A stretch of 64,000 bases of DNA from IMG/VR virus record IMGVR_UViG_3300032285_001268, positions 1 through 64,000 of that record. The stretch is one strand, 5' to 3'. This document shows positions 1-64,000 of the stretch, in pieces. The translations under genes and the position numbers were made by a program. Under the pieces are notes generated by a model. The model worked only from the letters and a program-made list of their open reading frames with translations, had not been told where the DNA came from and ran no database searches. Numbering within the stretch: position 1 is the stretch's first letter; the number at the start of each line of letters is the position of its first letter. The DNA is from a virus.

Positions 1-900
1 AGCTCCAGTTATAGGAAGTACTTGTCCAAGCCCTTCTAGATCCAAGTTAACGATTACATAGTTGGCATATAGTCCAGTACCGCGATCACCAACTGTACTA
101 GGAATAATACCAGCACCAGTTAATATATCATTGATCTGTATAGCACTGATTGGTATGCCGCTGATGCCCGGTGTTAGTTCAAATACTGTCCATGGAGTAG
201 GTACACCGTTGATGTTACCATAGACGCCTGTAGCTAATGCTACTGTGTTACTGTGATCTACGATGCTGACTAGTTCATAGGTAGTAATGTAGGCTTCAAT
301 GTATAGGCTGGTGTTTACAATGTTTCCACCAGTGCCAATCTTAAGAGCAGGTACTTGTACACTACCGCCGTTAGGATTGATAACAATATCAGCACCCGAT
401 ACTGTACCTGATAGGGTCTGTAGGTTAGTACCATTAACAACAAAGTTGCCTAGATCATTGTAGTTGTCTAATAAGTTAGTAACATAAGTTTCTGTAGCCA
501 GTCCAGCAAAGCTAACACTGATCTTGCCATTGCCATCTATGTTAACGTTAGTGCCAATTTCAACACCACCCAGTGTGTTGGTTGTAGCTTTTGGTAATGT
601 ATATGTTGAGTTAGGTATTGCCGTTGCGGCTACCCAGTTGTTGTCATAGTAGACAAATAAGTCGCCACTTGTTGAGTCCCACCATAGCCAACCTGGTTGT
701 GGATTGGGAGGCGGAGTTGCACCTTCGTAGACTGTGGATCCCATACTAGATCCACTGACAATCTTACCACCTGGAGTTCCGTCACTAATACGAATAGTGT
801 TAGTAATACTGTCATACCAAAGACGTCCTAGTTCGCCAATACGGCTCTCACCATTGCTATAACTTTGTCTACCAGTAAAGAACTTTTGAATGAAAGCCAC
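1..900 (-). CDS. tail fibre-like structural protein, runs off the left edge (partial)
   Basis: Translated by hand (not in ORF track): GTG at 900 after GGAG; open frame MAFIQKFFTGRQSYSNGESRIGELGRLWYDSITNTIRISDGTPGG...PGWLWWDSTSGDLFVYYDNNW, G/T/N-rich like phage fibre proteins. Confidence 0.7.
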   Translation of the reverse strand, partial: MAFIQKFFTGRQSYSNGESRIGELGRLWYDSITNTIRISDGTPGGKIVSGSSMGSTVYEGATPPPNPQPGWLWWDSTSGDLFVYYDNNWVAATAIPNSTYTLPKATTNTLGGVEIGTNVNIDGNGKISVSFAGLATETYVTNLLDNYNDLGNFVVNGTNLQTLSGTVSGADIVINPNGGSVQVPALKIGTGGNIVNTSLYIEAYITTYELVSIVDHSNTVALATGVYGNINGVPTPWTVFELTPGISGIPISAIQINDILTGAGIIPSTVGDRGTGLYANYVIVNLDLEGLGQVLPITGA

Positions 901-910
901 GGACTACTCC

Positions 911-1195
911 TTAGCCATCAAAAGGTTCATCGTCAGATACTAAGTCAATTTTTTGATCTAATCTGCTAGGAACTCCTGCTAGCTTTTTCATCATTTCAAT
1001 TTTTTGTTGCAGTGGAGGAACCATTACTGGATTAGCATGTTTAGTTTCGTCATCGCCATCATCACCATGACTGTCAGTAGTCGCTTGAGCTGATCCGTTA
1101 TTAACATTAACCACAACAGGAGCCTGTGCTGGTTTATCATCTTCTACCGCATCTAGTAAATCTGCTATGCTGTGTAATATGTCTGCCATTTTCAT
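911..1195 (-). CDS. hypothetical protein
   Basis: ORF track; fits the co-directional minus-strand run without overlap. Confidence 0.6.
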   Translation of the reverse strand: MKMADILHSIADLLDAVEDDKPAQAPVVVNVNNGSAQATTDSHGDDGDDETKHANPVMVPPLQQKIEMMKKLAGVPSRLDQKIDLVSDDEPFDG

Positions 1196-1207
1196 AATTG
1201 TTTTTCC

Positions 1208-2368
1208 TTATACTGCGGTTAGTGTGCTGGTTGCGGCAATTCTCGTTATTGCTGAATCAATCTTGGCATTGTAGTCTGCTAGTGTAGGTCCCTTGCCAAC
1301 AAAGTTATTAGCATAAACATAAACTGTGCCTGCTACACCTTTAACTGCACGGCTAGCACCTGTGCTAGATACTACGCTGAATACACTGTTGATTACAATA
1401 GCGGCGCTGCCTGCTGAATGTAACCAAATACCGTAACTATCACCTGTGCTGTTATTACCAATGATACAGTTGCCGATAGTCATAGCACCTGTGCCATATG
1501 CTTCTAGGCACACTTCATTGTTGGCTGTTAGTTCGCTATTGCTAAAGTTCATAGTACAGTTACTATTTACAGATGCGACCTGTGCCGCACCACTTGATTC
1601 TACCTCACGTAGATCTAAACTTACACGACTTGTACCGTCTGCTTTACCAACTTGGATACAATACACGTCACCTGTACCGTTATGACTTAATTTAATGCTG
1701 TTACCGTGTATCACACTCTTTGATGAACCTTCAGTGCCTGAACAGTCTGCATAAATGCCATAGCCGCCTGCATCTGTGAAAACAGTTGAGCCTGTTTGAT
1801 TACCTGTGGCAGTCATCCAAACATCTTGCAAGAATAAACGCTGTGCATTTGCGCCTGTATAATAGATGCAGGGCTTTTGTGCTAGAGCATTGATAGCCAA
1901 TCCAGCTATGCTAAAGTGATTATCGCCTAATGCACCTGCACCGGTTGCTGATCCGCTGATAGTAACTGTACCAAACAGATAAATTGGAGCATGGATACTA
2001 CCGTTGTCACCTACTAGGAAAATATGTCCTGTGTCTAGAGTAATATTTTCAGTTATGTTACCCTGTAGTATCATAAAAATTGGATTCGTTTCTGCCGGTG
2101 AAATTACACTGGTTGCAATTAAATTTTTAATATACGTGTATGCGGCATTTAATGTTTTAAATGGCTTGTTGGCATTGCCTGTTGGCGTATATGTATCTGT
2201 TCTAGCAGGATCAATATAGAATCTATTAGTTACAGGATAATCTACAGCGTAACTTTTTAGTGACGCTAATGTTATTTTTTTGTTTGCTCCACTTTCAACT
2301 ACAGGTACAACAGTTGCGTCTGTTCCAGTAGCTAAAGTTGGCATTGCTGATATTTTTACTAGTGACAT
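1208..2368 (-). CDS. putative tail fibre / beta-helix structural protein
   Basis: 386 aa, G/S/N/T-rich repetitive beta-strand pattern; TAAATA 4 nt upstream of ATG. Confidence 0.55.
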   Translation of the reverse strand: MSLVKISAMPTLATGTDATVVPVVESGANKKITLASLKSYAVDYPVTNRFYIDPARTDTYTPTGNANKPFKTLNAAYTYIKNLIATSVISPAETNPIFMILQGNITENITLDTGHIFLVGDNGSIHAPIYLFGTVTISGSATGAGALGDNHFSIAGLAINALAQKPCIYYTGANAQRLFLQDVWMTATGNQTGSTVFTDAGGYGIYADCSGTEGSSKSVIHGNSIKLSHNGTGDVYCIQVGKADGTSRVSLDLREVESSGAAQVASVNSNCTMNFSNSELTANNEVCLEAYGTGAMTIGNCIIGNNSTGDSYGIWLHSAGSAAIVINSVFSVVSSTGASRAVKGVAGTVYVYANNFVGKGPTLADYNAKIDSAITRIAATSTLTAV

Positions 2369-2383
2369 GATCTATTTATTGGG

Positions 2384-4732
2384 TTATGTTGGGAAGTCTA
2401 AACTACTGGTTGTTGTGCCAGTATTTGTAATTGTATGTGCGCTGGCGCTACGATCCACTAGGTTACCATCTAATGCTAGTTTTGTATTAGCATCAGTTAC
2501 TAATGTCAGTGGTGGAGTAAATGTAGTTGAATAGCGCGGTGTGTTACTGATTCTAATATTAGTTAGTTTTCCGTTAAAATACTGGAAGTCGTTGTTACCG
2601 CGGCGCCCAATCCATAGATCATTACTTGTATCGTTGGCGTAATAACCTGGGCCGTTATAGACATTAACGCCGTTGTAGTATACATTTGTATCAGTTGGAC
2701 CACCACCGCTACAAGTTATAGCCACATGTGTCCATACGCCCGGAGTAGGTTCAGCACAAAGTACTCTTCCGTTGTTAACGTTTAAATTTCCGTTTTGATA
2801 AAATATATCAATTGTATTGTTGTTAGGCTGTTGAGACATTATGGTCAACAGTGCCCCGGATGTAGTAGCTACTGAGGCTTTGCTCCAGAACTCTATAGTA
2901 TAGTTTAACTGTATGCTCCAGTCTGTTCTTGTTCCGCCTACCTGTATGCGATTTGAACTGCCATTAAATGCCAGGATCTTTTTCTTAACTATAGCCAAGA
3001 ACATTTGACTGATTCTTGATCCGCCCCATGTGTTAGAAAATGTAGTGTCACCAAAGTAGTTGGTCAGGCAATCACGGAAGTCTTGATTAACACCTGTAGC
3101 ATCAAATGTACCAATAGCTACGATTGTGCCAGGTAAGAATGATCTTAGTAGTGCGGCTATGTTGGTGCCTAAACTGGCATTATTATAAGTGTCATACCAG
3201 TTGGCGCTTTGTACAGTACCGTCGGTGTTTAGGGCCACTACAGTATGTCCACGACGCATACAGAATCCAAGTCCGTTGTTAGTTGGAGGATCTTGTGGTG
3301 CTGGCAATGTAGTTGGGCTACCTGCTGTAAATGGTGTAGCTGATGTCCAAGCGACAGTACCTGTATTGGTTATTGTGAGATTGCTTGGGCTGGTGTCTTT
3401 TAATAGGTCACCGCTGGTCAATTCTGTTAGTAACAGTTTAGTGTTGGTTACGGGCAACAATGGATTGACCGATGGTGTAAAGTTGGCGGTGTATACTGCT
3501 GTTCCATTAACAACTCGTACACTGGTCATCGACCCTACAAAAAAGTTTGCGTGATTGAAGTCTGCACCAATATGTAATTGATTTGTAGTTCCATAATCGT
3601 TAGTATCTGTGTAAGTCGTTGCGGCTGCTGTACCATTTATGTATAACTTGGTTGCGTTATTGCGTTTTACTACAGCAATATGTGTCCAAGTGTTTAAAGA
3701 TAAAGTACTACCAATAATTCTATTAGCGCCATTGACAAACAAATAGATAGCACTGGTATTGCTAATGCCTAGCATTGGTGCAACTTGCGGTTCTGAGGTT
3801 CTAAAATCAAACAAGCGATGGTTAATTCCACCAGTAGTATGATAGTACCAACCCTCAAAAGTAAAGTCACCTGTACCAAATCCAAATGCTGGTGTAGTTG
3901 CTATTGACAGATAGTTACTGCCGCTAAATGATGCACTGCCGCCAACTGCTGAATTATCAAAGTTATCCGGACTGCGAGTATGGTCAGTGGCAACCATAAC
4001 ACCGTTCACTCTAATGTAACTGCCGTATATAGGATTGCCGTCAAAGTTAGTACAGATAAATCTCAAACTATTGCCAGCAATAGTCTGGTCAAATGTCATA
4101 TATGTGCCGCCAACTAACTGCTGTTCAAAGTAACCATACTGGTCAACAACGGGTATTGAAGTATCAGCAACTGATACTGTGCCGCTGGTAGCTACGATAG
4201 GACCGCTTGTGGAGCCTGTGCGTATATCTACTATGACTGTTTCAGTGCCTTCTGTTAGATAATCGTTTGCTAGCACTCTGGTAAATGTTGCTGTGCCGCT
4301 GTTAACAGTAAATGATCCGCTGTTGGCGGCGCCAGTGAAGTCTGCACCTACTGTTGTTCCACTATTGGTCCAATACAATGTTGTGCCATCTGCTACACCA
4401 ACTGTGGTAATTGTATAGGTAATTGTATCGCCTTCGTTAACTGCTGATGCGTTTGGTGATATGCTATAACTGATTGAAATCCAAGGACGACCAACAACTA
4501 ATCCACCTGTATTAGGATTGTCTGTAATGCCGTTGCCGTTATATTGTGTAGGCAACTGTGTAATATCGTAATATGCTCTCGAACGTGCATAATTCTTAGT
4601 AGGATCTGCACTACCTGTTACGGTTCCATCAGCGGCAACTACTTTACCCTGTCGTTTAGACGAAGCAATGTTAAGTTTGGCTGTTTGTTTTGCCTGCTTA
4701 GTTGATAGTATTGATATACCGTTTTTTGCCAT
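2384..4732 (-). CDS. virion surface protein with LamG/concanavalin-like domains and an ILEI/PANDER-like lectin domain
   Basis: FGTGDFTFEGW...WTHIAVV...LYING...FVGSMTSVRV and YTIEFW...WTHVA...YFNGKLTNIRIS are LamG-type; RRGHTVVALN...YDTY...GTIVAIGTFDA resembles ILEI. Confidence 0.7.
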   Translation of the reverse strand: MAKNGISILSTKQAKQTAKLNIASSKRQGKVVAADGTVTGSADPTKNYARSRAYYDITQLPTQYNGNGITDNPNTGGLVVGRPWISISYSISPNASAVNEGDTITYTITTVGVADGTTLYWTNSGTTVGADFTGAANSGSFTVNSGTATFTRVLANDYLTEGTETVIVDIRTGSTSGPIVATSGTVSVADTSIPVVDQYGYFEQQLVGGTYMTFDQTIAGNSLRFICTNFDGNPIYGSYIRVNGVMVATDHTRSPDNFDNSAVGGSASFSGSNYLSIATTPAFGFGTGDFTFEGWYYHTTGGINHRLFDFRTSEPQVAPMLGISNTSAIYLFVNGANRIIGSTLSLNTWTHIAVVKRNNATKLYINGTAAATTYTDTNDYGTTNQLHIGADFNHANFFVGSMTSVRVVNGTAVYTANFTPSVNPLLPVTNTKLLLTELTSGDLLKDTSPSNLTITNTGTVAWTSATPFTAGSPTTLPAPQDPPTNNGLGFCMRRGHTVVALNTDGTVQSANWYDTYNNASLGTNIAALLRSFLPGTIVAIGTFDATGVNQDFRDCLTNYFGDTTFSNTWGGSRISQMFLAIVKKKILAFNGSSNRIQVGGTRTDWSIQLNYTIEFWSKASVATTSGALLTIMSQQPNNNTIDIFYQNGNLNVNNGRVLCAEPTPGVWTHVAITCSGGGPTDTNVYYNGVNVYNGPGYYANDTSNDLWIGRRGNNDFQYFNGKLTNIRISNTPRYSTTFTPPLTLVTDANTKLALDGNLVDRSASAHTITNTGTTTSSLDFPT

Positions 4733-4751
4733 GAATTCAATCCTCTACGTG

Positions 4752-4767
4752 TATTTAGCGTTAAATA
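4752..4767. promoter_or_regulatory. back-to-back TAAATA late-promoter-like pair
   Basis: tattta-gcgt-taaata between the divergent starts at 4732 (-) and 4769 (+); TAAATA resembles the T4 late promoter core TATAAATA. Confidence 0.5.
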
Positions 4768-4768
4768 G

Positions 4769-5974
4769 ATGACTATGATAAACAAAGAACCTTTCGAACG
4801 ACTAATAGCAGATCTTAAAGAAAACGGAAAATATCGGGTTTTTAACGACATCGTTCGTGAAAACGGCAAGTTTCCGCAAGCAATATGGTATGGGCCATAT
4901 AATATTAAAAACATTGTCAACTGGTGCTCAAATGATTACTTAGGCATGGGACAGCACAAAGTTGTGCTTGATGCCATGCACACAGCATTAGATCATACAG
5001 GATCAGGTTCAGGTGGTACACGCAATATCGGCGGTACTAGCCACTATCATGTTGCACTTGAACATGAGCTTGCTAGCCTGCACAAGAAAGAAAAAGCTGT
5101 ACTGTTCTCTAGTGCTTATGTGGCCAACGAATGGACACTGATTGCTCTAGCTAAAATTATTCCCAATATTGAATATATCAGCGATGCTAATAATCATAAC
5201 TCAATCATTGTAGGAATACAGCACAGCCGTGCAGATAAAGTTATCTTTAAACACAATGACTTAGATGATCTAGAACAAAAATTAAAGATTAGTTTTGCAC
5301 AGGGTAAAACTCCTTGTGTAGTATTTGAAAGTGTATACAGCATGGATGGAGATGTTGGACACATTGAAGAAATCTGTAAGTTAGCCAACAAATACAAAGC
5401 TATTACCTATATCGATGAAGTACACGCTGTGGGCTTATATGGAGAACACGGAGGTGGAAAATTAGAAGAGCTTGGGCTTGAAGACAAAGTAGACATAGTC
5501 AATGGAACTTTGGGAAAGGCCTTTGGAGTCCAGGGTGGTTACATTGCTTGCGACAAGATTGTAGCCGACGCTATTCGTAGCGTAGCCGCTGGATTCATTT
5601 TTACAACCAGCATGAGTCCTGTTACTTGTGCCGGAGCAATGGCGGCAATCAAGTATCTCAAAGATCATAATGAGATACGTGAGCGTCATCAAGATCGTGC
5701 TCGCAAACTAAAACATAGATTAAAAGTCGCCGGGATTCCTGTAATGGAATGTAGTACTAGTCACATAGTTCCGGTGCTAGTAGGCGATGCTAAACGCTGT
5801 AAAGCTATGAGTGATGCACTATTGAATGACCATAACATCTATGTACAACCAATCAACTATCCTACAGTTGATGTGGGAACGGAGCGGTTGCGTTTTGCAC
5901 CCACTCCGTTTCATGATGATGGTATGATCGAGGATCTAGTGCAGGCACTAGTCCAAGTGTTTAATACCTACTGA
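4769..5974 (+). CDS. hemA: 5-aminolevulinate synthase (PLP-dependent, class II aminotransferase fold)
   Basis: [66 protein letters not shown] (PLP lysine), [27 protein letters not shown]. Confidence 0.95.
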
Positions 5975-6994
5975 TTATCTCACCCAATACCAAATTGCAC
6001 CTGGACGAGCACCGTCTTCAATAGTGCTTAACCACGGAGCAGGATTCCAACCCCCACCGGTGATTAGTGTGCCCCACCAGCCACCACGGAATCCATCTGT
6101 GGTTAACCAACCGTAGTTGATACCAATACCTATCCAAGGCATACGTGCTTCCATAGCATTGTCATCGTAGTTCCACGTATTACCATTGTAGCCCCAACGT
6201 GCTAGTTCTGTAATGTTCTTGCGCCAACCTGGTGTACCTAACTGTGCATCACCCATATCAGAGCTGTCAAAAGTCTGCACAAAACTGTATGGTTCATTAG
6301 CGGTCCACGCACCACCTAGTGATCCGTGTTCACGAGCTGTGATCATAAAATCAAATCCTGACTCTGCACTTTTAATCTTATCAGCCCAACTTAAGATGCT
6401 GTAGTTATAGTCAGTTGACTGTATGTCATGCCCTACTAATTGTGTAGGAGCATTTGTTTCATTAAGTAAAAACAATTGATCAGTTTGCCACTCACACGCT
6501 GAGTTTTGTACAATCAAAGTCCAGCCGCCACCTAAGGTAGTCATATCGCAATATACTTGGAACGGATCTCCGTTGTTAATCGCATCATTCTGTATCCAAT
6601 ATACGCCATCTTCGCTGTCTGGATAGTCTTGTTTAATTTGCCAAGCACTAGTACTATATTCATCTATAGTCTTGCCAGTATGTACGCCCAATGCTTTATT
6701 GCGAGAAGTACGTTCTGCTCGTTCACGTGCTTGAACAGCAATCTCGTCGGTGCGTAGTGCGGCTATTAACGCCTGCCTATCTCCTGGACTTAGTGTTTCG
6801 TAATATGATAATATAGTTTCTTGATTCACAATTTCTTCCTCGATTTCAACAATGGTATTTTGATCATTTGATGTTTGTGCTATTAGTAAATCACTAGGCG
6901 GATGAATCACTAACGTTGATAGTGGACCGTGGCCTTCTGTAAATTCGCAGCCAATGTTTCCGTCATTACTAACTCTAACGATTAAATTAGCCAT
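5975..6994 (-). CDS. fibrinogen-related-domain (FReD-like) protein
   Basis: SEDGVYWI...FQVYCDMTTLGGGWTLIVQ is the fibrinogen C-domain N-terminal signature. Confidence 0.7.
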   Translation of the reverse strand: MANLIVRVSNDGNIGCEFTEGHGPLSTLVIHPPSDLLIAQTSNDQNTIVEIEEEIVNQETILSYYETLSPGDRQALIAALRTDEIAVQARERAERTSRNKALGVHTGKTIDEYSTSAWQIKQDYPDSEDGVYWIQNDAINNGDPFQVYCDMTTLGGGWTLIVQNSACEWQTDQLFLLNETNAPTQLVGHDIQSTDYNYSILSWADKIKSAESGFDFMITAREHGSLGGAWTANEPYSFVQTFDSSDMGDAQLGTPGWRKNITELARWGYNGNTWNYDDNAMEARMPWIGIGINYGWLTTDGFRGGWWGTLITGGGWNPAPWLSTIEDGARPGAIWYWVR

Positions 6995-7012
6995 AGTTGA
7001 AGATTGAAAATT

Positions 7013-7246
7013 TTAATACAAACTAATCAGCTGTTGTACGCCAAACACTAGGGCCGCAACTGCTTGTTGATCCGCGGCAGCTTCTTGTAGTTTGTCTGTA
7101 CTGATCAAATCAGCTAGAATTTCTTTGGCCTCACTCGGGCTTAGTTGTCCTGCTCCAACTGCTTCGTGTACTTGTAGTGCGTATTGGGCACGTTCAGCGG
7201 CCCATGGTTGACCGCTTTGCATTACTTCCATTAATACTTGGCTCAT
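7013..7246 (-). CDS. hypothetical protein
   Basis: ORF track; start overlaps the upstream stop (TAATG coupling). Confidence 0.6.
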   Translation of the reverse strand: MSQVLMEVMQSGQPWAAERAQYALQVHEAVGAGQLSPSEAKEILADLISTDKLQEAAADQQAVAALVFGVQQLISLY

Positions 7247-7629
7247 TAGAATCTCCCTTGTACTGAACCTGCTATTATATCAACTTGTTGTTGTATAATC
7301 TTTTTCTTTAAGTCACAGTACAATGGACTTACAGGACCTTTGGCTACGCGATCTTGTAGTTCTTTAACTGTGTCGGTGATTGTGCCAGTTAGTTTGGCAA
7401 TATCACGTGTTGGTTTAGTTTTAGCATAGATGTCAAACCATTCTACATCTCGAGCTAATTGATTAACTTGTGGTGCTAGGTCTGCCTTACAATCAAAGTG
7501 TCTAACTTCTAACTGTATGTCTGTGATTGCTTTGGCTTGATTAACGTCCCAACGACTGGGGATCATTTCCATTATACCTGCACAGCCTGTTAAACTTAAA
7601 AATGCTACTACTGCTATTAGTCTTTTCAT
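7246..7629 (-). CDS. putative lipoprotein
   Basis: MKRLIAVVAFLSLTGC signal peptide with lipobox. Confidence 0.6.
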   Translation of the reverse strand: MKRLIAVVAFLSLTGCAGIMEMIPSRWDVNQAKAITDIQLEVRHFDCKADLAPQVNQLARDVEWFDIYAKTKPTRDIAKLTGTITDTVKELQDRVAKGPVSPLYCDLKKKIIQQQVDIIAGSVQGRF

Positions 7630-8384
7630 TTTTTGTGTCCCGATTTCATATTAGCCATCCAGTGTGCTAGCTGTGCGGCTCTGCCACTATGGCTCTTGGC
7701 AAACTTACGTAGGCTGCTAACGCTACTCTTTGTTGGCACATGATAACGTTTGCTGTCGCCTTTGTCTTGTGGATTCTTTCCGTTGGCAAAGTTTTCGTTA
7801 GTGCGATGATACTCACTTGCTTCACCTTCTAAACTAACATGCCAAGCATAAAATTTAGTATGTGGATACTCAGTTTTGAGTTCAACAAAACTTTCTAGAT
7901 TAGGTACTGCATCATCATACATTATGGCCTTGGTATAATTACCCTTGTTTAATAGGTCACGTATGATGATCTTTTTCTTTTCTTCAGTCTGTATCTTCTG
8001 TGTCATGTTTCCAGCACGATATACATGGACTTTACTCATGTCTACACCGTACTTGCGAAATGTATCTAAGAATAATTCTCTGTCATTAAAGTCAGCACGA
8101 GCCGTGACCATTACTACCTTGTTACCAGTAGCAATATCATGCTTGAGTTGATTGATCATGGGGATGATAGGTTTGCTGTTTTCAAAGAACTCTCGAGCAT
8201 CTTTGAAACGGCCAAAGTCGAAATCTTCCCCTGGCTGTAGTTTATAATGTGTAAACTCGTGGCTATTGAGTTCTCTAACTACTTGTCCATCTTTAACTAC
8301 ATGGACTTTAGTTTGCGTGTGTACAAGTGTATCGTCAATATCAAATATGACTAACTTGTTAGGAGCAAACTCAGTTGCTCTCAT
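7626..8384 (-). CDS. HAD-superfamily phosphatase
   Basis: FDIDDTL (DxD motif I), MVTAR (motif II), K, MYDD (motif IV). Confidence 0.8.
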   Translation of the reverse strand: MRATEFAPNKLVIFDIDDTLVHTQTKVHVVKDGQVVRELNSHEFTHYKLQPGEDFDFGRFKDAREFFENSKPIIPMINQLKHDIATGNKVVMVTARADFNDRELFLDTFRKYGVDMSKVHVYRAGNMTQKIQTEEKKKIIIRDLLNKGNYTKAIMYDDAVPNLESFVELKTEYPHTKFYAWHVSLEGEASEYHRTNENFANGKNPQDKGDSKRYHVPTKSSVSSLRKFAKSHSGRAAQLAHWMANMKSGHKK

Positions 8385-8815
8385 TTTTTCTTCTTACCAG
8401 CACAGTGAGCACGTTGACTAAATCCTTTTGGATTAGAACAATCGATACTATTTTTATATTTCTGTGTCCACTTTTCCTGCATGATAACTTTCTCAGCTGT
8501 TTCGATTAGCTGGCGCATTTCTGCAATGCTTTCACAGTTCCAGCGGCGTAAGGCCAATGCCTTAGGAGTGGGCTTACCATTAGGCTTCTTCATTGGACCT
8601 TTATTACCCGACATTCTAGCACAGAATGATTTGCGGCGTTTAGCGGCCTTACTACCTTTCTTTAACTTACTAGGTTTAGTAGTAACAGCAGTTTGTAAAT
8701 GACTACCTGGATGTTCATGACGATAGGCATTGACTGCCTTTTGACTGAGTCCATTAGTCTTGTCGTGGTGATTGACTTTATTCCAATCTTCATTTAATAG
8801 TTCATTCATCTTCAT
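8381..8815 (-). CDS. basic phage protein, DUF6321-like
   Basis: RRKSFCARMSG...KALALRRWNC motif; C-terminal CSNPKGFSQRAHC module. Confidence 0.55.
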   Translation of the reverse strand: MKMNELLNEDWNKVNHHDKTNGLSQKAVNAYRHEHPGSHLQTAVTTKPSKLKKGSKAAKRRKSFCARMSGNKGPMKKPNGKPTPKALALRRWNCESIAEMRQLIETAEKVIMQEKWTQKYKNSIDCSNPKGFSQRAHCAGKKKK

Positions 8816-8938
8816 AAGGTATTCCTCCTATGCCGCAGCCAAACCTTGCTAGCCCTTCATACAGGGCTATAAGGATTTCTTTTATGGTCGCTATCATCGC
8901 CTTCTTTTTGTTCTGGCCAAACAGGATAGTTGCTTGGA

Positions 8939-9775
8939 TTAGTCTGCTGATGCATTAGCACCGCACTTAGCACGTTTAGCATTTGTAAGAGCTCCAAAGT
9001 TTACAGGCCATTCTTGCCCCGGCGCAAGTTCTATAGCACCTGCTGGGAAAGCATACTTAACACCAGCTTCTCGCATAATGTCAGCAACAGGCTTACGAAA
9101 TACTGTTAAGTCATTGCCTAAGTTAACATATGGCTTGGTGTGTGGAAATGCCCATCCAGCGATTTGTTTAGTTTGGTTATTAATAACAATCTTATAGTAT
9201 CCGTGTGGAACAATAACTCCGTTACCAATTGTAGGATCTCCTGCACCGTAGAATGCACCTACATAGATTGTATATGGTTGGTTAAGTTGTACTGCCCAGC
9301 CACGAACTGATGTTTCTAATAGTTTCCAAATGCCGCGATTCAATGATCCGTGTTGTGGATACATGTTGGTCATTAAGAATGATTCATACTCTACTTGTTG
9401 TGTCCAACTTAGATCGCCGTCTGGAGCGGCATGTCCTTTGTCGTAGCCTGTACCAACATAGTCAGCTGGTGTTGCACCTGTGCCGCCTAGTGATTGGTCA
9501 GCTACGAAAGCATTTGTGCGTGGAAAGCAACCTAATGCGTTTTGCGGTAATAGTGTATATGCTACATAAGCAGGAATCTTTACAGGAGCATCATATGCTA
9601 CTAGATATGCTTCACGGCAAATAGGAGTTGCTGTACGTGCTGTTTGTGCAAAACCATATGGGCTGTGTATTTGGCAGGCTTGTACTGGGTTAGGAACACG
9701 TTGATCCCAAGCGTTTGCTTGTAGGCTGACTGTAGCAATAAAGGCTAGAAGTAGCCCAGTTAATATCTTTTTCAC
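8939..9775 (-). CDS. DNA/RNA non-specific endonuclease (NucA / Endonuclease_NS family) with signal peptide
   Basis: YDKGHAAP (DRGH-like motif), FLMTNMYPQHGSLNRGIWKLLE, VPHGYYKIV. Confidence 0.9.
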   Translation of the reverse strand: MKKILTGLLLAFIATVSLQANAWDQRVPNPVQACQIHSPYGFAQTARTATPICREAYLVAYDAPVKIPAYVAYTLLPQNALGCFPRTNAFVADQSLGGTGATPADYVGTGYDKGHAAPDGDLSWTQQVEYESFLMTNMYPQHGSLNRGIWKLLETSVRGWAVQLNQPYTIYVGAFYGAGDPTIGNGVIVPHGYYKIVINNQTKQIAGWAFPHTKPYVNLGNDLTVFRKPVADIMREAGVKYAFPAGAIELAPGQEWPVNFGALTNAKRAKCGANASAD

Positions 9776-9801
9776 TGTGTAATCCCTTCAAAGTTAATAT
9801 G

Positions 9802-10404
9802 CTAATATTTAGCTAATTTTGCATTGAAGGCAATCGATATCCTATTACTATTACTAAGATTAGGATCTACGCTGTGAGAAATCCAGCTGGGAAATCCTAT
9901 GAGTTTATGTGCTTCTGGCGCTATGCTTATTCTAGAAGTATTAAATGGGCCAAACCCACTACAGGCAAGATCCGGTAGTGCGTATTCTAGTAGTGGAGTA
10001 GGATTGGCTAAGTTTATAAAGCCTGCTCCGGGATCAGCTTTAACATAGTAGACGAAACTAAAAAAATATTCCGGATGTAGATGCGATCTATTATTAGGTA
10101 ATTGCTCTAGCCCGGGTTGATTGATGTTTACCCATGCATTGTCTAATTCAAGCTGATATGGTTTTTGTATAAAATAATGATCGCTGACCTCCTTGATCAT
10201 TTCTTTTACCTGTTCCACTAGAGGCTGTAGTTTAGAGTCAGTGAGTTCTAGCATGCCGCTTTGCCAGCCACCGGGCTTTGATGCTAATCCGTTTATCAAA
10301 TCGTAGCAGTATTCTTCTATCGGTTGATTGTCTATTTGTAGAAATTTACTGCATATAGGAGTAGAAAAGGCCGCACTTACTTTAGACAACATGTTATCAA
10401 CCAA
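9802..10404 (-). CDS. 2OG-Fe(II) oxygenase
   Basis: WVNIN, H-x-H (HLHPE), SFVYYV, FPSWISHSV, RISIAFN. Confidence 0.85.
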   Translation of the reverse strand: MVDNMLSKVSAAFSTPICSKFLQIDNQPIEEYCYDLINGLASKPGGWQSGMLELTDSKLQPLVEQVKEMIKEVSDHYFIQKPYQLELDNAWVNINQPGLEQLPNNRSHLHPEYFFSFVYYVKADPGAGFINLANPTPLLEYALPDLACSGFGPFNTSRISIAPEAHKLIGFPSWISHSVDPNLSNSNRISIAFNAKLAKY

Positions 10405-10825
10405 ACCAACCTATACGTTTGCCCTGTGCTTTACGTTCATCATATTCTTCTGCGGTTTTAGGATAGGCCATTGCCCACCATGCAACAATGGCCATGAATA
10501 TACCTGTGCCTACCACTGCTTTCCAATTGTGTGTAGTGAACCACATGATGATTAGGCTACAGTCCATAGTAAGGATCATTAGCCAACGTGCCTTAACTGG
10601 GAACACACGTTTTTCTGTCCATCCTCGGAGGAAAGGACCAAAAATCTTATGATTCATTAGCCAGTTGTGCATGCGATCTGAACCACGAGCAAAACAGTAG
10701 GCCGCACCTACTGTAGGAGTACTCCATGGTATGCCGGGAGTAATTAGTCCTATATAGGCTACACCTAGGAGTATTACTCCCAAGGTGCACCATAGTATTT
10801 TCTTTATTGGATGAATTGTAGCCAT
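10397..10825 (-). CDS. ybaN: YbaN/DUF454 family membrane protein
   Basis: GLITPGIPWSTPT...AAYCFARGSDRMHNWLMNHKIFGP matches the family pattern. Confidence 0.75.
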   Translation of the reverse strand: MATIHPIKKILWCTLGVILLGVAYIGLITPGIPWSTPTVGAAYCFARGSDRMHNWLMNHKIFGPFLRGWTEKRVFPVKARWLMILTMDCSLIIMWFTTHNWKAVVGTGIFMAIVAWWAMAYPKTAEEYDERKAQGKRIGWFG

Positions 10826-11319
10826 TCTTTGTACCTTACGTCTATGCCCTGCTTCTTACGCTTATTTACAAGATCGTAGAAATCAGGCTTGTAAGGTTTG
10901 ATCTTTGGCTTCCAACCTTTGGTGCTGTCACTCTTGCTGGCATTACATGGTGCGCAGGCAGTTGTACAGTTTTCCCAGGTACTCTTACCACCCTTTGATA
11001 CAGGCAGTACGTGGTCCAGTGTTGCTTCCCTGCGTTCGACCTTTTCGCCGCAATATTGGCATTCACAGTTGTCTCTTAGGTATACGTTAGATCTACTGAA
11101 ACGAACGGCAGTTTTTGGTTTCATGTAGTCACGTAACATCATAACACTAGGAACTTGTGTTTCCCAACGGGCTGAATGTACTATCCAGTTGTCGTGATAG
11201 AGTAAAACATCGGCCTTGTCTAAGACCATGTATTTGATTGAGTCTTCCCAAGTTAGGGTGCTCAATGGCATGTAGCTAACAGGCAAGCCATCAGCGTTTA
11301 GCAGTAAAGTTGCTGCCAT
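10804..11319 (-). CDS. HNH endonuclease
   Basis: RDNCECQYCG...TLDHVLPVSKGGKSTWENCTTACAPCNASK. Confidence 0.9.
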   Translation of the reverse strand: MAATLLLNADGLPVSYMPLSTLTWEDSIKYMVLDKADVLLYHDNWIVHSARWETQVPSVMMLRDYMKPKTAVRFSRSNVYLRDNCECQYCGEKVERREATLDHVLPVSKGGKSTWENCTTACAPCNASKSDSTKGWKPKIKPYKPDFYDLVNKRKKQGIDVRYKEWLQFIQ

Positions 11320-11388
11320 TTTGATTACCTCTTTCGATTGTGTTACAGACCCAACCTATGAAGTATATATTATACACTCAATTAATAT

Positions 11389-11937
11389 TTATGCTAATAT
11401 ACTTTGAGCAAATTCTAAACCAGATCGATCTAGGGCATTGCACCATTGATCAGCATTGTCAGTTCCAAAAACCAACTCTGGATCGCTATTAGCCAAGCAC
11501 CAACTAGTAGCTGTTTGCCACGGAGGATCACCCCGTATTTCTCCCATCAGTTGTCCAGGACCCCAACCACAAACACCTAAAAACAATCTCCAGAACTCTG
11601 GTTTATCACCACTGGCTAATCTAGGTAAAATGTCTTCGTCCGAACTGATGCTAAACTTATCACTGATCTGCATAGTGTTACTACTTTGCCAATCATTAGT
11701 GTGTAAGAAGCTTAGATTTTTTGTGTTGAGAGGACCGCCTACATAAACGAAACCGGGACTATCGATCGCATAGCCTAGTTGTGCGCCAAACTCACTTACG
11801 CTCATTTGACTACGTTTGTTTAGAACTAATCCCATGCTTCCTTGCAGATGATGTTCTGTAATTATTATTACAGTCTTATGCCAGAAATTAGTTTTAACTG
11901 CGGGGGGTGCTATTATTAAATTACCTGTTATTTCCAT
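11389..11937 (-). CDS. yqgE: YqgE/AlgH (DUF179) family protein
   Basis: LIIAPP...FWHKTVIII..H..QGSMGLVLNK, GGP, RLFLGVCGWGPGQL..E. Confidence 0.85.
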   Translation of the reverse strand: MEITGNLIIAPPAVKTNFWHKTVIIITEHHLQGSMGLVLNKRSQMSVSEFGAQLGYAIDSPGFVYVGGPLNTKNLSFLHTNDWQSSNTMQISDKFSISSDEDILPRLASGDKPEFWRLFLGVCGWGPGQLMGEIRGDPPWQTATSWCLANSDPELVFGTDNADQWCNALDRSGLEFAQSILA

Positions 11938-11948
11938 GCAGGTATTTA

Positions 11949-12656
11949 TTAGGCAAAGCGAGCCACTCGATTTTTTACATCGCCTACGGTTATCTTACCG
12001 TCACGGTTAACATCGAGTCCTGCATTCTGAGCATATACTTTTCCACTGAATCCAGGAGCATCTTTTTGTCCTAAGACTGTGTGATCAGGATATCCAACAT
12101 ACTTAGGCATAAAGGTTGCCATGTACAAGTCGCCTGCTGATCCGTCTCCCACACCTGTGTACTTGTAAAATTTATAAACGTAGTCTAGTTGTTGAACTGC
12201 ATCCATCTGACGTAGTTCATCTGTAGTTGTTCCTAACATTCTAGCAGTGTCTGGCATAAACTGTATCAGTCCCGAAGCACCACCAGTCTTGTTTTGTGCG
12301 GCTGGATTAACTCCAGATTCTGCTTTCATAACAGCCAACATTGCATTAGAAGTTGTGCCAAGCTGTTGTGCAATCTTTTCTAGTTTCTTTTTAAAGTCTG
12401 GATCTTGTATTGTTGATACATCAACTTTTTGTGCATCAACTGAATTAGGACGGGCTAGTACATCTTTATACTTGTTAGCAATCTCTGGAAACTTTTCAGC
12501 GGCTCTACGTGTATAAGGACCTAGTCTTCCGTCAAGTCCGTCACCATTAGGTCCAAATGTACCCAAGTCAGCGCCTTTGGCTTTTAATTCTTTTTGCATT
12601 GTAAGTACTTGTTGGTCAAATGCTTCGTTGATTATTTTAAATTCGTAAAATCTCAT
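11949..12656 (-). CDS. lytic transglycosylase / lysozyme-like protein with N-terminal peptidoglycan-binding domain
   Basis: DGLDGRLGPYT (PG-binding), MKAESG..P.AQN..GGASGLIQFMPDTA (SLT motif), EF-hand-like DVNRDGKIT. Confidence 0.85.
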   Translation of the reverse strand: MRFYEFKIINEAFDQQVLTMQKELKAKGADLGTFGPNGDGLDGRLGPYTRRAAEKFPEIANKYKDVLARPNSVDAQKVDVSTIQDPDFKKKLEKIAQQLGTTSNAMLAVMKAESGVNPAAQNKTGGASGLIQFMPDTARMLGTTTDELRQMDAVQQLDYVYKFYKYTGVGDGSAGDLYMATFMPKYVGYPDHTVLGQKDAPGFSGKVYAQNAGLDVNRDGKITVGDVKNRVARFA

Positions 12657-12666
12657 AATTATCTTC

Positions 12667-13281
12667 TTATGCGCTTGTTGGATCTGTTAGTCTACCGGCC
12701 ACATACTTTTCCCAGTGTAGGTGTGGTCCTGTTGAGTAGCCTGTAGATCCTACTAGGCCTACTGTTTGTCCAGAACTAACCTTATCGCCTTTGCTTGCAT
12801 GTATCTGCGACAAATGTAAGAATCTATGTGCAACTCCATTGCCGTCTACTTGTAACCAATTACCTCTAGTGTTGTCGCTACCGACTGCACTTACTACTCC
12901 GCTGATTGGACTCTTAACTGGTGTTCCTGTTACAGCCGCAATGTCTAATCCTGGATGTGGTCCTAATGATGTCGGTGCACCAAACTTAGTTGTAATTCTA
13001 CCGTTAACTGGCATTGATCCGTCACCGTGGTCAACATAACCAATCTCTTGATTGTATTTTTGTACTGCTTGTGGATTTGGTTTAGGTGCATCTTTAGGGC
13101 TTAGTCCCTTGGCATAGGCATCCATTGCTGTTTGAGTATACGGTCCAACAATACCATCTACACCGTCGCCTTTAGGACCGTATGGACCTAGGTCATAGCC
13201 TAGATCTCTTAGTTTTTCTTGTGTCTTTACAACTTCAGGATCACTAACTGCTTCTAGTAAGGTAAACTCTCTAGCTCTCAT
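12667..13281 (-). CDS. M23 family peptidase with N-terminal peptidoglycan-binding domain
   Basis: HPGLDIA (HxxxD), FLHLS, GSTGYSTGPHLHWE (HxH); DGVDGIVGPYT. Confidence 0.9.
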   Translation of the reverse strand: MRAREFTLLEAVSDPEVVKTQEKLRDLGYDLGPYGPKGDGVDGIVGPYTQTAMDAYAKGLSPKDAPKPNPQAVQKYNQEIGYVDHGDGSMPVNGRITTKFGAPTSLGPHPGLDIAAVTGTPVKSPISGVVSAVGSDNTRGNWLQVDGNGVAHRFLHLSQIHASKGDKVSSGQTVGLVGSTGYSTGPHLHWEKYVAGRLTDPTSA

Positions 13282-13282
13282 A

Positions 13283-13978
13283 TTAGCTCCAGTCAGGTAA
13301 TGGGCCGCCGTACTTCTTGCCCTTAATCTTGTGTCCGCCTACCTTAACACGACTCTTAGGACTCTTACCAAGTTTGTGTGATTTCTTGCCATCGCGAGCA
13401 CGTAGGCCTTGTGACTTGCATGATGCTAGATTACTTGCACCTAATTCATCGTCAGGTCTGTTACCCAAACACAATGCTCTAGATGCTTTGCCATGCTCGG
13501 CTAAACTACCACCGCAGTTTTCACAAAATTTCTCATCAGTTGATTCGCCAAGTTTCTTAACAATCTTGTATGGATGCCATTCGTGAGGTCCTCGATCATC
13601 AGGTTCAATATGTACACCTTTTTCACCAATTCGTGTAACAAACCCGCTACGATATTGATGTCCGCCTGGATAGTTCTTTTCCTTACGTACATCAGCAACC
13701 ACACGGTCGCCTACTTGCAAATTAGTCTGTGGAGGTGGGCGATCTGGACGTTTAGCTTCAGTAACATGCTTGGCATGTTCTGCATCTAATTCGTGTGGTT
13801 TTAATAATTCAATATGACTAATATCCCATCCTGTTGCCTTGTGCAACTGACGTACTTTATTTTGATGATCTGTAAACGATTTTACAGGCTCGTGGCCGCG
13901 GGCTGGTCGTGAACCAGGTCGAGCATCGCGTTTTGGGGTTACGCCTAGTGCGGCTTCTAAAATTTCTATTGCTTTCAT
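13283..13978 (-). CDS. hypothetical modular protein (SH3-like segment, CxxC, basic C-terminus)
   Basis: ORF track; VGDRVVA...GFVTRIG...VHIE and FCENCG. Confidence 0.55.
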   Translation of the reverse strand: MKAIEILEAALGVTPKRDARPGSRPARGHEPVKSFTDHQNKVRQLHKATGWDISHIELLKPHELDAEHAKHVTEAKRPDRPPPQTNLQVGDRVVADVRKEKNYPGGHQYRSGFVTRIGEKGVHIEPDDRGPHEWHPYKIVKKLGESTDEKFCENCGGSLAEHGKASRALCLGNRPDDELGASNLASCKSQGLRARDGKKSHKLGKSPKSRVKVGGHKIKGKKYGGPLPDWS

Positions 13979-13997
13979 GGTTATGTATTTATTATTC

Positions 13998-14813
13998 CTA
14001 CTGCGCTAGGAATTCAAATACATTAAGCCATTTACGTTTGCCAATAGTTTCTTTTAAATGCGTTAAATCTGCCTTTGTAGCGTGTCTAAAGCGGTTTAGT
14101 TCAGCTGTAGGGATCGGCTCAAACTCTATCTTTACCCCTTCTTGTTCAGCTATTTCCTCCGCTATATCTAAAAAGCTGTGTGCTAGTCCTGATCCGCAGT
14201 TCCAGATCCCGGACCCATTAACTGTTTTAATAAAATCAATATGAAGACGACAAACATCGCCAACCCAAGTCCAATCACGCCTAACATTTTCTGCATTCTC
14301 CCATACTGTTATCTTACCTTCCTTGCGAGCTTGTGTGCGCCATTTTTGTATAGCATTAGCTCGTTTACCACGCAAGTGCATCCATTTTCCATATACATTA
14401 AAGTAACGGAATCCTTGTACATAAACTTTAATATCTTGTTTAAAAACCCAACGATCAAACAAATACTTGCTCCAGGCATAAGGAGTCTGTGGGTGACAAG
14501 GTGCATACTCACTAAAATCTTTAGTGTCACCGTAGACTGAACTAGAACTAGCATATTGTAAATGTACACCGTGTGTATTACATTCGTTGAATAGCCATTG
14601 GCTAAATTCTAGATTCTGTTGCATGATCTTATCGACATCTTGTTCAGTCATGTCGGCAACAGCACCTAAATGGATTACCCAATCATATGCTACTATATCT
14701 GGTCGTTCGGTTGGGTGCCACTCGTATCCATCTACTTCCCAACCTTCAGCGGCTAGCCACGAAGTCATATTACGGCCAATGAATCCTTCGTGACCCGTTA
14801 CAAGGATCTTCAT
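13998..14813 (-). CDS. NAD-dependent epimerase, ADP-L-glycero-D-manno-heptose 6-epimerase-like
   Basis: ILVTGHEGFIG, YASSSSVYG, YAWSK (YxxxK), FRYFNVYG, RRDWTWVGD, T.ADLT.L. Confidence 0.85.
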   Translation of the reverse strand: MKILVTGHEGFIGRNMTSWLAAEGWEVDGYEWHPTERPDIVAYDWVIHLGAVADMTEQDVDKIMQQNLEFSQWLFNECNTHGVHLQYASSSSVYGDTKDFSEYAPCHPQTPYAWSKYLFDRWVFKQDIKVYVQGFRYFNVYGKWMHLRGKRANAIQKWRTQARKEGKITVWENAENVRRDWTWVGDVCRLHIDFIKTVNGSGIWNCGSGLAHSFLDIAEEIAEQEGVKIEFEPIPTAELNRFRHATKADLTHLKETIGKRKWLNVFEFLAQ

Positions 14814-14821
14814 GCAAATAT

Positions 14822-15166
14822 TTACTCAGGTAGAGCTTGTTGGAAATTCCATTCTGGAGCAATTAACTTTAGTCGAAAGTGTCTTTCTTGGATTAGACTT
14901 TCAACATATTCTATTAACTGTGACATTGGTACAGTATCATTTAACCATTCTGTTTTCCAATCATCAACGATCCAAATGTTATCTATATACTGTGTTTTAA
15001 TTGTACGCTCAAGGGCTTTGGCATGTGCTCTTAGTCCGCCGTATATTCGCATGTTAACAATACCGCCCATGTGTGAGCAGTATTGTTTATTGCGTTCGGG
15101 AGGAGTTTGCATAATGCCAAACCCTGGACGACCAAAAGGACTTTGTATTAGATAAAGATAGTACAT
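14822..15166 (-). CDS. GIY-YIG / T5orf172-like nuclease-domain protein
   Basis: YYLYLIQ...GFGIM..P.ER...Y...ALERTIK pattern. Confidence 0.5.
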   Translation of the reverse strand: MYYLYLIQSPFGRPGFGIMQTPPERNKQYCSHMGGIVNMRIYGGLRAHAKALERTIKTQYIDNIWIVDDWKTEWLNDTVPMSQLIEYVESLIQERHFRLKLIAPEWNFQQALPE

Positions 15167-16296
15167 TAGTCTGCCATAGATAAGATATCTTCATCGAAGA
15201 ACTCGATGAGGCCATCAAACTGATCAAGCAGGGTAGGTGCAACCTTTTCCTTACCGCCAAAGTGCTGATACAGTTGGATTAAGGCGCAGGCATACGCATC
15301 ATCATCCCAGTTGGCTTGATAACCGTAACGCTTTTCTGTCCAACGGCGATGTGCTTCTGTAACTGACTCTTGGAACTGCGACAAATTCATAAAGCAACTC
15401 TGTACCATTGCGGCTAATTCTTCTTTTAGCTTAGGGCTAATTTTAATTTTAGCACTGTCAAACTGACGGCATAGGTCTCGGAAAATAAAGTAAAGACTAA
15501 CGTGAACGCTTTCGTAATGAAAGTACTGATCGTGCCAGCTACATGCTTCTTCAAGTTCATTATTAGTAAGTGTTTTGAATGTGGCAATGTTAGTAAATGT
15601 ACCTGGATATTTGGCCAAGTCGCTGTCTGCTTCGACTGGAAAACAATTATGTTTTTCAGCAATGCTGACTTTCTTTTCAAGAGCTACGTCATCTTCATCT
15701 GTTTTATCTTTGTCAATACGCACAATGAATACAGAGTTACGAAGTTGTTGGTATGCTGATTGTTTCTTTTTACCTTTGCCGTTTAGGATACCAAATGCAC
15801 GACGGGCATAGGCGAGGTTGTCTGTTTCAATGTAGGTAAATGGATACTTAAAAGTTTTCCAATCAGTGTGTCCGGGCATAAGTCCGGCATCGATTAGTGC
15901 GGCAATGGTGCTGACAGTGTGTTGTGTGTCAATACTAATGAACTTGCCTTTGCTTGTTTTAATACAAACTACAGGTTGAAGTAGTGCTGGATCAAATACT
16001 AAGGGATTGGCAATAGTATTAGCACAATGTTTTTCATCTAAGGCACGTTGGATATCTTCATCAATGTCTAAGATACCAAGTTCTTCCATAGATACTTTTG
16101 GCAATCGTGTAAGATCAAAAGCCTTGTCCATTGCCGCCCAAAGTTTAGTGGTCTTTTTCCAAGCGGCACTCTTATTAAGAGTATCTACTCGATCTTGTAG
16201 ACTAACAACTTTACCGGATCCACGCTTAAGAGGATTAATCTTAACCATTGGATTGGGTTTTTTAGTTACGTTTTCGTACTTAAATTTAAAAGTCAT
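15166..16296 (-). CDS. ParB-like / DGQHR-type domain protein
   Basis: DIDEDIQRALDEKH...FDPALLQPVVC...SIDTQHT (DGQH-like); later AF..LNG.GKK. Confidence 0.55.
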   Translation of the reverse strand: MTFKFKYENVTKKPNPMVKINPLKRGSGKVVSLQDRVDTLNKSAAWKKTTKLWAAMDKAFDLTRLPKVSMEELGILDIDEDIQRALDEKHCANTIANPLVFDPALLQPVVCIKTSKGKFISIDTQHTVSTIAALIDAGLMPGHTDWKTFKYPFTYIETDNLAYARRAFGILNGKGKKKQSAYQQLRNSVFIVRIDKDKTDEDDVALEKKVSIAEKHNCFPVEADSDLAKYPGTFTNIATFKTLTNNELEEACSWHDQYFHYESVHVSLYFIFRDLCRQFDSAKIKISPKLKEELAAMVQSCFMNLSQFQESVTEAHRRWTEKRYGYQANWDDDAYACALIQLYQHFGGKEKVAPTLLDQFDGLIEFFDEDILSMAD

Positions 16297-16326
16297 TTAA
16301 TTGCCTTAGTTTGTTACAATAACTAA

Positions 16327-16355
16327 ATTATACAACCAAATGACTTACAAGTCAA
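16327..16355 (-). promoter_or_regulatory. sigma70-type promoter
   Basis: TTGACT-17 bp-TATAAT on the minus strand upstream of 16296. Confidence 0.8.
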
Positions 16356-16577
16356 CTATCGTTCGTCAGGTAATTTGGTAAATCTTGCCAAAAATGCTTC
16401 TAGTCTACAGGTGTATTCGTTGCCTGCTTGATTAACATATCGAGCCCAAGGATCAGGTTCCTCGTTAGGGTTCCAAACGGCTACTATGGTAAACTCTTCT
16501 TGGCTGTTGGCGCCCTGCCATCTTGAGCCCACTTTAGGTAATACATTACTACGGTCTTCACTTGTGAATGTTGTCAT
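16356..16577 (-). CDS. hypothetical protein
   Basis: ORF track; overlapping start/stop with neighbour. Confidence 0.55.
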   Translation of the reverse strand: MTTFTSEDRSNVLPKVGSRWQGANSQEEFTIVAVWNPNEEPDPWARYVNQAGNEYTCRLEAFLARFTKLPDER

Positions 16578-16795
16578 ATCATGTTTCCTGGATCTGCTTG
16601 TTCAATTTCGTCTAACTTCTCCCACACAAACTTTAATAGGTCCTTGCCAGTTTGCGGGTCCATTGACTGTAGTAGTGTGACTCGGCTCAACAACATGGCA
16701 GAAACATTGTGAGGTTCAAAATGTTCTTCGTATTTTAAAATTAGTCTGTCTAATTCGTCTATAAAATCTTCTAGTAACTTATCGTCTGCTGGCAT
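16574..16795 (-). CDS. hypothetical protein
   Basis: ORF track; GGA RBS. Confidence 0.55.
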   Translation of the reverse strand: MPADDKLLEDFIDELDRLILKYEEHFEPHNVSAMLLSRVTLLQSMDPQTGKDLLKFVWEKLDEIEQADPGNMI

Positions 16796-16802
16796 ACTTT
16801 CC

Positions 16803-17096
16803 TTAATTTAAAATCATTCTAATCAGTGCTATTGAATCAATTGTGGTCAACAAGACATAGTTAGCCAACATGCCAAATGATTTCCTATCATAAGCGCAGA
16901 AAGCATAAAGCAGGCAACCAGTAATCCAAAAAGGATAAAGTAAGTGTAGGGGAGGATTTGGTACAGTACTTGCCATGCCGATTGAGCAAGCGATACTGAG
17001 AGCCCATGCAGTGACTTCCATACAGAAGCGCCAAGGTTTAGTTTTGAAATCATCACGAATCCAATCTAGTGTGGGTTTAAAAAGTGTATCAATCAT
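16803..17096 (-). CDS. small membrane protein
   Basis: Three hydrophobic segments. Confidence 0.55.
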   Translation of the reverse strand: MIDTLFKPTLDWIRDDFKTKPWRFCMEVTAWALSIACSIGMASTVPNPPLHLLYPFWITGCLLYAFCAYDRKSFGMLANYVLLTTIDSIALIRMILN

Positions 17097-17150
17097 ATAC
17101 TATTTTAGCAAAAAAAATACGGTCAGCCAACTATATTGAATATATACAGA

Positions 17151-17891
17151 ATGAAAATACTTGCTAACGGATGTTCTATGAGTTCTGGATTTGAATGTAC
17201 AGAACCCGGAGTGCAACATCGAAAAGATTTTGAATACTCATGGCCTAATCAATTGGCCGAGTCATTTAATCTTCCAATCGTAAATTTATCTCATGCTGGT
17301 CAAAGCAACAATATGATTTGGGCCAACACCCAAGCAGAGTTACTCAACGGAGATTATGATCCAGAGACTACCTTAGTTGTAATTGGTTGGACCAATTGGA
17401 ATCGACAAGAGTATGTGCATGACGATTTTATAAACTTCTTTAATCCTTGGTGGCAAGACAGTCAAAGCCCTAGAAAACATCAACCCTGCGTACAAAGTGC
17501 ATTTCGAGCATGGGTTGGACGAGATCCTGCTAGTGTTATTAATGATCAAGCAAGACTGCTATATTCTGCACAGACCTGGCTACAGTATCACGGCTATCGA
17601 TATTTTTGGATTAATGCTATGGAAAATCTACAACAACCACAAGCAGATCTAATACTAGATACTCAAAATTACACTCCATGCGATGCAGTATGGAGCAGTC
17701 TACAATTAGATGCAAACTATTTTCAAAGTACTAGTCAATTAACCTGGCTTAAAGAACATTGGCCAAAGAATAAGGTGCGACATCCTCAGATCATGTTTAG
17801 ACAAAATCAACATACCCACTGGGATCAAACTGCACTCAAGGCCTGGGCTGAACACATAAAAGAAAAAGCCCAGACTCAGCTGGGCCTTTAA
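17151..17891 (+). CDS. SGNH/GDSL-hydrolase-like protein
   Basis: ILANGCSMSSG, SWPNQLA...NLSHAGQSNN, VVIGWT, terminal H (THW); ATG at 17151 preferred over TTG at 17136. Confidence 0.65.
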   Translation: MKILANGCSMSSGFECTEPGVQHRKDFEYSWPNQLAESFNLPIVNLSHAGQSNNMIWANTQAELLNGDYDPETTLVVIGWTNWNRQEYVHDDFINFFNPWWQDSQSPRKHQPCVQSAFRAWVGRDPASVINDQARLLYSAQTWLQYHGYRYFWINAMENLQQPQADLILDTQNYTPCDAVWSSLQLDANYFQSTSQLTWLKEHWPKNKVRHPQIMFRQNQHTHWDQTALKAWAEHIKEKAQTQLGL

Positions 17892-17907
17892 TCAAAGCAA
17901 ACTCAAA

Positions 17908-18180
17908 TTAGAGTGTGATGCCCATTGCGGCTGCCTTGTAACCCAAAGCAACGATACGACGGCTTGGACGGCCCATTTCGTATGTAGTAACATTAACACC
18001 GTTACCAGCTTTGTGGCTGTTAGCGTAGACTGCATAACCAGCGGCACGGATGCGGCTTGCTTCTGCTGAGATGTTCTTGATACCGAAACGCTTTTCAGCT
18101 TGTGAAGCTGTTAATTTTTGACCTTCTTTAAGAGCGTTGAATAACTTATAGGTCTTTGTTTCTGGATTGAATAGTTTCAT
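17908..18180 (-). CDS. small winged-HTH-like protein
   Basis: LFNALKEGQKLTASQAEKRFGIKNISAEASRIRAAGY. Confidence 0.55.
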   Translation of the reverse strand: MKLFNPETKTYKLFNALKEGQKLTASQAEKRFGIKNISAEASRIRAAGYAVYANSHKAGNGVNVTTYEMGRPSRRIVALGYKAAAMGITL

Positions 18181-18254
18181 TTGTTTTCCTTATATTATAA
18201 GGCCGATTTACATCAGCTTCATAAAGTATAACAAACTAAGGGTTGTAATACAAA

Positions 18255-18659
18255 TTAATTGGTTGAATTAGATTGAGCTAGTTCGCCAATAAACTTTTTA
18301 CCAGGATAACGCTTTTGGGCACGGGTAATAACATCTTCCATGCTGGCACCTTGAGCAACAAATGTTCCAGCATCTTTGATGTAGGCATAAAATTCAGAAC
18401 CAACTTTTTCAATGCTCAATTTTACAGCATCGGCTTCAGCAGTCCTAGAGTCTTTTATGTTTTTCAAAACATCAAGTGCTTCTTCATCACTGAGATTTTT
18501 AAGTTTACCTGTTAGGTCAAGTGCGGCCTGGATACGCTCAGGATGCTCTTGTATGATGTACAAGAACCATGCCTCGTGCATTTTCCAACCTATTTTGTAC
18601 GAAATGTAAGCCAGTGCAGTTATAAAAATCCACTGATTTTCAGCTAGGAATTCAAGCAT
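18255..18659 (-). CDS. hypothetical protein with N-terminal TM segment
   Basis: ORF track; GGAG RBS; TAAATA upstream. Confidence 0.55.
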   Translation of the reverse strand: MLEFLAENQWIFITALAYISYKIGWKMHEAWFLYIIQEHPERIQAALDLTGKLKNLSDEEALDVLKNIKDSRTAEADAVKLSIEKVGSEFYAYIKDAGTFVAQGASMEDVITRAQKRYPGKKFIGELAQSNSTN

Positions 18660-18680
18660 GATATTTCTCCTACGTTAGAG

Positions 18681-19004
18681 TTATTTAATCAATTCTATAT
18701 TAATAATCTTAGCTACTCTAGTGCCTACATCTTCGCCACTAGGAATAACATACGTTTGGTTCTCGTGAGAATCTTTGCGAGTATCATAACGACGCACATT
18801 AAGAATACGTCCACCCACTGCTGTGCTCAATTCAAATGTAATACGATCTTGCCCTTCGGCTGATCCACGTTCTACCATTGCCATTCCTGTTGCCATTTTA
18901 TTTATTGCCCTTGATTCTTGATAATCTCTGTCTGATTCGTACTTGTATTTGTTTTCCCACATGTCTCTTACTTTGGTGTATAACCAACGATCAAATAACT
19001 TCAT
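18681..19004 (-). CDS. hypothetical protein
   Basis: ORF track; coupled to neighbour. Confidence 0.55.
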   Translation of the reverse strand: MKLFDRWLYTKVRDMWENKYKYESDRDYQESRAINKMATGMAMVERGSAEGQDRITFELSTAVGGRILNVRRYDTRKDSHENQTYVIPSGEDVGTRVAKIINIELIK

Positions 19005-19219
19005 TACTCTACTCCATAGGTTTTTCTGATCACTTCAGAAATTGTTGTTGCTGGCACGTTCATCATAGCATAGGTACTAATCAACGAAGAAATATCATTG
19101 ACCAGTAGCTGACTATAGGTTTCTAACGGAAGCAGATGTATGTCTGCTAGTTCATCTAGCTTGATGCCTGCTTCCTCTGCTAGTTTGGTCAAGTTACTAT
19201 GCATTATAATAGGGATCAC
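19004..19219 (-). CDS. hypothetical protein
   Basis: ORF track; true start may be the internal ATG (MHSNL). Confidence 0.5.
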   Translation of the reverse strand: MIPIIMHSNLTKLAEEAGIKLDELADIHLLPLETYSQLLVNDISSLISTYAMMNVPATTISEVIRKTYGVE

Positions 19220-19667
19220 CGTTTAAATACTTTTCATATTCTTGTCTACGGAAAATTTCTAATTTTTCATAGTAGTTACTGATACCATGCACTTCCTCAA
19301 GTTCATTAACCTGGTCGACTGTGATCTTGTCACCGTCTTCGACGGGAAATTTTTCACAAAACTCTCCGTAAGACATCTTATCAGATGGTACAGCCAAGTG
19401 TGGTGTAAGTCCAGGTATTGCGCCGGCAAACACTGGTTCTGCTGGAACAGATCTAGGTGCAGTACAGCTATCATTCCATAAGTCCTGCGCAGTCTTTTGC
19501 CACTCGGCTAGATCCCTAGCGTTCTTTTGAGACTGTTCCCATTCGGCCTTTTCAGCAAGATAGTCTTCTTGACTCAGAGCATGCCAACCAATACACTTGC
19601 CTGTTGGGCTACGACCACAACCGCATTTACCAAATTCTTCTACGTTTTCTGTTGCTCTAATTTGCAT
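19197..19667 (-). CDS. protein with CDGSH-like iron-sulfur motif
   Basis: CGCGRSPTGKCIGWH resembles C-x-C-x2-S-x3-P-x-C-D-G-S-H. Confidence 0.55.
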   Translation of the reverse strand: MQIRATENVEEFGKCGCGRSPTGKCIGWHALSQEDYLAEKAEWEQSQKNARDLAEWQKTAQDLWNDSCTAPRSVPAEPVFAGAIPGLTPHLAVPSDKMSYGEFCEKFPVEDGDKITVDQVNELEEVHGISNYYEKLEIFRRQEYEKYLNGDPYYNA

Positions 19668-19761
19668 TATTCATCTCCTTTTAAACATTCAATAGCCTTG
19701 AGCACTGCAAACACTACAATAAAGGCCATAGCTATGATAATTATCCCTTCAATAATGACAG

Positions 19762-19944
19762 TCATAGTTTCATTATCCTTTCAATTTCTCTTTTGGCTTC
19801 TGTGAAATCGCCAGACTCAATCCTACGTTCTACCACATCCTCATAACGATTCCACAACTCCTGCATAAACGGATTATGTCCTGCATAAGGTTGTGTCCAA
19901 CGAATGGTATAAAGATACTTACTGGGGAATTGATCTGGATTCAT
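19762..19944 (-). CDS. hypothetical protein
   Basis: ORF track. Confidence 0.45.
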   Translation of the reverse strand: MNPDQFPSKYLYTIRWTQPYAGHNPFMQELWNRYEDVVERRIESGDFTEAKREIERIMKL

Positions 19945-19973
19945 AAGGCCCTTTCAAAGTTTTCACAAGTATA

Positions 19974-20339
19974 CTATCTTTTATTGATCTCGTCAACAAA
20001 CTTGAGACAAAACTCAGTCCAACGTCTAGGTGTTACGTGGGCAGTGATCACTACTCGATAACCAAAACTAATAGGATCGGGAATGATCTGAAAAGTTGGG
20101 TCTCGCCCATGCTTCATTACCCATTGACCGTGATCCGTTTGCTGCCAGTCATAAATTGGCTGTGCGGCATAGATTTCAGGATCTTCTACATCACCCATGG
20201 AAAATGAATGTACGCGATGCTGTTCGTAAACTTCATCGTCATGTAGCATGTACATTTGAGTTGGACGACTGCTGAATCCCAACTGTTTGCTAGTATAATC
20301 AACTAGCGATGTGCGAATGTTAGGAAATCTGTTTGCCAT
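19974..20339 (-). CDS. hypothetical phage protein
   Basis: ORF track. Confidence 0.55.
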   Translation of the reverse strand: MANRFPNIRTSLVDYTSKQLGFSSRPTQMYMLHDDEVYEQHRVHSFSMGDVEDPEIYAAQPIYDWQQTDHGQWVMKHGRDPTFQIIPDPISFGYRVVITAHVTPRRWTEFCLKFVDEINKR

Positions 20340-20829
20340 ATATTAGAGTATCCTCTAACCACTTTTGGCATTCTGACCAATGTCTATAGATGTGTGACTT
20401 ACCGCCAGCGGCAATCCATTCTTCGCAGTTGCTGGTCCTATCGTCAATCAGTATGTCGCCTGGTTGGCAGTGAACATGTTTGTCATGACTGTATGGTCCT
20501 ATAAACAAGGGAATACCCGGAAAATGTTCATGTGCCCACCAAACTTTATCCTGCACAGCCCAAGGCATGTCGTTGCCTTTTGGTATAGCTGTTAGGAATC
20601 TAACTTCGGTTCCTGGATTGGTATCAGCATAGGCCTTGCACCATGCTACCAATTCGTTAGCGCCTTCGCGCAAGGGCAAGTCTCTATAGAAACGACTATT
20701 ATCCTTAATGCGTTCCCATTCATCATGTGGTATGCGTTCACCAGTTTTATCCCAACGACGTTTTAGGAACACCTGTGCGGCTTCATGCCAATCTGCAACA
20801 ACATCATCTATATCTAAATAAATTATCAT
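20320..20829 (-). CDS. 5'(3')-deoxyribonucleotidase (NT5C, HAD family)
   Basis: IYLDIDDVVADW, FLTA, DKVWW..EHFP, DILIDD. Confidence 0.85.
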   Translation of the reverse strand: MIIYLDIDDVVADWHEAAQVFLKRRWDKTGERIPHDEWERIKDNSRFYRDLPLREGANELVAWCKAYADTNPGTEVRFLTAIPKGNDMPWAVQDKVWWAHEHFPGIPLFIGPYSHDKHVHCQPGDILIDDRTSNCEEWIAAGGKSHIYRHWSECQKWLEDTLIYGKQIS

Positions 20830-23800
20830 TCTTCTTCTTTTGTGATTTTTGGAATGCGATCACTCCATTTGAGTATAAACCATTCTCTGTGTGCTTCCTT
20901 TTTAAAACTCCACAGATTTTCAGTCATACTCATGCCAACACCCTCTTCTTGGGCCCAGGCAATCATTTCTTCATTAAGCTCAGATGTCAGCTCGCCCTTT
21001 TCAAATACTATGCCAGGCAGTTCAAACATGCCCACTTTTACATTCTTCATATCAATAACCAGGTGCTGAATATTCTTTATGCTTTTTATACAAAGCAAAA
21101 CCGTCTGCACCATACATTGGACAAACCAGATAGTATTCACGCATACCATACTCGTCAGTGTCGCCTACATCACCACAGATGAATGGACGTTCTACACCAT
21201 AGAGTCTACGCAGTTCTTCTTGCATGCGTTTGTTTTCTTTTATCAGCCGGCTTTCTCCTCGACCCATGCCCATTTCTAAAAGTTCTGTATAGACTTCTAG
21301 CAGATCTAGATCGTTAAGTGCTAGTACTTCGTCCAATTCGCGATCCATTACCATGGCGATTTTATCATCCCAATGACGTTTGACTTTTTCAATTATAAGA
21401 TCTCGCATGTATCCTCCGAACTGTTAGACTATGTATGATAACATACAATCTAGTGATTTTTAAAGTGATTTGGTGGTATCACTGGGCGTCTCTGATAGCA
21501 TCAAAGATCGTACCATATTCATATACCGCCCAATCATCGTGATTAACATAGGTGTTGGTCTTGTAGCGATAGACAGTGGTCAGCCATTTCCAACGACCGT
21601 GTACACGCACAGGATACCAAGCATACCATTGCCGCCAAGGATTGGGCTTGGGTTTAGATTCAGCAACCACCATCCAATTGGCTCCATCATACAGTTCCAT
21701 TTGATGGGTGTCAGTGTTGTAGCGCATGGAGCCAACTGCTGGATTAATAGGACGTTGGGTTCCCACAATCATGTTTATTTTCTACATAGTTCCAATAGGG
21801 TTAGGTACTTCATATAGGCATTCTGTACAATAGGATTTTCAATCCTAATACGTTCGTCTGCTCTGAGCGTTTGAACTAGATCTTCATTGTGTTTGATCTT
21901 ATGCTCTCGATCTTCATACCAATCTAATATGTCTTCTAATTCTTGTAGACGATCTTTGGGCATGACTACATCAACACAATCAACTTCTTCTACTTTGAAC
22001 AAGTTGTCTTGATACAACATTTCATCACTGATCTTTACATTCCACATGTTTGTTCTATACAAGTCACGAGGAATCCTGCGTAGCTTTCTATTGCTAGGCA
22101 AAACTTGCATTTCATACTTACGAAAAAACTTATCTGTCATGACCACCTCATAACAAACCAATTGGCATCTTCAGCACGTTCAAAGATCCAAACCAAGCCC
22201 ATGGTTTCGCAGGGTCCTTTGACATTCTGCTCAACCCACTGATCTATCGCTGTACCTTCTTCACCTGTCATTGGGCGTAGAACGACCTTGGTCCAACCTA
22301 GGGTGCATAGCATGCCGCAGAGTATTTCAAAATCAATCTCATCTGACATTCTTTTAGCCATATCGTTTAGGACTTGATCCTCTAGTACATTTACTGCGAC
22401 CATGCCAATACCACCACAGTCCTATCCAGTTCACTGTTGAACCAAAATCTGTTGCCGCCGCGATACCAGCGATGCTCCTTGGGCCAAACTGCTGTGCCTG
22501 CCACCCGGGTCATCATACGTCCGCCCGGCCCTAGATTTTCTCCACACCACTGGTCAATGTTGTCTATTAATCTATTGCGATTGCTGAATAGGCCGCCTGA
22601 TACTTCTAGGCAAAAGTAGTCGTCCTGCTCATAGGAATACAGACCCACAGGATCTACAAGAAACTCTTTGATGTGTGTCAGAGCCATTTAGAACAACAGC
22701 CAAACGATCAGCACATAGGTCAAACTGTGTGCCAATTGATCCAGGCCAAACAACAGCCAAAAGCCACTGTCTTTGACAGTCCACCCCTTGCGTTGATTGA
22801 CAGATACTTTGAACCAATCGATATGATAGTGTATGATAGCATCAACTAGGCCCAGTAGTATGCTGACTTCTGTGTCATGTATAAAACACAACAGGACCAC
22901 AACAGTTAGAGCGCCATGCTTAAGGCTGTGCTTGATACCCGTCCAGCGGCCGTAGATGCCCTTGCTGGCGATTTCATCATCGCTTTGATTGACAAAGTCC
23001 ACATACCAGTGCTTGACCAACAGGCCAATTAAGATTAAAAATATAGTATCAAACATTGCGACTCCTTTGATATTTGTACTCTCGTTTCAGCCAGTACTTA
23101 TACATTTGAAAGTACTCGCTCTGTGAGTATCGAGGTTCATGTACTAGGTCATGCTCGTCACAGTTTTGTAGCCAAATTTCGTGTAGCCAAAGTCGAAATG
23201 GTGTAGTTTTATTCCCAGCAGTTGTGTTCATAGTCCAATACCTTGTTAGGGTGTGTTAAAGTTATAGCCCACTACTATGCCCGGTTCCGGCTCATCGTGT
23301 TCGGTAAATTTGGCCAAGATATCAAAGTTGGCTTCTGCCCGGGCAATGGCTTCAAATGCTCGAGCCAGTGCAGGATTCTTCTGTACAGCTTCCATACGTT
23401 TCATGCTGATAGTACGCTGTGCTTCTACCCATTTGAGCAGGCTCTGAGTGTTGCCGTCTAGTTCTACAGTGGCATAGCTACTGCTGAGATTCATCCAAAT
23501 ATTGCCATCATAGACCTGCATGTCCGATCCCGAAATACGTACCATACCCTGCATGGGGTTATTGTTGTTTTGGCTAACATAGGGTACGCTGGTATTGCCC
23601 CCATTTACCGTTAGGCCATTACCGCCCATTAGTCCTTTAATCATTGTTGTTCCTATCTTTGGTTAGTTCTGCTATGAAAAGAAAACGTTCATAGGCTCTG
23701 CGCACACTGGGGTTGTCCAGTAGGCGTTCAGCTTCCAGGGTCATGGCCTGGACTGCACTTTCACAGGCCTCGCGAGCACTGGGCCATTCTAGACAGCGAG

Positions 23801-24674
23801 CTTCTTCTCCAAACTCTCGAACTAGGTTATCCCAGGCGGCTCGTTGGCCCTCTGTTAGGGGTGCTGTTTTGGGACGTAGATCACTGGCTCGCATCAGGGC
23901 ACGACTGATAGCATCCTCAGCTACCCTACCCGCGGCTATCATGGGAGCATACGCTGGGTCAACACAGTAGCGTGTACTAGAACCCCCGGGGTATATGTTC
24001 AATAGGTGTGAGCCCCTGGGCAGGGCATCCATGAGTGTCTGATCGTACTCACTTACGGGCACGTACCTACGTCCCACCTTTTTATAGAATACAGTTCGGT
24101 CAGTCATAGAGCCTGTATGCTCCTTGGGTTGGCCATTACACGGGCGCCAATGCGATCATGCACACGATCAAATACTTCGCCCAGACTCTGGGGGCTTAGG
24201 GGCAAGTGATAGGTAGTCAGCCAGGTCTTGAGCACACTACATATTGTGGGCTCGTCTGCCTGGGCTAACAGTTGTTCAATCACGGGCACCAGGGCTTGAT
24301 TTACTTCAAGCTCTGACAGCTTGGTCAGCCGTTGACCCCAGTGATGTGCTATCCACACGGGATCAAAGCGCAGGCTTTCCCAAAATTCATGTTGTTCAGG
24401 TGTCATACACAGACCTCGTATACTAGATATAAGACCACAGCCCAAACGACCAGGGTCCAGAACCAATCTTTACGATCTAAGCTCATTCTTCAACTCCAAA
24501 ATGTTGTGCGATAAACCACCGACTATCACCATCATTACATTGAGCAATACACTCCCGAACAATCAACTCGGCGAATTGTTCTTTGAAGTTATCAAACCAC
24601 TCTAGGCCTTGTGGAGTACTCCATTCTGCATATTCTTTAGCCTTATCGGCAAGTTCTCTAATTCGTTCGTTCAT
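20826..24674 (-). other. run of about 12 small translationally coupled hypothetical ORFs
   Basis: ORF track 20826-21149, 21052-21408, 21479-21772, 21775-22161, 22137-22403, 22391-22687, 23049-23231, 23246-23644, 23637-24107, 24104-24466, 24483-24674; starts and stops overlap in a co-directional chain. Confidence 0.6.
22688..23056 (-). CDS. DUF3307-like membrane protein
   Basis: KHWYVDFVNQ...HSLKHG...HYHIDWFK...GLDQLAH. Confidence 0.7.
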   Translation of the reverse strand: MFDTIFLILIGLLVKHWYVDFVNQSDDEIASKGIYGRWTGIKHSLKHGALTVVVLLCFIHDTEVSILLGLVDAIIHYHIDWFKVSVNQRKGWTVKDSGFWLLFGLDQLAHSLTYVLIVWLLF

Positions 24675-25021
24675 GCAGTCTCCAATTCTTTAACATGCTT
24701 ACAAGAGCCTCTAAATGTGAAGCCCGAGCAGGTACAGGTCATCTGATCTAGGTCCACGCGATAGGTCTGGCCCTTGCTACCCTGTACCAATTTAACATTA
24801 GACTCCGCTTCTACTGGTGTAGGTGCTGGTGTGCTAAATGGATTGGGTGTAACTGACTCAAACTTACGATAACGCTGATCAAAGTTCTTAATGGGTTTGC
24901 TGAAATAAAAGGGTTCACTTTCACCCTGCTTGATATATGCTATGAGAGTAGATCCCTCTAGCAGATAGGTATGATTGGGTGTGGGGGTATCCCATTGGGT
25001 TATTTCACGTAGTGCCTGCAT
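24671..25021 (-). CDS. SWIM zinc-finger protein
   Basis: C-terminal TCTCSGFTFRGSCKH. Confidence 0.7.
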   Translation of the reverse strand: MQALREITQWDTPTPNHTYLLEGSTLIAYIKQGESEPFYFSKPIKNFDQRYRKFESVTPNPFSTPAPTPVEAESNVKLVQGSKGQTYRVDLDQMTCTCSGFTFRGSCKHVKELETA

Positions 25022-25055
25022 ATGGCCTGCCTTTCTAGTTGCCTAATTAGTAGTA

Positions 25056-25084
25056 ATTATACAGCAGATCAGCCGGCTAGTCAA
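25056..25084 (-). promoter_or_regulatory. sigma70-type promoter for the leftward small-gene run
   Basis: TTGACT-17 bp-TATAAT on the minus strand. Confidence 0.8.
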
Positions 25085-25228
25085 GAGCCTTTTGGGCTGA
25101 CGGCTAATTCCTAACCCGCAAAGCGGTAGCGAAAAATTTTTTGAGCAGGGGTAGTCATAGCCCAAAACCACACTCAAAAGCTAGTTCAACAAGTACGTAC
25201 AAGCCAACAGCAGCCTGTCGTCTTGTAC

Positions 25229-25257
25229 TTGACACCTCGACTAAAAGATCATATACT
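25229..25257 (+). promoter_or_regulatory. sigma70-type promoter
   Basis: TTGACA-17 bp-TATACT, 6 nt before ATG 25264 (likely leaderless mRNA). Confidence 0.7.
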
Positions 25258-25263
25258 CAGCTG

Positions 25264-25485
25264 ATGCGATGGTTAACTCTACTGTTATGTCTAACACAAT
25301 GCTCCTGTGCAGTATACACAGTGGCATCAACAGCCACCTGGGTAGCCACGGATAAGACCATTACGGATCATGCTGTAACCTCTGTGGTGCCCAATGGTGA
25401 TTGTAGGACTAGTAACCTAGTAACGGGTAAGTACTATTGTGAAGTGCGCGATATAAGTAGGACATATAACAGAAATGGCATATAA
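25264..25485 (+). CDS. putative small lipoprotein
   Basis: MRWLTLLLCLTQCSCAVY signal/lipobox-like start. Confidence 0.5.
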   Translation: MRWLTLLLCLTQCSCAVYTVASTATWVATDKTITDHAVTSVVPNGDCRTSNLVTGKYYCEVRDISRTYNRNGI

Positions 25486-25626
25486 ACCGAGTAAAACAGC
25501 TCGATTACACCTAGTAGTATATGGTATCTTATTGTTATTGGGTTCAGCAGAAGCACTACTGTTATGGGCTATATATCGCATGAGTTAACAGACTCCTAGC
25601 ACACAACCATATGGAGCAAGACGAAT

Positions 25627-25824
25627 ATGGATGCTAAACGATTAATAGAACAGTTATTAGAACACTCGGGTAAACTACACCCTAACTACTCACAAGATCA
25701 ACATCTAGCATGGTGTATGGGTTTCCTAGCTAGTATAGCAGTAGAAAAGAACCATATGGATAATGTCATATGGACACGAATCAAGAATCGTATTAATCAA
25801 CTGTACAGTGACAGTGATAACTAG
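25627..25824 (+). CDS. hypothetical protein
   Basis: ORF track; GGAG upstream. Confidence 0.5.
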   Translation: MDAKRLIEQLLEHSGKLHPNYSQDQHLAWCMGFLASIAVEKNHMDNVIWTRIKNRINQLYSDSDN

Positions 25825-25990
25825 TGTGCAGGTACGCAGAGCATACCAACACCACGTGTGTTAGCTATGCACCAAACAGCATGTGGAGCAAAATAACTAT
25901 CCAATAACGTGTCAACTGTCCACATATAGGCATAGACTAGTTCGAACGCTAGTATACTGTAGAATAAAGTAGACAATAGTCTATACATGC

Positions 25991-26326
25991 TAGGCCCCGC
26001 TGTTAGTGTTATAGGATATAGTCATCTTTGGGTCGGGGAACTAATTGACTGTCTATGAGATGGGCAAATGACAGTCGATCTTCCCTTATATAGAATCTAG
26101 TAGGACCTGCTCGCCCTGCACTGACCCACTCTGCACACAGCCATAATTGTTCTTTAGTTGACTCATCCGCCCATGAGTCGTACGCTCTTATATACATAGG
26201 TTCGCTCCCGATATACACTAGTATATAGCTCAAACTGTGAGTATACTAGGCCCCGCTGTAGGCCTAGAGATAGGGCAGAGTTTAGAGGAGGTCCTAGCCT
26301 AGTGTGTGACTAGTAGGCCCCGCTGT
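25991..26326 (+). repeat. three copies of TAGGCCCCGCTGT
   Basis: Exact 13-mers at 25991, 26247 and 26314; related copies at 28646 and 34997. Confidence 0.8.
26009..26233 (-). CDS. hypothetical protein
   Basis: ORF track (TTG start). Confidence 0.4.
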   Translation of the reverse strand: MSYILVYIGSEPMYIRAYDSWADESTKEQLWLCAEWVSAGRAGPTRFYIREDRLSFAHLIDSQLVPRPKDDYIL

Positions 26327-26651
26327 AGGGGTGTTTAGAGTAACCATTTTAACTATGCCTCTCTGCCCCACCATTCAAAATTCTGCTGGCCAGCGTGATC
26401 CTAGGGTGGCATCCACTCTAAAGCCACAGTAGACCAGATCTGTCACACTTTATCACACAATTCAACACTTTTCTGCACTTTTTCAAGATCTTGGCCCCTA
26501 CAGTGACATCACTGTGCATGGTGGGGTGATCTATTTCACACTAGATCACACGGATTCACATTTAGATCTGGAATGACCGAGTAAATTCACTGTATATCTA
26601 CGGTAAGAATAGTGCTAACCACTAAGTACTATATACGACCGGGAGAACGCT

Positions 26652-26858
26652 ATGCCTAATGTTAGTCAAGCTCAGTTAAACTTTACCACTCATCACGCAC
26701 TGATAAGGGTTGATGAATCTGGTGGTATATTTGTATATAAGCACAATGGACACGGCTGTGATTGGGAGTTCTTCACTGATCAATATGCGGCCGCTGAGTA
26801 TATAATAGAAAATCTGCCACTAGTACACTATCGTATACAGTTTCCTGGGGAAGATTGA
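26652..26858 (+). CDS. hypothetical protein
   Basis: ORF track; GGGAGA RBS. Confidence 0.55.
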   Translation: MPNVSQAQLNFTTHHALIRVDESGGIFVYKHNGHGCDWEFFTDQYAAAEYIIENLPLVHYRIQFPGED

Positions 26859-26939
26859 GCTCTAGAATGATTTTAACATCACTCAGCTCAAAAGTCAAAC
26901 CAAAATTTCTCGTTAAGAATCGGTCTTATTTAGAATCTA

Positions 26940-27048
26940 GTTAGTTGGCACACACTAACTTAGAAATGGCAGGCACTCTCCACGTCCACCCCCGGATTGC
27001 CCGTTCGAACGCATGTCTTATCACTGGGGCAGTTTCGCTCTCTCAGCG
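26940..27048 (-). ncRNA. candidate small RNA, copy A (paralogue of 30170-30285)
   Basis: Own consensus promoter, no credible ORF, shares a 33-nt core with copy B, terminal hairpin AGTTAG/CTAACT; ends approximate. Confidence 0.5.
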
Positions 27049-27053
27049 TCCAT

Positions 27054-27147
27054 ATTATACTGCCAAAATTCATATGTGTCAATTCACTTTCAAAACGTCT
27101 GTGTTCTATCTGCCACAGTTGACACTTGTATAGATCCCTAGTATAAT
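27054..27147. promoter_or_regulatory. divergent pair of perfect sigma70 promoters
   Basis: Minus: TTGACA(27082-27077)-17-TATAAT(27059-27054); plus: TTGACA(27119)-17-TATAAT(27142). Confidence 0.85.
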
Positions 27148-27171
27148 AGTGGCTAGTAAGGAGGAGCGCAG

Positions 27172-27327
27172 ATGACTGAAGCAGACTATCAAAAACTAGA
27201 AGCCTTGGCTACCCTAGAGGATGCCATTGCCCGTATCTATAACATTGAAGGCGATCGTTGGCAGATGGCCTATGATACCCTGGAAGCTGTCCTGGGTAAT
27301 CTAGCCATAGAGCGGCCCCGTGGTTGA
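27172..27327 (+). CDS. small early hypothetical protein (51 aa)
   Basis: Found by hand: GGAGCG RBS, MTEADYQKLEAL..., stop TGA overlaps the next -35. Confidence 0.65.
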   Translation: MTEADYQKLEALATLEDAIARIYNIEGDRWQMAYDTLEAVLGNLAIERPRG

Positions 27328-27383
27328 CAGGATCGCTGATCCCGTGTATACTAGAGGCTAGTTAATTAATAAGGAGCGAACTT

Positions 27384-28091
27384 ATGTTTAAATTACTATC
27401 AACAGCAAACCCTAAGATCCAAAAGGGTACCAAGATGGGCTATCTCAGCTTCATCCTGCATCTTGCTCCAGCGGACTTGTCGGGTAAGGAGACTTGCCCC
27501 AAGCGGACAGCAGGTTGTACAGCGGCCTGCCTAAATACAGCAGGGCGTGGTGGCATGTTTAAACGGGGTGAGACGACCAATGCTATCCAGAAGGCACGTA
27601 TACGCAAGACTGAGTATTTCTTCCGCGATCGTGATGCTTTCATGCTGGATTTGGCCTACGACATACAAAAGGCCATTCGTTTTGCGGCCAAGCAGGGTTT
27701 GACGCCCGTGTTCCGCTTGAATGGTACTAGTGACTTATCCTGGGAGAAGTACGAAGTACCCGTGTTCTGCACTCGTAACATCTTTGAATTGTTCCCTACA
27801 GTACAGTTCTACGACTATACCAAAGTACTTGGACGCAAGGTTGCTGACATTCCTAACTATCACCTAACGTTCAGCAAGGCAGATGGCAACGATAGCGATG
27901 TGGCTGAAGCACTACTACAGGGCATGAGCGTGGTGGCAGTCTACGACCAAATCCCAGAGGGTGTACCCAGTGCAGACGAAACTGATCTGCGCTTCCTAGA
28001 CCCTAAGGGCATCATGTTAGGGCTTAAGGCCAAGGGCCGTGCTAAGAAGGACTACAGCGGATTCGTGATCCGTATCAAGGAGGCAGCATGA
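27384..28091 (+). CDS. GP88-like phage protein (Cys-rich, radical-SAM-like fold inferred)
   Basis: CPKRTAGCTAACL, RLNGTSDLSWE, FYDYTK, YHLTFS, DLRFLDP. Confidence 0.7.
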   Translation: MFKLLSTANPKIQKGTKMGYLSFILHLAPADLSGKETCPKRTAGCTAACLNTAGRGGMFKRGETTNAIQKARIRKTEYFFRDRDAFMLDLAYDIQKAIRFAAKQGLTPVFRLNGTSDLSWEKYEVPVFCTRNIFELFPTVQFYDYTKVLGRKVADIPNYHLTFSKADGNDSDVAEALLQGMSVVAVYDQIPEGVPSADETDLRFLDPKGIMLGLKAKGRAKKDYSGFVIRIKEAA

Positions 28092-28324
28092 CACGTACAG
28101 AGATAGACAATAGTCTACAGTGGGCGGGCACTGCCTCGCTCATGACCATGTATGTGATCATGAGCTTCTTTCCCGAACTACACCCCTGGAACCTAGTGGC
28201 TGGTTGCCTGGGCGGAGTACTGTATTTCGCTTGGACTCTACGTGTGGCAAATAAGCCACAGATGATAGTCAACGCCATGGGTATAACCATTACCCTACTA
28301 GGCTTATACAAGGCCTGGGGTTGA
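28088..28324 (+). CDS. small membrane protein
   Basis: Three hydrophobic helices. Confidence 0.6.
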   Translation: MTRTEIDNSLQWAGTASLMTMYVIMSFFPELHPWNLVAGCLGGVLYFAWTLRVANKPQMIVNAMGITITLLGLYKAWG

Positions 28325-28374
28325 CTAGAACCAGCTTTGAGCATACAATATACACTTACTAACAAGGAGCGGAT

Positions 28375-28638
28375 ATGAACATATCAACCATTGAGCAGTA
28401 TGTAGAGCAAAAAAATGAATGGCGTAAGATGTTTAACCAAAAAGTGTTAAGCCTGCTCAACGCCGCGGATCGTCAGACCATTGCTTTCAGCATTGACGCA
28501 GACCTTAGCCCAGAGAACCTTACCTGCGATGGCGAACTGCCTCGCTCACAGGTGCAGGCTCGTTACAAGATGCTGACCCGTGCGGCACAGGAGTTGGCCA
28601 GCATTGATCCCAATGTGGTATTCTACGAGTTCAATTAA
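28375..28638 (+). CDS. early hypothetical protein
   Basis: Promoter plus GGAGCG RBS; DLSPENLTCDGE. Confidence 0.7.
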   Translation: MNISTIEQYVEQKNEWRKMFNQKVLSLLNAADRQTIAFSIDADLSPENLTCDGELPRSQVQARYKMLTRAAQELASIDPNVVFYEFN

Positions 28639-28724
28639 CCAGGCGTGGCCCCGCTGTTAAGCAAGGTTGACGGCGGTGGCTTTTGGTTGTATACTATAGG
28701 CTAGACAGTTAGACAAAGGAGCGA

Positions 28725-28991
28725 ATGATGTACACCGTAGAACTTTATAAACGAGATGCCCGTAAGAAGTCGGGCGAGCGTCTGTATAGTAAGACAGACT
28801 ATGACACGGATAACCTCAGCATGTTAGAGCACACGGTCAAGCATACCTATCGTGCCAGCCAGGGATTCCGCTATGAGATCCACGAGACCTATGTTAAGAA
28901 GCATAACCTAATGGGTGGGGGCGAGTTCACAGAACGCTATGACACTCCCCACTACTGTTCACCAGCATCAGAATCTTATTGGAGCATGTAA
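28725..28991 (+). CDS. early hypothetical protein
   Basis: Promoter plus GGAGCGAAT RBS. Confidence 0.7.
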   Translation: MMYTVELYKRDARKKSGERLYSKTDYDTDNLSMLEHTVKHTYRASQGFRYEIHETYVKKHNLMGGGEFTERYDTPHYCSPASESYWSM

Positions 28992-28992
28992 T

Positions 28993-29280
28993 ATGGATAT
29001 CAAACAAGTAAACTCAGCTATCATGTTTGGTGATTGGACGGACGTAGAGCTCCGTAGCATGATCGATGCGGTCAAATGGAACCGTAGCCGATTGTCAGAC
29101 CGTACCAAGGCTGCGATCTGTGTAGGCGACAATGTAGAGTTCCTGTCCACTAAGACCGGGCGCTTGACCCGTGGCTTTGTAACCAAGAAGGCCATCAAGT
29201 ATGTCACAGTTGACACGGGCATGGGCTTGTGGAAGGTGCCAGCCAGCATGCTCACAGTGGTTGATAAAGAGCTGGCCTAG
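28993..29280 (+). CDS. early hypothetical protein (SH3-like C-terminus)
   Basis: ATG 28993 after GGAG; VGDNVEF...GFVTK...VTVD. Confidence 0.6.
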   Translation: MDIKQVNSAIMFGDWTDVELRSMIDAVKWNRSRLSDRTKAAICVGDNVEFLSTKTGRLTRGFVTKKAIKYVTVDTGMGLWKVPASMLTVVDKELA

Positions 29281-29338
29281 TGGTTGACAGGGCACCCAAA
29301 GCCCTGTATAATTATGGCTTACGTGATAGGAGCGAACT

Positions 29339-29536
29339 ATGGCAAGAGTGGACGGGCAAGTGGTCAACATCGGGGACTGGGTCAGCTTCAAGAGCGACTA
29401 TGAGCAGTGTGGCAAAATTGTCAAAATCAACGGCGATCGGTTGACCCTATTCAGAGACAATGAGGGCTTTGGGGGCGACTACATTGGGGGTGAAAACTAC
29501 ACCATTGAGTTGGCCAGCGATTGTTGGATTGAATAG
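29339..29536 (+). CDS. early hypothetical protein
   Basis: Promoter plus GGAGCGAAC RBS. Confidence 0.7.
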   Translation: MARVDGQVVNIGDWVSFKSDYEQCGKIVKINGDRLTLFRDNEGFGGDYIGGENYTIELASDCWIE

Positions 29537-29598
29537 GTTGACAGGTCCGGCCCAAACTAGTATAATATAGACATACAGTAAACGATTAGGAGCGAACT

Positions 29599-29943
29599 AT
29601 GAAATTACATATCACTACGCAATACATGGAGAACTACGGTGCCCACGATTGGGACGGTACTGGTGAGTGCCCTCAGTACTGGAAGTTCAAGGGTGGCGAG
29701 GACTACTTCTACCCATTGGGTTCAGCAGGCCGCTCAGCAGAGGCCATCGAGGAGTTGGTACACCACTTCCGTAAGGACATCGAGTGGGACGACATCGGTA
29801 GCCGTCAGTATATCGTAGGCTACGGTGTAGTGGCTGACGACTTCATGACTCCGTTTGAGAAGAGCCAGTTGGAGTACGAAGGTAGCATTACCTACCCTGC
29901 ACGGGTCCTTACAATCGAAGAAGATGTTTACTACGGAGCCTGA
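29599..29943 (+). CDS. early hypothetical protein
   Basis: Promoter plus GGAGCGAAC RBS. Confidence 0.7.
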   Translation: MKLHITTQYMENYGAHDWDGTGECPQYWKFKGGEDYFYPLGSAGRSAEAIEELVHHFRKDIEWDDIGSRQYIVGYGVVADDFMTPFEKSQLEYEGSITYPARVLTIEEDVYYGA

Positions 29944-29944
29944 T

Positions 29945-30169
29945 ATGATTACGATGGAAACTAGACAGAACTACGATCAGCGTCACGGCGGCCCATTTGA
30001 TCGTGGATCCGCTGACTCGTGGTATGGCCGTCCTAGAGACCCACACTTCTATACAGGCGACACTGGCACTAGCCAACGGGTAACTGAGCTTACACCCGCT
30101 GAGGTACAGGCCTACTTGGCGGGCTATCAGTGGAACGAGCAGTTCGGCGGTAAGAAGGATTACGATTAA
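29945..30169 (+). CDS. early hypothetical protein
   Basis: ATG 29945 after GGAG; HGGPFDRGSADSWYGR. Confidence 0.6.
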   Translation: MITMETRQNYDQRHGGPFDRGSADSWYGRPRDPHFYTGDTGTSQRVTELTPAEVQAYLAGYQWNEQFGGKKDYD

Positions 30170-30285
30170 GCTCTAGTCCCCAGCCACTGGGCCCTGCAAC
30201 TCGCCTGGGTTCCTCGCTGGGGCTTTTTCACGATCAGCCTATAGAACCGACAGGTACCCTCGACGTCCACCCCCCTCTGTTCGAC
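30170..30285 (-). ncRNA. candidate small RNA, copy B (paralogue of 26940-27048)
   Basis: Own minus-strand promoter at 30292-30320; 27/33 identity to copy A core; no RBS-led ORF; ends approximate. Confidence 0.5.
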
Positions 30286-30291
30286 TATCAT

Positions 30292-30320
30292 AGTATACGA
30301 TCTTGGGCCCAAAGTGTCAA
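30292..30320 (-). promoter_or_regulatory. antisense sigma70-type promoter inside the early array
   Basis: TTGACA(30320-30315)-17-TATACT(30297-30292). Confidence 0.8.
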
Positions 30321-30421
30321 CCCCAGGGGCAGAGGTGTGGCTAAAATACAACATCATTTTGGCTTGACATTTTGGCTAGTGTGCGCTATAATAAGTTTTT
30401 TACAGCAAACAGGAGCCTACA

Positions 30422-30586
30422 ATGCAATATTTTACTGTGTATCTGCGCTACGATAACGTAGAAGATTTGTGTGCTGTTAATGCTACTAGCGCAGAGGAAG
30501 CTATTGCTAAAGCGCAAGCATACTACAATGCACACGCAGAATTTTTAGACACTACTGTAACAGTTTATAAAGCAGTAGCAAGTTGA
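30422..30586 (+). CDS. small early hypothetical protein (54 aa)
   Basis: Found by hand: promoter, AGGAG, MQYFTVYLRYDNVEDL...; stop overlaps the next -35. Confidence 0.65.
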   Translation: MQYFTVYLRYDNVEDLCAVNATSAEEAIAKAQAYYNAHAEFLDTTVTVYKAVAS

Positions 30587-30637
30587 CATTTTGGACTAAG
30601 TGCAGTATAATTAACACTTACACACACAGGAGCACAC

Positions 30638-30862
30638 ATGTTTACAAATTGCATAGCCCGCGCTAAGTTAAACTACAACAAAAAATTAAAAACATATAAA
30701 CTGCTAGTAGCATTTATTAATAACGGAGACAGCATTACGCAACGCAATGCAAGTTTTATTAGCGGAGATTTGTGCGCAGAAACTATACAAAAAGACTTAG
30801 TGCGTGTGCTACAAACAGCACAGCAAACTCTGCGCACTAACAACATACAATTACTAGACTAA
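30638..30862 (+). CDS. early hypothetical protein
   Basis: Promoter plus AGGAG. Confidence 0.65.
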   Translation: MFTNCIARAKLNYNKKLKTYKLLVAFINNGDSITQRNASFISGDLCAETIQKDLVRVLQTAQQTLRTNNIQLLD

Positions 30863-30937
30863 ACTAGTAAACTAATACATAGCGCATTTGACTTTTTGGG
30901 CTAAGTGCGCTATAATTAGTTTTTTAAGGAGCGCAAA

Positions 30938-31186
30938 ATGGGACAGTACGCAAACACAGTTAACGCATACGCAGAAGACGAAGCACGAGCACGAGTTTAC
31001 AAAACGCAAAGACGTTTGCAAAGTTGGGGACAAACAAGTTACATGTTAAATGTAACTACTAACAAGTTCCGCAACGACATAGAAAAAAAAGCAGTTAAAT
31101 TAATTGCTAAGATGGAACTTGAAAAACTTGCGCAAATGCAAAAAGAGATTGCACAGTTAAAAGCAAAACATAGCATTACAGACTAA
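30938..31186 (+). CDS. early hypothetical protein
   Basis: Promoter plus AAGGAGCG. Confidence 0.65.
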   Translation: MGQYANTVNAYAEDEARARVYKTQRRLQSWGQTSYMLNVTTNKFRNDIEKKAVKLIAKMELEKLAQMQKEIAQLKAKHSITD

Positions 31187-31260
31187 AGGGTTAATACATA
31201 GCGCACTTGACATTTTGGACTAAGTGCGCTATAATTAGTTTTTTAGCAGTAAGGAGCAGT

Positions 31261-31530
31261 ATGTTGTTTAACACAAAGCAAATACGTGCATTAGCACGTA
31301 ATGTCAGTAACGTAAGCGCAAGTTATACGGACAGGACAAATAAAAAAGACAAAACAAGCAAAAGACGTACAGTAGTATTTTGTTTTAGCAATGCACAGGA
31401 TGCGGACACTTTAGCAAACTACTTGCGAGCTACTTGTGCAAACGAAGTAACACAGACTTGTGTTGCTAGAGATTACATAACACGCACATGGGGCGGAAGT
31501 TATGTACGTGTAAAAGCAGATTTAGCATAA
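31261..31530 (+). CDS. early hypothetical protein
   Basis: ATG 31261 after AAGGAG, downstream of promoter 31207. Confidence 0.65.
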   Translation: MLFNTKQIRALARNVSNVSASYTDRTNKKDKTSKRRTVVFCFSNAQDADTLANYLRATCANEVTQTCVARDYITRTWGGSYVRVKADLA

Positions 31531-31539
31531 GGAGTAAAC

Positions 31540-31701
31540 ATGCAGACATTTGTATACAAAAAAACACAAACACATTATTTGCACATAGATGCAGAAACGC
31601 AAGAGGAAGCAGACGCTATTGCAGACACAGTTGACATATATGCGGACAATGTATATGCAACGGAACTAGACGGTTGGGAATTAACAGATGGAGAAGTATA
31701 A
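31540..31701 (+). CDS. small acidic early protein (53 aa)
   Basis: Found by hand: AAGGAG, MQTFVYKKTQTHYLHIDAETQEEADAIAD... Confidence 0.6.
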   Translation: MQTFVYKKTQTHYLHIDAETQEEADAIADTVDIYADNVYATELDGWELTDGEV

Positions 31702-31877
31702 TGACAATACAATACGTAGATGCAAAGGCGGAGATTTTTAAATTACTTGCACAAGTGGAGACACTATTGCTAGAAGCAACTTGCGAAGGCGAGCAAATAG
31801 CGGGCACACGATGGGGTGACGAGATGTTTAACACACATGCGGAACTAGTGCAAATGGTTGACTACTACATAGACTAA
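31701..31877 (+). CDS. small early hypothetical protein
   Basis: TAATG coupling to the previous ORF. Confidence 0.6.
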   Translation: MTIQYVDAKAEIFKLLAQVETLLLEATCEGEQIAGTRWGDEMFNTHAELVQMVDYYID

Positions 31878-31886
31878 GGAGCGATT

Positions 31887-32054
31887 ATGACTAAGCTATA
31901 CCAAGTCACTTACACACTAACAGTGACAGAGGAAGTAGAAGCAGATAGCAAAGCAGACGCTGAGCAGGCGTTTAGCGAACTGTTTAGCGATGCTAACGAC
32001 TTGACCTGCTTGGGCAAGTATAAAGTTAAATGCTTGGGCAAAGCAGACGATTGA
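31887..32054 (+). CDS. small early hypothetical protein (55 aa)
   Basis: Found by hand: AAGGAGCGAT, MTKLYQVTYTLTVTEEVEADSKADAE...; stop overlaps the next -35. Confidence 0.65.
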   Translation: MTKLYQVTYTLTVTEEVEADSKADAEQAFSELFSDANDLTCLGKYKVKCLGKADD

Positions 32055-32101
32055 CATTTTGAGCAAAGTATAGTATAATTGTTTTTTAAGGAGCGAAACT
32101 T

Positions 32102-32458
32102 ATGCAAGCAACACAGTTTAAAGTTAGCAAAAAGCTAACACTAGTAGGCGTTACACAAGAAGACGACACTACTTGTACAGAGTACAAGTGCAAAGTAAAA
32201 GTGCAACTAGCAGGCGACAGTATTTGGGACTGTAATTTAAAAACAGTTACAATTAAAGAGATACACATTGCAGAGACAGACTGGGGCGATGGCGACACTA
32301 ACATACACATTGCAGTTGTACACACAGGCGGTGACGACAGCTGGCGCATATACACAGACAGCGGATTTGAGGCTGCTGTTAGCGACTTGCTAGGGACAGA
32401 CGTTAGTTTTACAGAGCAGGGCATGCAAGACGACGGCTACGCGAGTATGGAGTTGTAA
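32102..32458 (+). CDS. early hypothetical protein
   Basis: Promoter plus GGAGCGAA. Confidence 0.7.
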   Translation: MQATQFKVSKKLTLVGVTQEDDTTCTEYKCKVKVQLAGDSIWDCNLKTVTIKEIHIAETDWGDGDTNIHIAVVHTGGDDSWRIYTDSGFEAAVSDLLGTDVSFTEQGMQDDGYASMEL

Positions 32459-32526
32459 TACATAGCGCACTTGACTTTTTGGGTTAAGTGCGCTATAATT
32501 AACACTTACACACAGCAGGAGCGAAT

Positions 32527-32853
32527 ATGTTTAATGCAAAAGATTTAGGCAAGCAGTTTATTAAGTTAGTGCAAGCTAAAGACACAGACTTAGTAGAAGA
32601 TATTGTTGACTACGACGGCGAGGATACTTACTTGCTAGACTGTTATGTAGACGACGGCGAAGCTACAGACTATGCTAGCATAGACGAGTTAATTGCTAAA
32701 GGCATTGACGGAATTGAAACTGTAGATACTGTAACAGTAATGGGTAGCGCAAGCGGCGACACACGCTGTTACAGCAATACTGTTACAGCAATAGTACTAG
32801 ACGATGGTACTAAGTGGATGGATGCGGCATACTACGATTTAATTTTTGCTTAA
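32527..32853 (+). CDS. acidic early hypothetical protein
   Basis: Promoter plus GGAGCGAAT. Confidence 0.7.
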   Translation: MFNAKDLGKQFIKLVQAKDTDLVEDIVDYDGEDTYLLDCYVDDGEATDYASIDELIAKGIDGIETVDTVTVMGSASGDTRCYSNTVTAIVLDDGTKWMDAAYYDLIFA

Positions 32854-32862
32854 GGAGACTGT

Positions 32863-33051
32863 ATGAGCAACATGAGCAAAGCAATAGCATTGCATAAGGC
32901 AGTGCAGATGTTAGAGGAAGTAGACGCACTAGTGCAAAAAACACTAGGGGCTAGTGACGACTGTTACGATGTGCATTGTGCGCTGGAGGACTTGCAGGAT
33001 ACACTTGCAGGTTTTGCAGAGCAGTTAGAGGAAATGCAAATAACAGAGTAA
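32863..33051 (+). CDS. small acidic early protein
   Basis: AAGGAG RBS. Confidence 0.6.
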   Translation: MSNMSKAIALHKAVQMLEEVDALVQKTLGASDDCYDVHCALEDLQDTLAGFAEQLEEMQITE

Positions 33052-33132
33052 AGTGTAGGGCTTTTGGGCAAGCTGGTTGACAGTTTGCCCAAATCGCAGT
33101 ATACTATAGGCTAAGTTAACAAGGAGCGAACA

Positions 33133-33435
33133 ATGTTAAACATCAGCAAAATCGTAAAGGTCTACAACGGCAAAGTAGGTTGCATGTGCGGGTGTGGCGG
33201 CAAGTACAGCTACACAGCTGACGGGGCTACAAACTATGGCCCAGGCTATGACGTCTCCGACATGATTAACGAGCGTAGTGTACGCATTATTACAAAAAAG
33301 ATCCTCAGCAATCCTCTTGTCAAGTTTGAAGACAATTATGCTTATGTAGAGGACCGTGCCCGTAACAAGATGCAAATGGTTGTGTTCAAAGAGCCACAAG
33401 AGGTCTACAGCCCATTTGACACTTGTAACAGCTGA
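33133..33435 (+). CDS. early hypothetical protein
   Basis: Promoter plus GGAGCGAAC; GCMCGCGG. Confidence 0.7.
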   Translation: MLNISKIVKVYNGKVGCMCGCGGKYSYTADGATNYGPGYDVSDMINERSVRIITKKILSNPLVKFEDNYAYVEDRARNKMQMVVFKEPQEVYSPFDTCNS

Positions 33436-33473
33436 CAGTATAATTAAAACTTAAACACAGCAAGGAGCGAACC

Positions 33474-33719
33474 ATGCAGGTTAAAGAGCTAATTGAAGAA
33501 CTCAAGTACATGGACCCAGATGCCGAAGTACACTTCGCCTATAACTATGGCGATCACTGGCGCACTGAAGTGGCCCCAAAGGTCAGTCGGGTGCAGTCGG
33601 GTGCAGTGGAGTTTAGTGACTACCACCGCATGGACAAGGTAGCTGAAGAGGACGAGTGCTGGGACGAAGATACTGGCGATTGGAAAGAAGACGTCCGCAG
33701 GGTTGTGATTATTGATTAA
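33474..33719 (+). CDS. early hypothetical protein
   Basis: Promoter plus GGAGCGAAC; VKELIEELKYMDPDAEV start common in small phage proteins. Confidence 0.7.
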   Translation: MQVKELIEELKYMDPDAEVHFAYNYGDHWRTEVAPKVSRVQSGAVEFSDYHRMDKVAEEDECWDEDTGDWKEDVRRVVIID

Positions 33720-33785
33720 CCCGTAGAACTGAAGGGGATTTGACAAGAGTCTCCTTTGGTGCTATAATTGAGTTAAGTTAGAAAT

Positions 33786-33961
33786 TAGGGGTTACCTACA
33801 CCGTTAGGCCCTTGGAGAGGTGGAAGCGTTCCGACGGGGACCTAGTATCCAGGGCAAGAAGGCAGACCTTCGGGCGAAGCTGGCGGGTAGAGTAGGCTGT
33901 AATGACGAAGGCAACTGACGCCCTGGAGACGGTCCTAGGCAGTTAGACCGGAGTTCCCCTA
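33786..33961 (+). ncRNA. candidate structured non-coding RNA (about 176 nt)
   Basis: Dedicated promoter at 33740-33768, no RBS/ORF; closing stem TAGGGG/CCCCTA, nested GGACC/GGTCC and TCCAGGGC/GCCCTGGA, UUCG loop. Confidence 0.6.
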
Positions 33962-34023
33962 GTTGACAACACTATCATTTGGTTGTATAATACATTTTTC
34001 AACAGTACTTAAAGGAGCGAACG

Positions 34024-34515
34024 ATGGGTACACGAAGCATGATTGCTATTCAAAATCCACATAGCAAACAAATCCGCGCAGTCTACTGCCACTGGGATGG
34101 CTACTTGGAGCACAACGGCGCTATCTTGCAGAAGCACTATGCCGCAAGCCCTAAAGTCAACAACCTTATTGCCTTAGGCGACTTGTCTAGCCTGCGCCCT
34201 GAGATTGGTGTGCAACACGCATTCAGCTCGCTTGATGTACCCAAGCAAGAGCAAGAGGCTTACGATAAAGAGCACGGCAACAGTTGCACGTTCTACGGAC
34301 GTGACAGAGGCGAGAAGGACGTGGGCTTTAAGGTGTTTGACACGCTGGCTAAGGCTTGCGATCACTACACTTGGAGCGACTACTACTACTGCTTCAAGTA
34401 CACTAAGGCCAGCGACTACACAGTTGGCGAGTGGCACTACAAGAAGAACGGCGAGCGTTGGAAGAAGCTGGCTCCTGCTATTGCTAAACTTGATCCAAAG
34501 GAGTGTGCAGAATGA
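34024..34515 (+). CDS. early hypothetical protein
   Basis: Promoter plus GGAGCGAAC; MGTRSMIAI...VYCHWDGY. Confidence 0.7.
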   Translation: MGTRSMIAIQNPHSKQIRAVYCHWDGYLEHNGAILQKHYAASPKVNNLIALGDLSSLRPEIGVQHAFSSLDVPKQEQEAYDKEHGNSCTFYGRDRGEKDVGFKVFDTLAKACDHYTWSDYYYCFKYTKASDYTVGEWHYKKNGERWKKLAPAIAKLDPKECAE

Positions 34516-34727
34516 AAAAGGTAATTGTGCGCACAGAACTATATCAGGAACTTGAGGTTCCTGATAGCTGGGATAGGTATGATGTATACGATTTCCTAGC
34601 CGAGAACGAGAGCTTCCGTGAGGCTTTCCAAGGTGTAAGTAACCAAGATCAAACAGCCCGCATCCTAGACTTGGGTGTGGTTAATGAAACAGTAACAGAG
34701 ATGGGAGAAGAAGCATATGACGACTAA
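34512..34727 (+). CDS. small acidic protein
   Basis: ATG 34512 overlaps the previous stop. Confidence 0.55.
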   Translation: MKKVIVRTELYQELEVPDSWDRYDVYDFLAENESFREAFQGVSNQDQTARILDLGVVNETVTEMGEEAYDD

Positions 34728-34896
34728 GGCCGGATATTATCGCAAGAAGGCTATGAGTGACAGCAGGTTTGCCACACTCTATGAGGACCCTACCTACGAG
34801 TTGCCCGAGGACAAAGAGTTTGACGGCCCGGGATTTATTGATGTGACAGGCTGGACAGCAGAAGAAGTGCGCCGCCTGGGTCACGCAGACGAATAA
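34717..34896 (+). CDS. small hypothetical protein (59 aa)
   Basis: Found by hand: GGAG upstream, MTTKAGYYRKKAMSDSRFATLYEDP... Confidence 0.55.
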   Translation: MTTKAGYYRKKAMSDSRFATLYEDPTYELPEDKEFDGPGFIDVTGWTAEEVRRLGHADE

Positions 34897-34980
34897 CTAG
34901 TTCGCTCCTAGTTGCCCTTGAGGCCGGCACGACCCCCTCCGAGATGGGGGTCACTTTACAGCTAGACTGTGGCTTTTTTG
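34895..34980 (+). ncRNA. 3'-UTR hairpin element carrying anti-GGAGCGAA loop
   Basis: AACTAG-TTCGCTC-CTAGTT hairpin, then GACCCCC/GGGGGTC hairpin and T-tract. Confidence 0.55.
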
Positions 34981-35067
34981 CCACACTACCAGACCAGACC
35001 CCGCTGTAGCGCGGTTGACGCCCAAGCCAAAATCCTTTATAATTACTACATAATGAAGGAGCGGGCA

Positions 35068-35208
35068 ATGAAGATCACTATCAAAATACCAAACAAAACT
35101 AGGGCACACCTAGTTCTATTTTGCAAGGACACACCCTTCAAGCAGAAGCGTGTAGAGAGCAAGATTAAATATAAACGTCAACCTAAGCACAAGGGGAAAG
35201 AGCTATGA
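35068..35208 (+). CDS. small basic protein (46 aa)
   Basis: Promoter, AAGGAGCG, K/R-rich HLVLFCKDTPFKQKRVESKIKYKRQPKHK. Confidence 0.6.
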   Translation: MKITIKIPNKTRAHLVLFCKDTPFKQKRVESKIKYKRQPKHKGKEL

Positions 35209-35453
35209 AGGGCCTAATCACCAACCAATGGGACAGGGATAACCTTAACTTCCTGCTCAATACCAAAGACAAAGATCTAAAGGATTGGCATGCACAGGCA
35301 GACGCAGACGATCTAGCCTATGCTCAGGAACTCTTGGCCGCCTACAGCCTAGAGCTGAAACTTCAGGCTGAAGAGCTCCGTATTGAGTGCGAAATGGATC
35401 TAAAGGGCGACTTTAGCCAAGCATTAGCCGTGATTGACAAGATCAAGTTTTGA
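35205..35453 (+). CDS. hypothetical protein
   Basis: ATGA coupling. Confidence 0.6.
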   Translation: MKGLITNQWDRDNLNFLLNTKDKDLKDWHAQADADDLAYAQELLAAYSLELKLQAEELRIECEMDLKGDFSQALAVIDKIKF

Positions 35454-35490
35454 TACTATAATATACACTTAAACAACAAAGGAGCGAACT

Positions 35491-35637
35491 TTGAAGACAA
35501 TGACACAGAAACTAGAGCGTGATCGCTTAAATCGGTTAAAGCGTGAGCGTAAAGCCAATCGTCAGTTTGTGCTAGGTGCAGTGATGCTGGCAACTATCTT
35601 TGTAACCCCCTTGGCCGTTGCGGCCTTACTTTCTTAA
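35491..35637 (+). CDS. small membrane peptide (48 aa, TTG start)
   Basis: Found by hand: promoter, GGAGCGAAC, basic N-half and hydrophobic C-half. Confidence 0.55.
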   Translation: MKTMTQKLERDRLNRLKRERKANRQFVLGAVMLATIFVTPLAVAALLS

Positions 35638-35652
35638 TCATAGGAGCGAACT

Positions 35653-36240
35653 ATGCCTAATTGGTGCAACAACTATCTCGAATTAACTCACGATGATCCA
35701 GCAATGATCACTCGTGCCCGTAAGGCCTTTGCAGACGGACGACTGCTGGACGAATTTGTGCCAGTGCCAGAGAGCCTACACATCGTAGCAGGTCGAGTAG
35801 GTGACGACAACGATCCCAAGCAGATTGAGCTTGAGGCACAGGAAAAGGCCAACCTTGAGACACATGGCTACGCCACTTGGTATGACTACTGCGTCAACGA
35901 GTGGGGCACCAAGTGGGATGTAGGTGGTGATGACTACAGCCCTGCAGATGAAAAAGACCCTAATCATACTCGTATGAGTTTTGATAGTGCCTGGGCACCC
36001 CCTGTGCCTGCTATGGCCAAGTTCCAGGACTTGGGCTTCCGAGTCAAGTTGATCTACTGGGAGTCGGGCATGTGCTTCGCAGGCCTGTTTGACGAGAACG
36101 GTGATGACTTCTATGAACTTGGCGGTATGACTGCTGATCAAGTGGCTGAAGAGATCAACCCAGAGATCGACGAGTGCATGTGCATCAGCGAAAGTATGCG
36201 TGAATGGGAAGAAGAAAACGCTGAAGAGGAAGAAGAATAA
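35653..36240 (+). CDS. DUF1281/YubB-like ferredoxin-fold protein
   Basis: MPNWCNN, NEWGTKWD, FDSAWAPP, YWESGMCFAG. Confidence 0.7.
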   Translation: MPNWCNNYLELTHDDPAMITRARKAFADGRLLDEFVPVPESLHIVAGRVGDDNDPKQIELEAQEKANLETHGYATWYDYCVNEWGTKWDVGGDDYSPADEKDPNHTRMSFDSAWAPPVPAMAKFQDLGFRVKLIYWESGMCFAGLFDENGDDFYELGGMTADQVAEEINPEIDECMCISESMREWEEENAEEEEE

Positions 36241-36301
36241 CGGTTGACTGCCTTACCAAAAGGCAGTACAATTAGAATTAGTAAAACAACAAGGTACAGT
36301 A

Positions 36302-36448
36302 ATGAAAACCAACAAAGAAAAGAACTTAGAACATGATGCAAGGATGCAGGCCAAGGTTAGACCAAAGCCTGTAGAGTATAATTGGGAACCATTGGATGCA
36401 GTTGTAAAGCAATGGCGCCAAAGGAGTTATCAGAATGAGCAGGCTTGA
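36302..36448 (+). CDS. small hypothetical protein (48 aa)
   Basis: Found by hand downstream of promoter 36244. Confidence 0.45.
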   Translation: MKTNKEKNLEHDARMQAKVRPKPVEYNWEPLDAVVKQWRQRSYQNEQA

Positions 36449-36716
36449 ATTCTATGCTCGTCCGTTAGTTGCCTTTGATGCACACCTAAAAGAACATCGT
36501 CAGATCTACTATCAGTTTGTCAAAACGATGAGTTGGGGTGCTAGTCCATATAGGTTTATCTGCCCAGAAGATCACGGTGGCGATTTGGTTACCATGATCC
36601 AAAGACAGATCAACGACTACTACATCCACAAAGAATTTGGCGATCGACCACCGAAACCTGAGCCTTTGGTTCGCCAAAAAAGAAAGAAAACGGTTGACAA
36701 GGGCTCAAAAAAGTAA
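36435..36716 (+). CDS. hypothetical protein
   Basis: AAGGAG RBS; ORF track. Confidence 0.6.
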   Translation: MSRLEFYARPLVAFDAHLKEHRQIYYQFVKTMSWGASPYRFICPEDHGGDLVTMIQRQINDYYIHKEFGDRPPKPEPLVRQKRKKTVDKGSKK

Positions 36717-36778
36717 TATAATTTGAACATGCTAAGAAATTGGCATTAATTTTAACACACACAGAAAGAGGTAACAAA

Positions 36779-37144
36779 ATGGCTACAGATAAAACATTTA
36801 ATGTATTTGGTGTTTCTAAACTCAATGGCGAGTACAAAGTTCGTTTCGCGAATGACGTGATGCGTATCAAGGTATTGGCCAAACATGGTCATGAAGATAT
36901 CACTCTTGTTGACTTGGAGAAGTCAGTGAGCAAGTATGAAGGTATCAAGGCTATTGCCACTATGCCAGAGTTTGCCAATGCGGCTGCTCAGAGTGCGATC
37001 GCTGAATACTTGGAAGAAAAAGCACCTAAGGCTAAGGTCTCTAAGCCTGTGGCAAAAGCCGCGAAGACTCCGGTAGCGAAGACTACCAAAGCGCCTGCGA
37101 AAGCAGTTCAGAAAGTTACTGAGAACGAAGACGCTCCTTTCTAA
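36779..37144 (+). CDS. protein with histone-H1-like K/A/P-rich tail
   Basis: ATG 36779 after AGAGG; KAPKAKVSKPVAKAAKTPVAKTTKAPAK. Confidence 0.6.
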   Translation: MATDKTFNVFGVSKLNGEYKVRFANDVMRIKVLAKHGHEDITLVDLEKSVSKYEGIKAIATMPEFANAAAQSAIAEYLEEKAPKAKVSKPVAKAAKTPVAKTTKAPAKAVQKVTENEDAPF

Positions 37145-37147
37145 TCT

Positions 37148-37330
37148 ATGTTCATTCAGTACGAAGTCTGGGGCACACTCAACGGGCATGAAGAGCTCCT
37201 TGAGTGTGTAGCAACCCTAAAAGAAGCAGAAGAGTTGGCAGAAGAAGAAAGGTTCTTTGCTGATGAGATTTGGATCCTAGAGGACACGGACGGCGACCTG
37301 AAAGAAGTTAAGCGTTACCAGGGCCTATAG
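37148..37330 (+). CDS. small acidic protein; stop codon lies inside the tRNA
   Basis: ORF track. Confidence 0.55.
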   Translation: MFIQYEVWGTLNGHEELLECVATLKEAEELAEEERFFADEIWILEDTDGDLKEVKRYQGL

Positions 37331-37397
37331 CTCAGTTGGTTAGAGCAGAGGACTCATAATCCTTTGGTCCCTGGTTCGAGTCCAGGTGGGCCCACCA
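37321..37397 (+). tRNA. tRNA with CAT anticodon, probably tRNA-Ile2 (lysidine type)
   Basis: Acceptor GGGCCTA/TGGGCCC, D-arm TAGCTCAGTTGGTTAGAGC, anticodon arm GAGGA-CTCATAA-TCCTT, T-loop GGTTCGAGTCC, encoded CCA; C4-G69 and C5-G68 favour Ile2 over elongator Met. Confidence 0.9.
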
Positions 37398-37400
37398 CTC

Positions 37401-37430
37401 AAAGGTGTTGTAGAAATACAACACCTTTTC
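37401..37430 (+). terminator. hairpin after the tRNA
   Basis: AAAGGTGTTGTA-GAAA-TACAACACCTTT followed by TCTCTT. Confidence 0.6.
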
Positions 37431-37484
37431 TCTTGACATTTTGGCTAGGCCGTGCTATACTATAGGCTAAGTTAACAAGGAGCA

Positions 37485-38965
37485 GTGATGGGTTACAGAG
37501 TTCTTAACACCGTAGACACGATGCGTGACAATTATGGAGCACGTAAAGGCCTAGAAGGTCCTTACAATTTCAACGGCAGAGTGCTTTACTATGATCCTAA
37601 GGAAGGTAAGTATTACGATCCCAGCACAGACTTCTACGTGAGTCATGACGAATATTTTCGGTTGACAGGCCTCATCTAAACCTGTATAATTATACACATA
37701 CACAGCAAGGAGCGAACCATGCAAGTACACTTTATCGACACAGGAACACAGCAAGACTATGGCTTCAAAGAAGTAGAAGTCCACAGCTTCAAAATGGATC
37801 ATGCTGATGCACCCTACGCCATCGTTAGCAACCCATTCTTTCCAGGAGACAGCCTACGGGCCGAGTATAACTTTTACAACGGTAGCCTGCAATGGACGGT
37901 TGACGTCAGTTGATTTTGGCAGTATAATTAACATATTAACAAGGAGCGAACCATGTACGATATAGTCCAAAACCCAATTCCATTCAATGGATTCTTTTAC
38001 ACACCAGAATCATTTGCCCAACTGCAAGAGCGCATCGAACAGTTGCCAGCAAAGGAACGAGCACTTGTCTACACATTCGTAACACAGGCTATGAATCTGT
38101 GCTATCGAGAAGTAGAAGACAAGATCTTAAGCCGTGAAATCTTTGCACAATAAGGAGCAGTTATGACTACAGCATTTGAAGCAGTTATCTACGCACTCTA
38201 CTACACATGGCCCATGTGGGCTTTCCTGGCCTTGCTGAGTCTAGCCCTGTTCGTAGAAGAAGGCATCAAAGCCTACAGCCTGCGCAAGATGGTTGACAAC
38301 CCCACGCTTTGGTAATATAATTAAGACTTAAACAGCAACAAGGAGCGAACCATGAAGCTAAACGAAACCCGCACCGTCCCATATGGCACCATCCAGTATG
38401 TAGAGGACGAGGACTTTGGCAAGTGCTATCTAGTGCGCCACAACTTCATCAAACGCGAGATCTTCGCTGACACAGTCAAAGAAGCCAAGCAAGAGCTGGA
38501 AGAACTGCAGAAGGAAATGTCAGAGCTGAACTCTGCTATCTCTAAGCTTCAACGCTATGGCTACAAGGTCTACAAAGAAGTTGACAGCCTGTACGCTTGA
38601 GCATATAATTAACACTTACTTAAACAACATTGGAGCGAACAATGATTACAGCAGAACAAATCCAAGCAGGCAAGACTCTAGCAGAAGCGGCTGGTCGTGC
38701 AGAGTACGCCAAATGGGGCGGTGACCGTGGTGCTTGTGGCTTTGCTTGGGTAGAGGTCTACGTGGACCGTACTAACAGCAAACAGGCCAAAGAGCTGATC
38801 AAGGCAGGCTTCCGCAAGGACTACAAACCAAAATGCTTGAGCATGTGGGATCCAGCAGGCTTGCCCGTGCAGAACATCGACATCAAAGAAGCAGGCGCTT
38901 ATGCCTATGCCAACTACCTTACAGCACTGGGCTTGCGGGCCTATGCGGGTAGCAGACTAGACTAA
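37485..38965 (+). other. six small early ORFs, most with own promoter and GGAGC(GAA) RBS
   Basis: 37485-37679, 37719-37913, 37953-38153, 38163-38315 (found by hand, hydrophobic), 38352-38600, 38642-38965. Confidence 0.7.
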
Positions 38966-39038
38966 CCAAAACGTTAGGGCACATGCCCTAACTGTAGTAT
39001 AATTAATTTATTAACAGCGTAACAAAGGAGCGTAACAA

Positions 39039-39920
39039 ATGGTAGGTAAAGTCGTAACTAGTAAGATGCTAATGGCACTACAGCAAGATACCAAAAGCCT
39101 GGCCCAAGAGCCAGTTAAGAAAGACATCAGCACAGAGACTGATGAGCAGATCCTCAACCGTCTGCGTGATCGCTTTGAGATCTTAGATGACATGACCCGT
39201 GCAGTCAAGAAGGGCGATGTACGTGCTATGATCGTCACAGGCCCTCCAGGTGTGGGCAAGAGCTTTGGCGTTGAGAAAGTACTCAGCAAGCACGATGTGT
39301 TCGCTAACGTAGCAGACGACAAGAAGCTGAAGAAGTACGAAGTGGTCAAGGGTGCGATGAGCGCCATTGGCCTGTACTCTAAACTCTACGAATACTCAGA
39401 TAAGAAGTCAATCCTAGTATTCGACGACTGTGATAGCGTATTGCTTGATGACCTTAGCTTGAACATCTTGAAAGCCGCTCTGGATACCAGCAAGCGCCGT
39501 ATGATCCATTGGAACACAGACTCTAGGCTCTTGCGTTCAGAGGGTGTGCCCAACTCATTCGAGTTCAAGGGTGGTGCTATCTTTATTACCAACATCAAGT
39601 TCGATCACGTCAAGAGCAAGAAGCTACAGGATCACTTGGAAGCACTAGAGTCACGTTGCCACTACCTAGACTTGACTATCGATACAGAGCGTGAGAAGGT
39701 CCTGCGCATCAAGCAGGTAGTTACCGAGCACGGTATGTTAGATGACTATGAGCTGTCAGATGAAGCCAAGCTGGATGTGGTTGCGTTCGTAGATGCCAAC
39801 AAGCATCGCATGCGTGAGCTGAGCTTGCGTACAGTACTTAAGGTAGCAGACCTTAGAGCTAGCTTCCCGGACAAGTGGACTAGCGTAGCAGAGGTTACTT
39901 GTATGCGTGGCAGCCGCTAG
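39039..39920 (+). CDS. AAA+ family ATPase
   Basis: Walker A GPPGVGKS, Walker B ILVFDDCD, sensor IFITN, ALESRC arginine finger. Confidence 0.85.
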   Translation: MVGKVVTSKMLMALQQDTKSLAQEPVKKDISTETDEQILNRLRDRFEILDDMTRAVKKGDVRAMIVTGPPGVGKSFGVEKVLSKHDVFANVADDKKLKKYEVVKGAMSAIGLYSKLYEYSDKKSILVFDDCDSVLLDDLSLNILKAALDTSKRRMIHWNTDSRLLRSEGVPNSFEFKGGAIFITNIKFDHVKSKKLQDHLEALESRCHYLDLTIDTEREKVLRIKQVVTEHGMLDDYELSDEAKLDVVAFVDANKHRMRELSLRTVLKVADLRASFPDKWTSVAEVTCMRGSR

Positions 39921-40090
39921 GGCTCAGACCCTACATGCCCGTGTAGAGTATACAGAGCAAGCCGGCCCAGACTGGCAGACTCTGTGCAGTGAGAACAACT
40001 GACGTGATTCGCTCCCACTAGGTTGTTCGGTAGTGTGGTCCCTGACACCGTAATTCCGATTCGCTCCCGGTTGTGTCAGGGATTTTTTTT
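39918..40090 (+). ncRNA. candidate sRNA with two identical AUUCGCUCC loops, ending in an intrinsic terminator
   Basis: GTG-ATTCGCTCC-CAC (40004-40018) and CCG-ATTCGCTCC-CGG (40056-40070); outer stems GAACAAC/GTTGTTC and CCCTGACAC/GTGTCAGGG; T8 tract 40083-40090. Confidence 0.7.
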
Positions 40091-40283
40091 GGCTGGGGTA
40101 ACCGGGGTGGTGGGGCCAATAGAGGGGTGGGAGGCTTATATGTTAGCAACTACTAACTTAGCTAGCTAGCGCATGGGTACCGAGCTTTTTTCCACCATCT
40201 AAAAGTTTAAGTACTTCTTTATAATTTTTTACGCGGCAATTTTTTTAGGCTGCAGGACCCATTTCGGGCTATATACTATTACT

Positions 40284-40466
40284 ATGAACAATCAAGACTA
40301 TAACCAAACTGTGCTTATACGTGGTCGTCTATATCGCTATGATCCGGACTTTGATGCCTATTATCGTGTACAGGAGCAGGAAGGTCCCGTGAGTCGTTGG
40401 GCTTGGATTGCCCTCTGTGCTCTGCTGGCCATCGTAGCTTTCTGCATAGAATTTCGTCCCCTATAA
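40284..40466 (+). CDS. small protein with C-terminal TM segment
   Basis: ORF track. Confidence 0.55.
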   Translation: MNNQDYNQTVLIRGRLYRYDPDFDAYYRVQEQEGPVSRWAWIALCALLAIVAFCIEFRPL

Positions 40467-40472
40467 GCTACT

Positions 40473-40697
40473 GTGCGCGAATACTACATACTCACGCTAG
40501 ATCCACGTGCCAGAGAAGTTATCACATGGATCGTTGATCACAATATCACCTGTGATGTACACCTTAATCGCACACGTTTTTGGGTTCCAGAAGGAGTATT
40601 ATCTACAGAGTTTCATCTACGCTTCAGTGACTGTTGTCCCCCTGTAGATCCCGCTGATGATCTACTCATTGGGCGCACACGCTACGGCCCATTCTAA
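40473..40697 (+). CDS. hypothetical protein
   Basis: ORF track. Confidence 0.55.
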   Translation: MREYYILTLDPRAREVITWIVDHNITCDVHLNRTRFWVPEGVLSTEFHLRFSDCCPPVDPADDLLIGRTRYGPF

Positions 40698-41047
40698 CCA
40701 GCCAAAAGAAAAGCTCCACGAATAGAGCTTAAGGTTGCGGGCACGACCCGTATAGATGATCAAATTTTTACAACACTATGCGTTTGGTGGATTCTCCAAA
40801 TGGCACATTAGTTTGGTTCTCTTATACATAGTATACCCTCCCCTTGTTGTAATAGTATTTACAGATTACACCTAGATTACCGCGTCAAATGGGCTCGTTT
40901 TGCTCCATTAGATCTTTAACCAAATCAGGCCAATTAGGTAGCCTAGGGCAAAAGAGTATACCCCCAATAGCATCAACGCTAGGGGATATAACCAGTGATT
41001 TTCTACTATTTCTTTCAGTGTCATATGATTATTTACTATATACTAGC

Positions 41048-41266
41048 ATGAACACGCACATTTGGCTCACTAAACTCATCGCAGGATTGATCAGCATCTT
41101 TCAAGCTAGTACCTTAAGGGATAGGTATTATTCAGCTCTAAACAGAGTAGAGATCCTGGAAACTGCCCTAGAGGACATAGCTCGTATAAGTGAGTCTAGG
41201 GTAGATTCTAGTGAACGGCACAGGCTGATCAAGGGTATATGCGATAGAGGACTGGATCGAGAGTGA
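41048..41266 (+). CDS. hypothetical protein
   Basis: C-terminal part of ORF 40889-41266; ATG at 41048 (MNTHIW) follows a TATACT element. Confidence 0.45.
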   Translation: MNTHIWLTKLIAGLISIFQASTLRDRYYSALNRVEILETALEDIARISESRVDSSERHRLIKGICDRGLDRE

Positions 41267-41354
41267 ATCTTACTGCTAGCGGAACGCTGTGTTTCGCGTT
41301 TTACCGCTACGCTACTTCGTAGCTAGTCTAAAATTTTTCCGCTCGGCTTCGCCC

Positions 41355-41966
41355 TTAAAAATTTGCTGGGCCGCTCCGCTTAGTGTAAACACTCATGCAG
41401 ACTCCATCATTCACGTGAGTGCGTTCCAAATACCAAGTAGGAGTGCGAGTAGCAATCTCAGCCAGCTGTTCCTGCTTGTGTATTAAGACTAGGTGTGCAT
41501 CGTCAGTGGTATAGGCATCAGCTGTGTCTAAGATATAGAACAGGTGTTCAAGTCCAGTGGCGCCTGCGATCACGCTGGCTTTCTTTAGATAGTCATGTGC
41601 TTGGGGCATGGCTGCCCATTCAGCTTCGGTATCGTGCGGGGGATTGCTCATGACTAGGTCAAACTTGGGTGTGGCCACTTCGGGCCAAAAATTTGTGACC
41701 GTGTGTACGTTTAGATTAAGGGTCAGTCTGTTGACTCCCACGCACTGTGCCAGGGGTAGGTCTGTGGCCCATATACCTGCTCGGGGCCATTGTTTTTCAG
41801 CCCATAGAGCCATACAGCCCGTGCCCGTGCCTAGATCGGCTACGGCCTGCTTGGGAGGTAGATCTTTAAGGTGATCTATTAGTTCAGCCAGTTGGGGTAG
41901 GGGTAGGACCACATGCTCGGTGGCTGTTAAGACAAAATCATTCCAGTGTACTTGATATTCCATCAT
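41355..41966 (-). CDS. SAM-dependent methyltransferase, PrmC/HemK-like
   Basis: ADLGTGTGCMAL, FDLVMSNPPH. Confidence 0.8.
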   Translation of the reverse strand: MMEYQVHWNDFVLTATEHVVLPLPQLAELIDHLKDLPPKQAVADLGTGTGCMALWAEKQWPRAGIWATDLPLAQCVGVNRLTLNLNVHTVTNFWPEVATPKFDLVMSNPPHDTEAEWAAMPQAHDYLKKASVIAGATGLEHLFYILDTADAYTTDDAHLVLIHKQEQLAEIATRTPTWYLERTHVNDGVCMSVYTKRSGPANF

Positions 41967-42011
41967 GTACTTATCGGCCTGACCCCCAGGGTAGATCTGA
42001 TCCTGAGCGGG

Positions 42012-42260
42012 CTAGCCCCACTGTAGTAGGAATAGGGTCTTGTTACGGCTCTGTCTAAATGCCACACAGGCCTGCCAGTATTCTTGTGCTTGACATGTTG
42101 AGTAGGCCCATTCTACCCAATGTGGGCCAGTGTACTTGGTCAGCCAGGATTCTAGTTCAGTGATGTTGTTGATCCAATCCTCTTGATAGTGCAAGGGACG
42201 GTGAGGCCATGGTACTATGGCTAGATGCTCAAAATTATGGTATTCAGGCAAATACATCAT
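42012..42260 (-). CDS. hypothetical protein
   Basis: ORF track; MMYLPEY start preferred because TAAATA lies at 42284-42289. Confidence 0.5.
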   Translation of the reverse strand: MMYLPEYHNFEHLAIVPWPHRPLHYQEDWINNITELESWLTKYTGPHWVEWAYSTCQAQEYWQACVAFRQSRNKTLFLLQWG

Positions 42261-42308
42261 ACAGTGATAGTTCAATGTACAAGTATTTAATTCCTGATGT
42301 CCTGCCAA

Positions 42309-43163
42309 TTAAGTGGTAGTTTTAAAATGCGCCTGTTGTGCCTGGCGTATCTTGGCCAATATGCCGGGATCTGTTGCACTGGCCTTGCGGTGTTCAGCTA
42401 AGAGTTCCGGGTCAATTTCGTAACTGCACCATTCCTGATCTCCTAGGGCAAGGTCGTTCAACATGTCGTCCAGGAATCCTTGACCTAGATCCACACGCTG
42501 ATCAGTCTCGAATGCCTCGGCTAGTTTATCGGTTAGGACCAGATGATTGCTCAAGCACAGATGATTGTAACGGAAATCCACATAGGTTATCAAGCGACTG
42601 TAGTAGTCCTTGCCAGCCAATTGGTCAGATTCATTTTCACTGACAGTACATAGATCACCCCAGCTGACATGTATACTGGGAAAACTTCTGCTGGCGCCTA
42701 TTTGAAATTGGAAACCCAGCAGGACCTGTGGCTTGCGCAGTCCCCTTATCTGTATCATCTGGCTTAGCCATGCCAGTCTTTGTTCTACGCTGTCTTGATC
42801 CAGCACTGGATCTTGTAGGCGCTCTGTATAGAGTTTGGCTGCTTCGAACCAAGGTTTCAACCCGATCTCTTTAAACTTCCAGATGTACTCGTAACGGCTA
42901 ATTTCCGGATAATCTCTGTGATACCATTTACGTGCAGGGTGCGTTAGTACTACCACTAGATAGTCTTCCGGTAGCATATCGGGTATCAGCTGATGCAGTT
43001 GACGCCAGGCCCATTCTTGGCTGGTTCCACGTTGGCTCTTGTTGACTATTTCTTCTACGCCCAGACTTTCAGCTAACCGGCACATCCAAGTGCGTGGGTC
43101 TATATCTTTGTCTTTTTCGGCTGCACTGCTGTAGCTGTCACCAATAATATACAGTTTGCTCAT
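42309..43163 (-). CDS. SGNH-hydrolase-like protein
   Basis: LYIIGDSYS, W...LAESLG...VNKSQRGTSQ, RYNHL. Confidence 0.65.
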   Translation of the reverse strand: MSKLYIIGDSYSSAAEKDKDIDPRTWMCRLAESLGVEEIVNKSQRGTSQEWAWRQLHQLIPDMLPEDYLVVVLTHPARKWYHRDYPEISRYEYIWKFKEIGLKPWFEAAKLYTERLQDPVLDQDSVEQRLAWLSQMIQIRGLRKPQVLLGFQFQIGASRSFPSIHVSWGDLCTVSENESDQLAGKDYYSRLITYVDFRYNHLCLSNHLVLTDKLAEAFETDQRVDLGQGFLDDMLNDLALGDQEWCSYEIDPELLAEHRKASATDPGILAKIRQAQQAHFKTTT

Positions 43164-43167
43164 GCAA

Positions 43168-43629
43168 TTAATTATCTTGCTTGACTGCGTCTCTGCTGTA
43201 GTATTGATAGTTTACTGATGTGGAATTTTCACGTAGGGTAACGGCACCGTTCTTATGATGGAAACGACGAGCCATTTCTGTCTGTGGACTGAGCGTGACA
43301 ATGGCCTTGATGTCCTTGTACTCTTGCTTGAGCCATTCAGCGGCCTGCTTGATTAACTTTTGACCTGCACCCGGACTATAACTCCAAATGGTGTAGAATA
43401 CTGCCACATCCTTGGTATGTCCCAGCTCGACTAGATCAGCTTCATCTTCTGGAATTTCTGTCAGCCACTGCATACAGGTAGCGGCCAAGATCTCTTCTCC
43501 TGCTTTTAGCAAGAGTATTTCGGCCGTTTCGTTAATACGTTGTTCCAACGGGATATGTGGTCGCACCGGATCATCTTTGATCACATGTGCTAGAGGATCA
43601 TTGAGGTCAGTGACGTGGTGCAGTTCCAT
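43168..43629 (-). CDS. GNAT-fold-like protein
   Basis: AVFYTIWSYSPGAGQKLIKQAAEWL...VTLSP...ARRFHHKNG. Confidence 0.55.
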   Translation of the reverse strand: MELHHVTDLNDPLAHVIKDDPVRPHIPLEQRINETAEILLLKAGEEILAATCMQWLTEIPEDEADLVELGHTKDVAVFYTIWSYSPGAGQKLIKQAAEWLKQEYKDIKAIVTLSPQTEMARRFHHKNGAVTLRENSTSVNYQYYSRDAVKQDN

Positions 43630-43677
43630 AAAGTTTTCCTTGATTATTATATGCGTATTTATTAATTCAAGGAAAAA

Positions 43678-45093
43678 TCAAAGGTCATCGCCTGGCAAGT
43701 TGTTGATCAACTCACGAAGTTTACTGCTCTCCACTGTGGCACGTACCTTGGGTGCTGGTGCACCATCTGTTAGTATTTCACCGGTACTTGGTACGATTGT
43801 TTGACGTTGTTTGATACTGTTGAGTAGACTTGATCCTGCCGATTGGCTGTTGTGACTACCGTACCCATCTTCTTCTGCTAGGTCACTGATGCGTAGACTG
43901 TCAATGTCAAACTCCAGATCAATTTTCTGTCCAACACCACTACTACTACGTGTCTTCATCAGTTGTATTTGATAGCGTCCACGCTCACGCATAGCACGGC
44001 TAGTAAAAATACCAAACACGTTATCTGCTGTTTGGATCTTACTTAATCCGCCTGAAATATGACTGTGGTCAAACTCTACTTCTTCCACAGCACCACGATT
44101 CAACTGTGCGGCTGTGACAAACACACAGTTCTTTTCTACTGCTAGATTACGCAGTTCTTCACTGACATACTTGTCCTTGATAAACAAGTCTGCTGGGCTG
44201 ATTTTCTTGCTGATAGGCATCAACAAGTCCAAGTAGTCAACTAAGAGTACATCGACCTTACGGTCCATCTTAATTTCATATTCTTTCAAATAACTACGGA
44301 GATCATTGGCTGTTTTGCCGCTGGGCATGTATTTGACTTGATAAGTTCCGCTCTTCTTACCAATCATTTTAACTTTCATTTCAACGTCATCAAGATTCTT
44401 AAAAATCTCTTTTGTAGGCATACCAGTTATCATAGCATCCATACGCATTGACACTAGTTCTTCTGAAAGTTCAAGTGTTAGGTACACGACATTTAGCCCT
44501 GCCAGTGCCCAGTTCACACCTAGGTTCGCTAGGAATAGCGATTTACCTGCACCTGATCCGCCTGCGAAAATATTCAATTCGCCTCTGTTCATACCACCGA
44601 ACAATTTGTCGTCTACTGATTTCCAACCTGTAGTAACTTGTCCGTTTTTATCTTTGATCTTCATTAGACGTGCTCTAGGGTCAGCAAAGTAATCTGTACC
44701 CATGTCTTTTTGCAGGCCTACCTGTATGGCCTGTTTGATCTTGTCTTCGACAGGACCGTATTCGCCTTTTTCCAGCAGGTCTGCACTTTCAAGAATTGCA
44801 CGTTCTAGACCTTTGTGTCGAATAAAGTTTTCAAACTCTACCAACAACCAATCGTAGTTCTTTTCTTTTAGATCTTGCGGATATTTGAGATCTACACCCA
44901 TTGCGGCATTGACGATATCATATGTGGGTAGCACATTGTATTCTTCAACGTACTTGTTGACAAACTCTGCACTTTCTTGCAAACGTCTATCAAATAGTGT
45001 GTGGTCAAAAATGCTTTGGCACCGAACAAATGTTGCGGCATCACTGAGCATCATTTCCAAGTATAATTTTTGTATATCGTAACCGTATTCCAT
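43678..45093 (-). CDS. gp41: replicative DNA helicase (DnaB / T4 gp41-like)
   Basis: GGSGAGKS, LTLELSEE, LVDYLDL, AAQLNR, MKTR. Confidence 0.92.
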   Translation of the reverse strand: MEYGYDIQKLYLEMMLSDAATFVRCQSIFDHTLFDRRLQESAEFVNKYVEEYNVLPTYDIVNAAMGVDLKYPQDLKEKNYDWLLVEFENFIRHKGLERAILESADLLEKGEYGPVEDKIKQAIQVGLQKDMGTDYFADPRARLMKIKDKNGQVTTGWKSVDDKLFGGMNRGELNIFAGGSGAGKSLFLANLGVNWALAGLNVVYLTLELSEELVSMRMDAMITGMPTKEIFKNLDDVEMKVKMIGKKSGTYQVKYMPSGKTANDLRSYLKEYEIKMDRKVDVLLVDYLDLLMPISKKISPADLFIKDKYVSEELRNLAVEKNCVFVTAAQLNRGAVEEVEFDHSHISGGLSKIQTADNVFGIFTSRAMRERGRYQIQLMKTRSSSGVGQKIDLEFDIDSLRISDLAEEDGYGSHNSQSAGSSLLNSIKQRQTIVPSTGEILTDGAPAPKVRATVESSKLRELINNLPGDDL

Positions 45094-45111
45094 GTGTATA
45101 TTATAATGCCT

Positions 45112-46068
45112 TTAGATATTGATTTCAAGATGTTTGACAGGATCCCAGTGCCAGTTCCACTCGCGCTGTTTAGTATGATACAGCACCGATCCAATTGCTG
45201 AACTAGGATCTCCTGGATTAGGCAAACTCCAACGATATTTGAACATAGGTTCAACATATTTCTTATTAGCACGACTGTTCATAGCACAACCGCCCATGTA
45301 GACCAAACAGTCGGCATTGGTATATAACTTGGCAGTGGTCATTACTAGTTCCACTTGTTCTTCAAATACCTGTTGTACAGCCGCGGCTAGATCGCATTGT
45401 TCTTGTAGTGTAGTTAGTTCACCGTGATCCCAATTCAATACACCACGATGAAAATTGGTGTTTAATTCTAGTACTGTACCTGGATTAAAATAACTTCTGA
45501 CATAGTGTAAGAATCTGTTCGGATCACCTTGTTCGGCCATTTGCTGTAGCAAGAATTCGTCTCGGATAGGAGTTAATCCAACAAACTGAGTAAACGCTGA
45601 ATAGAACAAGCCCAAACTATGTGGATAACTACGACTCCACACTTTGGTCATTTCGCCGTGGACGCAGTTCCAAATTGTGGCACATTCAAACTCTCCGATA
45701 GCATCTAACACTACCACTGCCGCATGATTAAATGGACTAGTATAGTAACCTGCTGCCGCATGGCTACCATGGTGAGGTGTGTATCTGACTTTTGCATATT
45801 TTAATGCATTCCTCTTGATCCATTTGCTGGGCAATACGTCCAAGTTGGCCGCAGTATGGTATTGGCCAGCATAGACTTGGCGAGCTTTTTTAACCCACGG
45901 ACGTTCGTACCAAAATATACTACTAGGTCCGCCTGCACGATCTAATGCGTTAGTGATTAGACGTCGATCCATCCGGTCATTACTACTGGTTTCAAAACTG
46001 ACTAATCTATCAGTAAACACAGCAATACTACTGCCGTGATTGAGTGCGTTTATGCCCCAGTAAGTCAT
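45112..46068 (-). CDS. carbamoyltransferase, N-terminal Kae1-like domain only (NodU/CmcH/TobZ family)
   Basis: WGINALNHGSS, HHGSHAAAGYYTSPF, LDAIGE, SLGLFY, DLAAAVQ, GGCAMNSRAN, PGDPSSAIG. Confidence 0.85.
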   Translation of the reverse strand: MTYWGINALNHGSSIAVFTDRLVSFETSSNDRMDRRLITNALDRAGGPSSIFWYERPWVKKARQVYAGQYHTAANLDVLPSKWIKRNALKYAKVRYTPHHGSHAAAGYYTSPFNHAAVVVLDAIGEFECATIWNCVHGEMTKVWSRSYPHSLGLFYSAFTQFVGLTPIRDEFLLQQMAEQGDPNRFLHYVRSYFNPGTVLELNTNFHRGVLNWDHGELTTLQEQCDLAAAVQQVFEEQVELVMTTAKLYTNADCLVYMGGCAMNSRANKKYVEPMFKYRWSLPNPGDPSSAIGSVLYHTKQREWNWHWDPVKHLEINI

Positions 46069-46178
46069 TTGTAGATAAATGGATCACGTTTGCGTAGCTC
46101 TTCAAGTCTACGTTTCATGTCTTTGCGTTCTTTATACCAACGCATCGGCCATAAGATAAAATCAATTATTTTTTTCAT
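46065..46178 (-). CDS. 37-aa peptide
   Basis: Found by hand: MKKIIDFILWPMRWYKERKDMKRRLEELRKRDPFIYK, overlapping both neighbours. Confidence 0.5.
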   Translation of the reverse strand: MKKIIDFILWPMRWYKERKDMKRRLEELRKRDPFIYK

Positions 46179-47151
46179 ATTCTTTAAACCAAGTTTTGGC
46201 CCTTAATCTAATTTTTAATTCATTGCTTTCTCGGCTAGATGCAATAAGATATAAAGTTGCTAGTCTACCAAGTTTCATTACAGCATCGTTAACGTCTTTA
46301 ACACCTTCAGGCCAATTGGGCATACTGACTGACCACCCATATTCAATTGCCTGTTCTACAGTCCTAGGACCTTCATGATCTTTATCTGGGACTAAGACAA
46401 TTTCTTTGCCTAGCTGTTTTAACTGCCAGTTTTGACTGTCCTTAATCTCAGCACCCAACAGAGCACAAGCATCTATACTTATTGCGTCAAATGGGCCTTC
46501 ACAAACAATCGTGAACTCTCTATCATCATGCTGACTATCTATGTTAAACAAGTATCCTGGCTGTTGCTCACTGATATATTTAGGTTTAGCGTCACCTATG
46601 GCACGGGCAGTATATCCCACAACAATATTGTCTTTGTAAAATGGAATAATAACCCTATTGCTAAACCCTACTTTAGGAGTCCAGTAAAACGGATAGTCGT
46701 CTAAGTATAAATTTCTATTGGCAAGATACTCTAACACTGGAGCAAGTTTATCAATCAACGATGACGATTTATTTGTCCACTCAGTTATTGGTTCACTGTC
46801 TATTGGTAAAGTTCTAGATTCAAATTTAGGAATGATTGTACGAACTTCTGCGCTATTGCTATCATCTAATCGTAGAGCTTCAAGGCGTAACTGTCCAATA
46901 ACATCATCGGGGATATTTAAATCCCGCATGAACTTGCTCATGTTCTTGCTGATATGTCTGCCTGGTTGCCAACTGCATTTGAATCCACAGTTAAAGCAAT
47001 GATAACTTACAGCATCTCCGCCGTTGATAATAAAGCCGCCACGCTGGCGTTTGTCTTGACAACAGACAGCATTAAAACTTATCCAACCACTTGGAGTTTG
47101 TTTTCGCTTTGCAGGCAGATATGCTGTTAGAGTGTCAGATATTAGGCTCAT
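46162..47151 (-). CDS. gp61: DNA primase (T4 gp61-like)
   Basis: Zn finger CC...YHCFNC, RVIIPF, KY, TOPRIM EGPFD and PDKD. Confidence 0.9.
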   Translation of the reverse strand: MSLISDTLTAYLPAKRKQTPSGWISFNAVCCQDKRQRGGFIINGGDAVSYHCFNCGFKCSWQPGRHISKNMSKFMRDLNIPDDVIGQLRLEALRLDDSNSAEVRTIIPKFESRTLPIDSEPITEWTNKSSSLIDKLAPVLEYLANRNLYLDDYPFYWTPKVGFSNRVIIPFYKDNIVVGYTARAIGDAKPKYISEQQPGYLFNIDSQHDDREFTIVCEGPFDAISIDACALLGAEIKDSQNWQLKQLGKEIVLVPDKDHEGPRTVEQAIEYGWSVSMPNWPEGVKDVNDAVMKLGRLATLYLIASSRESNELKIRLRAKTWFKEYEKNN

Positions 47152-47162
47152 GCCTAATTATA

Positions 47163-48047
47163 CTAGGAAACAGTTATAAGATCAACCTTTCCGGGCCCAT
47201 TGTCTGTACTGTATCCACTGTAGATAGTTGTAAAGCCATATTGAGCACTAGTAGGACCTGGCCAATGCCAAGTTACTCGGAAGTAGTTGGCAGTACCAAC
47301 TGATTGAGTTACTGTTATAGTCTGAGCAAGTGATGTTGGTACGCCACCGCTTTCGTTTGAAAAGATCTGAGTTGATGTTGCTTTTTGTGGTTGCCAACTA
47401 GATTGGCTAATAGTCATGTCCGGTGTAGATTCTATGATAACCGTTCCTAAAAATCCGCTAGTAATATGTACAGCGAATGTCAGTGAAGTAGTTGCTTCAG
47501 CTTCATAGAATTTTGCAGGGATGGCGCTGGAATGATGCAGGACATTTCCAGATAAATCTATTTCACCTACAAAGTCTTTATATGTTCTAGGTGCTCGTGT
47601 TGTAGGAACAGCACTACCTACTAGATCTATTTTACCCAATGCACCAAATCTGCTGTCTGCATACAATGGCACTGTTGCACTGCCTTTAGTAGCAGTTACA
47701 GAGAAGTTTAAAAACTGTTGGTTAAGACTGGCTAAGTCTGCCGCAGGAATAGTAACAGATGCAATGCCTTTTACAGTACCCGATGGAGTTAATGTATAGG
47801 GAGTGTTACCAACAGCGTTGCCACTTTCATCCATGATGTTGAGATGTAAGTTGGTAATGTCGGGGCTAGTTACTAGCTCTAAGCGTTTTTGATCAGCGTT
47901 CTTAATGTCAAATTCTAAGACATTATCAACACCTTTATATAGTCGAACTGTTCTCTGATACACGTTTGTATACTCCGTAGTAAATCCTGCCAAATCGGCT
48001 AATAGTTGGATTCTATTAGGATATAAATAACTTGATATTTTTTGCAT
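47163..48047 (-). CDS. putative virion structural protein
   Basis: Beta-rich 294 aa; TAAATA upstream. Confidence 0.5.
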   Translation of the reverse strand: MQKISSYLYPNRIQLLADLAGFTTEYTNVYQRTVRLYKGVDNVLEFDIKNADQKRLELVTSPDITNLHLNIMDESGNAVGNTPYTLTPSGTVKGIASVTIPAADLASLNQQFLNFSVTATKGSATVPLYADSRFGALGKIDLVGSAVPTTRAPRTYKDFVGEIDLSGNVLHHSSAIPAKFYEAEATTSLTFAVHITSGFLGTVIIESTPDMTISQSSWQPQKATSTQIFSNESGGVPTSLAQTITVTQSVGTANYFRVTWHWPGPTSAQYGFTTIYSGYSTDNGPGKVDLITVS

Positions 48048-48070
48048 CTGGCAAACCTTTAATAGTATTT

Positions 48071-48445
48071 ATGGCAAAATTACGAGACACTGTAGAACAA
48101 AACTTACCTTATATTAGCGTTATTAACTACGGCGAAGAAGAGTATATCGGGATTATAATTAATCAAGATCAATACGTTCTTAGCTTTTACGACCTAAATG
48201 CTATCCGCACCCCTGAAGAAAAATCTGTATTTTTACAGATAGGCGAAACTTGGTGGTGGGAATCAAATCGCCAGTTTCCTATCAACATATTCTGTAGGGA
48301 TCAAATACAGCCCTTTGGATATGCTATTAAAACATTCAACAGCAAAGATACTCGAATAATACTAGGGCCAGTTGTAAATTTAATGAATCTTACAATCAAG
48401 CGAGTTAAACGCAAGAGTGTAAAACTAGTCCGCAGAGTTAGATAA
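48071..48445 (+). CDS. hypothetical phage protein
   Basis: ORF track; ATG 48071 (MAKLRD) preferred. Confidence 0.55.
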   Translation: MAKLRDTVEQNLPYISVINYGEEEYIGIIINQDQYVLSFYDLNAIRTPEEKSVFLQIGETWWWESNRQFPINIFCRDQIQPFGYAIKTFNSKDTRIILGPVVNLMNLTIKRVKRKSVKLVRRVR

Positions 48446-49003
48446 CTGTTCACAAATTAAGTTCATTTGTACAACAATTACGTGGGCATAGGCAATAGCG
48501 TGGGCCTTCTTAAAGTAGTACTCATCGTTCTCCGGCTTCGTCCAAATCTCCGTCATAATCGTAGTCCAATCTTTCCCAATCAGATAACGTTTGGCCGGGC
48601 GTATCATCGCTAGTACTGCGGCCAACTGCTCGATAGACTCTGGTTTTGCTTGTCTCAGAATAGACCCATGCCCATTCACATGAAACAGGTTCTGGGTAAA
48701 CTCGTCTTCCTGTAGTAGGTCCCATAGTGGCTCAGTCTCCATTAGTTTTTTTAGGTGATCACGATCTCGTACACCATCATATACACTAACATTCAAAAAA
48801 TCTATTTTGAAATAACCTCTATCTTCTGCTTCTTTGTAGTCTATTGTACTTATTCCTGTGAATGGATTATGCGGTATTGAAGTACAATATACACCAGTGT
48901 TGTGCTTTTTAAAAGTGCCATTTTCACTAATTGCAGCCGCAATAGGTTTAAACACCTCAAGTGCTCTAGTTCTATCTGCAAAGTCTATATCAATATCTGG
49001 CAT
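48425..49003 (-). CDS. truncated DNA polymerase III alpha (DnaE)-like protein
   Basis: MPDIDIDF, KHNTGV, GYFKIDFL, FKKAHAIAY in 192 aa. Confidence 0.8.
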   Translation of the reverse strand: MPDIDIDFADRTRALEVFKPIAAAISENGTFKKHNTGVYCTSIPHNPFTGISTIDYKEAEDRGYFKIDFLNVSVYDGVRDRDHLKKLMETEPLWDLLQEDEFTQNLFHVNGHGSILRQAKPESIEQLAAVLAMIRPAKRYLIGKDWTTIMTEIWTKPENDEYYFKKAHAIAYAHVIVVQMNLICEQLSNSAD

Positions 49004-49164
49004 TTAATAATCCGTATGTATCCACTCTTTAGGTTCGTCTTTGTTTGGATCATAAGGTTCCTTGGTAATAGGATTAACCAATCTCCAAATATCTGCACAG
49101 CGATTTTGTTCAGGTATTTCTTCTACAATAGTTCCGTCTTGTAGCAACCACGTGATAGGATTGT

Positions 49165-49857
49165 TCATAGATTCGACTCCTTGACCACTTGCTTGACTAG
49201 ATCAACATCTGCAGGAAGTTTTTTAAATTTATGTACCCAAAACTGTGGATCAATAATATTTCCAATTGCCGCAAGTTGCTCATCATTAAATTTCTGTAGC
49301 ATAGCTTTTCCTGACGGACAATTCAATATCACCCAAGGACTAACTTTTCCATCTTTGATATCGTAACTGGCCCTTGATAGACTAACATAGAGAAAATAAT
49401 GGTTCCATACGCTATTATTAGCCTCAGCCCACGACATCATATGTGAGATAGATCGTTGTAGTGCTGTTTCAACTGTTTCAGTTCTAATCAAATGTTGCAC
49501 ATACTGTTCGTAAAGTTCATCTCGGCACCAGTGGTCTAATTTAACTCCGCTGGTTACTACATAATCAATGAACGCATCAGGATATAAAGGGTTGACGTTA
49601 GAGACAAAAGAACCAAACTTAACAAAAGCATTATAATAAGGACTACGGGCAAAGTCTTCATAAGTTTTGTCACCTTTAGAATTTTGTGAAATTTTATAAA
49701 ATCTATTGTAAGTGTCGTAGCCTAATACAACATGTTTTTCAGTACGTGCTAGAGCTCTACGCTTTTGTTCGCATACGTGAACTGCCAATGTTTTTTCTTT
49801 GGAAAATTTATTTCCGCAATATTGACATGTATATGAACTTGGTGTTAGCGTCATCAT
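49165..49857 (-). CDS. C2H2-zinc-finger-containing protein, possibly helicase-loader-like
   Basis: CQYCGNKFSKEKTLAVHVC; context among replication genes. Confidence 0.5.
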   Translation of the reverse strand: MMTLTPSSYTCQYCGNKFSKEKTLAVHVCEQKRRALARTEKHVVLGYDTYNRFYKISQNSKGDKTYEDFARSPYYNAFVKFGSFVSNVNPLYPDAFIDYVVTSGVKLDHWCRDELYEQYVQHLIRTETVETALQRSISHMMSWAEANNSVWNHYFLYVSLSRASYDIKDGKVSPWVILNCPSGKAMLQKFNDEQLAAIGNIIDPQFWVHKFKKLPADVDLVKQVVKESNL

Positions 49858-50330
49858 TTCAATTTTTTAGCAATAGTAGGTTCATCAAATCCATGTAGTC
49901 TAGCAAGCTCTTTTAGTTCCTTATCTGTGCTAATTTCAGCAAGCATTTCTAATTCGTCACGCTTGCGTGTAGGATAAATTTCTTCTAAGAACTTTAGCTT
50001 TTTACTGCCGCCAGCTTTCTTTTTGTTGCCAATCCACTCGTGAAAGAACTTAGTTTTACCGTCATAACTGCACATACACAGTAGCAACCATAATAGTTTA
50101 GGATGCTTCTGTAGCGTGTTCCAGTGCTTGTTAAAGTATTCGTTTACTGTTAAAACAAAATGTTCTTGTTGGTCTTGGCTAGCACCTTTGGCACTACTGA
50201 TATATCGATTTAAAATATAGAATTCGCTCTTAAGACTTTTTTGTTGTTCGGCATCCATTGCGTCCCACAATTCTCGAACATTTTGATCTACTGCCTGTAT
50301 CTTTTCTTTTAATTCGATTTTTTCACTCAT
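49854..50330 (-). CDS. possible clamp-loader small subunit (gp62-like)
   Basis: YILNRYIS...FHEW.G.KKK...LKFLEEIYP..K..ELE.L pattern; size and context. Confidence 0.45.
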   Translation of the reverse strand: MSEKIELKEKIQAVDQNVRELWDAMDAEQQKSLKSEFYILNRYISSAKGASQDQQEHFVLTVNEYFNKHWNTLQKHPKLLWLLLCMCSYDGKTKFFHEWIGNKKKAGGSKKLKFLEEIYPTRKRDELEMLAEISTDKELKELARLHGFDEPTIAKKLK

Positions 50331-50659
50331 TGATCATCCTTAACCATACGATATATTATTATAACATTATCTATGGCTTTTTGCAAGGCCGGATTCTTCT
50401 TTCCGGCTAACCTAATTTTGATCCATTCGTTATGCGCTTCCAATTCTTTATTACCTGTAGTCCGTGGATCATAGGTCGGATCATTTTTATTGTAATCCCA
50501 ACCGACTACTTGCCTGGTACTAGGATTGGCACCGAATTCACGAGCATAAACTACGTTGTCTACACGCTCGTGTATGTAAGTGGCGCCGGGTTTAAGCGAT
50601 CCCATTTTGCACTGCCAATTGTTGGATTGTTTCTTCTTTGGGAACCAATCGAGCATCAA
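50327..50659 (-). CDS. hypothetical protein
   Basis: ORF track. Confidence 0.5.
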   Translation of the reverse strand: MMLDWFPKKKQSNNWQCKMGSLKPGATYIHERVDNVVYAREFGANPSTRQVVGWDYNKNDPTYDPRTTGNKELEAHNEWIKIRLAGKKNPALQKAIDNVIIIYRMVKDDQ

Positions 50660-51257
50660 AGGCTAAACTAGTCCTAAAACCAGTACCTTTCCACGGATAA
50701 ACTGTATGTGGCAAATAACTTGGAAAAATAATAATAGAGCCTGCGGCCGGAGAATATTTCCAAGTATCTTGCATGATAAATTTGCCAACATCTCTAGTCT
50801 GTGGCAGTCTGAATAAAATTTGACTGTCGCTGGGTTGGCTCTCAATATCAAGTTCCGGAGCACTAATATAGATGTTCCCGCTGATGTTTCCAGCAGGGTG
50901 ACTGTGCATTTCTTGATAGTCTCCAGGACCTTGTCTTATGGTCCAAATACTAGTTACGACTGGGTCGCATAAGGTAAGATCCTCTGCACCGCTTTGTTTA
51001 GTCACTAACTCCATATAGCCACGACACATGTTTTCTAACCATTTAACTAGCCATTCAACATTAAGGTCGATCTTATTAGGATAAACTTGTATCTGTTGGC
51101 CACCTCGGGCAGATATAAACGGATTGTCACTGTCGTCTTGATCAGTGTGATTATCGTGCAGATCTTGAACCATAGTATACATCTTACTAAATTCTACTGG
51201 CGGTATTTGATCTATTGCAACAATGATAGGGCAAAAATAAGCAACTTTTAATTCCAT
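50592..51257 (-). CDS. 2OG-Fe(II) oxygenase
   Basis: YQEMHSH, ISGNIYI, IFPSYLPHTVYP, RTSLAFD. Confidence 0.85.
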   Translation of the reverse strand: MELKVAYFCPIIVAIDQIPPVEFSKMYTMVQDLHDNHTDQDDSDNPFISARGGQQIQVYPNKIDLNVEWLVKWLENMCRGYMELVTKQSGAEDLTLCDPVVTSIWTIRQGPGDYQEMHSHPAGNISGNIYISAPELDIESQPSDSQILFRLPQTRDVGKFIMQDTWKYSPAAGSIIIFPSYLPHTVYPWKGTGFRTSLAFDARLVPKEETIQQLAVQNGIA

Positions 51258-51264
51258 GTTTTCC

Positions 51265-51771
51265 TCACAATAACTTATCTAATTGTATGATGTCGCTCTG
51301 TCGGCTGATTTCTTTTACAAAATATGCACAGTCTGGTTTTTCTCCTGGTTTAGTAGGAGTTGCCAACAGCTGGCCATTTTTCATCTTTGGAAAATACCAT
51401 TTAACATCATTATAGAAGTTTACAATTTCTATCTTTTTAAATTCTATTCTAAAACTACTTATAGGGTTAAAAATTAATGCTTCAAACCCGCGATCATTTA
51501 AACTAGTCAATGGAAGCACTTCAATGTCACACCCGCTTGAGCTATCACCTACTGCAATGCTCCAATCTAATGGCATGACTACTTCGTCTTCACCTATCCT
51601 TAAGACCATTGCCGGCGAGTTGAATGATTCTAAGAATATCAAAGGCATAAAAAAGAAATCAGGCTCAACTGGATTACTGTTATCTAGAACTGCGAATCTA
51701 GTATTTTCGTCTACCTCATCTGGTAAATTGTTCAAACTAAAAGTTTGATTATCTAATGTTAATATTTGCAT
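51265..51771 (-). CDS. hypothetical all-beta protein, weakly Hint-like
   Basis: ORF track; beta pattern only. Confidence 0.5.
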   Translation of the reverse strand: MQILTLDNQTFSLNNLPDEVDENTRFAVLDNSNPVEPDFFFMPLIFLESFNSPAMVLRIGEDEVVMPLDWSIAVGDSSSGCDIEVLPLTSLNDRGFEALIFNPISSFRIEFKKIEIVNFYNDVKWYFPKMKNGQLLATPTKPGEKPDCAYFVKEISRQSDIIQLDKLL

Positions 51772-51777
51772 AATTCC

Positions 51778-53244
51778 TTATTTAGACCAGTCTACTTTTT
51801 CTAATGTAAACGGGTACTTGGCTTCCTTGTAAAATTTCTTTCTCTCGGTAAGATGCCGCTTGGCATACTTACATGTGGACGTAAGGTCCCAGATTTGAAC
51901 GAAGTCTTTATCTTCTGCTTTTCTAATGCCTCGCCCAATACTCTGTATAACTCTGACAAAGCTCTTTCCGGGCTCCAAAAGAACCAGATTAAAAATCCTA
52001 GGGATATTAATACCAACAGCGGCCACACCGTAAGTCGCCACAATAATCTTGTTGTCACTAGTCTTAACTTCGTCATATTCTTCTTTCCTGTCTTTCGTTT
52101 TAACTTCGCCTGATATAAACACCGAGCCTTCTAATTCATTTACTAAAAATTTGCCTGAATCAATCCTATTAACTAGGACTAGTGTATTGCCTGTGTCTGA
52201 TATTTTTTTAATTAATTTTGAAATGTATAACATCCTGTCATCGTCAGTGACTAAGTATTTTAATTCATCGCTGTATGCCTTAAACTCTGGCAAGTCTATC
52301 ATCTGTACTACATTCACGTGACAATTTGATAGTACTCCCATTTGCTGTAATTCGTGAGCCTTAATGCCGCCAATCACTGGTCCAAGACTAATAAAAATCT
52401 GTTCAGATTCATATTTTTCCTTGGGAATTGTTCCAGTCAATCCCCAACGAATTGGCGCATTACATAAATTTTGAGTTAATAGATTCTTTAGTACATCTGC
52501 CTTGGCCATGTGTACTTCGTCAACAATTATAGTCTTAACTCCGTCTAAAAATTCAGCTAGTGTTACTATATCGTGTTCACTATTTTTTGATTTTTTGTCT
52601 AAAATATTAAGACTTTGCCACGTGCAGATTGTATGTGTTTTATTAAGATCTTTTCTATCACCGTAGTAAACACCAACATCTAAACCAACTGTGATAAAAT
52701 CTTCTTCTGTTTGTTCTACAAGGCTCTTATTGGGAACAATGGTAATAGTCCTGCCGTATTTTTCTGCCAACTGACTCAATGTAGCTGTTGTAATAGTTTT
52801 GCCAGCACCTGTTGCAATTTCTTGTAGACTTTGTGAATTATCGAGAAATCTATTAATAGCTTCTACTTGATAATCACGTAGCATGATAGGTTTGCCTTCA
52901 TCGACGTGTCCTTTTGGCCATACTTTACCTTGGTCGGCCCAGTAGGTTTCAGTTACAGGCTCGAACGAAATTTTTGGAGTATCTCGTTGATCATCAACTT
53001 CCTCAACTCCGATTCCCATACCAGCTAATACATTTAAAATAGTTTCTAATTGATAGAGATAGCCGTTACCACCTAGGCCAAATAAACTGACCATTCCGTC
53101 CCAACGTCCTAGTTTATATGCCGGTTGATATCTTGCGTATGGAATTTCATACTTAAATGTTGACACTAATTTCTTACGAGCATCTAATGGCAGATTCTCT
53201 AATTTAATGTTAACTTCGTCTCGGATCACTAATCTTACGGTCAT
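51778..53244 (-). CDS. uvsW: UvsW-like superfamily 2 DNA helicase
   Basis: LRDYQ, ATGAGKT, DEVH, GLTGT, ATYGVAAVGINIP, QSIGRGIR. Confidence 0.92.
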   Translation of the reverse strand: MTVRLVIRDEVNIKLENLPLDARKKLVSTFKYEIPYARYQPAYKLGRWDGMVSLFGLGGNGYLYQLETILNVLAGMGIGVEEVDDQRDTPKISFEPVTETYWADQGKVWPKGHVDEGKPIMLRDYQVEAINRFLDNSQSLQEIATGAGKTITTATLSQLAEKYGRTITIVPNKSLVEQTEEDFITVGLDVGVYYGDRKDLNKTHTICTWQSLNILDKKSKNSEHDIVTLAEFLDGVKTIIVDEVHMAKADVLKNLLTQNLCNAPIRWGLTGTIPKEKYESEQIFISLGPVIGGIKAHELQQMGVLSNCHVNVVQMIDLPEFKAYSDELKYLVTDDDRMLYISKLIKKISDTGNTLVLVNRIDSGKFLVNELEGSVFISGEVKTKDRKEEYDEVKTSDNKIIVATYGVAAVGINIPRIFNLVLLEPGKSFVRVIQSIGRGIRKAEDKDFVQIWDLTSTCKYAKRHLTERKKFYKEAKYPFTLEKVDWSK

Positions 53245-54440
53245 AATGTCTTGTACTCAATTAGCGTAGGTTTTTCTGAATATGTAATTACTAAATCGCA
53301 ACACTTGGAATATACTGCTGTTTTGTTGTGTCTTAGGTAACCATCAAAAAATATAACACTCATAGGTTTCCATGGATTTTTTAGGAAAAATTTCGGTAAT
53401 TTTCCACCTAAAATACAGGCTACTTTTAAGTGCTCATCTAAGGGTTTATTGTAATTTTCGTCTGCAATAGTGCTGTTAAAAATTTTGCCTTTTTCATTAT
53501 TAGGTAATCTAAAATAAACACCAACTGAATCGTCTACTGAATTTTCCTTCAAAGATTTTGACAAAATTTCCAGATTTTTTAAGGTTTTTTCTTCGTCCCA
53601 AACATCAAATACAAACAGTACCGGTAGTCTTTTTAGTTGTACAAGACTGTTTACAATTTCCGAAAGACCATGCTGAGTGTTATCGACCCAAATCCTAGGA
53701 GATCCTCGATTTGCCAGGTATTCAACTAGCGTCTCACCTGGATTTTTTGGAGTTTTTGTAAAATACTGATATCGTATACTTCTGTCAGATATGATATTTT
53801 GATCAATATGTGTTTCAATGCCAAGGTCAGCAGTAATACTTTTTTGAAAGTTTTGATGCTCAATGTTGGTCAGTAAAAATTGGTCAAAAAATTCGTCTTG
53901 AGACCAAGATTTTATGGTAGTGTAATAATCTTGTATTTCGTCTTCAATGACAAAATTAAAATTTTTCAAACTATCAATGATCGTGACAATATTTTTTTCG
54001 GTCAGGCTAGCACGGTATGTTTTGCCATTTGCAGTCTGGGTCAAATTTTCGATATTTTTGCTGATATCGGTTAAAATTTTCCTAATTTGACCATTATGTG
54101 TAAAATTGACCTCAATGCCCGGTTCATCGGTATTTTTATCAACTGTATAAATTTTTCTTATCTGCTCAATTTGCTTAAAATTCTTAGTCCAGCTGGGTAG
54201 TGATAAAATTTCTTCAATTTCATCAGAAAATATTTTCAGTTTTTTTTGATTTTCTCGTAAAATCTTGGTTACTAGTCGACTTTGATTTTCAGTTATAAAT
54301 GTAGGGCCAAGAATATACTTTACCATACTAGTGCAGGTTTCAAAATCCTTCTTTGAAAGATTTTTTTCAGCATAGCTATCTGGATAATTTACAATTTTTA
54401 CTATTAGTTCATCAACTGTTATCATATTACTAGTGTACAC
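53241..54440 (-). CDS. hypothetical protein
   Basis: 399-aa ORF coupled to uvsW. Confidence 0.6.
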   Translation of the reverse strand: MYTSNMITVDELIVKIVNYPDSYAEKNLSKKDFETCTSMVKYILGPTFITENQSRLVTKILRENQKKLKIFSDEIEEILSLPSWTKNFKQIEQIRKIYTVDKNTDEPGIEVNFTHNGQIRKILTDISKNIENLTQTANGKTYRASLTEKNIVTIIDSLKNFNFVIEDEIQDYYTTIKSWSQDEFFDQFLLTNIEHQNFQKSITADLGIETHIDQNIISDRSIRYQYFTKTPKNPGETLVEYLANRGSPRIWVDNTQHGLSEIVNSLVQLKRLPVLFVFDVWDEEKTLKNLEILSKSLKENSVDDSVGVYFRLPNNEKGKIFNSTIADENYNKPLDEHLKVACILGGKLPKFFLKNPWKPMSVIFFDGYLRHNKTAVYSKCCDLVITYSEKPTLIEYKTL

Positions 54441-54470
54441 TAACTTATTTTAAAAGTAAACCTTTTAGAC

Positions 54471-54503
54471 AAAAAAATAGGCCCTATAATATTTAAGGCC
54501 TAT
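54471..54503 (-). terminator. intrinsic terminator after uvsY
   Basis: ATAGGCC/GGCCTAT stem with T-tract on the minus strand. Confidence 0.55.
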
Positions 54504-54526
54504 TGTCTGCCAATTGGGCGAATTGA

Positions 54527-54979
54527 TTATAATGTTGCGTCTTCCATTCCAGCAACACGCAATTTGATAATATTTGAAAGTTGCCATTGTTTGACGTCTA
54601 AAGATTTAGTAATTCCAAGCCATTTGTTTCTAAGCAAGGCAAATTCATTGATAATTTTTTCCATATCAACAACATCAGCTTCACCCTCGACAAATTTTTC
54701 ACAATCTCTTGAACTTAGGGCACGTTGATAGTTTTCAAGATACTTTCTAAAGAAACCACTTTTCAATCTGCGTAGCTCTATGTTCAAATATTCCAAAATT
54801 GCTTCAATTTCTTGTAATTGACTAAACCGTTGTTCGACAACACCGGGCATAGCCGCAGATGCTTTTTCAATATTACCTACAACTTTTACTTCTTGGCGAG
54901 CTGTTGCCAGCTCTGCCTCAAAATATTGAATTGCATCAGGAATATATGAAATATCCTTGGCTATTTTAGCATACCACAT
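54527..54979 (-). CDS. uvsY: UvsY-like recombination mediator
   Basis: Helical 150 aa; FRKYLENY.RALSSRD.EKFVEGE.D...KQWQLSNIIKLRVAGMED; downstream of uvsX. Confidence 0.8.
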   Translation of the reverse strand: MWYAKIAKDISYIPDAIQYFEAELATARQEVKVVGNIEKASAAMPGVVEQRFSQLQEIEAILEYLNIELRRLKSGFFRKYLENYQRALSSRDCEKFVEGEADVVDMEKIINEFALLRNKWLGITKSLDVKQWQLSNIIKLRVAGMEDATL

Positions 54980-55230
54980 TAAAAATCCAATTCTTTATTG
55001 TAGTCTTCATCATCGTCGACCTCATCTTCTTCATCAAGATAGTATTCAATCGCCTGATCAAGAGTGTTGTCAACGCCCATTGCACTTTGTAAAGTTCTAT
55101 CGCTAACACCGAAGTCTGCTAACAGATCGATATAACGTTCTGCTACTACTTCTAGTTGTTTTTTGTCAATATACTCGACAAAGTTTAACCAAATATCACC
55201 AATTTGTGTTTCATTCAACATGTTCTTCAT
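54979..55230 (-). CDS. small acidic hypothetical protein
   Basis: ORF track. Confidence 0.6.
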   Translation of the reverse strand: MKNMLNETQIGDIWLNFVEYIDKKQLEVVAERYIDLLADFGVSDRTLQSAMGVDNTLDQAIEYYLDEEDEVDDDEDYNKELDF

Positions 55231-56269
55231 TCTCCTCGGGAACGGTAGTTGTATTAATAGTACTGATATCGAATTTCTTCATTATCATATCTAATTTATC
55301 ATCTTTCCATTCTTTTCGGTAGAATTTGAATTCCTCACCTGTCTCTGGATCAACCCACTTAAGACGATTACCTTCTTGTTTTAGCAGGCCTGCCTTTTCA
55401 AACATGTCTACTAGACCACTATAAGGATTCATACCTGTTTCGTACGGGATTTTTACCTGTAGTGTTTCAAAAGGTTTAGCATAACGTGTCTTCATGATCT
55501 TACATGCGGCACGGATACCATTTACTTCGGTGGTTTTATTACCATCTTCGTCTTCTTTCAACTTCAACTTCTTCATGGCAACCACGATAGAACTTGCGTA
55601 AACGAAGCCTTGTCCGCCTGAAATTTTATCGTCTGGATCAAACATATCTTGGCTAGCGTATGTGTGATTAGTAGCCACCAAGCCGACGTTATAATTACCA
55701 AACATGTTAACACAATTACGAACCAGCGCCGTAAGTGCTTTAGGTTTACGACCCATATCACCTTTTAAGTCTCCTGCTTCAAATTGATTGACATCGGTAG
55801 GGGTAAGCAACATACCCAAGCTGTCTATGACAAACAAGACTTTTGGACGCTCTTCCATGGCTTTGTATTCTTTCATGAATTCGTTGATAGTTTTAGCAAC
55901 ATCATCAATCATAGCCATATTGAGTTTGAGAAGTTTTTCTTCACTTGTATCTACACCAAGTGCATGTAACCATTTTTCGTCAAGTGCATTTTCACTGTCA
56001 ATTAAAATACAATAAATGCCTTGCTCTTGTGCGTTCTTGATAATGTTACCAGAACAAATATAACTTTTGCCAGCGCCTGATTCGCCAGCAAATACTGTAA
56101 CCTTACCCAAAGGAATACCTTTGTTAAAATCACCTGAGATTAGGTAGTTTAAGGCAAAATTGCCTGTGCTAACCCAATCAGTAGGATCGTTGAATCCTAC
56201 ACCAAGTCCATCAATTGACTTGGTCAAAGTCTTTCTAAACTTTGATAAATCGAAGGCTTTTGTAGCCAT
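55211..56269 (-). CDS. uvsX: RecA/UvsX recombinase
   Basis: GESGAGKS, IDSE, VIDSLG, NHTY, SGG.GF.Y, MKTR. Confidence 0.95.
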   Translation of the reverse strand: MATKAFDLSKFRKTLTKSIDGLGVGFNDPTDWVSTGNFALNYLISGDFNKGIPLGKVTVFAGESGAGKSYICSGNIIKNAQEQGIYCILIDSENALDEKWLHALGVDTSEEKLLKLNMAMIDDVAKTINEFMKEYKAMEERPKVLFVIDSLGMLLTPTDVNQFEAGDLKGDMGRKPKALTALVRNCVNMFGNYNVGLVATNHTYASQDMFDPDDKISGGQGFVYASSIVVAMKKLKLKEDEDGNKTTEVNGIRAACKIMKTRYAKPFETLQVKIPYETGMNPYSGLVDMFEKAGLLKQEGNRLKWVDPETGEEFKFYRKEWKDDKLDMIMKKFDISTINTTTVPEENEEHVE

Positions 56270-56335
56270 AGTTAATTCTCCTAATGATGATAACCTGGGC
56301 GTACGACTAAGTCGCAGAGGCCCAAGCCGTATTTT

Positions 56336-57307
56336 TTACTTCTGACGATTGCGAATCATTGCCAAGATGTCTTGGGCACGTGAATCACCGCCTGCGCCTG
56401 TTGCTTCAGCTTTTGCGGCTGGAGCAGGTGCTGACTTAGCAACTGGTGCTTCATCTTCATCAATGTCGTCTACTGGCGCACTTGCCTTAGGAGTTGATTT
56501 AACAGGATCGCCAGTGTTTTGGCCCATGCCTGCTGGTTTGAAATATTGTCCCCAACGTTCCATATCATATGGCTCGCCGTCAACTGATGCTTCAAACATT
56601 TCTTTCATTACCTTAAGCTCAATTTCACTTGGCTTCTTAGGAAGGAAATCATTTAAATTAAACAAACCATACTGTTTAACAGCGGCTTGTTCAGCATCGC
56701 TTAGTGGACGCTCACGACGTGACCATGTTGAAGTTGAGTAGTCAGCGTAACCGCCTTTGCTACCTTTCTTCATACGGAAGTCTAGACCGTGTACATAGTC
56801 AGTTGGCAAATCTTCCAATTCTGGATCAACAAGTGCTGAACGAATTAGTGTAAAGATTTGAGGACCGATAATGAAACGGCGGATTGGATTTTCTGGAGTT
56901 TCTTTTTCGCCTAGGCCGTCTTCAGAGACAAAGCCTTGGAAAATGTAACTGCGTTTTTTCCAGTACTTACGACCCATATCTTCCAATGCTGGGTCTTTAA
57001 ACCATCCACGCACTTCTGAAAGAATAGGACATGTATCGCCATACATTTCTACGCATGGTACTTGTACTGTGATTTGTTTGCTTTCGGATTCGCCTTTGAC
57101 GCCTGCAAAGGGAAGTTTGATCATTGCACGTTCAACCCAGAAAAAAGTATTATCTGTGTTGCCGTCTGGTAGGAATCGTAGAACCGATTCACCGCCTTCT
57201 TTTAAGTTCCAGAACGGATAAATTGAGTTATCACCGCCTGTACGTTCTCCTGAACCTTTTGATTCAGCTGCCTTAAGTTTTGCACGAATTTCTGCTAAAG
57301 ATGCCAT
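56336..57307 (-). CDS. gp32: single-stranded DNA-binding protein (T4 gp32-like)
   Basis: LRFLP, VPC..M.G..CPI, YWKKRSY, G.DF..K....GGYADY..S.W, acidic/A-rich tail. Confidence 0.9.
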   Translation of the reverse strand: MASLAEIRAKLKAAESKGSGERTGGDNSIYPFWNLKEGGESVLRFLPDGNTDNTFFWVERAMIKLPFAGVKGESESKQITVQVPCVEMYGDTCPILSEVRGWFKDPALEDMGRKYWKKRSYIFQGFVSEDGLGEKETPENPIRRFIIGPQIFTLIRSALVDPELEDLPTDYVHGLDFRMKKGSKGGYADYSTSTWSRRERPLSDAEQAAVKQYGLFNLNDFLPKKPSEIELKVMKEMFEASVDGEPYDMERWGQYFKPAGMGQNTGDPVKSTPKASAPVDDIDEDEAPVAKSAPAPAAKAEATGAGGDSRAQDILAMIRNRQK

Positions 57308-57461
57308 AATTATTCTCCTATTAATAGCCTTTGTTTGCTTTTTATTTTGCCTATATTTGTTTTAGAACCTACTAAAACAAAAAACGCATACATGTTATTG
57401 TATACGTTTTTATTTAGCAGAGCAAGACTAATCTTGCTCTAAATGTGAATATTTTACTCGA

Positions 57462-58436
57462 TTATCTTCTTGCCAATTCGACTATACGAGCAAGGATTGG
57501 ATCATGTCCAAAAGCATTTGATTCTTGTGTAACAACATTTGAACTATTAGCAACAGGTTTAAATCCATTTGGTGCTCTTGCCGCAATAAGTCTGTCTGTT
57601 AAGTCTGGTTTGCCGCCACCCTTAGTTGCCCATGCTTGATCTTCTGGACTCATAGCCGCATAGATAGCGGCTTGTTTAGGATCATTAGCATACGGATTTG
57701 GCGCTTGCTGAACTGGTGCTGGCTGTGTAGAACTACCATTAGGCGGTTCAGTAGGCTCAGTTCGATTTAATGATGCCAAGTACTGATCGTAAGTCATGTT
57801 ACCTGGCAGTGCGCTAGCGTCTAGTGGCTTTGCCTGGGCAACAGGTGGTACTTGTGTTGGTTTGACTGGATTATAATTACGCTTTACTCCCTTTGGCGGC
57901 GGTATCTCTGGGTGAGCTTTTGCAACTTTATCAGTTGCATCTCCCCATAGTCCGTCAGGCTTAACTCCTGGAAGAGTTTTTTGCCAATCATAAATTGCAG
58001 GATCTCCACCACGTGCTAAACCTGGGCGATCAGTAGTTGTAGTCGGTGCTGGTTGTGTAGCACTCGAACTTGTAGTACTAGCAACAGTAGTCGGCGCCTG
58101 TGCCGCAGGCGCAACTGGTCCAGGGCCTTGAGTTCCGTTAGCCTTTGCTTGTGCAATTAGTGTTTGTGCATTACCAGTTGGATTGCTATTAAGCCATTTC
58201 GTCATTTGATCAGGATTATATTCATCTCCTCCGTGACCAGTAGCTATCATTCCTGCCAAGTACTCGTTTTGTCTCCTCAGTTGAGCAATAGCGTCCTTAG
58301 CACCTGGATTTGTTTTTTCAAGTGAAGTAATAGCTGGAGCTAGAGCAGCCGCTATCTTTGCATTAGTTTCTTCCGCCAATCTAGTTTTTAACTTAGATGC
58401 TAGGTCTACTAATTGTGATTCAGTAATCTTTGTCAT
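57462..58436 (-). CDS. putative head-associated protein with P/A/T-rich linkers and a PG-binding-like motif
   Basis: WQKTLPGVKPDGLWGDAT; terminal ILARIVELAR. Confidence 0.5.
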   Translation of the reverse strand: MTKITESQLVDLASKLKTRLAEETNAKIAAALAPAITSLEKTNPGAKDAIAQLRRQNEYLAGMIATGHGGDEYNPDQMTKWLNSNPTGNAQTLIAQAKANGTQGPGPVAPAAQAPTTVASTTSSSATQPAPTTTTDRPGLARGGDPAIYDWQKTLPGVKPDGLWGDATDKVAKAHPEIPPPKGVKRNYNPVKPTQVPPVAQAKPLDASALPGNMTYDQYLASLNRTEPTEPPNGSSTQPAPVQQAPNPYANDPKQAAIYAAMSPEDQAWATKGGGKPDLTDRLIAARAPNGFKPVANSSNVVTQESNAFGHDPILARIVELARR

Positions 58437-58438
58437 GA

Positions 58439-60625
58439 TTATCTTCCAATAATACTTAAAATACGTTGAATGTCAGCGTACGATGCTTCGGCCATTTGTG
58501 AGCCGTTAACACCTGCAAGCTCTTGCATTCTAGCGTGTTCTGGAGCATGATGCTGTTCGTGATCTGGATCAATCTCGTCTAGCTTCTCTAATACTGATTT
58601 AACGTGTGATGCTTTAGCACCAGGAAACTCACCGTTCTTAAATGCTGTTAGTACTTTGATCTTTGCACGAGTCTTGCCACCGTTTATCTTAGGAGTAGGA
58701 CCAGTTTGATCATCAACAAATCCTTCTACAGTTTTCCAGATCTCTTCAATTGGGTTTGCCTGACTAGCACCAAATCCAAACTGTTGAGGTTTCATACCAC
58801 ACTCGCCAATGATCTCTTCTAGTGATTTAACGCCATGTCCAAAGTCTAACATTGTTTCTAATGTTGCGCCTGCTTCCTTAGCGCGATGTATCGCACGAAC
58901 AATTTTACTAAATGGTGATTTCTCTCCAGTAGTTTCAGCCATTGGAGGAGTTTCAGGCGGAACTTCGGTGCTAGCTGTAGCTGTTGGTTCTGTAGGCGGA
59001 ACTTGGGCATTGGCTGTAGCTATTGGTTCAGCGGCTACATCAGCACTAGCTGTTGACGCAACTTCATCGCCACCAGTTGGCGTGCCAGTATTAATGTTCA
59101 ATGAGTTTGAAGCAATAATTTGCTTGGCTGCTTTTTCTGAACCCATTGGTAGATCTGGGTCTGTAATTTTTCCGCTTGCAATATCATTAATATACAATTT
59201 TATTGCTGGGCCAACTTCGTCTTCTGCTGATAAAGACTTAAGATAGTCATTGGTAAACGTTGGCGTTTCAATTATTCCAGCAAGGCTAAGGCTAGCATTT
59301 GTACCATTAGGGCCTGCTGTTAATTTAGAAGAAATAAAACCTTTAACTTTTTCAAGTGCTTGACTTGCCTTAGATGCATCTGCTGAAAATAACATATTTT
59401 TACCGTCAGCATCGACGCCTGATTCAGAAACAATGCGATCAAAGAAATTTAATAGTTCAGCTTCTTCTTTTGTCATTTTTTCTGTTTCGCGACGGGCTTT
59501 GTCACTTAGGTTAGGTGCTTTGCCCCTAGGATCTTTTTTAGGATCTGCTTTCTTCCATTCGCCTTCTTCTTTCCAGCGAATGACTTTACCATTTTCATCT
59601 TTTTCTTCTGTACGTTCTTCATCTAGTAAATCGTCTGGGCTAACTTCTCTAACTGGTATTTCAGTTTCGTCAACTAAACGGAAGATGTAAGGAAATGCTG
59701 TTTTTAAATCTTCGTTGAATGTACGGATTGTTAGTCTATCAATCCAGTCACTCATAACTTCTTCAGGAATCATCTGTTCTTCACGATCAGTGAATGATTC
59801 TGCAAACTGTTCATAGTATGCAGGACGTTGTAGCAGACCGATTTCTTTTTTCACACTGTCAATGCGTTCCATTACCTTGTCAGTAATATCACTCATAGCT
59901 TCTGATAGTGTTGCATTACGGCTAACATAACCTTTAAATTTACGTAGCTGTGCTAATTCTTCACTTAGGCTAACAATGTGTTTGCCGATGCCATCATAAG
60001 GAATACCACCATGTTTTAAATGTTCAGCTAGAGCGCGAGCGCCGTTAAGATGTTTAACAGGGTACTTAAATCTTTCGCCTTGTGCGTTCTCAACCCAAAT
60101 GCCTTCAATGTGCATTGTTCTTCCTGCTGGTAGGTCAGGATTAACTGGTTGGCTGTGTTTGATAATAATTTTAGCTTCGCCTAAGTCTTGGTAGCTCATT
60201 CTTGAGGTGCCAAACAACTTATTTTCCATGATCGGTTCCATCGATTCTTCCTTGGGTTTTGCTTGGAAAGCATAATCTCGTTTATCTAAATTACTCTTTC
60301 CAATATTCTGTACATCAAAATTTAATAGTCTATCTTTTGCAAATTGTCTAAAACTGCGAATAAATTTAAAAGCACCTGGATGTTTGCGCTCAGCTAGATC
60401 TCCGCTGATCTGCATAACTACACCTTCTTCTTCATCAAGTGTAATTGCAATAGTGCCTAATTCTTCGCCTTCTTCTTTATATTCAAACTCAAAGAAACGT
60501 GCTTTTGGAATATCAGTTTTTTTGCTTAAAACCTCAGCATTTTCGTCCCCAATTTTGATTTCTGGGAATCTAGTTTGTATTTTGCCATAAAGATCTTTGG
60601 CTATTTTATCTAAATTTGCGTTCAT
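58439..60625 (-). CDS. large putative virion/internal head protein
   Basis: 728 aa; TAAATA 4 nt upstream; many (L/I)xE sites. Confidence 0.55.
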   Translation of the reverse strand: MNANLDKIAKDLYGKIQTRFPEIKIGDENAEVLSKKTDIPKARFFEFEYKEEGEELGTIAITLDEEEGVVMQISGDLAERKHPGAFKFIRSFRQFAKDRLLNFDVQNIGKSNLDKRDYAFQAKPKEESMEPIMENKLFGTSRMSYQDLGEAKIIIKHSQPVNPDLPAGRTMHIEGIWVENAQGERFKYPVKHLNGARALAEHLKHGGIPYDGIGKHIVSLSEELAQLRKFKGYVSRNATLSEAMSDITDKVMERIDSVKKEIGLLQRPAYYEQFAESFTDREEQMIPEEVMSDWIDRLTIRTFNEDLKTAFPYIFRLVDETEIPVREVSPDDLLDEERTEEKDENGKVIRWKEEGEWKKADPKKDPRGKAPNLSDKARRETEKMTKEEAELLNFFDRIVSESGVDADGKNMLFSADASKASQALEKVKGFISSKLTAGPNGTNASLSLAGIIETPTFTNDYLKSLSAEDEVGPAIKLYINDIASGKITDPDLPMGSEKAAKQIIASNSLNINTGTPTGGDEVASTASADVAAEPIATANAQVPPTEPTATASTEVPPETPPMAETTGEKSPFSKIVRAIHRAKEAGATLETMLDFGHGVKSLEEIIGECGMKPQQFGFGASQANPIEEIWKTVEGFVDDQTGPTPKINGGKTRAKIKVLTAFKNGEFPGAKASHVKSVLEKLDEIDPDHEQHHAPEHARMQELAGVNGSQMAEASYADIQRILSIIGR

Positions 60626-60635
60626 GTTATATTTA

Positions 60636-62231
60636 TCAGATGCCTGTTGATATGTATATGGGCAAAGGTAGTTCTAAATCTTCTTCTAATTCGCTTTGAA
60701 CACGCAATGTTTCAAATACGTTAGGATCCCACTCAGCTAGTACCTGTGAGATTCGAACTACTAGTAGCAGTGACGCAACTAGGTCGTCGTGTTGCCCTAC
60801 TTTTGCTTTAAATGTAGTACCTGCGGCAATAAATGTTTTTAATTCGCTAATTAATGGTCTACTGTTTAAGGTCATTTTATCTTCTTCGATTAGATATTTG
60901 ACCTTAGCACAAGTGCTGATTTTATTGCCAAACGTAGTATTAAAACCCTTACGGAATTTACGCACATGTCCTTTTCTAGCAGGCTCACTCATGAACATTC
61001 CCGGAAATGTTTCTTCTCCGAGATTATTAATAACAACCAATGCGCTTTCACCTACAGTATTATTTTCTACACTCCAGTAAATGCTGTTGAAATTATCAGC
61101 ACCTATTTCGTCCTGTATGTATCGTAAAATATCCCTAAAAATTTTAACCTGTTGCTGGATCGGTGTAATGTTATGTTGCCACTCTCCGATCTGCACCATG
61201 CTGGGCATTTCAAATATTTGTATTGCTCCGTAGTCTCCTCCTGTTCCGAGACTGGGATCTAGCGCGGCCACATACACATTTCCCGCAGTTGGTTTCTTCC
61301 ACCAGCGTACTTGTCCTTGCTTGAACGCCGGTTCTTTTCCGGGTAGTTCTGCTAGTTTTAAACTGTTAATTAGTGTTTCGTCGTAGACTAAGAATTCGCA
61401 ACCGTACTCACGACGGAAACGTTCTTCGCCAATGCGTCCCATCTCAGTCTTTTTCCAATCTTCACCACGATCCGGATGTTCCCACCACTCGGCACGGAAT
61501 CCATGGAACCCGTTAACTCCTGTGCCATCTTCTTTTTCGTTGCCGTATTCGTCAAACTTGTTTTGTGACTCTTTCCAAATAATAGCAAACTCGTCTTCGT
61601 CTGAGTTTGGTGTACTGGTGATAATTGCTCGACCACCAGTTGCTAGTGTTGGGCTGATTGACGTCCAAAATTCTGTAGCAATGTTAGGTTGTACGAAAGC
61701 AAACTCATCGCAATATAGTAAGGATATGGACATACCACGACCGGTATTACCAGTAGTAGTAGCTGATACAATTCTTGATCCGTTATCAAATTCAATACTC
61801 CCTTTGTTATAGTTTACAACACCACAACGTATGTGATCTTCGCACAGTTCATAGCCATAGCGGATACGTTGCATAATTTCCTGTGAGCCTGTGTATTTGT
61901 GCGCGGCCACTAGAATAGTTTGATCTGGATGGAACATAGCATACCATAGCAGGTAACTTGATGCACAAGTTGTCTTACCACTTTGACGTGGTAGCATGTT
62001 GATGTTAAAACGATAATCGTGATAGGCGGCCAGCAAGCGTTCTTGATATTCAAATGGTTCAAATTTAACTTTACCCTTTACCGGATGTTGAATATGAAAG
62101 AATTTTTTAGCGAAAGCCAAGTACCCGTTGGTGGGATCAGAACATGCGATCAAGTCAGCAATTTGTTCTTCTGTAAACTTTTCTTTACTATGCGCTTTTT
62201 TGGTTAAGACGCCGTCTAGTGATTTTGCCAT
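60636..62231 (-). CDS. terL: terminase large subunit (T4 gp17-like)
   Basis: PRQSGKT, LYCDEFAF, STPN, DPSLGTGGD, VENN, HDDLV. Confidence 0.95.
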   Translation of the reverse strand: MAKSLDGVLTKKAHSKEKFTEEQIADLIACSDPTNGYLAFAKKFFHIQHPVKGKVKFEPFEYQERLLAAYHDYRFNINMLPRQSGKTTCASSYLLWYAMFHPDQTILVAAHKYTGSQEIMQRIRYGYELCEDHIRCGVVNYNKGSIEFDNGSRIVSATTTGNTGRGMSISLLYCDEFAFVQPNIATEFWTSISPTLATGGRAIITSTPNSDEDEFAIIWKESQNKFDEYGNEKEDGTGVNGFHGFRAEWWEHPDRGEDWKKTEMGRIGEERFRREYGCEFLVYDETLINSLKLAELPGKEPAFKQGQVRWWKKPTAGNVYVAALDPSLGTGGDYGAIQIFEMPSMVQIGEWQHNITPIQQQVKIFRDILRYIQDEIGADNFNSIYWSVENNTVGESALVVINNLGEETFPGMFMSEPARKGHVRKFRKGFNTTFGNKISTCAKVKYLIEEDKMTLNSRPLISELKTFIAAGTTFKAKVGQHDDLVASLLLVVRISQVLAEWDPNVFETLRVQSELEEDLELPLPIYISTGI

Positions 62232-62245
62232 AACTTTATTTACAT

Positions 62246-62273
62246 AAAAAAAGGGCTCCTAAGAGCCCCTTTT
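62246..62273. terminator. bidirectional intrinsic terminator
   Basis: AAAAAA-GGGCTC-CTAA-GAGCCC-CTTTT. Confidence 0.75.
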
Positions 62274-62286
62274 GAACTGCGACGAA

Positions 62287-63384
62287 TTATTTTTTATATT
62301 TGTTGTATTTGGCACGTACCGGTTCCAAGTCCTTGCCTTCTGCCTCTGCATCACGCAATGCCTGCATACCTTTTTTACCATATTTCATTATGCCTTTGGC
62401 AGCACGACTCATTGTTTTTTTATCTTCTAGAACTTCAAGTTCTAAATCGTGATCTTCATAGGCCATGATTGGTGCAGTAGCTACCTTTGGCGAATACGCT
62501 GACATAGCTGTTTGGCATTCTGGTGTTAGCATAGCATGTTTGAAATGATGTGCTACGTGTGCGTGACGTACTTCGTGATCGTCATGTTTCTTTTCACGAT
62601 AGCCCATGCCGTCATAAAAATAGTCGTATAACTTTTCATAAAGTTCTGGGGTTAAACGGCCAGCTTCTTCAAACTGCTTAACATCATGCTTGTGACTAGC
62701 AATGATATTTGCTAGAGCGTGACGATGTGGATCTTCGTTGCAACCTTCATTAAGTGTGCGTGTCTCGCGAGTTTTTACTTCATTGTATAGTTTTTGTAAT
62801 CGATCTACTAGACCTTCGTGCATTCTTGGGCTAGCAATAGGCAATCCAGTTTGGCGTAGACGATGATCACCGTGGTTTGCGCTGAAGTCATCTGACGGTG
62901 GATTAGTTACTGCTGACACATCAAATGTTTCTTCGCCTGAACTATTTGGAGCAGAATTTTTCCATTCTTCTTCCATTTCAGATCCTAGCACAATAGCGTC
63001 TGCACCTTGTACATGATGTGCAGGTGCAACCATTGGTTCGCCTACAGGCTCTTCTTCACCGGATTGTTCAATGTTGCGCAGGATCTTCATGAGGTCACTA
63101 ATACCGTTAGGACCTGATCCATTCATGCTAACATTCATAGTTACTGAATCCGCTTGTTTAGGAGCAGAAGAAATCTTTGGAAGTTCAAGATGTGGCATTT
63201 CGTCGCCACACTCGGCTGTCATTGCCGGTGTTGAGCCTGATGAAGAATCTTGTGCGCCAACTGCTGAATTGCCAACACCGGACGATGAATCACCGGTCAT
63301 TGTCATATCTTGAGTAGTTTCTTCAATCGCTCTTAATTTTTCTGCTAGTTCATAAAAATTCATATTATTTTCCTTTTGGCGCAT
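62287..63384 (-). CDS. putative internal head protein
   Basis: Low-complexity acidic 365 aa; likely true start MNFYELAEKL; terminal MSRAAKG..KYGKKGMQALRDA. Confidence 0.5.
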   Translation of the reverse strand: MRQKENNMNFYELAEKLRAIEETTQDMTMTGDSSSGVGNSAVGAQDSSSGSTPAMTAECGDEMPHLELPKISSAPKQADSVTMNVSMNGSGPNGISDLMKILRNIEQSGEEEPVGEPMVAPAHHVQGADAIVLGSEMEEEWKNSAPNSSGEETFDVSAVTNPPSDDFSANHGDHRLRQTGLPIASPRMHEGLVDRLQKLYNEVKTRETRTLNEGCNEDPHRHALANIIASHKHDVKQFEEAGRLTPELYEKLYDYFYDGMGYREKKHDDHEVRHAHVAHHFKHAMLTPECQTAMSAYSPKVATAPIMAYEDHDLELEVLEDKKTMSRAAKGIMKYGKKGMQALRDAEAEGKDLEPVRAKYNKYKK

Positions 63385-63910
63385 TAGGTACAGACTTTGC
63401 TAAAAGTTGATCATTAACACCTGTGTATTGTTCTGGACTGTGCTTGGTCTTGCTTAATTCTTTTAAGAAATTTAGTTTATGTTCTTCACCAACTAACTTC
63501 TGTGCGCCCGGTGTATCTTCTAACTCATGCTTGGTTAAAAGTGCTTGACCTGATTTGTCAAGATTAGCGTGGTTAAGTTCAACTTCTTGTTGTTCAAGTT
63601 CAGTTAATGCTAAAATATTAGTAGCTGGAATACGTAACCCTTCTGCGATTTTATCTAGCACTTGACGGCTAGTCGCTGGATAATTTGTTATAACATCAAA
63701 CAAACTAACTGCTATGTTTTTGTGATTAGGAAATTCAGTGTGGCTAGCAGTAATAGGTGTGCGTTTGCCAGCCGATACTGTTGCTACTTCAAATTCTGAT
63801 AAAGCACGTTTAATAGCATCTGTGCAGTTATCAGGGCAATCACCTGCAATCTTTACTTTGAAAGTGTAGGTTTTTTTGCTCTCTGTTAGGTATTCTTTAA
63901 ATGATTTCAT
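63365..63910 (-). CDS. hypothetical virion protein
   Basis: MKSFKEYLTES start. Confidence 0.55.
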   Translation of the reverse strand: MKSFKEYLTESKKTYTFKVKIAGDCPDNCTDAIKRALSEFEVATVSAGKRTPITASHTEFPNHKNIAVSLFDVITNYPATSRQVLDKIAEGLRIPATNILALTELEQQEVELNHANLDKSGQALLTKHELEDTPGAQKLVGEEHKLNFLKELSKTKHSPEQYTGVNDQLLAKSVPNAPKGK

Positions 63911-63931
63911 AGTGCGATTCCAATACTATAT

Positions 63932-64000
63932 TTATTTCAAATTCTTTAGTTTCTCTAGTAAGCTATTACGATCTGTAACGATATAGCCATCGCCCGGAAT
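63932..64000 (-). CDS. C-terminus of a gene entering from the right edge, possibly terminase small subunit
   Basis: IPGDGYIVTDRNSLLEKLKNLK*; position upstream of terL. Confidence 0.35.
   Translation of the reverse strand: MPGDGYIVTDRNSLLEKLKNLK

Follow-up and report, generated by a model that had tools for sequence, protein, structure and literature searches.

Complementary loops on conserved hairpins at the end of an early gene region point to a phage RNA that may control translation of a whole gene class

INTRODUCTION

The c4 antisense RNA of phages P1 and P7 is derived from the transcription unit of its own target, and its loops are complementary to sequences that cover the ribosome-binding site (RBS); it acts on one target operon, icd/ant, in the immunity control of a temperate phage. 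In phage T4, RegB acts together with ribosomal protein S1 to cleave GG*AGRAYARAA, mostly in the translation-initiation regions of early mRNAs, and the middle and late mRNAs are spared (PMC3014915). The bacterial RNAs RsaE and LhrC pair with Shine-Dalgarno (SD) regions by means of C-rich or UCCC loops, a terminator loop among them (PMC2790875, PMC4132741).

In this study, we analyzed a window of 64,000 nucleotides (positions 1 to 64,000) of IMG/VR record IMGVR_UViG_3300032285_001268, which is the 185,262-bp, approximately 50% complete record of an uncultured giant phage. Most of the early genes of this phage share an extended SD sequence, and complementary loops on conserved hairpins that end the early region point to a phage RNA that may control the translation of the whole class.

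RESULTS

The early region contains an array of approximately 24 near-consensus sigma-70-type promoters (Table 1), fifteen of which match the consensus at 12 of 12 positions and nine at 11 of 12, and a small early gene lies 3' of almost every one of them. The order of the cassette is a near-perfect promoter, a short G-poor leader, AGGAGCGAA, 1 to 4 nt, and the start codon, with the (A)AGGAG core located 5 to 8 nt 5' of the start codon and 4 to 16 nt downstream of the predicted mRNA 5' end. The block is rich in small ORFan genes, and most of the early proteins belong to no known family.

The exact tag, GGAGCGAA, occurs 19 times in the window, i.e., 15 times on the plus strand and 4 times on the minus strand (26201, 34901, 40008, and 40060), compared with an expected 0.90 +/- 0.95, which corresponds to an approximately 20-fold enrichment that was reached in 0 of 100 shuffles. 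All 15 plus-strand copies listed in a preliminary description of this DNA were found again at their positions, as were its six GGAGCG variants (27163, 28366, 30928, 31878, 35058, and 39027), each of which is followed by an ATG 1 to 5 nt downstream. The gap between GGAGCGAA and the start codon in the window is 1 to 4 nt, a single start codon is TTG, and 14 of the 15 exact sites belong to a cassette with its own promoter.

In the whole record, GGAGCGAA is present in 17 copies on the plus strand and 7 on the minus strand, and outside 26 to 40 kb only one of these, at 112730 on the minus strand in a structural block, is placed at a start codon. When genes are classed as early from their promoters and taken from rough gene calls, GGAGC is found at the SD position in 24 of 36 early-block genes versus 12 of 196 others. 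The preliminary description had seen no tag in front of late or replication genes, which is correct almost throughout: of the genes behind an ATAAATA T4-type late-promoter-like motif, 0 of 22 are tagged, and the exception is the copy at 112730. The late-class genes of the same phage have plain AAGGAGA or AGGA sites with no C at +4.

With the canonical anti-SD tail, which may not be that of the host, (A)AGGAG is predicted to form a duplex of -7.6 kcal/mol. It pairs with canonical CCUCCUU and places CGAA opposite CAC/U mismatches, so that, as had been stated, CGAA falls outside the pairing with this anti-SD. Among 567 unique cassettes, A at -1 is found in 92% and C at +4 in 93%, followed by G (74%), A (70%), and A (69%), which gives the consensus CGAA(A/C); C at +4 is the only near-invariant position of the extension. 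Approximately half of the cassettes of relatives carry variants such as CGAC, CACA, or CAGA, for which the predicted pairing with the loop described below is just 5 to 7 nt. The position of the motif is anchored to the start codon rather than to the promoter: GGAG lies 5 to 8 nt before the start codon in 540 of the 567 cassettes, and the spacing between the -10 hexamer and the tag is loose (10 to 25 nt).

Table 1. Coordinates of the early-region features in the window
Feature	Position	Strand	Details
Array of sigma-70-type promoters	27119..38609	+	TTGACA, 17 nt, TATAAT; near-consensus
GGAGCGAA tag	26201..26208	-	RBS of divergent small gene 26009-26197 (-), edge of early block
GGAGCGAA tag	27373..27380	+	ATG 27384, 235-aa GP88-family protein; own promoter 27324
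GGAGCGAA tag	28718..28725	+	start 28725/28728; own promoter 28667
GGAGCGAA tag	29329..29336	+	ATG 29339; promoter 29284
GGAGCGAA tag	29589..29596	+	ATG 29599; promoter 29538
GGAGCGAA tag	32090..32097	+	ATG 32102; promoter 32051
GGAGCGAA tag	32518..32525	+	ATG 32527; promoter 32471
GGAGCGAA tag	33123..33130	+	ATG 33133; promoter 33077
GGAGCGAA tag	33464..33471	+	ATG 33474; promoter 33416
GGAGCGAA tag	34014..34021	+	ATG 34024; promoter 33963
GGAGCGAA tag	35481..35488	+	TTG start 35491; promoter 35434
GGAGCGAA tag	35643..35650	+	ATG 35653; sole exact (+) copy without own promoter just upstream
GGAGCGAA tag	37709..37716	+	ATG 37719; promoter 37662
GGAGCGAA tag	37943..37950	+	ATG 37953; promoter 37900
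GGAGCGAA tag	38342..38349	+	ATG 38352; promoter 38293
GGAGCGAA tag	38632..38639	+	ATG 38642; promoter 38581; opens last early operon, twin hairpins at its end
GGAGCG variants at RBS position	27163..39034	+	27163 GCA, 28366 GGA, 30928 GCA, 31878 GAT, 35058 GGG, 39027 GTA
Further AGGAGC variants	30364, 30583, 31207, 37433	+	promoter upstream of each
Third anti-RBS hairpin	34895..34913	+	AACUAG[UUCGCUC]CUAGUU; begins within stop codon of ORF 34717-34896
Last early gene	39039..39920	+	293-aa NrdC.10-like AAA-type ATPase (phrog_1250); used to find relatives by homology
Anti-RBS hairpin 1	39993..40028	+	8-bp outer stem, inner stem GUG/CAC, loop AUUCGCUCC (40007-40015)
Anti-RBS hairpin 2 = intrinsic terminator of early block	40040..40090	+	9-bp outer stem, inner CCG/CGG; loop AUUCGCUCC at 40059-40067, T8 run at 40083-40090

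The exact complement of the tag, UUCGCUCC, lies in the loops of three sense-strand hairpins (Table 1), and the 185-kb record has just three sense-strand copies of TTCGCTCC, each of them in an early-region hairpin loop. Two of these form twin hairpins at 39993-40081, which, with the T8 run, double as the terminator of the early block. Their loop AUUCGCUCC stays unpaired in the centroid fold as well as in the minimum-free-energy fold, and its predicted opening cost is 0.04 to 0.08 kcal/mol; the loop of the third hairpin has a lower predicted accessibility (4.2 kcal/mol), and the RBS targets have predicted opening costs of 1.3 to 3.8 kcal/mol. Within the window, 15 (+1) RBSs are exactly complementary to the loop over 8 nt, and the variants match it over 5 to 7 nt; the predicted loop-RBS duplexes of -12.4 to -14.3 kcal/mol are stronger than the anti-SD duplex. 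Of the 10 positions of the pseudo-anti-SD GAUUCGCUCC of the twin loops, 7 agree with the 16S sequence GAUCACCUCC. The interval from 39921 to 39990 yielded no promoter dedicated to the hairpin RNA, so that the RNA would act as a 3' untranslated region (UTR) or a 3'-derived fragment made alongside its targets. An E-value-based scan of 25 to 42 kb with Rfam covariance models returned tRNA-Met only, and the hairpins match no family.

The conservation of this arrangement was examined in 78 related contigs, which were selected by homology to the neighboring ATPase (39039..39920) and thus independently of the motif. These loci contain 345 copies of GGAGCGAA and 160 of sense TTCGCTCC, the latter versus 16 expected, and the loop GAUUCGCUCCC does not vary, in contrast to both stems, which covary. 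Within a CCGA...CGG context, the octamer TTCGCTCC occurs 87 times, ATCGCTCC 4 times, and other variants no more than 2 times each, and all 40 twin hairpins have an unchanged GATTCGCTCCC in each of their two loops but vary everywhere else. The covariation of hairpin 2 is 0.409 versus 0.117 for shuffles (0 of 500 as high; slid controls, ≤0.14), with two-sided changes in 9 of 9 pairs of the outer stem; that of hairpin 1, in an ungapped alignment unfitted to any structure, is 0.52 versus 0.218 (0 of 500). The loops of the relatives are intergenic and adjoin terminators: a run of T6 or longer is found within 80 nt of 57% of them, compared with 4% of random positions, and 10% lie inside long open reading frames, compared with 56% of random positions.

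Near-complete relatives (345 to 383 kb) have 2 or 3 loops each, and their RBS tags cluster on that strand in the approximately 12 kb upstream of the loops. The 2 or 3 loops per genome face 10 to 30 tagged mRNAs, which would require high stability or accumulation of the hairpin RNA. The lineage is too uniform for compensatory changes between loop and RBS, and none was found among the relatives. The tag/loop system is absent from PA5oct, the nearest cultured phage, and we know of no cultured member of the lineage; on environmental phage contigs, the system is kept in well over 100, which marks it as a successful strategy rather than a one-off. The proposal that CGAA is a regulon-wide address read by an RNA or protein acting in trans is supported in silico by the exact-complement loops A-UUCGCUC-C, since invariant complementary loops on covarying hairpins end early transcription units both here and in dozens of relatives.

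DISCUSSION

Judging from the sequence and its predicted folds, we regard class-specific occlusion of early RBSs by the anti-RBS loops as the most likely mechanism, with a confidence a little better than even. In this mechanism, AGGAGCGAA would combine two functions, i.e., (A)AGGAG would serve as an ordinary SD, and CGAA would turn GGAG into an 8-nt target, which has its exact complement in the invariant loop UUCGCUCC of the hairpins that end early transcription units. The stable 3'-end hairpins, either freed or within 3' UTRs, may pair loop to RBS with the early mRNAs and would build up over time. Such pairing would mask the SD and presumably reduce the translation of early-class mRNAs, repression being preferred here to protection or activation, while middle and late mRNAs, which have no CGAA address, should stay unaffected.

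It is also conceivable, albeit unlikely, that the tag is merely an efficient initiation region inherited and dispersed, much as PeSLs are, on mobile promoter-leader-RBS cassettes, with CGAA retained through cassette recombination, gene conversion, or selection for efficient initiation, in which case the loops would serve elsewhere, e.g., in protein binding, and the complementarity would be incidental. The repetition of the cassette with its own promoter at 14 of 15 tags is consistent with such spread, as is the early block filled with small ORFans, which resembles the hyperplastic regions in which PeSLs operate (PMC2839356, PMC4122927); the variants of GAA in about half of the relatives' cassettes likewise indicate a moderate constraint on those three positions. 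However, the promoter spacer and the leader are free to vary within the cassettes, whereas AGGAGC(GAA) is as constrained as both hexamers, which argues for selection on the tag itself and not for inheritance as a block. Moreover, the chance that a separately invariant 11-nt loop holds the exact 8-nt complement is approximately 6e-5, or 1/256 given a CUCC loop.

These invariant complementary loops would go unexplained if GGAGCGAA were the site of a phage protein on early mRNAs, such as a RegB-like endoribonuclease or a RegA-like repressor non-homologous to those of T4, with the hairpins either unrelated or acting as site-masking antagonists. T4 RegB with S1 provides a precedent (PMC3014915), and an approximately half-complete record in which a family is known for only a minority of the early proteins leaves room for such a protein; however, what follows GGAG in the tag departs from RAYARAA, and neither RegB (PF10715) nor RegA (PF01818) had a match at E ≤ 1 in these 185 kb. 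We consider a protein reader improbable. Still less credence is given to a single double-stranded-DNA-binding protein that recognizes one 8-bp site at early RBSs and, in the opposite orientation, at hairpin tips, and exerts control at transcription. As duplex DNA, the tag and the loop motif are indeed identical sites in opposite orientations, but their orientation relative to transcription is strict, the RBS copy is tied to the start codon and not to the promoter, the flanks differ consistently (A at -1 in RBSs versus an invariant G in the loop complement), and the stems flanking the loops covary as RNA helices. Finally, that the tag is a longer SD for the host, with the 3' end of its 16S rRNA (or some other part of an rRNA) complementary to all of it, is scarcely credible, since the sites of the late class, which have no C at +4, indicate that the host ribosome does not need it, and the anti-SD CCUCC with its flanks is almost universal in bacteria.

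Returning to occlusion by the anti-RBS loops, a more far-reaching picture can be offered tentatively, and we hold it to be possible rather than probable: an abundant, uncultured jumbo-phage lineage of approximately 350 kb may possess a private channel of translation control, in which the extended SD GGAGCGAA marks one temporal class, and a twin-loop RNA with GAUUCGCUCC accumulates at the end of the early block, titrates the RBSs, and shuts the class off, as an all-RNA timer that would do the job of RegB in T4. We know of no earlier phage example of a single short RNA loop that acts on an entire temporal class via a private SD extension, and this system would be the first if the pairing is real. 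The pairing would then explain how ribosomes are freed for later genes by a phage with approximately 30 very strong host-type early promoters and no RegB-like enzyme, and it would provide synthetic biology with a compact natural orthogonal RBS/anti-RBS pair.

Similar to the T4 target of RegB and S1, the tag is a GGAG SD that is lengthened 3' into an address and enriched on early mRNAs, with late ones spared (PMC3014915), and both arrangements make a post-transcriptional switch-off of the early class possible, which here is proposed. The extension is different, i.e., CGAA, with C after GGAG in 93% of the cassettes, versus RAYARAA, and the T4 reader is a protein nuclease with ribosomal protein S1, whereas the candidate reader here is an RNA loop. 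The hairpins resemble Staphylococcus aureus RsaE and RNAIII and Listeria LhrC, in which a C-rich hairpin-loop motif, repeated in one RNA and in LhrC also present in the terminator loop, is complementary to several SDs (PMC2790875, PMC4132741), although no kinship with these RNAs was found in sequence or Rfam. Pairing with the SD region blocks initiation in those systems and is predicted from sequence to do so here; they are bacterial small RNAs with their own promoters and a motif of 4 to 5 nt against generic G-rich SDs, whereas this is a phage-encoded RNA at an operon 3' end with an 8-nt loop against the private SD extension of one temporal class. The cassettes themselves are like the PeSLs of T4-type phages in being short repeated regulatory units that lie among small variable early genes and carry an early sigma-70 promoter (PMC2839356, PMC4122927), but the definition of a PeSL rests on the junction of a terminator stem-loop with the promoter and on a role in recombination, not on a shared RBS extension or a complementary trans element. 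Like c4, the candidate would be a phage RNA that comes from the transcription unit of a target and has RBS-complementary loops; unlike c4, it would recognize a tag common to a regulon, in a jumbo phage of the virulent type.

Occurrence of the tag and its restriction to early genes

The preliminary description had placed the ribosome-binding octamer GGAGCGAA (the tag) in front of 15 early genes, and exact copies are present on the + strand at all 15 positions; the six GGAGCG variants that it listed also lie where described, each a few bases 5' of an ATG. In total, the window contains 19 copies of the tag (15 on the + strand and 4 on the - strand) vs 0.90 expected, a number reached in 0 of 100 shuffles. 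The source is a single IMG/VR virus record with a CheckV completeness of approximately 50%, and its 185,262 bp contain 17 copies on the + strand and 7 on the - strand. Only one tagged start codon in the whole record lies outside 26-40 kb, at 112730 (-) (aatcaGGAGCGAAtATG; gene 111535-112728 in a structural block), which may be a chance occurrence or a genuine exception.

According to rough gene calls, GGAGC after the Shine-Dalgarno (SD) sequence is found in 24 of 36 early genes vs 12 of 196 others. The 7-mer ATAAATA is enriched 25-fold within 60 nt upstream of genes and precedes 22 genes outside the early class, some of them large structural genes (examples in the window: 1208-2368(-), 43168-43629(-), and 47163-48047(-)); these 22 genes all lack the tag and have AAGGAGA- or AGGA-type SDs. 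The restriction of the tag to the early class, as originally claimed, thus holds. ATAAATA resembles the T4 late promoter TATAAATA; late transcription in this phage probably relies on a T4-type promoter system.

Promoter-leader-RBS cassette and early block

Comparison of the flanks revealed a repeated cassette common to 14 of the 15 tag copies. It consists, in order, of TTGACA, 17 nt, TATAAT (or TATACT), a leader composed of 54% A and 6% G, AGGAGCGAA (the tag as it appears in the cassette), 1-4 nt, and the start codon; only 4-16 nt of 5' UTR are predicted to precede the tag. The + strand between 27.1 and 38.6 kb carries 15 perfect (12/12) and nine 11/12 sigma-70-type promoters, and almost every small early gene has a promoter of its own. 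The promoters of the block nearly all point the same way, and few terminators were identified inside it. The genes of the block, which looks like a host-polymerase early region, encode small ORFans and a GP88-family protein, with an NrdC.10-like AAA ATPase as the last product. The leaders show a modest excess of Hfq-type (ARN)n repeats (20% vs 12% in shuffles), which was given no weight.

For the tRNA-Met gene in the block, the matches at approximately 92% identity are tRNA-Met genes of Acinetobacter T4-like phages and a stretch of Pseudomonas phage phi3 annotated as integrase / site-specific recombinase. The stretch behind the promoter at 33740 may be a non-coding RNA, but its predicted fold is unremarkable (z = -1.4).

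Features of the early block and related sequence (window coordinates unless an accession is given)
Feature	Position	Strand	Remarks
Divergent control region	26000-27150		Perfect promoters back to back: 27082 (-), 27119 (+)
Tagged gene	26009-26197	-	GGAGCGAA behind TATACT-type element
Promoter without ORF	33740-33965	+	Perfect 12/12, extended -10 TG; then ~190 nt, G-rich, no ORF or RBS tag
tRNA-Met (CAT)	37321-37397	+	Inside early block
ATPase gene	39039-39920		293 aa
Diverged version of third small hairpin	~39961-39976		
Hairpin 1	39993-40028		
Hairpin 2	40040-40090		
G-rich tract	40092-40140	+	GGTGG/GGGG runs; directly 3' of twin-hairpin terminator
Twin-loop match (L196)	VGVV01000021.1		9.5-kb contig, Ignavibacteria MAG

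Conservation of the tag in relatives

Comparison of the terminase with its counterpart in Pseudomonas jumbo phage PA5oct gives approximately 53% identity, and no close cultured relative is known. The promoter and AGGAGCGAA pattern occurs in more than 116 IMG/VR stretches among the matches listed, many of which have 2-5 copies with similar leaders. Relatives were gathered through the 293-aa ATPase, i.e., without selection on the motif; 80 loci (74-92% identity) were kept from 182 relatives, and 78 of them (L117-L194, 1.07 Mb) were analysed. These loci contain 345 copies of GGAGCGAA. Where GGAG lies behind promoter-like sites in the relatives, the next four nucleotides are CGAA in 315 cases, CGAC in 64, CACA in 46, CAGA in 26, and CGAT in 26.

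Among 567 unique cassettes, A(-1) is conserved in 92%, C(+4) in 93%, G(+5) in 74%, A(+6) in 70%, and A(+7) in 69%, and the promoter spacer and the leader vary freely. The distance from GGAG to the start codon is tight (5-8 nt), whereas that from the -10 hexamer to the tag is loose (10-25 nt), which indicates that the tag is under selection as a part of the translation start and not of the promoter. The 287 kb of PA5oct contain a single GGAGCGAA and show no synteny with the early block; therefore, the system is dated to this lineage, and PA5oct provides no covariation test.

Complementary loops in the early block

Three sense-strand copies of TTCGCTCC, the reverse complement of the tag, are present in the entire record, and all of them fall in the early block. 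Two copies, at a distance of 52 nt from each other, occupy the ORF-free region 3' of the ATPase stop codon, where each sits in the loop (AUUCGCUCC) of one of the twin hairpins. In both hairpins, an outer stem of 8-9 bp supports a 3-bp inner stem (GUG/CAC or CCG/CGG), which closes the loop. Hairpin 2 is followed by a T8 run and thus doubles as the terminator for the early block as a whole. The third copy is in the hairpin AACUAG[UUCGCUC]CUAGUU, which starts in the stop codon of ORF 34717-34896.

In the ATPase-anchored relatives, TTCGCTCC occurs 160 times on the sense strand vs 16 expected. The context CCGA-N8-CGG encloses TTCGCTCC in 87 cases and ATCGCTCC in 4, with nothing comparable on the opposite strand. 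Twin hairpins are located directly 3' of the ATPase gene in 49 unique loci, and an alignment of 40 of them shows GATTCGCTCCC unchanged in both loops against variation in nearly all other columns. A T6+ run lies within 80 nt downstream of 57% of 124 unique loops (4% of random positions), and 10% of these loops are inside long ORFs (56% of random positions). Near-complete relatives (345-383 kb) have 2-3 loops per genome, and their tagged RBSs form a cluster on the same strand, within approximately 12 kb upstream.

Further CCGAUUCGCUCCCGG loops occur in conserved settings in L003, L010, L014, L024, L037, L045, and other related contigs. One lies 3' of a gene ending in ..GITL*, within a 'UUUCAAA...UUUGA' stem that precedes a separate terminator, and another lies behind '..GCCGAAUAA'; these settings did not turn up in the present record (50% complete). 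In most relatives among L117-L194, a third small conserved hairpin (consensus AGCAGCC-CTAAGA-GCTGT; alignment A1) lies 3' of the ATPase stop codon and 5' of hairpin 1, and many relatives have a G-rich sequence 3' of the terminator similar to that in the window.

A covariance model of hairpin 2 gave 86 matches at E < 1e-3 from 79 sources, and all nine outer-stem pairs show changes on both sides in the resulting alignment. The covariation is 0.409 vs 0.117 in shuffles (0/500 reach it; slid controls at most 0.14), in an alignment that, being fitted to the model, favours the structure. For this reason, hairpin 1 was tested on an ungapped loop-anchored alignment with the structure given by hand, which resulted in a covariation of 0.52 vs 0.218 (0/500; slid controls at most 0.19); its inner pair is C-G in 30 sequences and U-A in 10. 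RNAalifold did not recover the outer stems from loop-anchored MAFFT alignments because linker lengths differ, and the covariance-model alignment and the hand-given structure were used instead.

Pairing and proposed function

The predicted 8-bp duplex between loop and RBS has an energy of -12.4 kcal/mol (-14.3 with flanks), and that of the RBS with the canonical anti-SD tail is -7.6 kcal/mol. The predicted opening cost is 0.04-0.08 kcal/mol for the twin loops and 1.3-3.8 kcal/mol for the targets. Mean loop pairing is -10.4 kcal/mol for early translation-initiation regions vs -5.6 for other genes (Mann-Whitney p = 1.6e-9). The loop starts with UUCG, which fits YUNR, the U-turn motif of antisense loops that pair rapidly.

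In the preliminary description, CGAA was taken as an address that a trans-acting RNA or protein would read. Comparative sequence evidence makes an RNA the best-supported reader, because two lineage-conserved features, the tag of the early-class RBSs and the open loops, are exact complements, and the hairpins that carry the loops show covariation and lie at the 3' ends of transcripts of the tagged class. Pairing of a loop over the SD should block 30S binding, which favours class-specific repression. Given one-way promoters with few terminators between them, transcripts that read through would stop at the twin hairpin, and a stable 3' fragment could accumulate, presumably as early transcription proceeds. 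Several points count against an RNA address: the loops are few and the targets many, many cassette variants would pair over 5-7 nt only, and no promoter dedicated to the hairpin RNA could be identified. In addition, contigs of the relatives provided no case in which loop and RBS change together, as the rare loop ATCGCTCC (6 cases) never occurs alongside GGAGCGAT RBSs; we attribute this to the uniformity of the clade.

Inheritance of the tag with its cassette, or plain initiation efficiency, would account for the repetition and is rather unlikely, since it leaves both the hexamer-like conservation of the tag within freely varying cassettes and the complementary loops unexplained. A protein that reads the tag has a precedent in T4, in which RegB and S1 cut GG*AGRAYARAA in early translation-initiation regions (PMC3014915); however, the extension after GGAG is unlike the RegB target, and neither RegB nor RegA homologues were found in the approximately 50%-complete record, so that we consider such a reader decidedly improbable. 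Recognition of the tag and loop sites as duplex DNA is contradicted by their strict strand orientation, start-codon anchoring, different invariant flanks, and RNA-type covariation, and has very little probability. An unusual host anti-SD is scarcely credible, as late genes have ordinary SDs.

Comparison with known systems

The Rfam scan returned tRNA only, without a match for the hairpins, and the literature on the octamers yielded primer noise only. Among 185,579 species genomes of bacteria and archaea, the twin-loop pattern has one match, on L196, a contig that is probably phage sequence mis-binned into an Ignavibacteria MAG; it is at best a weak hint at the host and unusable as host evidence. 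Together with the single GGAGCGAA of PA5oct, these results set the system apart. It resembles T4 RegB in its logic, in which an extended SD serves as an address on early mRNAs, the C-rich-loop sRNAs RsaE and LhrC in its proposed mechanism (PMC2790875; PMC4132741), with LhrC employing even its terminator loop (PMC4132741), and the PeSL cassettes in its layout (PMC2839356; PMC4122927), and it appears to belong to none of the three.

Follow-up and report, generated by a model that had tools for sequence, protein, structure and literature searches.

A block of early genes nearly free of TC and CC in uncultured giant phages

Layout and composition of the island

The DNA analysed here (the window, 64,000 nt) is the first part of IMG/VR record IMGVR_UViG_3300032285_001268 (G000, 185,262 bp), which is about 50% complete. 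Its nearest terminase is that of PA5oct-like jumbo phages (53%), and its tRNA genes amount to one tRNA-Met. Within a larger early-gene region on the plus strand lies a block, hereafter the island, with six consensus sigma-70 promoters and ten small orphan genes, from which TC and CC (together, YC) are almost absent. The rest of the early region, about 20 promoters and their genes, has an ordinary YC content. Cultured relatives were sought among 50,697 phage records, with no match to the island DNA or proteins; the sole genome match was a 3-kb contig in a lake MAG. psbA was not found in five relatives.

The intrinsic terminator of the preceding early unit (30175..30229, plus strand) was identified in a terminator scan as a YC-rich, long GC hairpin (CCCCAGC...GCTGGGG, then CTTTTT; predicted fold -25.3 kcal/mol). 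Dinucleotide counts place the YC-free zone at 30355..33087, and the features that follow are all on the plus strand. Promoter 1 (30364..30392; TTGACA, a 17-nt spacer and TATAAT, a 12/12 match) precedes gene 1 (30422..30586; 54 aa, acidic, no family), which has YC-free homologues at four loci. Promoter 2 (30583..30611, 12/12) is followed by gene 2 (30638..30862, 74 aa), whose 23-member family has mostly intermediate YC (median 2%). Hairpin-promoter module 1 (30878..30916; -19.6 kcal/mol) contains promoter 3 (11/12) and consists of a YC-free inverted repeat, ATAGCGCA / GTGCGCTAT, around the -35 element, with TATAAT after it. Gene 3 (30938..31186, 82 aa) has 0.8% YC here and 3.5-4.5% in six homologues elsewhere. 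Module 2 (31198..31235; promoter 4, 12/12) stands before gene 4 (31261..31530; 89 aa, basic) and gene 5 (31540..31701; 53 aa, acidic), from families of ten and four members that are YC-free throughout. The ATG of gene 6 (31701..31877, 58 aa) overlaps the stop of gene 5, and every one of the 17 members of its family is below 3% YC. Gene 7 (31887..32054) codes for an acidic protein of 55 aa. It is followed by promoter 5 (32051..32079, 12/12), the own promoter of gene 8, with a -35 that begins 51 nt upstream of the ATG. Gene 8 (32102..32458), the core gene, has zero YC and codes for an acidic protein of 118 aa made of beta-sheet plus helix. Module 3 (32462..32499; promoter 6, 11/12; -22.5 kcal/mol) leads to gene 9 (32527..32853; 108 aa, very acidic, no family) and gene 10 (32863..33051, 62 aa), from a family in which 9 of 13 members are below 1% YC. 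The 3' border is a 13-bp hairpin (33063..33105; -30.1 kcal/mol) with the TTGACA of the next promoter in its loop. That promoter (33077-33105) opens ordinary, YC-containing early genes, and the first YCs past the island (33088-33089) fall in the paired 3' arm of the predicted hairpin.

In its 2,733 nt the island carries 11 TC or CC against about 196-237 expected (P < 1e-60). The lower expectation comes from the island's own base composition (196; 2000 shuffles, sd 9.6, minimum 163; Poisson P = 7e-67) and the higher one from the rate in flanking early genes (237; P = 6e-84). The initial annotation had counted 5 TC and 6 CC in 30356-33087, and both counts stand, with one position corrected from 31294 to 31304: TC is at 30442, 30829, 31068, 31304 and 31906, and CC at 30416, 30657, 30658, 31069, 31901 and 32005. 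It had also reported no YC from 32007 to 33087 and 13 in 33241-33360; our recount again gave 13, and the YC-free stretch runs from 32006 to 33087 (1,083 nt). The nearest YCs outside the island are at 30354 on the 5' side and 33088 on the 3' side. Plus-strand odds ratios, which the annotation allowed might prove to be near 1, were 0.04 for TC and 0.07 for CC. The six longest YC-free runs of the 185,262-bp record are all inside the island, and the record has no second such stretch.

The depletion is confined to one strand, as first proposed: on the same strand GA and GG are near normal (odds ratios 0.79 and 0.73, versus 0.85 and 0.95 window-wide), no GA/GG-poor windows were found, and the longest GA/GG-free run anywhere in the record is 129 nt, versus 1,083 nt for YC. 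Avoidance of CRISPR PAMs or of palindromic restriction sites was rejected because of this strand asymmetry; the absence of YC excludes 4 of the 16 palindromic tetramers. Avoidance of UV photoproducts was also rejected, as it would shield the template strand, whose TC and CC persist. The base composition of the island is A 36%, T 24%, G 23% and C 17%. Purines make up 58.9%, against 55.3% in flanking early genes, and T is not raised (24.6% versus 24.3%). C after a purine is enriched (observed/expected 1.59 for AC and 1.79 for GC), TT is over-represented (1.44), and the most depleted trinucleotide is TCA (45-fold). Per 120 nt, the minimum free energy lies a little below the value predicted from GC-matched flanks (residual -3.3 kcal/mol), and selection for unstructured RNA was rejected on this ground.

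YC is missing from every kind of sequence in these blocks. The 5'UTRs have none in 466 nt, and 21 promoters have one in 735 nt, which covers the DNA from -35 to +1, including spacers not transcribed from their own promoter. Non-coding, intergenic and cross-codon positions are as free of YC as codon-internal ones, whatever the reading frame, in agreement with the earlier view that the effect acts on nucleotides. A cause at the level of codons or tRNAs was rejected, because UTRs, intergenic and cross-codon positions are YC-free too. As the initial annotation had stated, the ten ORFs have no proline, and serine is encoded by AGY only: we found 0 Pro and 0 TCN in 743 codons, whereas Pro accounts for 3.5% of 2,595 codons in neighbouring early genes. 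All ten reading frames are intact. On whether YC had become YT or had been recoded otherwise, a question raised at the outset, the codons give a clear answer: excluded NYC codons are replaced by NYA and not by NYT. GCA stands at 0.31 in neighbouring genes and 0.62 in island genes, and ACA at 0.34 and 0.61; GCT (0.28 and 0.23) and ACT (0.30 and 0.31) show no such rise.

Conservation of the YC-free state in relatives

Homologues of the core gene were found at 51 IMG/VR loci, with protein identities of 40-91% and a genome GC of 37-51%, and in 41 of the 51 the coding sequence has zero YC. An assembly artefact was rejected, as over 50 metagenomes assembled independently show the trait. Pooling 61 islands gave observed/expected ratios of 0.05 for TC and 0.10 for CC, and relative G001 (353 kb, 98% complete) has exactly one island. 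The alignment of the core protein has 20 invariant columns and an invariant C-terminal motif, W.IYTD.GF...FTEQGMQD..ASME. The protein belongs to no family in Pfam or PHROG, has no sequence match in the PDB and no Foldseek hit, and its top VIA-align Z (5.4) is under the noise level of the tool. In the Atlas, the shape search gave a TM of about 0.5 or less and the feature search was blank. Its clusters (360 representative, 2,751 at 90% identity) are all metagenomic and unnamed, and ten fused forms showed no significant Pfam domain.

To obtain an expected YC count we kept the protein sequences fixed and drew the codons from neighbouring genes. By this measure 40 non-redundant genes carried 60 YC against 887 expected, and 32 of the 60 belong to a single control homologue (L057), which is near its own expectation of 29.9. 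A family of membrane proteins was followed in different settings. Far from the island its genes have 9-10% YC and directly downstream of the core gene 2.9-4.6%; upstream, in the operon of the core gene, they have 0% and every conserved proline is replaced. Position in the operon matters in that the exclusion is complete upstream of the core gene and partial just downstream. Here the exclusion tracks the message and not the gene family. At another locus (L047), a block on the minus strand is YC-free on its own strand, and the stretch adjoining it lacks both YC and GR. The excluded strand follows the direction of transcription.

The exclusion spans promoter to stop codon, and YC returns right behind the stop. 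At 17 loci no YC-free gene follows the core gene; there its final 99 nt have 0 YC against about 100 expected. In relatives the exclusion ends at a hairpin, and in predicted folds YC reappears only within the paired stem. The predicted minimum free energy fold pairs 62 of the 69 YC cytosines that lie in the 60 nt past the stop (63% in the background; P = 6e-7). In 19 of 20 loci it pairs the YC nearest downstream of the stop. Residual YCs inside islands have a predicted pairing of 0.70, versus 0.63 for cytosines after a purine; in the flanks the values are 0.64 and 0.63. Judged by these folds, it is probably only unpaired YC that is excluded. About one quarter of all possible point mutations in such a sequence create a YC, and most lineages are nevertheless at zero; it follows that the first YC is presumably already counter-selected. 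The YC-free state thus points to selection, rather than chance or mutation.

A possible reader of unpaired YC

In the explanation that we favor, with a probability of about 0.45, an activity already at work in the early phase of infection needs to strike an mRNA only once, at an unpaired YC, to put it out of action. Host RNA polymerase would transcribe the island as immediate-early messages, and purifying selection would keep all single-stranded parts of these messages, namely promoter region, 5'UTR, ORFs and stop codon, free of YC. The reader would be an endoribonuclease or an enzyme that modifies RNA bases, and it could come from a host defence or toxin system or be the phage's own host-shutoff enzyme. 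While the activity lasts, only YC-free messages would stay translatable. The core protein or its neighbors may neutralise the activity; if so, their message must resist it, since an antidote has to be made in the presence of the poison. Selection to escape a reader of YC in mRNA or ssDNA was among the initial proposals, and the promoter-to-stop extent of the exclusion and the sparing of stems lend it support. Somewhat doubtful, but possible, is the larger proposal of a widespread and so far undescribed activity against single-stranded RNA at pyrimidine-C, with the core protein as its dedicated inhibitor and the loss of proline as the price of an immune message. It would belong to a new class of ribonucleases or RNA-modifying enzymes, come from host or phage and act within the first minutes of infection. 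Some points go against these ideas. We know of no YC-specific enzyme, and none was found in the literature searched; the early phage proteins screened as candidate readers gave no informative Pfam or PHROG family. A defence system of patchy distribution would explain a pressure across many lineages, and probably many hosts, less well than a factor found everywhere. If the enzyme were encoded by the phage, the later expression of its hundreds of YC-containing genes would be hard to explain. Under a model based on RNA alone, YC-free promoter spacers would be expected only if transcription runs through them or if the promoter modules descend from one ancestor.

Rho, which the initial annotation did not consider, is the one known factor with YC specificity: each of its primary binding clefts grips 5'-YC of single-stranded RNA (PMC12360218). 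A YC-free transcript could not load Rho, and the early genes would be transcribed in full even if ribosomes lag; the core protein might even be an anti-Rho factor with a Rho-proof gene. The match in specificity is exact, as TC and CC are equally affected, CT and TT are untouched, and the effect concerns single-stranded RNA and the sense strand only. Rho is also nearly universal, which suits a pressure held over many phage lineages; the wobble shift is to a purine, A; and a complete exclusion upstream of the core gene with a partial one downstream suggests 5'-to-3' polarity. Avoidance of Rho has a published precedent in shaping coding-strand composition and codons, as a barrier to phage genes (PMC13323073). 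Rho, however, needs several YC per about 60-80 nt, which would make a lone YC almost neutral; most lineages nevertheless are at exactly zero and have lost all prolines. YC in the final ~100 nt before a terminator could not end transcription prematurely, yet 0 are seen against ~100 expected at the 17 loci. YC is excluded in the ORF, where ribosomes shield the RNA, and the exclusion relaxes past the stop, where the RNA is naked; evasion of Rho predicts the opposite. The small purine excess (58.9% versus 55.3%), the unchanged T and the enrichment of C after purines are unlike the published purine bias, and YC is at normal levels in the remaining early promoters (~20) and genes of this phage. We therefore regard evasion of Rho as rather unlikely, and as fitting less well than a single-hit reader of single-stranded RNA.

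Readers of DNA share the strand specificity. A nuclease, cytidine deaminase or DarT-like ADP-ribosyltransferase could attack YC where very strong promoters or R-loops displace the non-template strand, so that sites are purged from the most transcribed block. Promoter DNA from -35 to +1 is likewise YC-free, displaced DNA would also protect hairpin stems, and TCA, the trinucleotide depleted 45-fold, is the context favored by a number of enzymes that act on ssDNA only (T4 endonuclease IV, APOBEC3A/B). We still consider such a reader unlikely: equally consensus promoters in other early units have normal YC, the exclusion halts at the stop codon and not at the end of transcription, for which a DNA-level reader offers no cause, promoter spacers are double-stranded, CC is outside the known DarT motifs, and there is no C-to-T footprint. 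Selection would also be indirect, because damage to the non-template strand leaves expression unblocked. Modification of G before a purine by phage or host (e.g., 7-deazaguanine at GA/GGC by DpdA) on the template strand, which in the island lacks 5'-GA and 5'-GG, could slow host polymerase and be avoided by the first-needed genes. It would be specific for the template strand, and a single modified base could matter. This is very unlikely, as a mark on duplex DNA would give no reason to tolerate YC in RNA stems and every other phage gene would suffer too; TGT/DpdA (PF01702) and QueC (PF06508) are absent from G000, which is ~50% complete, and PF01702 is absent from five relatives, including the 98%-complete 353-kb G001 with its island. 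Hardly credible is a mutational footprint, the saturation mutagenesis of the non-template strand initially proposed, in which repeated deamination of the exposed strand eroded YC to YT in the absence of selection. Such a process would be strand- and context-specific, and TT is over-represented (1.44); however, GCC and ACC gave way to GCA and ACA with no rise in GCT and ACT, island and flanks do not differ in T content, all ten ORFs are intact, and the core protein has 20 invariant columns. In addition, over 40 diverged lineages stay at exactly zero YC, and the recoding depends on gene family and operon. We add, as an idea, that YC steps may slow RNA polymerase under CTP scarcity.

Significance and relation to known systems

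The initial annotation knew of no such phage feature, and this holds for the literature searched, in which nothing relevant on a YC-free phage block or a YC-specific ribonuclease was found. Viruses are known to purge short words that are read by an enzyme of the host; new, within that literature, is a near-absolute and strand-specific exclusion of two dinucleotides that affects one early gene block per genome, goes far enough to cost an amino acid and persists across a large clade of uncultured giant phages. The island may be seen as the precise fingerprint of a 5'-YC-3' reader on single-stranded RNA. Identification of the reader could yield a new RNA-targeting enzyme, its inhibitor and possibly an RNA tool, or else the first Rho-invisible genes. 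The island also provides a simple sequence criterion for what may be the most critical immediate-early genes in uncultured phages, and a design rule for messages meant to survive such an activity.

ACA-less mRNAs escape MazF, and the island resembles this escape from mRNA interferases in that a site-free message would stay translatable while others are cut; with single-hit logic of this kind the count is driven to zero. The known motifs of these enzymes, however, are 3-7 nt long, none is YC, and the natural examples are not recoded blocks of phage genes. One MazF homologue, for instance, cuts UGN between U and G (PMC13107127). Another model for the reader may be CmdT, of the CmdTAC defence: it ADP-ribosylates the adenine of GA in ssRNA, spares dsRNA and stops translation (PMC11618068). 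A dinucleotide-specific, ssRNA-only, translation-killing anti-phage enzyme is the type of reader that the anatomy of the island predicts. Unlike that reader, CmdT reads GA, which is plentiful in the island mRNA (179), and phage recoding against CmdT is not reported; our analysis identified no CmdT homologue.

Rho-linked purine bias is similar in that it constrains the sense strand, prevails over codon preference and in part over the choice of amino acids, and is a proposed barrier to phage genes. It is a statistical, genome-wide bias in the overall surplus of C and in how rich the strand is in T (Dierksheide et al., Nat Microbiol 2026, PMC13323073). The island, in contrast, is a single block of 1-3 kb in each genome from which two dinucleotides are excluded almost absolutely, through the stop codon. 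Purging of a dinucleotide read by a host effector also has parallels in animal viruses, as in CpG suppression against ZAP, UpA suppression against RNase L and the TC depletion of papillomaviruses against APOBEC3. There the suppression is moderate, genome-wide and in eukaryotic hosts; in the island it is 10-25-fold, local and strand-specific, and it removes an amino acid. Restriction-site avoidance, finally, is alike in the loss of short words under a host enzyme that reads sequence. It acts on duplex DNA and is palindrome-symmetric, whereas the island keeps GA and GG and its unit is the transcript.

TC and CC depletion in one early block

On the + strand, the early-gene region, from about 27.1 to 38.6 kb (27119-38609), has about 27 sigma-70 promoters (TTGACA-17-TATAAT) that match the consensus perfectly or nearly so, each upstream of a small gene whose ribosome-binding site is strong. 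Beyond most of these promoters lies the extended ribosome-binding site GGAGCGAA(C); the early regulon is unusually uniform. Only six of the promoters (30364, 30583, 30888, 31207, 32051 and 32471), together with their ten genes (54-118 aa), are free of the dinucleotides TC and CC (YC); the genes on either side contain 6-12% YC. The YC-free block, or island, begins beyond a strong intrinsic terminator (30175-30229, + strand) and ends at a 13-bp hairpin (33063-33093, + strand) that holds the -35 of the next promoter in its loop. The first YC after the island (33088-33089) lies in the paired 3' arm of this hairpin, according to the predicted fold. Within the island, three copies of a promoter-in-hairpin module (30878-30916, 31198-31235 and 32462-32499, + strand) are predicted, each with a 9-12-bp inverted repeat (ATAGCGCAC / GTGCGCTAT) around the -35 hexamer (-16 to -22 kcal/mol) and a stem built without YC; in two of the three, a T-run lies 8 nt beyond the module. 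These modules could be attenuators, RNase III sites or operator sites.

The ten island proteins showed no informative Pfam or PHROG family. A 235-aa early protein (27384-28091) matched Pfam GP88 (PF17338, E 3e-37) and phrog_1617, and was the only early protein tested with a significant Pfam family match. A tRNA-Met gene (CAT; 37321-37397), the sole tRNA of the 185-kb record, also lies midway through this region. Just upstream of the island, a near-consensus minus-strand promoter (TTGACA-17-TATACT, 30292-30320) is directed away from it, with no convincing gene downstream.

On the + strand of 30356-33087 we counted 5 TC and 6 CC (odds ratios of 0.04 and 0.07), the remaining dinucleotides being at normal or elevated frequency (179 GA, 107 GG). 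The recount reproduced the TC and CC positions of the initial annotation with one exception, which lies at 31304 and not, 10 nt off, at 31294. The limits of the island are 30355-33087, with zero YC across 32006-33087 (1,083 nt). Base composition predicts 196 YC for the island (2000 shuffles, minimum 163) and the rate of the neighbouring early genes 237 (Poisson P <1e-66 for the deficit). Sliding scans over both the window and the complete 185,262-bp record found no second stretch of this kind on either strand, and the record's six longest runs without YC all fall within the island. As also noted initially, the ten proteins (743 codons) contain no proline and encode serine only by AGY. In the first ~800 nt of the island (30451-31200), GA and GG are lowered too on the coding strand, with 14-26 per 300 nt where 27-38 would be expected.

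The contig, an IMG/VR virus record, has a CheckV completeness of about 50%; its terminase is closest to those of PA5oct-like and other jumbo myophages (53% identity). The source samples appear to be of the Lake Mendota type. The island's promoter motif, used to scan IMG/VR, retrieved six contigs. In all six, the promoter strand contains a YC-free block (0.8-2.7 kb); these blocks share only 65-89% identity with that of the window, and their gene content is partly different. Homologues of the 118-aa acidic product of island gene 8 (the core gene, 32102-32458) were found at 51 further loci (40-91% identity, genome GC 37-51%). In 41 of the 51 the core gene has zero YC, about 30 being expected, and GA/GG are retained (35-65). 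One relative, G001 (353 kb, near-complete at 98%), has exactly one island; another, G006 (400 kb, complete), has none, and its core homologue carries 8 YC. Thus, the trait is lineage-specific, with one small block per genome. In 61 pooled non-redundant islands (53 kb), observed/expected ratios were 0.05 for TC and 0.10 for CC, and every YCN and NYC trinucleotide was down 10-45-fold, TCA being lowest and CCT least affected. The same ratios were 0.78 for GA and 0.77 for GG, against 0.99 and 0.92 in the flanks. Among 185,579 species genomes, the sole core-protein match (L076, JBIKUX010000066.1) lay on a 3.1-kb contig assigned to a lake-sample Bdellovibrionota MAG; the contig is most likely phage DNA binned in error.

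Codon choice, position and the stop-codon border

We used a codon null model in which protein sequences were fixed and codons were sampled from YC-normal neighbours. For 40 non-redundant core genes the model gave 887 YC, and 60 were found. Of these, 32 belong to one distant homologue (L057) for which 29.9 were expected, an agreement indicating that the model is calibrated. GCA rises from 0.31 to 0.62 and ACA from 0.34 to 0.61, taking over from GCC and ACC, with no rise of GCT or ACT and a T content equal to that of the flanks. This codon usage contradicts the C-to-T saturation mutagenesis offered as one alternative in the initial annotation, and a purely mutational footprint is extremely improbable. 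There is also a further general drift to A-ending codons (AAA, 0.34 to 0.75). We conclude that the island is neither an artefact nor a mutational scar.

Where relatives have only a minimal island, its three elements are the promoter that belongs to the core gene (-35 some 55 nt upstream of the ATG), the 5'UTR and the ORF. Over 21 distinct promoters, a single YC was found in 735 nt of promoter and none in 466 nt of 5'UTR. The ban holds in full up to the end of the ORF: at 17 loci with nothing protected downstream, the final 99 nt of the core ORF contain 0 YC, against ~100 expected. It relaxes directly past the stop. YC reappears 15-30 nt past the stop codon, within a terminator-like hairpin stem; the hairpin and the following promoter often overlap. 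The minimum-energy fold pairs 62 of the 69 YC cytosines located up to 60 nt past the stop, compared with a share of 63% for bases overall (P = 6e-7); in 19 of 20 loci the first YC is among those predicted to be paired. Predicted pairing of the residual YCs inside islands is 0.70, against 0.63 for purine-preceded cytosines; the flanks show no such difference.

Gene families around islands are bimodal in YC. A few lack YC or are strongly depleted in it at every occurrence, namely the core family (below 1% YC in 47 of 54 members), the window's 58-, 62-, 89- and 53-aa families and the 74-aa family of gene 2, the last mostly intermediate (median 2%); the others are always at 7-10%. Even so, YC-free membership is positional. 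A family of small membrane proteins, represented in the window at 28088-28324 (10.1% YC, three conserved prolines), has 9-10% YC in copies far from an island and 2.9-4.6% immediately downstream of the core gene; in L034, where the copy precedes the core gene within one operon, YC is 0% and every conserved proline is substituted. In another relative, L047, the stretch 7450-9050 includes a block that lacks GA and GG on the + strand, and hence YC on the minus strand, and that adjoins a + strand island; about 500 nt beside the block lack TC, CC, GA and GG. Probably this YC-free unit is divergent or transcribed in both directions, and the pattern is as expected of a rule tied to the transcribed strand.

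The core protein is predicted to fold as a four-stranded sheet against a helix (pLDDT 89) and has an invariant acidic C-terminal motif; sequence, structure and feature searches found no resemblance to solved structures or annotated families. Its domain family is large and all metagenomic (360 clusters at 50% identity, 2,751 at 90%). The domain is also fused within longer proteins (200-990 aa; P0001-P0150), in which proline is at normal levels and no Pfam domain is recognisable. P0023, one of these, gave a weak sigma-70 region 3 match (E 2e-4, below cut-off). Among domain-only representatives, 32 of 81 are proline-free, which suggests from sequence that the ban applies to a good part of the family. 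Speculatively, the acidity of the core protein would make it an improbable nuclease and a plausible binder or mimic.

Candidate readers of YC

A rule that is strand-specific, blind to frame, extends over UTRs, spares stems and tracks operons implies a target that is single-stranded nucleic acid of sense polarity, most simply mRNA. The strand, UTR, stem and operon pattern favours the other alternative of the initial annotation, selection to escape a YC reader. The process appears to be single-hit and not cooperative, since the YC count is kept at zero and not just low (about a quarter of point mutations in such sequence would make a YC, and avoidance costs every proline), and since the ban is bounded by the translated unit. 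A cut or adduct between the ribosome-binding site and the stop codon would ruin the message; past the stop, it would do far less harm. Anti-phage or toxin enzymes with ssRNA-only specificity on a dinucleotide scale have precedent: CmdT ADP-ribosylates GA in ssRNA but not dsRNA, blocking translation (PMC11618068), and a MazF homologue cleaves between U and GN (PMC13107127). From the single-hit features and these precedents we tentatively propose, with a probability of about 0.45, that the island evades an ssRNA nuclease or modifier that is specific for YC and at work as infection begins. The island genes would then encode functions needed while this reader acts, possibly including an inhibitor of it.

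Evasion of transcription termination factor Rho is an unlikely though appreciable alternative. To our knowledge, Rho is the only known factor with clefts that read exactly 5'-YC on single-stranded nascent RNA. This specificity has been described (PMC12360218), and in a 2026 study Rho avoidance moulds coding-strand composition and codon use and hampers phage genes (PMC13323073). The universality of Rho would account for a conserved pressure, and the ban has the polar look expected of it, being stronger upstream than downstream of the core gene. However, multivalent loading should make lone YCs tolerable, the 3'-terminal 100 nt ought to vary freely, and the ribosome-covered ORF, expected to be the least constrained, is the most. 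Moreover, purine content is hardly up, T is unchanged, and the other early genes of the phage manage without the ban. A reader of the displaced non-template DNA strand, which we consider quite improbable, would account for the YC-free promoter spacers and the extreme depletion of TCA, but not for the stop-codon border. Modification of template-strand G, of the DpdA type, is very improbable: TGT and QueC genes were not found in the record (about 50% complete), nor was TGT in five relatives, including one that is 98% complete.

Comparison with known systems

We found no description of a YC-free phage block in the literature searchable here. This analysis adds the test up to the stop codon, the exemption of predicted stems, the gradation within the membrane-protein family, the single island per genome alongside an island-free complete relative, and the negative DpdA test. 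The nearest phenomena are Rho-avoiding purine bias, messages free of mRNA-interferase sites, the GA specificity of CmdT, dinucleotide suppression in animal viruses and restriction-site avoidance. With all five the island shares a logic, the removal of a word read by an enemy. It differs from all five in that the ban on two dinucleotides is near-absolute, is specific to strand and transcript, is limited to one early block and extends to amino-acid content.

Follow-up and report, generated by a model that had tools for sequence, protein, structure and literature searches.

The Cuckoo small RNAs of the Alphaproteobacteria (CcsR1-4) present a common loop motif of the anti-Shine-Dalgarno type on highly variable stems (PMC4615179; PMC8034643). 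The motif, CCUCCUCCC, is repeated on two to four adjacent hairpins (PMC4615179), and the RNAs are cut from the 3' UTR of a small-protein mRNA (PMC4615179; PMC8034643). In phage T4, the early genes carry a mark that contains the Shine-Dalgarno sequence, GGAGRAYARAA; it is read by RegB and S1, and a repressor, RegA, is described as well (PMC3014915). Cluster K mycobacteriophages feature the SAS/ESAS elements, in which a 13-bp motif with AGGAG is located 3-7 bp before the starts of some non-structural genes (PMC3203893). The SAS goes beyond what is paired with 16S RNA; its function is unexplained, an RNA or protein partner has been proposed, and one reversed copy is found in several genomes (PMC3203893). 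Finally, the PeSL cassettes of T4-type phages consist of small ORFans with a near-consensus sigma70 promoter, a stem-loop terminator and a Shine-Dalgarno sequence, and they are shuffled among relatives (PMC2839356).

The present study concerns a hairpin of an uncultured freshwater jumbo phage, whose loop is the complement (“anti-tag”) of a ribosome-site sequence (“tag”) of the same phage's early genes. No paper describing such phage anti-tag hairpins was found in the literature. In architecture, the closest system is Cuckoo/CcsR, with which the hairpin shares a constant loop, variable stems and a location in the 3' UTR of a small (59-aa) gene. Its loop core, UUCGCUCC, differs from the Cuckoo motif CCUCCUCCC and fits a private, extended tag rather than a generic Shine-Dalgarno sequence. 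Moreover, it is a single, phage-encoded hairpin that is apparently aimed at the phage's own early genes, whereas the Cuckoo/CcsR RNAs have two to four hairpins each. The hairpin was not assigned to that family: the loop reads UUCGCUC, and neither an Rfam match nor a DUF1127 gene was found.

The closest functional analogue is the early shut-off of T4. Both phages have an early mark that is longer than the ribosome needs; in T4 it directs coordinated post-transcriptional inactivation of these genes, and it may do so here. The reader is a protein in T4 (a nuclease plus S1, or a repressor), whereas a candidate RNA loop takes this place here. The tag, GGAGCGAAC, is not a RegB/S1 site, as it has a C where GGAGRAYARAA needs a purine, and neither PF10715 nor PF01818 was found in the phage record, which is ~50% complete and in which the controls were also without signal. 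The tag resembles the SAS, from which it differs in sequence (GGGATAGGAGCCC in the SAS), host and phage type; no hairpin-displayed complement has been described for the SAS, whereas the phage tag has one. The hairpin's surroundings have the promoters, stem-loops and variable neighbors of PeSL cassettes. The anti-tag loop itself does not belong to that description: the stem-loops of PeSL cassettes are GC-rich terminators, for which complementarity to ribosome sites has not been reported, and the loop is an added feature of this phage. From the comparisons given below, we consider the chances to be somewhat better than even that the hairpin is an additional, facultative copy in a family of anti-tag RNAs that pair with the ribosome sites of early genes.

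The early block and its ribosome-site tag

The stretch of DNA that was analyzed (“the window”) comprises 64,000 nt and is the first 64 kb of a 185-kb IMG/VR record (IMGVR_UViG_3300032285_001268) with a CheckV completeness of ~50%. A T4-type large terminase, a DnaB-like helicase and further phage genes are encoded in the record. Positions 33000-37000 had no megablast match among phage genomes, and the nearest cultured phages (PA5oct and the Rak2-like jumbo phages) are distant and are related at the protein level only.

An early block of some 45 small genes occupies ca. 27-40 kb on the plus strand. When both strands of 27000-40000 were scanned for promoters, 41 sigma70-like sites were obtained, compared to 16 expected; 15 of the 41 are perfect TTGACA-17-TATAAT promoters (12/12) on the plus strand. 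The sigma70-driven early genes are marked by a private ribosome-site tag, AGGAGCGAAC (also written GGAGCGAA). GGAGCGA is carried by 17 starts of the block, mostly in the form AGGAGCGAAC. Searches of Pfam and PHROGs with the neighboring and target proteins assigned no function, and an Rfam search over 26000-41000, with E up to 1, returned nothing except tRNA and two chance matches.

A stop-codon hairpin complementary to the tag

The features at the locus are as follows.

34717-34896, plus strand: small early gene encoding 59 aa (P0001), from the ORF list, translation, homologues and alignment A1
34895-34913, plus strand: anti-tag hairpin; 6-bp stem of AACTAG (34895-34900) and CTAGTT (34908-34913), 7-nt loop UUCGCUC (34901-34907)
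34898-34910, plus strand: 13-nt anti-tag TAGTTCGCTCCTA, the exact reverse complement of TAGGAGCGAACTA

The ORF at 34717-34896 is a real gene, as judged from homologues with 66-89% identity. Its TAA stop codon (34894-34896) shares 2 nt with the stem of the hairpin. The initial annotation had reported a hairpin AACTAG-TTCGCTC-CTAGTT at the stop of this ORF, which is present as described, its stem overlapping the TAA, and had called TAGTTCGCTCCTA a perfect 13-nt complement of three early starts, including the A of the AUG; the sequence match is exact. The target sequence, TAGGAGCGAACTA, is located at 29327, 29587 and 35641, and the last nucleotide of every copy is the A of an ATG with which an ORF begins.

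The 13-mer is confined to these four places in the whole 185-kb record, and the chance expectation for a given 13-mer is ~0.001 per strand per 64 kb. On the sense strand of the early block, TCGCTCC is found only at 34902, 40009 and 40061, in all cases in hairpin loops. A chance match was ruled out by the rarity of the 13-mer, by its four copies in 185 kb and by the three sense-strand occurrences of TCGCTCC. The feature is non-random and belongs to a family of RNA hairpins that is conserved.

A ribosome site of a minus-strand gene was also ruled out. The minus-strand tag is followed by GTTATT, and the nearest minus-strand start (a GTG at 34884) lies ~13 nt past the end of the tag and ~20 nt from the AGGAG core. 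In contrast, the copy at 26202 does serve a minus-strand early gene as its ordinary ribosome site.

The hairpin is weak (-3.1 to -4.7 kcal/mol in the folds). If the fold extends upstream into the final codons of the ORF, CGAAU (34890-34894) competes for GUUCG, and the probability of stem pairing is only ~6%; folds of the 3' UTR only, starting at the stop codon, do yield the hairpin. A T-loop mimic was considered and dropped, as position 58 would presumably be C instead of A.

Predicted targets of the hairpin loop

Three early starts are perfect 13-nt targets.

29327-29341, plus strand: tag and ATG of ORF 29339-29536; the tag is in a 4-bp hairpin, AUAG/CUAU (29325-29341)
29587-29601, plus strand: tag and ATG of ORF 29599-29943; net pairing of -22 kcal/mol
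35638-35655, plus strand: site before ORF 35653-36240; fold CAUAG-GAGCGAA-CUAUG, whose loop is the tag and whose stem includes the AUG

Positions 34893-34915 were compared using RNAduplex with all starts in the 64-kb window that are preceded by a Shine-Dalgarno sequence. Tagged early starts occupied 17 of the 18 highest ranks, at -18 to -28 kcal/mol; 16 of these are on the plus strand of the early block, and one belongs to a minus-strand early gene at 26197. The predicted targets are thus almost solely early starts, in agreement with the initial proposal that the hairpin serves the same regulon. Cofolding of the hairpin with the tags gave a net gain of -8 to -22 kcal/mol. The contiguous match to the window's tags is 9.4 nt on average; for 12 tags it amounts to 10-13 nt. 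In four relatives (L037, L006, L079 and L091), there are likewise matches of 12-13 nt extending into the stem.

Many tags reside in 4-5-bp hairpins of their own: this is the case for 96 of 450 unique tags, compared to 29.4±4.7 when the flanks were permuted. GAGCGAA(A) is then in the loop, and the AUG is in the 3' side of the stem (e.g. AUAAG/CUUAU, AUAG/CUAU, CAUUG/CAAUG, CAUAG/CUAUG and ACAG/CUGU). Because tags are displayed in hairpin loops, a loop-loop contact with the anti-tag is plausible, and a 19-nt hairpin and a 17-nt target hairpin form a compact, testable pair.

Anti-tags exist for the dominant tag only. Searches for anti-tags of the minor tag variants (GGAGCAC, GGAGCAG, GGAGCAA and GGAGAGCG) yielded only matches that resemble coding sequence. 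When AAUCGCUCC loop variants were compared with tag variants, no informative correlation was obtained.

Distribution of the hairpin among related phages

Relatives were gathered by pattern-based locus searches, i.e. by protein homology and by exact motif. With the 59-aa protein alone as the query against viral contigs, no related locus was found; alignment A1 as the query gave one locus. Homologues of the upstream protein were located in 18 metagenome loci, two of which (L005 and L006) have TAG(stop)-TTCGCTCC-TAG at the stop codon. These two were found by protein homology and not by the motif. Downstream of the hairpin, both have a canonical terminator, then a consensus promoter and then a tagged gene. 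A scan of the IMG/VR viral contigs for an exact 14-mer added L037, L079/L061/L023, L069, L042, L091 and L066. It had 72 matches, ca. 10 of which are the element; most are chance matches or true ribosome sites on the opposite strand, the latter being found at many loci as CTAGGAGCGAACTA-TG.

In the relatives, the hairpin is always on the sense strand and just past a stop codon, apparently ahead of a terminator. It is located behind at least three unrelated gene types (the SRFAxxYEDP family, the YDIEQLYIEG family and, in L066, the AAA ATPase), and the downstream genes vary. A canonical terminator directly follows it in five relatives (L005, L006, L042, L069 and L066); in L005 and L042 this is the GC hairpin shared with the window plus T6-7. 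The spacer downstream of the L079 hairpin is not similar to the folded RNA at 33775-33964.

At this particular junction, the distribution is patchy, with the hairpin present in about 3 of 30 relatives. Among ~20 close relatives that were found via the downstream MKITIKIP gene, one has it; all of these are tagged, with 2-12 tags each and most with 6 or more. The hairpin is dispensable, because it is missing at this junction in most relatives that still have 6-12 tags per 10 kb.

The patchiness, and the location at cassette borders where recombination is expected, would also fit an origin at the DNA level. According to this explanation, the element is either a functionless inverted cassette left by recombination or a reversed site for a DNA-binding factor that recognizes double-stranded GGAGCGAA, and a double-stranded site is readable in either orientation. 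The orientation bias is extreme, however: ~250 tags lie directly before starts, compared to ~40 anti-tags, all of which are in hairpin loops at 3' ends, and neither orientation is enriched outside the early block. Furthermore, a duplex site needs no flanking inverted repeats with compensatory changes, and a 15-nt core is identical in L005, L006 and the window despite the L006 terminator being unrelated to that of the window. We regard a DNA-level origin as very improbable.

A separate observation was made on the upstream genes. A number of small early proteins with unrelated N-terminal parts have a common C-terminal tail, SP[F/Y]xT[I/V]NS-stop (L005, L006, L010-L019, L021-L022, L042, L069 and L079). 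In the tail genes that have the hairpin, the last codon (AGC) and the stop codon (TAG) make the stem; those without the hairpin mostly have other serine codons and other stops. The window ORF 34717-34896 is without the tail, and its protein, P0004 and P0005 have a different conserved C-terminal half.

Sequences between the hairpin and the next promoter

Four elements were located 3' of the hairpin.

34914-34924, plus strand: mini hairpin GCC-CUUGA-GGC, from the folds; the L005 equivalent, in the same place, is GCC-GCAA-GGC
34931-34952, plus strand: GC hairpin GACCCCC-UCCGAGAU-GGGGGUC with an 8-nt loop, followed by ACUUUAC without a U-tract
34968-34985, plus strand: hairpin TGTGGC-UUUUUU-GCCACA, whose loop is the T6 run at 34974-34979; a recurrent pre-promoter type
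35015-35043, plus strand: next early promoter, TTGACG-17-TATAAT, from the promoter scan

A GC hairpin and a T-tract had been said to follow the anti-tag hairpin. Both are present, but they are 21 nt apart, the T6 is the loop of another hairpin, and together they do not constitute a canonical terminator; the terminator scan listed none behind the hairpin in the window. A discrete 3' fragment is not assured in the window, because there is no canonical terminator behind the hairpin. The architecture in the five relatives named above (a stop-codon hairpin, then a terminator) fits a 3'UTR-derived RNA.

Read-through bears on an explanation in which the anti-tag acts in cis only, folding back on a tag within its own early RNA, be that RNA polycistronic or a product of read-through, so that translation would be restricted to transcripts started at nearer promoters. 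Hairpins that sequester ribosome sites on early transcripts are known from the T4 genes e and soc. The candidate partners here are the 5' tag at 34012 (~880 nt upstream) and, on read-through, the downstream tags at 35479 and 35641. Without a canonical terminator behind the window's hairpin, read-through into 35068-36240 is plausible; two of the best-matching tags lie downstream, at 35479 (11 nt) and 35641 (13 nt), and the hairpin lies within early transcription units and has no promoter of its own. The distances of 570-880 nt, however, are far above those of the known local hairpins of T4, and the strong terminators directly behind the hairpin in five relatives would cut off downstream tags. 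In addition, the best matches at 29327 and 29587 sit 5 kb upstream, past many promoters and terminators, and the tag of the hairpin's own unit, at 34012, matches over 10 nt only. Exclusive action in cis is therefore judged to be fairly unlikely.

Several other features of this interval were noted. The pre-promoter hairpin type, GTGGC-(A/T-rich loop)-GCCAC or GTGTTGT-AAAAATA-ACAACAC, recurs in many related loci; at times it is a terminator stem, and at times it is without a U-tract. A motif, CCCCGCTG(T), precedes the -35 box by 5-15 nt at several early promoters in the window (34999-35006 and ~26253) and in relatives (L097, L105, L016 and L095). A possible pseudoknot at 34925-34952 of the window would join an upstream CGG to a CCG in the loop of the GACCCCC-N8-GGGGGTC hairpin. 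This CGG/CCG pair (window and L042) is swapped jointly for CGC(A)/(U)GCG in L037 and L005, i.e. in four sequences and one event (L005:953-1021, L037:8644-8714(-) and L042:226-284). Finally, a very basic 46-aa protein, MKITIKIP...KHKGKEL, is encoded at 35068-35208 and is kept in more than 20 relatives, where its gene often comes directly after the hairpin, the terminator and the promoter. Pfam and PHROGs gave no match for this protein, which could be RNA-binding or ribosome-associated.

Constant loop, changing stems

Throughout the family, the anti-tag is always located between short inverted repeats, with at least 10 stem types around a constant loop. The stems include CCG/CGG, GUG/CAC, GCG/CGC, CUG/CAG, CCUAGG, CCUUGG/CCAAGG and CAAG/CUUG. 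In the class with a 7-nt loop (G-UUCGCUC-C), five stems were distinguished: CTAG/CTAG, AAGG/CCTT, AGAGG/CCTCT, CUGG/CCGG and CCGG/CCGG.

Thirteen hairpins of the latter class were aligned (alignment A3). A minimum of 3 bp was the criterion for choosing 12 of the 13 sequences, so that the inner pairs of A3 are in part a product of the selection. Both sides change in four of the six stem pairs, and 82% of the cells pair. The covariation score was 0.49, compared to 0.20±0.05 in shuffled alignments (reached by 0 of 500), and slid controls were much lower. Six loci have G-C as the fifth stem pair, four have A-U (the window and L037 among them), and two lineages have a mismatch there. The initial annotation had taken the hairpin as independent support for an anti-ribosome-site function; the conservation at the stop codon and the compensatory stem changes do support display of the loop for pairing with tags.

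An invariant loop on varying stems would also fit a protein that reads the loop. In that case the element would be a signal of RNA metabolism (a processing or stability site, or the site of an RNA-binding protein), and its complementarity would have been inherited from an inverted ribosome-site cassette. Early regions of the T4 type do shuffle cassettes of promoter, stem-loop and Shine-Dalgarno sequence (PMC2839356), the early ribosome-site motif of T4, GGAGRAYARAA, is read by RegB and S1 (PMC3014915), and several relatives have, just downstream, the gene for the conserved, very basic small protein (35068-35208). Against this stands the probability of ~1e-5 that two independently conserved motifs are complementary over 8-10 nt. 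The complementarity often reaches the variable stem, amounting to 12-13 nt in several genomes, and anti-tags are found solely for the dominant tag and solely in lineages having that tag. Homologues of RegA and RegB were not found in the record (~50% complete). Overall, we assign quite a low probability to a protein-read signal.

Companion hairpins behind the early ATPase

The early block has three anti-tags only, namely the hairpin at 34895-34913 and a pair of twins at 40007 and 40059.

40004-40018, plus strand: twin hairpin A, GUG-AUUCGCUCC-CAC, of the same anti-tag family
40056-40070, plus strand: twin hairpin B, CCG-AUUCGCUCC-CGG, within the apical part of a terminator hairpin

The stop-codon hairpin is like the twins in its core loop (UUCGCUCC), in its strand and in its position at the 3' end of an early unit. 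The loop is closed as G-UUCGCUC-C (7 nt) in the former and as A-UUCGCUCC-C (9-10 nt) in the twins. The match to the AGGAGCGAAC tag is 10-13 nt (12 tags) for the stop-codon hairpin, compared to 8-9 nt (mean 7.5 nt) for the twins; the shorter match of the twins arises because the consensus tag has A...C flanks, which the flanking A and C of the twins do not fit. This makes the hairpin at 34895-34913 the best-matching anti-tag of this genome. It also stands apart from a terminator stem and shares nucleotides with a stop codon. It is facultative, whereas the twins are universal: one to three anti-tags were found behind the ATPase in 79 of 79 ATPase loci. The proposal of a third anti-tag hairpin was correct in that this is a genuine family member, whose loop is shared with the twins but whose stem and genomic surroundings are not. 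Its occurrence on a differently built hairpin elsewhere offers independent support that the loop matters. In the L066 lineage, the CTAG-type hairpin is itself in the post-ATPase position.

A sister lineage (L223-L248 and L270, relatives of the L066 ATPase) has a cysteine-rich small gene directly behind the ATPase. The single anti-tag hairpin of this lineage, CCG-AUUCGCUCC-CGG, and the terminator have moved behind the cysteine-rich gene and are thus still at the 3' end of the unit.

Among 142 ATPase loci, tag and anti-tag are both present in 108 and both missing in 16; the mixed classes number 13 and 5, and most of these 18 loci appear to end early on one side. Close relatives of the ATPase all have the same tag, and distant ones have none; in the tag-less distant lineages, the ATPase gene ends in plain terminators without the loop. 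Some 200 related loci share one tag, such that it is presence or absence alone that co-varies, on few evolutionary events.

A proposed model for early gene control

Pairing of the anti-tag with the tags, be it in trans or in cis only, is quite likely. We lean slightly toward the hairpin being a trans-acting regulator derived from a 3' region. Pairing with the tags probably damps early protein synthesis; repression of translation is the likeliest effect, because the duplex would cover the Shine-Dalgarno sequence and, for three genes, the start codon.

The proposed element is a short hairpin, situated toward the 3' end of an early transcript, that would display (G)UUCGCUC(C), the complement of AGGAGCGAAC. 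The loop would nucleate pairing with the GAGCGAA part of the tag, in a kissing contact where the tag is also looped. The weak stem would then open, and pairing could spread to 10-13 bp, covering the Shine-Dalgarno sequence and, in the case of three genes, also reaching the A of the AUG. Small (30S) ribosomal subunits would thereby be kept off, and translation of the tagged early genes would be damped or shut off with the buildup of early RNA. Since the stem overlaps the stop codon of the upstream ORF, terminating ribosomes should melt or cover the hairpin, and the overlap suggests that the hairpin is coupled to translation. It may accordingly reach its highest activity on RNA that has been processed or on which translation has ceased. 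This timing logic is conjecture, because the anti-tag and its targets are made from the same early promoters.

A more elaborate reading of this trans-acting regulation can be formulated, in which the phage would have a private RNA addressing network. Looped tags would kiss mirror-image anti-tag loops, and the stop-codon copy would be gated by translation, giving a self-reinforcing switch-off. Under such a scheme the hairpin would be active only when translation of its own mRNA falls, and no protein repressor or nuclease would be needed. We consider this elaboration to be distinctly unlikely.

If the pairing is real, very abundant freshwater jumbo phages control their early genes using an RNA reader of a private tag, a job that T4 handles with the proteins RegB and RegA. 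An anti-tag system would also suggest a possible purpose for the unexplained start-associated sequences of other phages. With regard to abundance, the early AAA ATPase (39039-39920) matched at least 8000 database proteins at E<=1e-10 in public metagenomes, and the best 120 of these (at least 8000) matches were all at least 86% identical. The abundance of this ATPase in public metagenomes indicates that the phage group is very common in fresh water.

Follow-up and report, generated by a model that had tools for sequence, protein, structure and literature searches.

The stretch of DNA analysed here (64 kb, hereafter the window) constitutes the start of an IMG/VR virus record of 185,262 bp with a CheckV completeness of about 50%, whose source is an uncultured freshwater T4-like giant phage. 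Between 26 and 40 kb the window carries a plus-strand run of small early genes, the last of which encodes an AAA+ ATPase (Table 1). Fifteen plus-strand genes share an extended Shine-Dalgarno (SD) motif, hereafter the tag, and two hairpins behind the ATPase gene display its complement. The first large tagged gene (27384-28091, plus strand) encodes a GP88-family protein (Pfam, E = 2.6e-37), a family which a 323-kb relative (L172) also encodes in its early block, there beside rIIB, and a tRNA-Met (CAT) gene (37321-37397, plus strand) locates among the tagged genes of the block.

A promoter scan of the plus strand revealed 15 perfect TTGACA-N17-TATAAT sites and about eight further ones with 11/12 matches, all within 11.5 kb, which amounts on average to about one promoter per small gene and is unusually dense for consensus sites. 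Almost no terminators were detected between these promoters, and from 38609 to the hairpins no sigma-70 promoter was found on the plus strand in the scan, hence the hairpins are regarded as 3'UTR of the ATPase gene and not as a separate gene. In most other genes of the record the SD sequence is weak or absent, the minus-strand starts at 45093, 47151 and 43629 being examples among many non-early genes without it. Some of these possess a TATAAT-like box just 5-15 nt ahead of the ATG, an arrangement which suggests leaderless or very-short-leader mRNAs for the genes concerned.

Among cultured phages, the nearest relative of the ATPase was identified by tblastn in Pseudomonas phage PA5oct (47% identity); all isolates were below 60% identity, the group has no cultured member, and megablast of 38000-41000 against cultured phages gave no match. 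Behind the PA5oct homologue (MK797984.1 248735-249889, L245) no intergenic element was found. This homologue is labelled 'thioredoxin' in GenBank, which is probably a carry-over from the neighbouring nrdC.

Table 1. Positions of the early-block and 3'UTR features within the window
Feature	Position	Strand	Description
Tagged RBS of divergent small gene	26201..26208	-	GGAGCGAAcctATG behind a TATACT box
Consensus sigma-70 promoter array	27119..38609	+	motif scan; upstream of tagged early genes
15 tagged RBSs	27373..38639	+	GGAGCGAA, each 2-4 nt before the start codon; beginning at 27373, 28718, 29329, 29589, 32090, 32518, 33123, 33464, 34014, 35481, 35643, 37709, 37943, 38342, 38632
Weak third hairpin	34895..34913	+	5 bp, AACUA-GUUCGCUCC-UAGUU; loop copy at 34901; just after a gene stop
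AAA+ ATPase, 293 aa, T4 NrdC.10 homologue	39039..39920	+	Pfam AAA_16/AAA; tblastn to T4-like nrdC.10 genes
Proximal 3'UTR	39921..39992	+	MFE fold; two small hairpins, ~39932-39947 and 39952-39985
Hairpin 1	39993..40028	+	outer stem 39993-40000/40021-40028; inner GUG/CAC; loop AUUCGCUCC 40007-40015
Hairpin 2 and intrinsic terminator	40037..40090	+	12-bp outer stem 40037-40048/40071-40082; inner CCG/CGG; loop AUUCGCUCC 40059-40067

Tagged ribosome-binding sites and complementary hairpin loops

The tag GGAGCGAA consists of the 4-nt SD core GGAG and a lineage-private 4-nt extension, CGAA, and was counted in 19 copies over both strands, as compared to 0.9 expected. A preliminary description of this DNA had proposed 15 ribosome-binding sites (RBSs) complementary to the loops, and exactly 15 were recovered on the plus strand, followed by ATG in all cases except for one TTG. 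Most of the tagged early genes have a consensus sigma-70 promoter just upstream; with the contexts judged by eye, the spacing between tag and -10 box differs by about a dozen nt among the sites, and since the motif remains fixed near the ATG it was assigned to the ribosome site and not to the promoter. The small gene at 26201 diverges from the block and is located on a separate transcript, hence it would be reachable only in trans, and judged from this gene arrangement it argues for trans action. A 17th tagged start was found at position 112730 of the record. The RBS of the ATPase gene itself, GGAGCGUAA, matches the loops imperfectly, over 6 nt. A literature search on the 8-mer returned matches only to primers and rRNA.

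Both copies of AUUCGCUCC were placed by RNAfold within 9-nt hairpin loops of the MFE fold, confirming the earlier reading of identical loops on different stems, and the probability of their 8 nt being unpaired was predicted thermodynamically as 0.87-0.94, meaning that the loops are expected to be exposed rather than buried. By energy the 178-nt fold is unexceptional (z = -1.2), and as a consequence the significance of the element derives from the comparison with relatives and not from folding energy. A TAGGG/CCCTA hairpin, likewise described beforehand, is missing from the MFE fold due to its overlap with the CUACA hairpin. The proximal 3'UTR, whose length and sequence are highly variable among relatives, is possibly a processing region. 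The idea that the second stem-loop doubles as terminator agrees with the U8 tail at 40083-40090, directly 3' of hairpin 2, but does not extend to several relatives, in which a separate terminator is located downstream of the second loop hairpin; loop display and termination are hence separable functions. U8 tails are typical of Hfq-binding terminators.

The loop complement TTCGCTCC had been thought to occur only three times, always in a hairpin loop. The exact plus-strand count is four: at 26201 the minus-strand RBS appears in reverse complement, and the other three copies are the two ATPase 3'UTR loops and the weak hairpin further upstream. For the latter (AACUA-G UUCGCUCC-UAGUU) a 5-bp hairpin can indeed be drawn, but it is disfavoured in the thermodynamic fold; a G+C-rich hairpin (~34931-34952) follows next. 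Some relatives have similar CUA-G...UAG copies upstream of the ATPase stop, at a distance of 4.7-7 kb.

The predicted 8-bp duplex of loop and RBS amounts to -13.9 kcal/mol, as compared to -7.6 for the RBS with the generic 16S 3' tail. The predicted cost of opening the tagged RBSs (mean 3.2 kcal/mol) was counted against the pairing reading. RNAcofold gave noisy energies of -9.1 for early genes, -5.1 for controls and -6.0 for scrambled loops, which were left out of the argument as cofolding cannot model the kissing of a loop with a strand, and a G-U strand test did not separate plus- from minus-strand RNA. Two structural readings of the loop were dropped by eye, namely the T-loop (the position equivalent to A58 is a C) and the UUCG tetraloop (the UUCG is not closed by C-G).

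Just past the terminator a G-rich tract is found (40091-40140 in the window; 100-260 nt after the ATPase stop in relatives). In 27/78 relatives a tract G[GT][CG]GGG[GA] is followed within 1-4 nt by TAT[AT]NA, e.g., GGGGTCGGGGTATATA, a combination which may be a promoter specific to the phage. The record that contains the window lacks the strict pattern.

Conservation and co-variation among uncultured relatives

Close relatives of the window (lineage A) were sampled as 80 fetched loci with ATPases of 74-92% identity, and TTCGCTCC was found within ~155 nt of the ATPase stop in 80/80 loci (two copies in 70, one in nine, three in one). The 123 unique 64-nt hairpin contexts comprise 109 distinct outer stems around an invariant G-AUUCGCUCC-C, and in 118 of them the outer helix spans 6 bp or more. 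For hairpin 1, compensatory changes were seen among relatives in the outer as well as the inner stem. Closing triplets differ in a compensatory manner between relatives (CCG/CGG, GUG/CAC, CUG/CAG, GCG/CGC, CUA/UAG, UGG/CCA), and RNAalifold of eight relatives yielded a two-hairpin consensus with double compensatory changes at 12/22 pairs. At the RBS side, GGAGCGAA is the commonest pre-ATG motif in close relatives, accounting for 335 of the GGAG-plus-extension sites, next to the variants GGAGCGAC, GGAGCACA and GGAGCAGA. A few phages of this clade, in which GGAGCACA or GGAGCAGA outnumber GGAGCGAA while the UUCGCUCC loop is kept, were counted against the pairing reading. Conservation within these hairpins (e.g., window 40049-40058) extends beyond the seed to the closing G-C pair, a 5' A and recurrent purine-rich bulges (UAAR-Y-CCG, CCAACG...CGGCAA), and these conserved flanks hint that something further constrains the sequence, for instance a protein or tertiary contact.

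Co-variation between RBS extension and loop in relatives had been named beforehand as the decisive check, and such co-variation was found: five lineages possess different tag/anti-tag pairs, with the anti-tag locus in the same place in all of them, within the 3'UTR behind the homologous ATPase gene. Lineages beyond the first were reached from representatives of more distant ATPase clusters, and tag discovery was run without use of the loop sequences; a 7-mer matrix over whole 3'UTRs on crude start calls proved too noisy and was given up in favour of tag discovery and of the own-TIR test described below. In lineage A (the window, L007-L086 and others) the pair is GGAGCGAA / UUCGCUCC. Lineage B carries GGAGGAGCAA / UUGCUCCUCC (L087-L089) or GAGGAGCAAG / CUUGCUCCUC (L093, L094), and lineage C (L097, L098, L107, L109) carries GGAGAGAG / CUCUCUCC with a hairpin displaying a CU-rich loop; CU-rich CCUCC repeats are confined to lineages B and C among the relatives. 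Lineage D (L136 and L176-L231, ~50 non-redundant) combines GAGGGCA with UGCCCUC, whereby two to six GCCCUC motifs reside in each 3'UTR, those inspected being located in hairpin loops. Its seventh tag base varies in the RBSs in the order A (185), T (53), G (9) and C (3), and the loop partners of this base follow the same order (A 73, T 38, G 18, C 0). In its member L136, 11 tagged starts cluster within 7.2 kb of a 268-kb record. Lineage E carries AGGAGUAACU / AGUUACUCCU (L104), AAGGAGCAA / UUGCUCCUU (L110) or a pairing of 11 bp with one G-U (L100, L102), and here the anti-tag is an unstructured stretch within the first 15 nt after the ATPase stop codon, which it overlaps or abuts, and 9-11 nt of it are complementary to the ATPase's own RBS (L100-L110). 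This unstructured anti-RBS may represent the element in its simplest and perhaps ancestral state.

The own-TIR test searched for perfect complements of at least 7 nt between the translation-initiation region (TIR) of the ATPase gene and the 3'UTR. Such a match to the own 3'UTR was obtained for 81, 67, 71, 71 and 100% of the loci in lineages A to E, as compared to 8-17% with the 3'UTRs of other lineages. In lineages B, C and E the tag is limited to the ATPase gene and a few neighbours (two to four genes near the ATPase), and the ancestral role may hence have been autoregulation of one operon and not control of a regulon. Judged from this distribution, the tagging of a whole regulon in lineages A and D may have expanded from the ancestral autoregulatory contact. 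In the stretches fetched from six more distant relatives (identity up to 63%; L160, L163, L166, L170, L172, L174) neither tag nor loop was found, and their RBSs are heterogeneous. For P0133, IMG/VR held no relative.

A putative anti-Shine-Dalgarno RNA and competing explanations

Complementarity of loops and tags, loops predicted to be exposed, co-variation within the stems, co-variation of tag and loop between lineages and the syntenic position of the element were all directly observed. The reading preferred by us, to which a probability of roughly 0.65 is assigned on sequence evidence, assumes that a 3'UTR-borne anti-SD RNA pairs with the tagged early ribosome sites and occludes them, thus providing feedback or a timed shut-off. 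Herein, the final ~100 nt of the early ATPase transcript would fold into the two hairpins, whose 9-nt loops, each closed by the invariant G-C pair, would serve as anti-SD seeds able to form 8 bp with the tag of 15 plus-strand early genes and of one divergent gene. As almost no terminators were detected among ~23 strong promoters, the majority of early transcripts would be expected to extend to 40090 and to include the loops, so that the amount of loops should rise in step with early transcription. Either intact mRNAs or stable fragments of their 3' ends would present the loops, and their pairing would occlude the tagged SDs in cis, by contact of the 5' and 3' ends, and probably also in trans, so that early protein synthesis would be subject to negative feedback or be shut off in a timed manner. 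We infer from these data that the RNA exists and pairs in vivo, and equally infer the sign of the regulation and its operation in cis or trans; a separate small RNA, trans action and repression or an early-to-middle switch, as envisaged in the preliminary description, would belong to the same proposal.

The strongest rival, which is nevertheless considered unlikely, is autoregulation in cis only, meaning that the 3'UTR pairs exclusively with ribosome sites of its own mRNA, chiefly that of the ATPase, as is the case for icaR, the tag being a by-product of the spread of a promoter-leader-RBS cassette by duplication or recombination, like the T4 PeSL cassettes. This idea gains from the invariable attachment of the element to the ATPase gene, from lineages B, C and E, where the ATPase's own TIR provides the best complement (9-11 nt) and the tag is confined to so few genes, and from the leaders upstream of the tag, which are also alike among early genes. 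It accounts less well for the window, where the ATPase RBS pairs imperfectly and 15 other genes perfectly, L136 showing the same, nor does it readily explain the presence of up to six loops per 3'UTR, loop variants that follow the tag variants, the tagged gene on the opposite strand, and a tag-to-ATG distance that is fixed despite variable leaders.

Alternatively, G-AUUCGCUCC-C might be a protein-binding hairpin or terminator module, read by a protein of phage or host origin (RNA chaperones, nucleases and the ATPase itself were considered), with complementarity to the RBSs being secondary. The conserved flanks of the seed described above are in line with such a contact, but exact loop/tag complementarity in five lineages with unrelated loops would be left unexplained, and the anti-tag of lineage E offers no hairpin loop to be read, rendering this explanation improbable. 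Least probable, with only a very small chance of being correct, is a minus-strand RNA or a DNA form, in which hairpins displaying GGAGCGAA act as decoy for 30S subunits or an RBS-binding factor, or in which the 8-mer is a DNA-binding site used either way round: the hairpins are nearly equally stable on the minus strand, but plus-strand transcription is indicated by the U8 tail, by the promoter array and by the orientation of the genes, relatives possess a plus-strand promoter and gene directly downstream, the tag is spaced to the ATG and not to the -10 box, and the orientation is strictly split into forward at starts and reverse in hairpins.

Known regulators and biological meaning

The preliminary description knew of no phage system of such design, a statement which survived literature searches, as no published phage example of such an element was found and the close analogues are bacterial, i.e., the cuckoo RNAs, OppZ/CarZ and the icaR 3'UTR. 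Rfam 15, searched with 39800-40300 at gathering score and at E<=10, yielded nothing credible, including no cuckoo-family or C4 match, and on the window only tRNA-Met; the element belongs to no Rfam family. The c4 antisense RNA of P1/P7 and the CI RNA of P4 are processed from the transcript that they control and pair with the ribosome-binding region by exposed loops. They serve the immunity of temperate elements and have two different loops directed at a single target. The element described here differs from C4 by its identical loops and its many targets.

Its architecture is nearest to the cuckoo/CcsR sRNAs and its logic nearest to OppZ/CarZ and the icaR 3'UTR. The alphaproteobacterial cuckoo/CcsR sRNAs (RSs0680, alpha-r14) consist of two to four hairpins whose stems vary and which share a single anti-SD-like loop motif, CCUCCUCCC, and are co-transcribed with the upstream gene (PMC4615179). 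Adjacent variable-stem hairpins before a terminator are found here as well, the window having two and its relatives between one and three; however, CCUCCUCCC is a general anti-SD, whereas AUUCGCUCC matches a private, lineage-specific SD extension, and the element is phage-encoded. OppZ and CarZ of Vibrio cholerae are 3'UTR-derived autoregulatory sRNAs with a seed before the operon terminator that is complementary to TIRs of the own operon, resulting in negative feedback (PMC7398697). Here, too, a seed in the 3'UTR precedes the terminator and is the complement of a TIR in its own operon, yet with many targets, repeated identical loop seeds and a tag common to a whole temporal class. The Vibrio type is also characterized by release through RNase E, by dependence on Hfq and by Rho-dependent termination. 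In the icaR mRNA of Staphylococcus aureus, a C-rich 3'UTR motif pairs with the own SD and blocks initiation (PMC3868564); there, a single gene is concerned and RNase III cleaves the duplex, in contrast to an 8-bp duplex, multiple loops and multiple tagged genes in the present case, at least one of them on another transcript.

Within the T4-like phages themselves, T4 shuts off early mRNAs by RegB together with S1, cutting early SDs at GG*AGRAYARAA (PMC3014915). Common to both cases are a T4-like phage, early genes with a shared extended SD motif and a dedicated inactivating factor, the latter as proposed here. The effector in T4 is a nuclease together with ribosomal protein S1, whereas an RNA is proposed for the element, and the tag GGAGCGAA(C) departs from RAYARAA. 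The RegB Pfam model found no match in the 185-kb record (~50% complete), nor in any control.

In its widest form the proposal reads that a large uncultured aquatic group of T4-like giant phages employs lineage-specific early SD tags and a co-evolving multi-loop anti-tag RNA at the 3' end of the early transcripts, which acts in trans to turn off the early class as a whole while sparing host and late phage messages, a generalization for which the odds appear about even. If true, T4 RegB would have a counterpart made of RNA, and the tags and anti-tags would form a natural orthogonal set. Several natural and mutually distinct tag/anti-tag pairs exist already, and the co-variation of an mRNA motif with a distant RNA loop can be read straight from metagenomes. 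If the pairing is functional, these pairs would be ready-made candidate parts for orthogonal translation control and the element would add a phage example to the 3'UTR-derived feedback RNAs. For the biology of the phages, functional pairing would mean that a virus-encoded RNA controls an entire temporal gene class via a private ribosome-site tag, and would thereby provide a mechanism of early shut-off for a very abundant, uncultured phage group.
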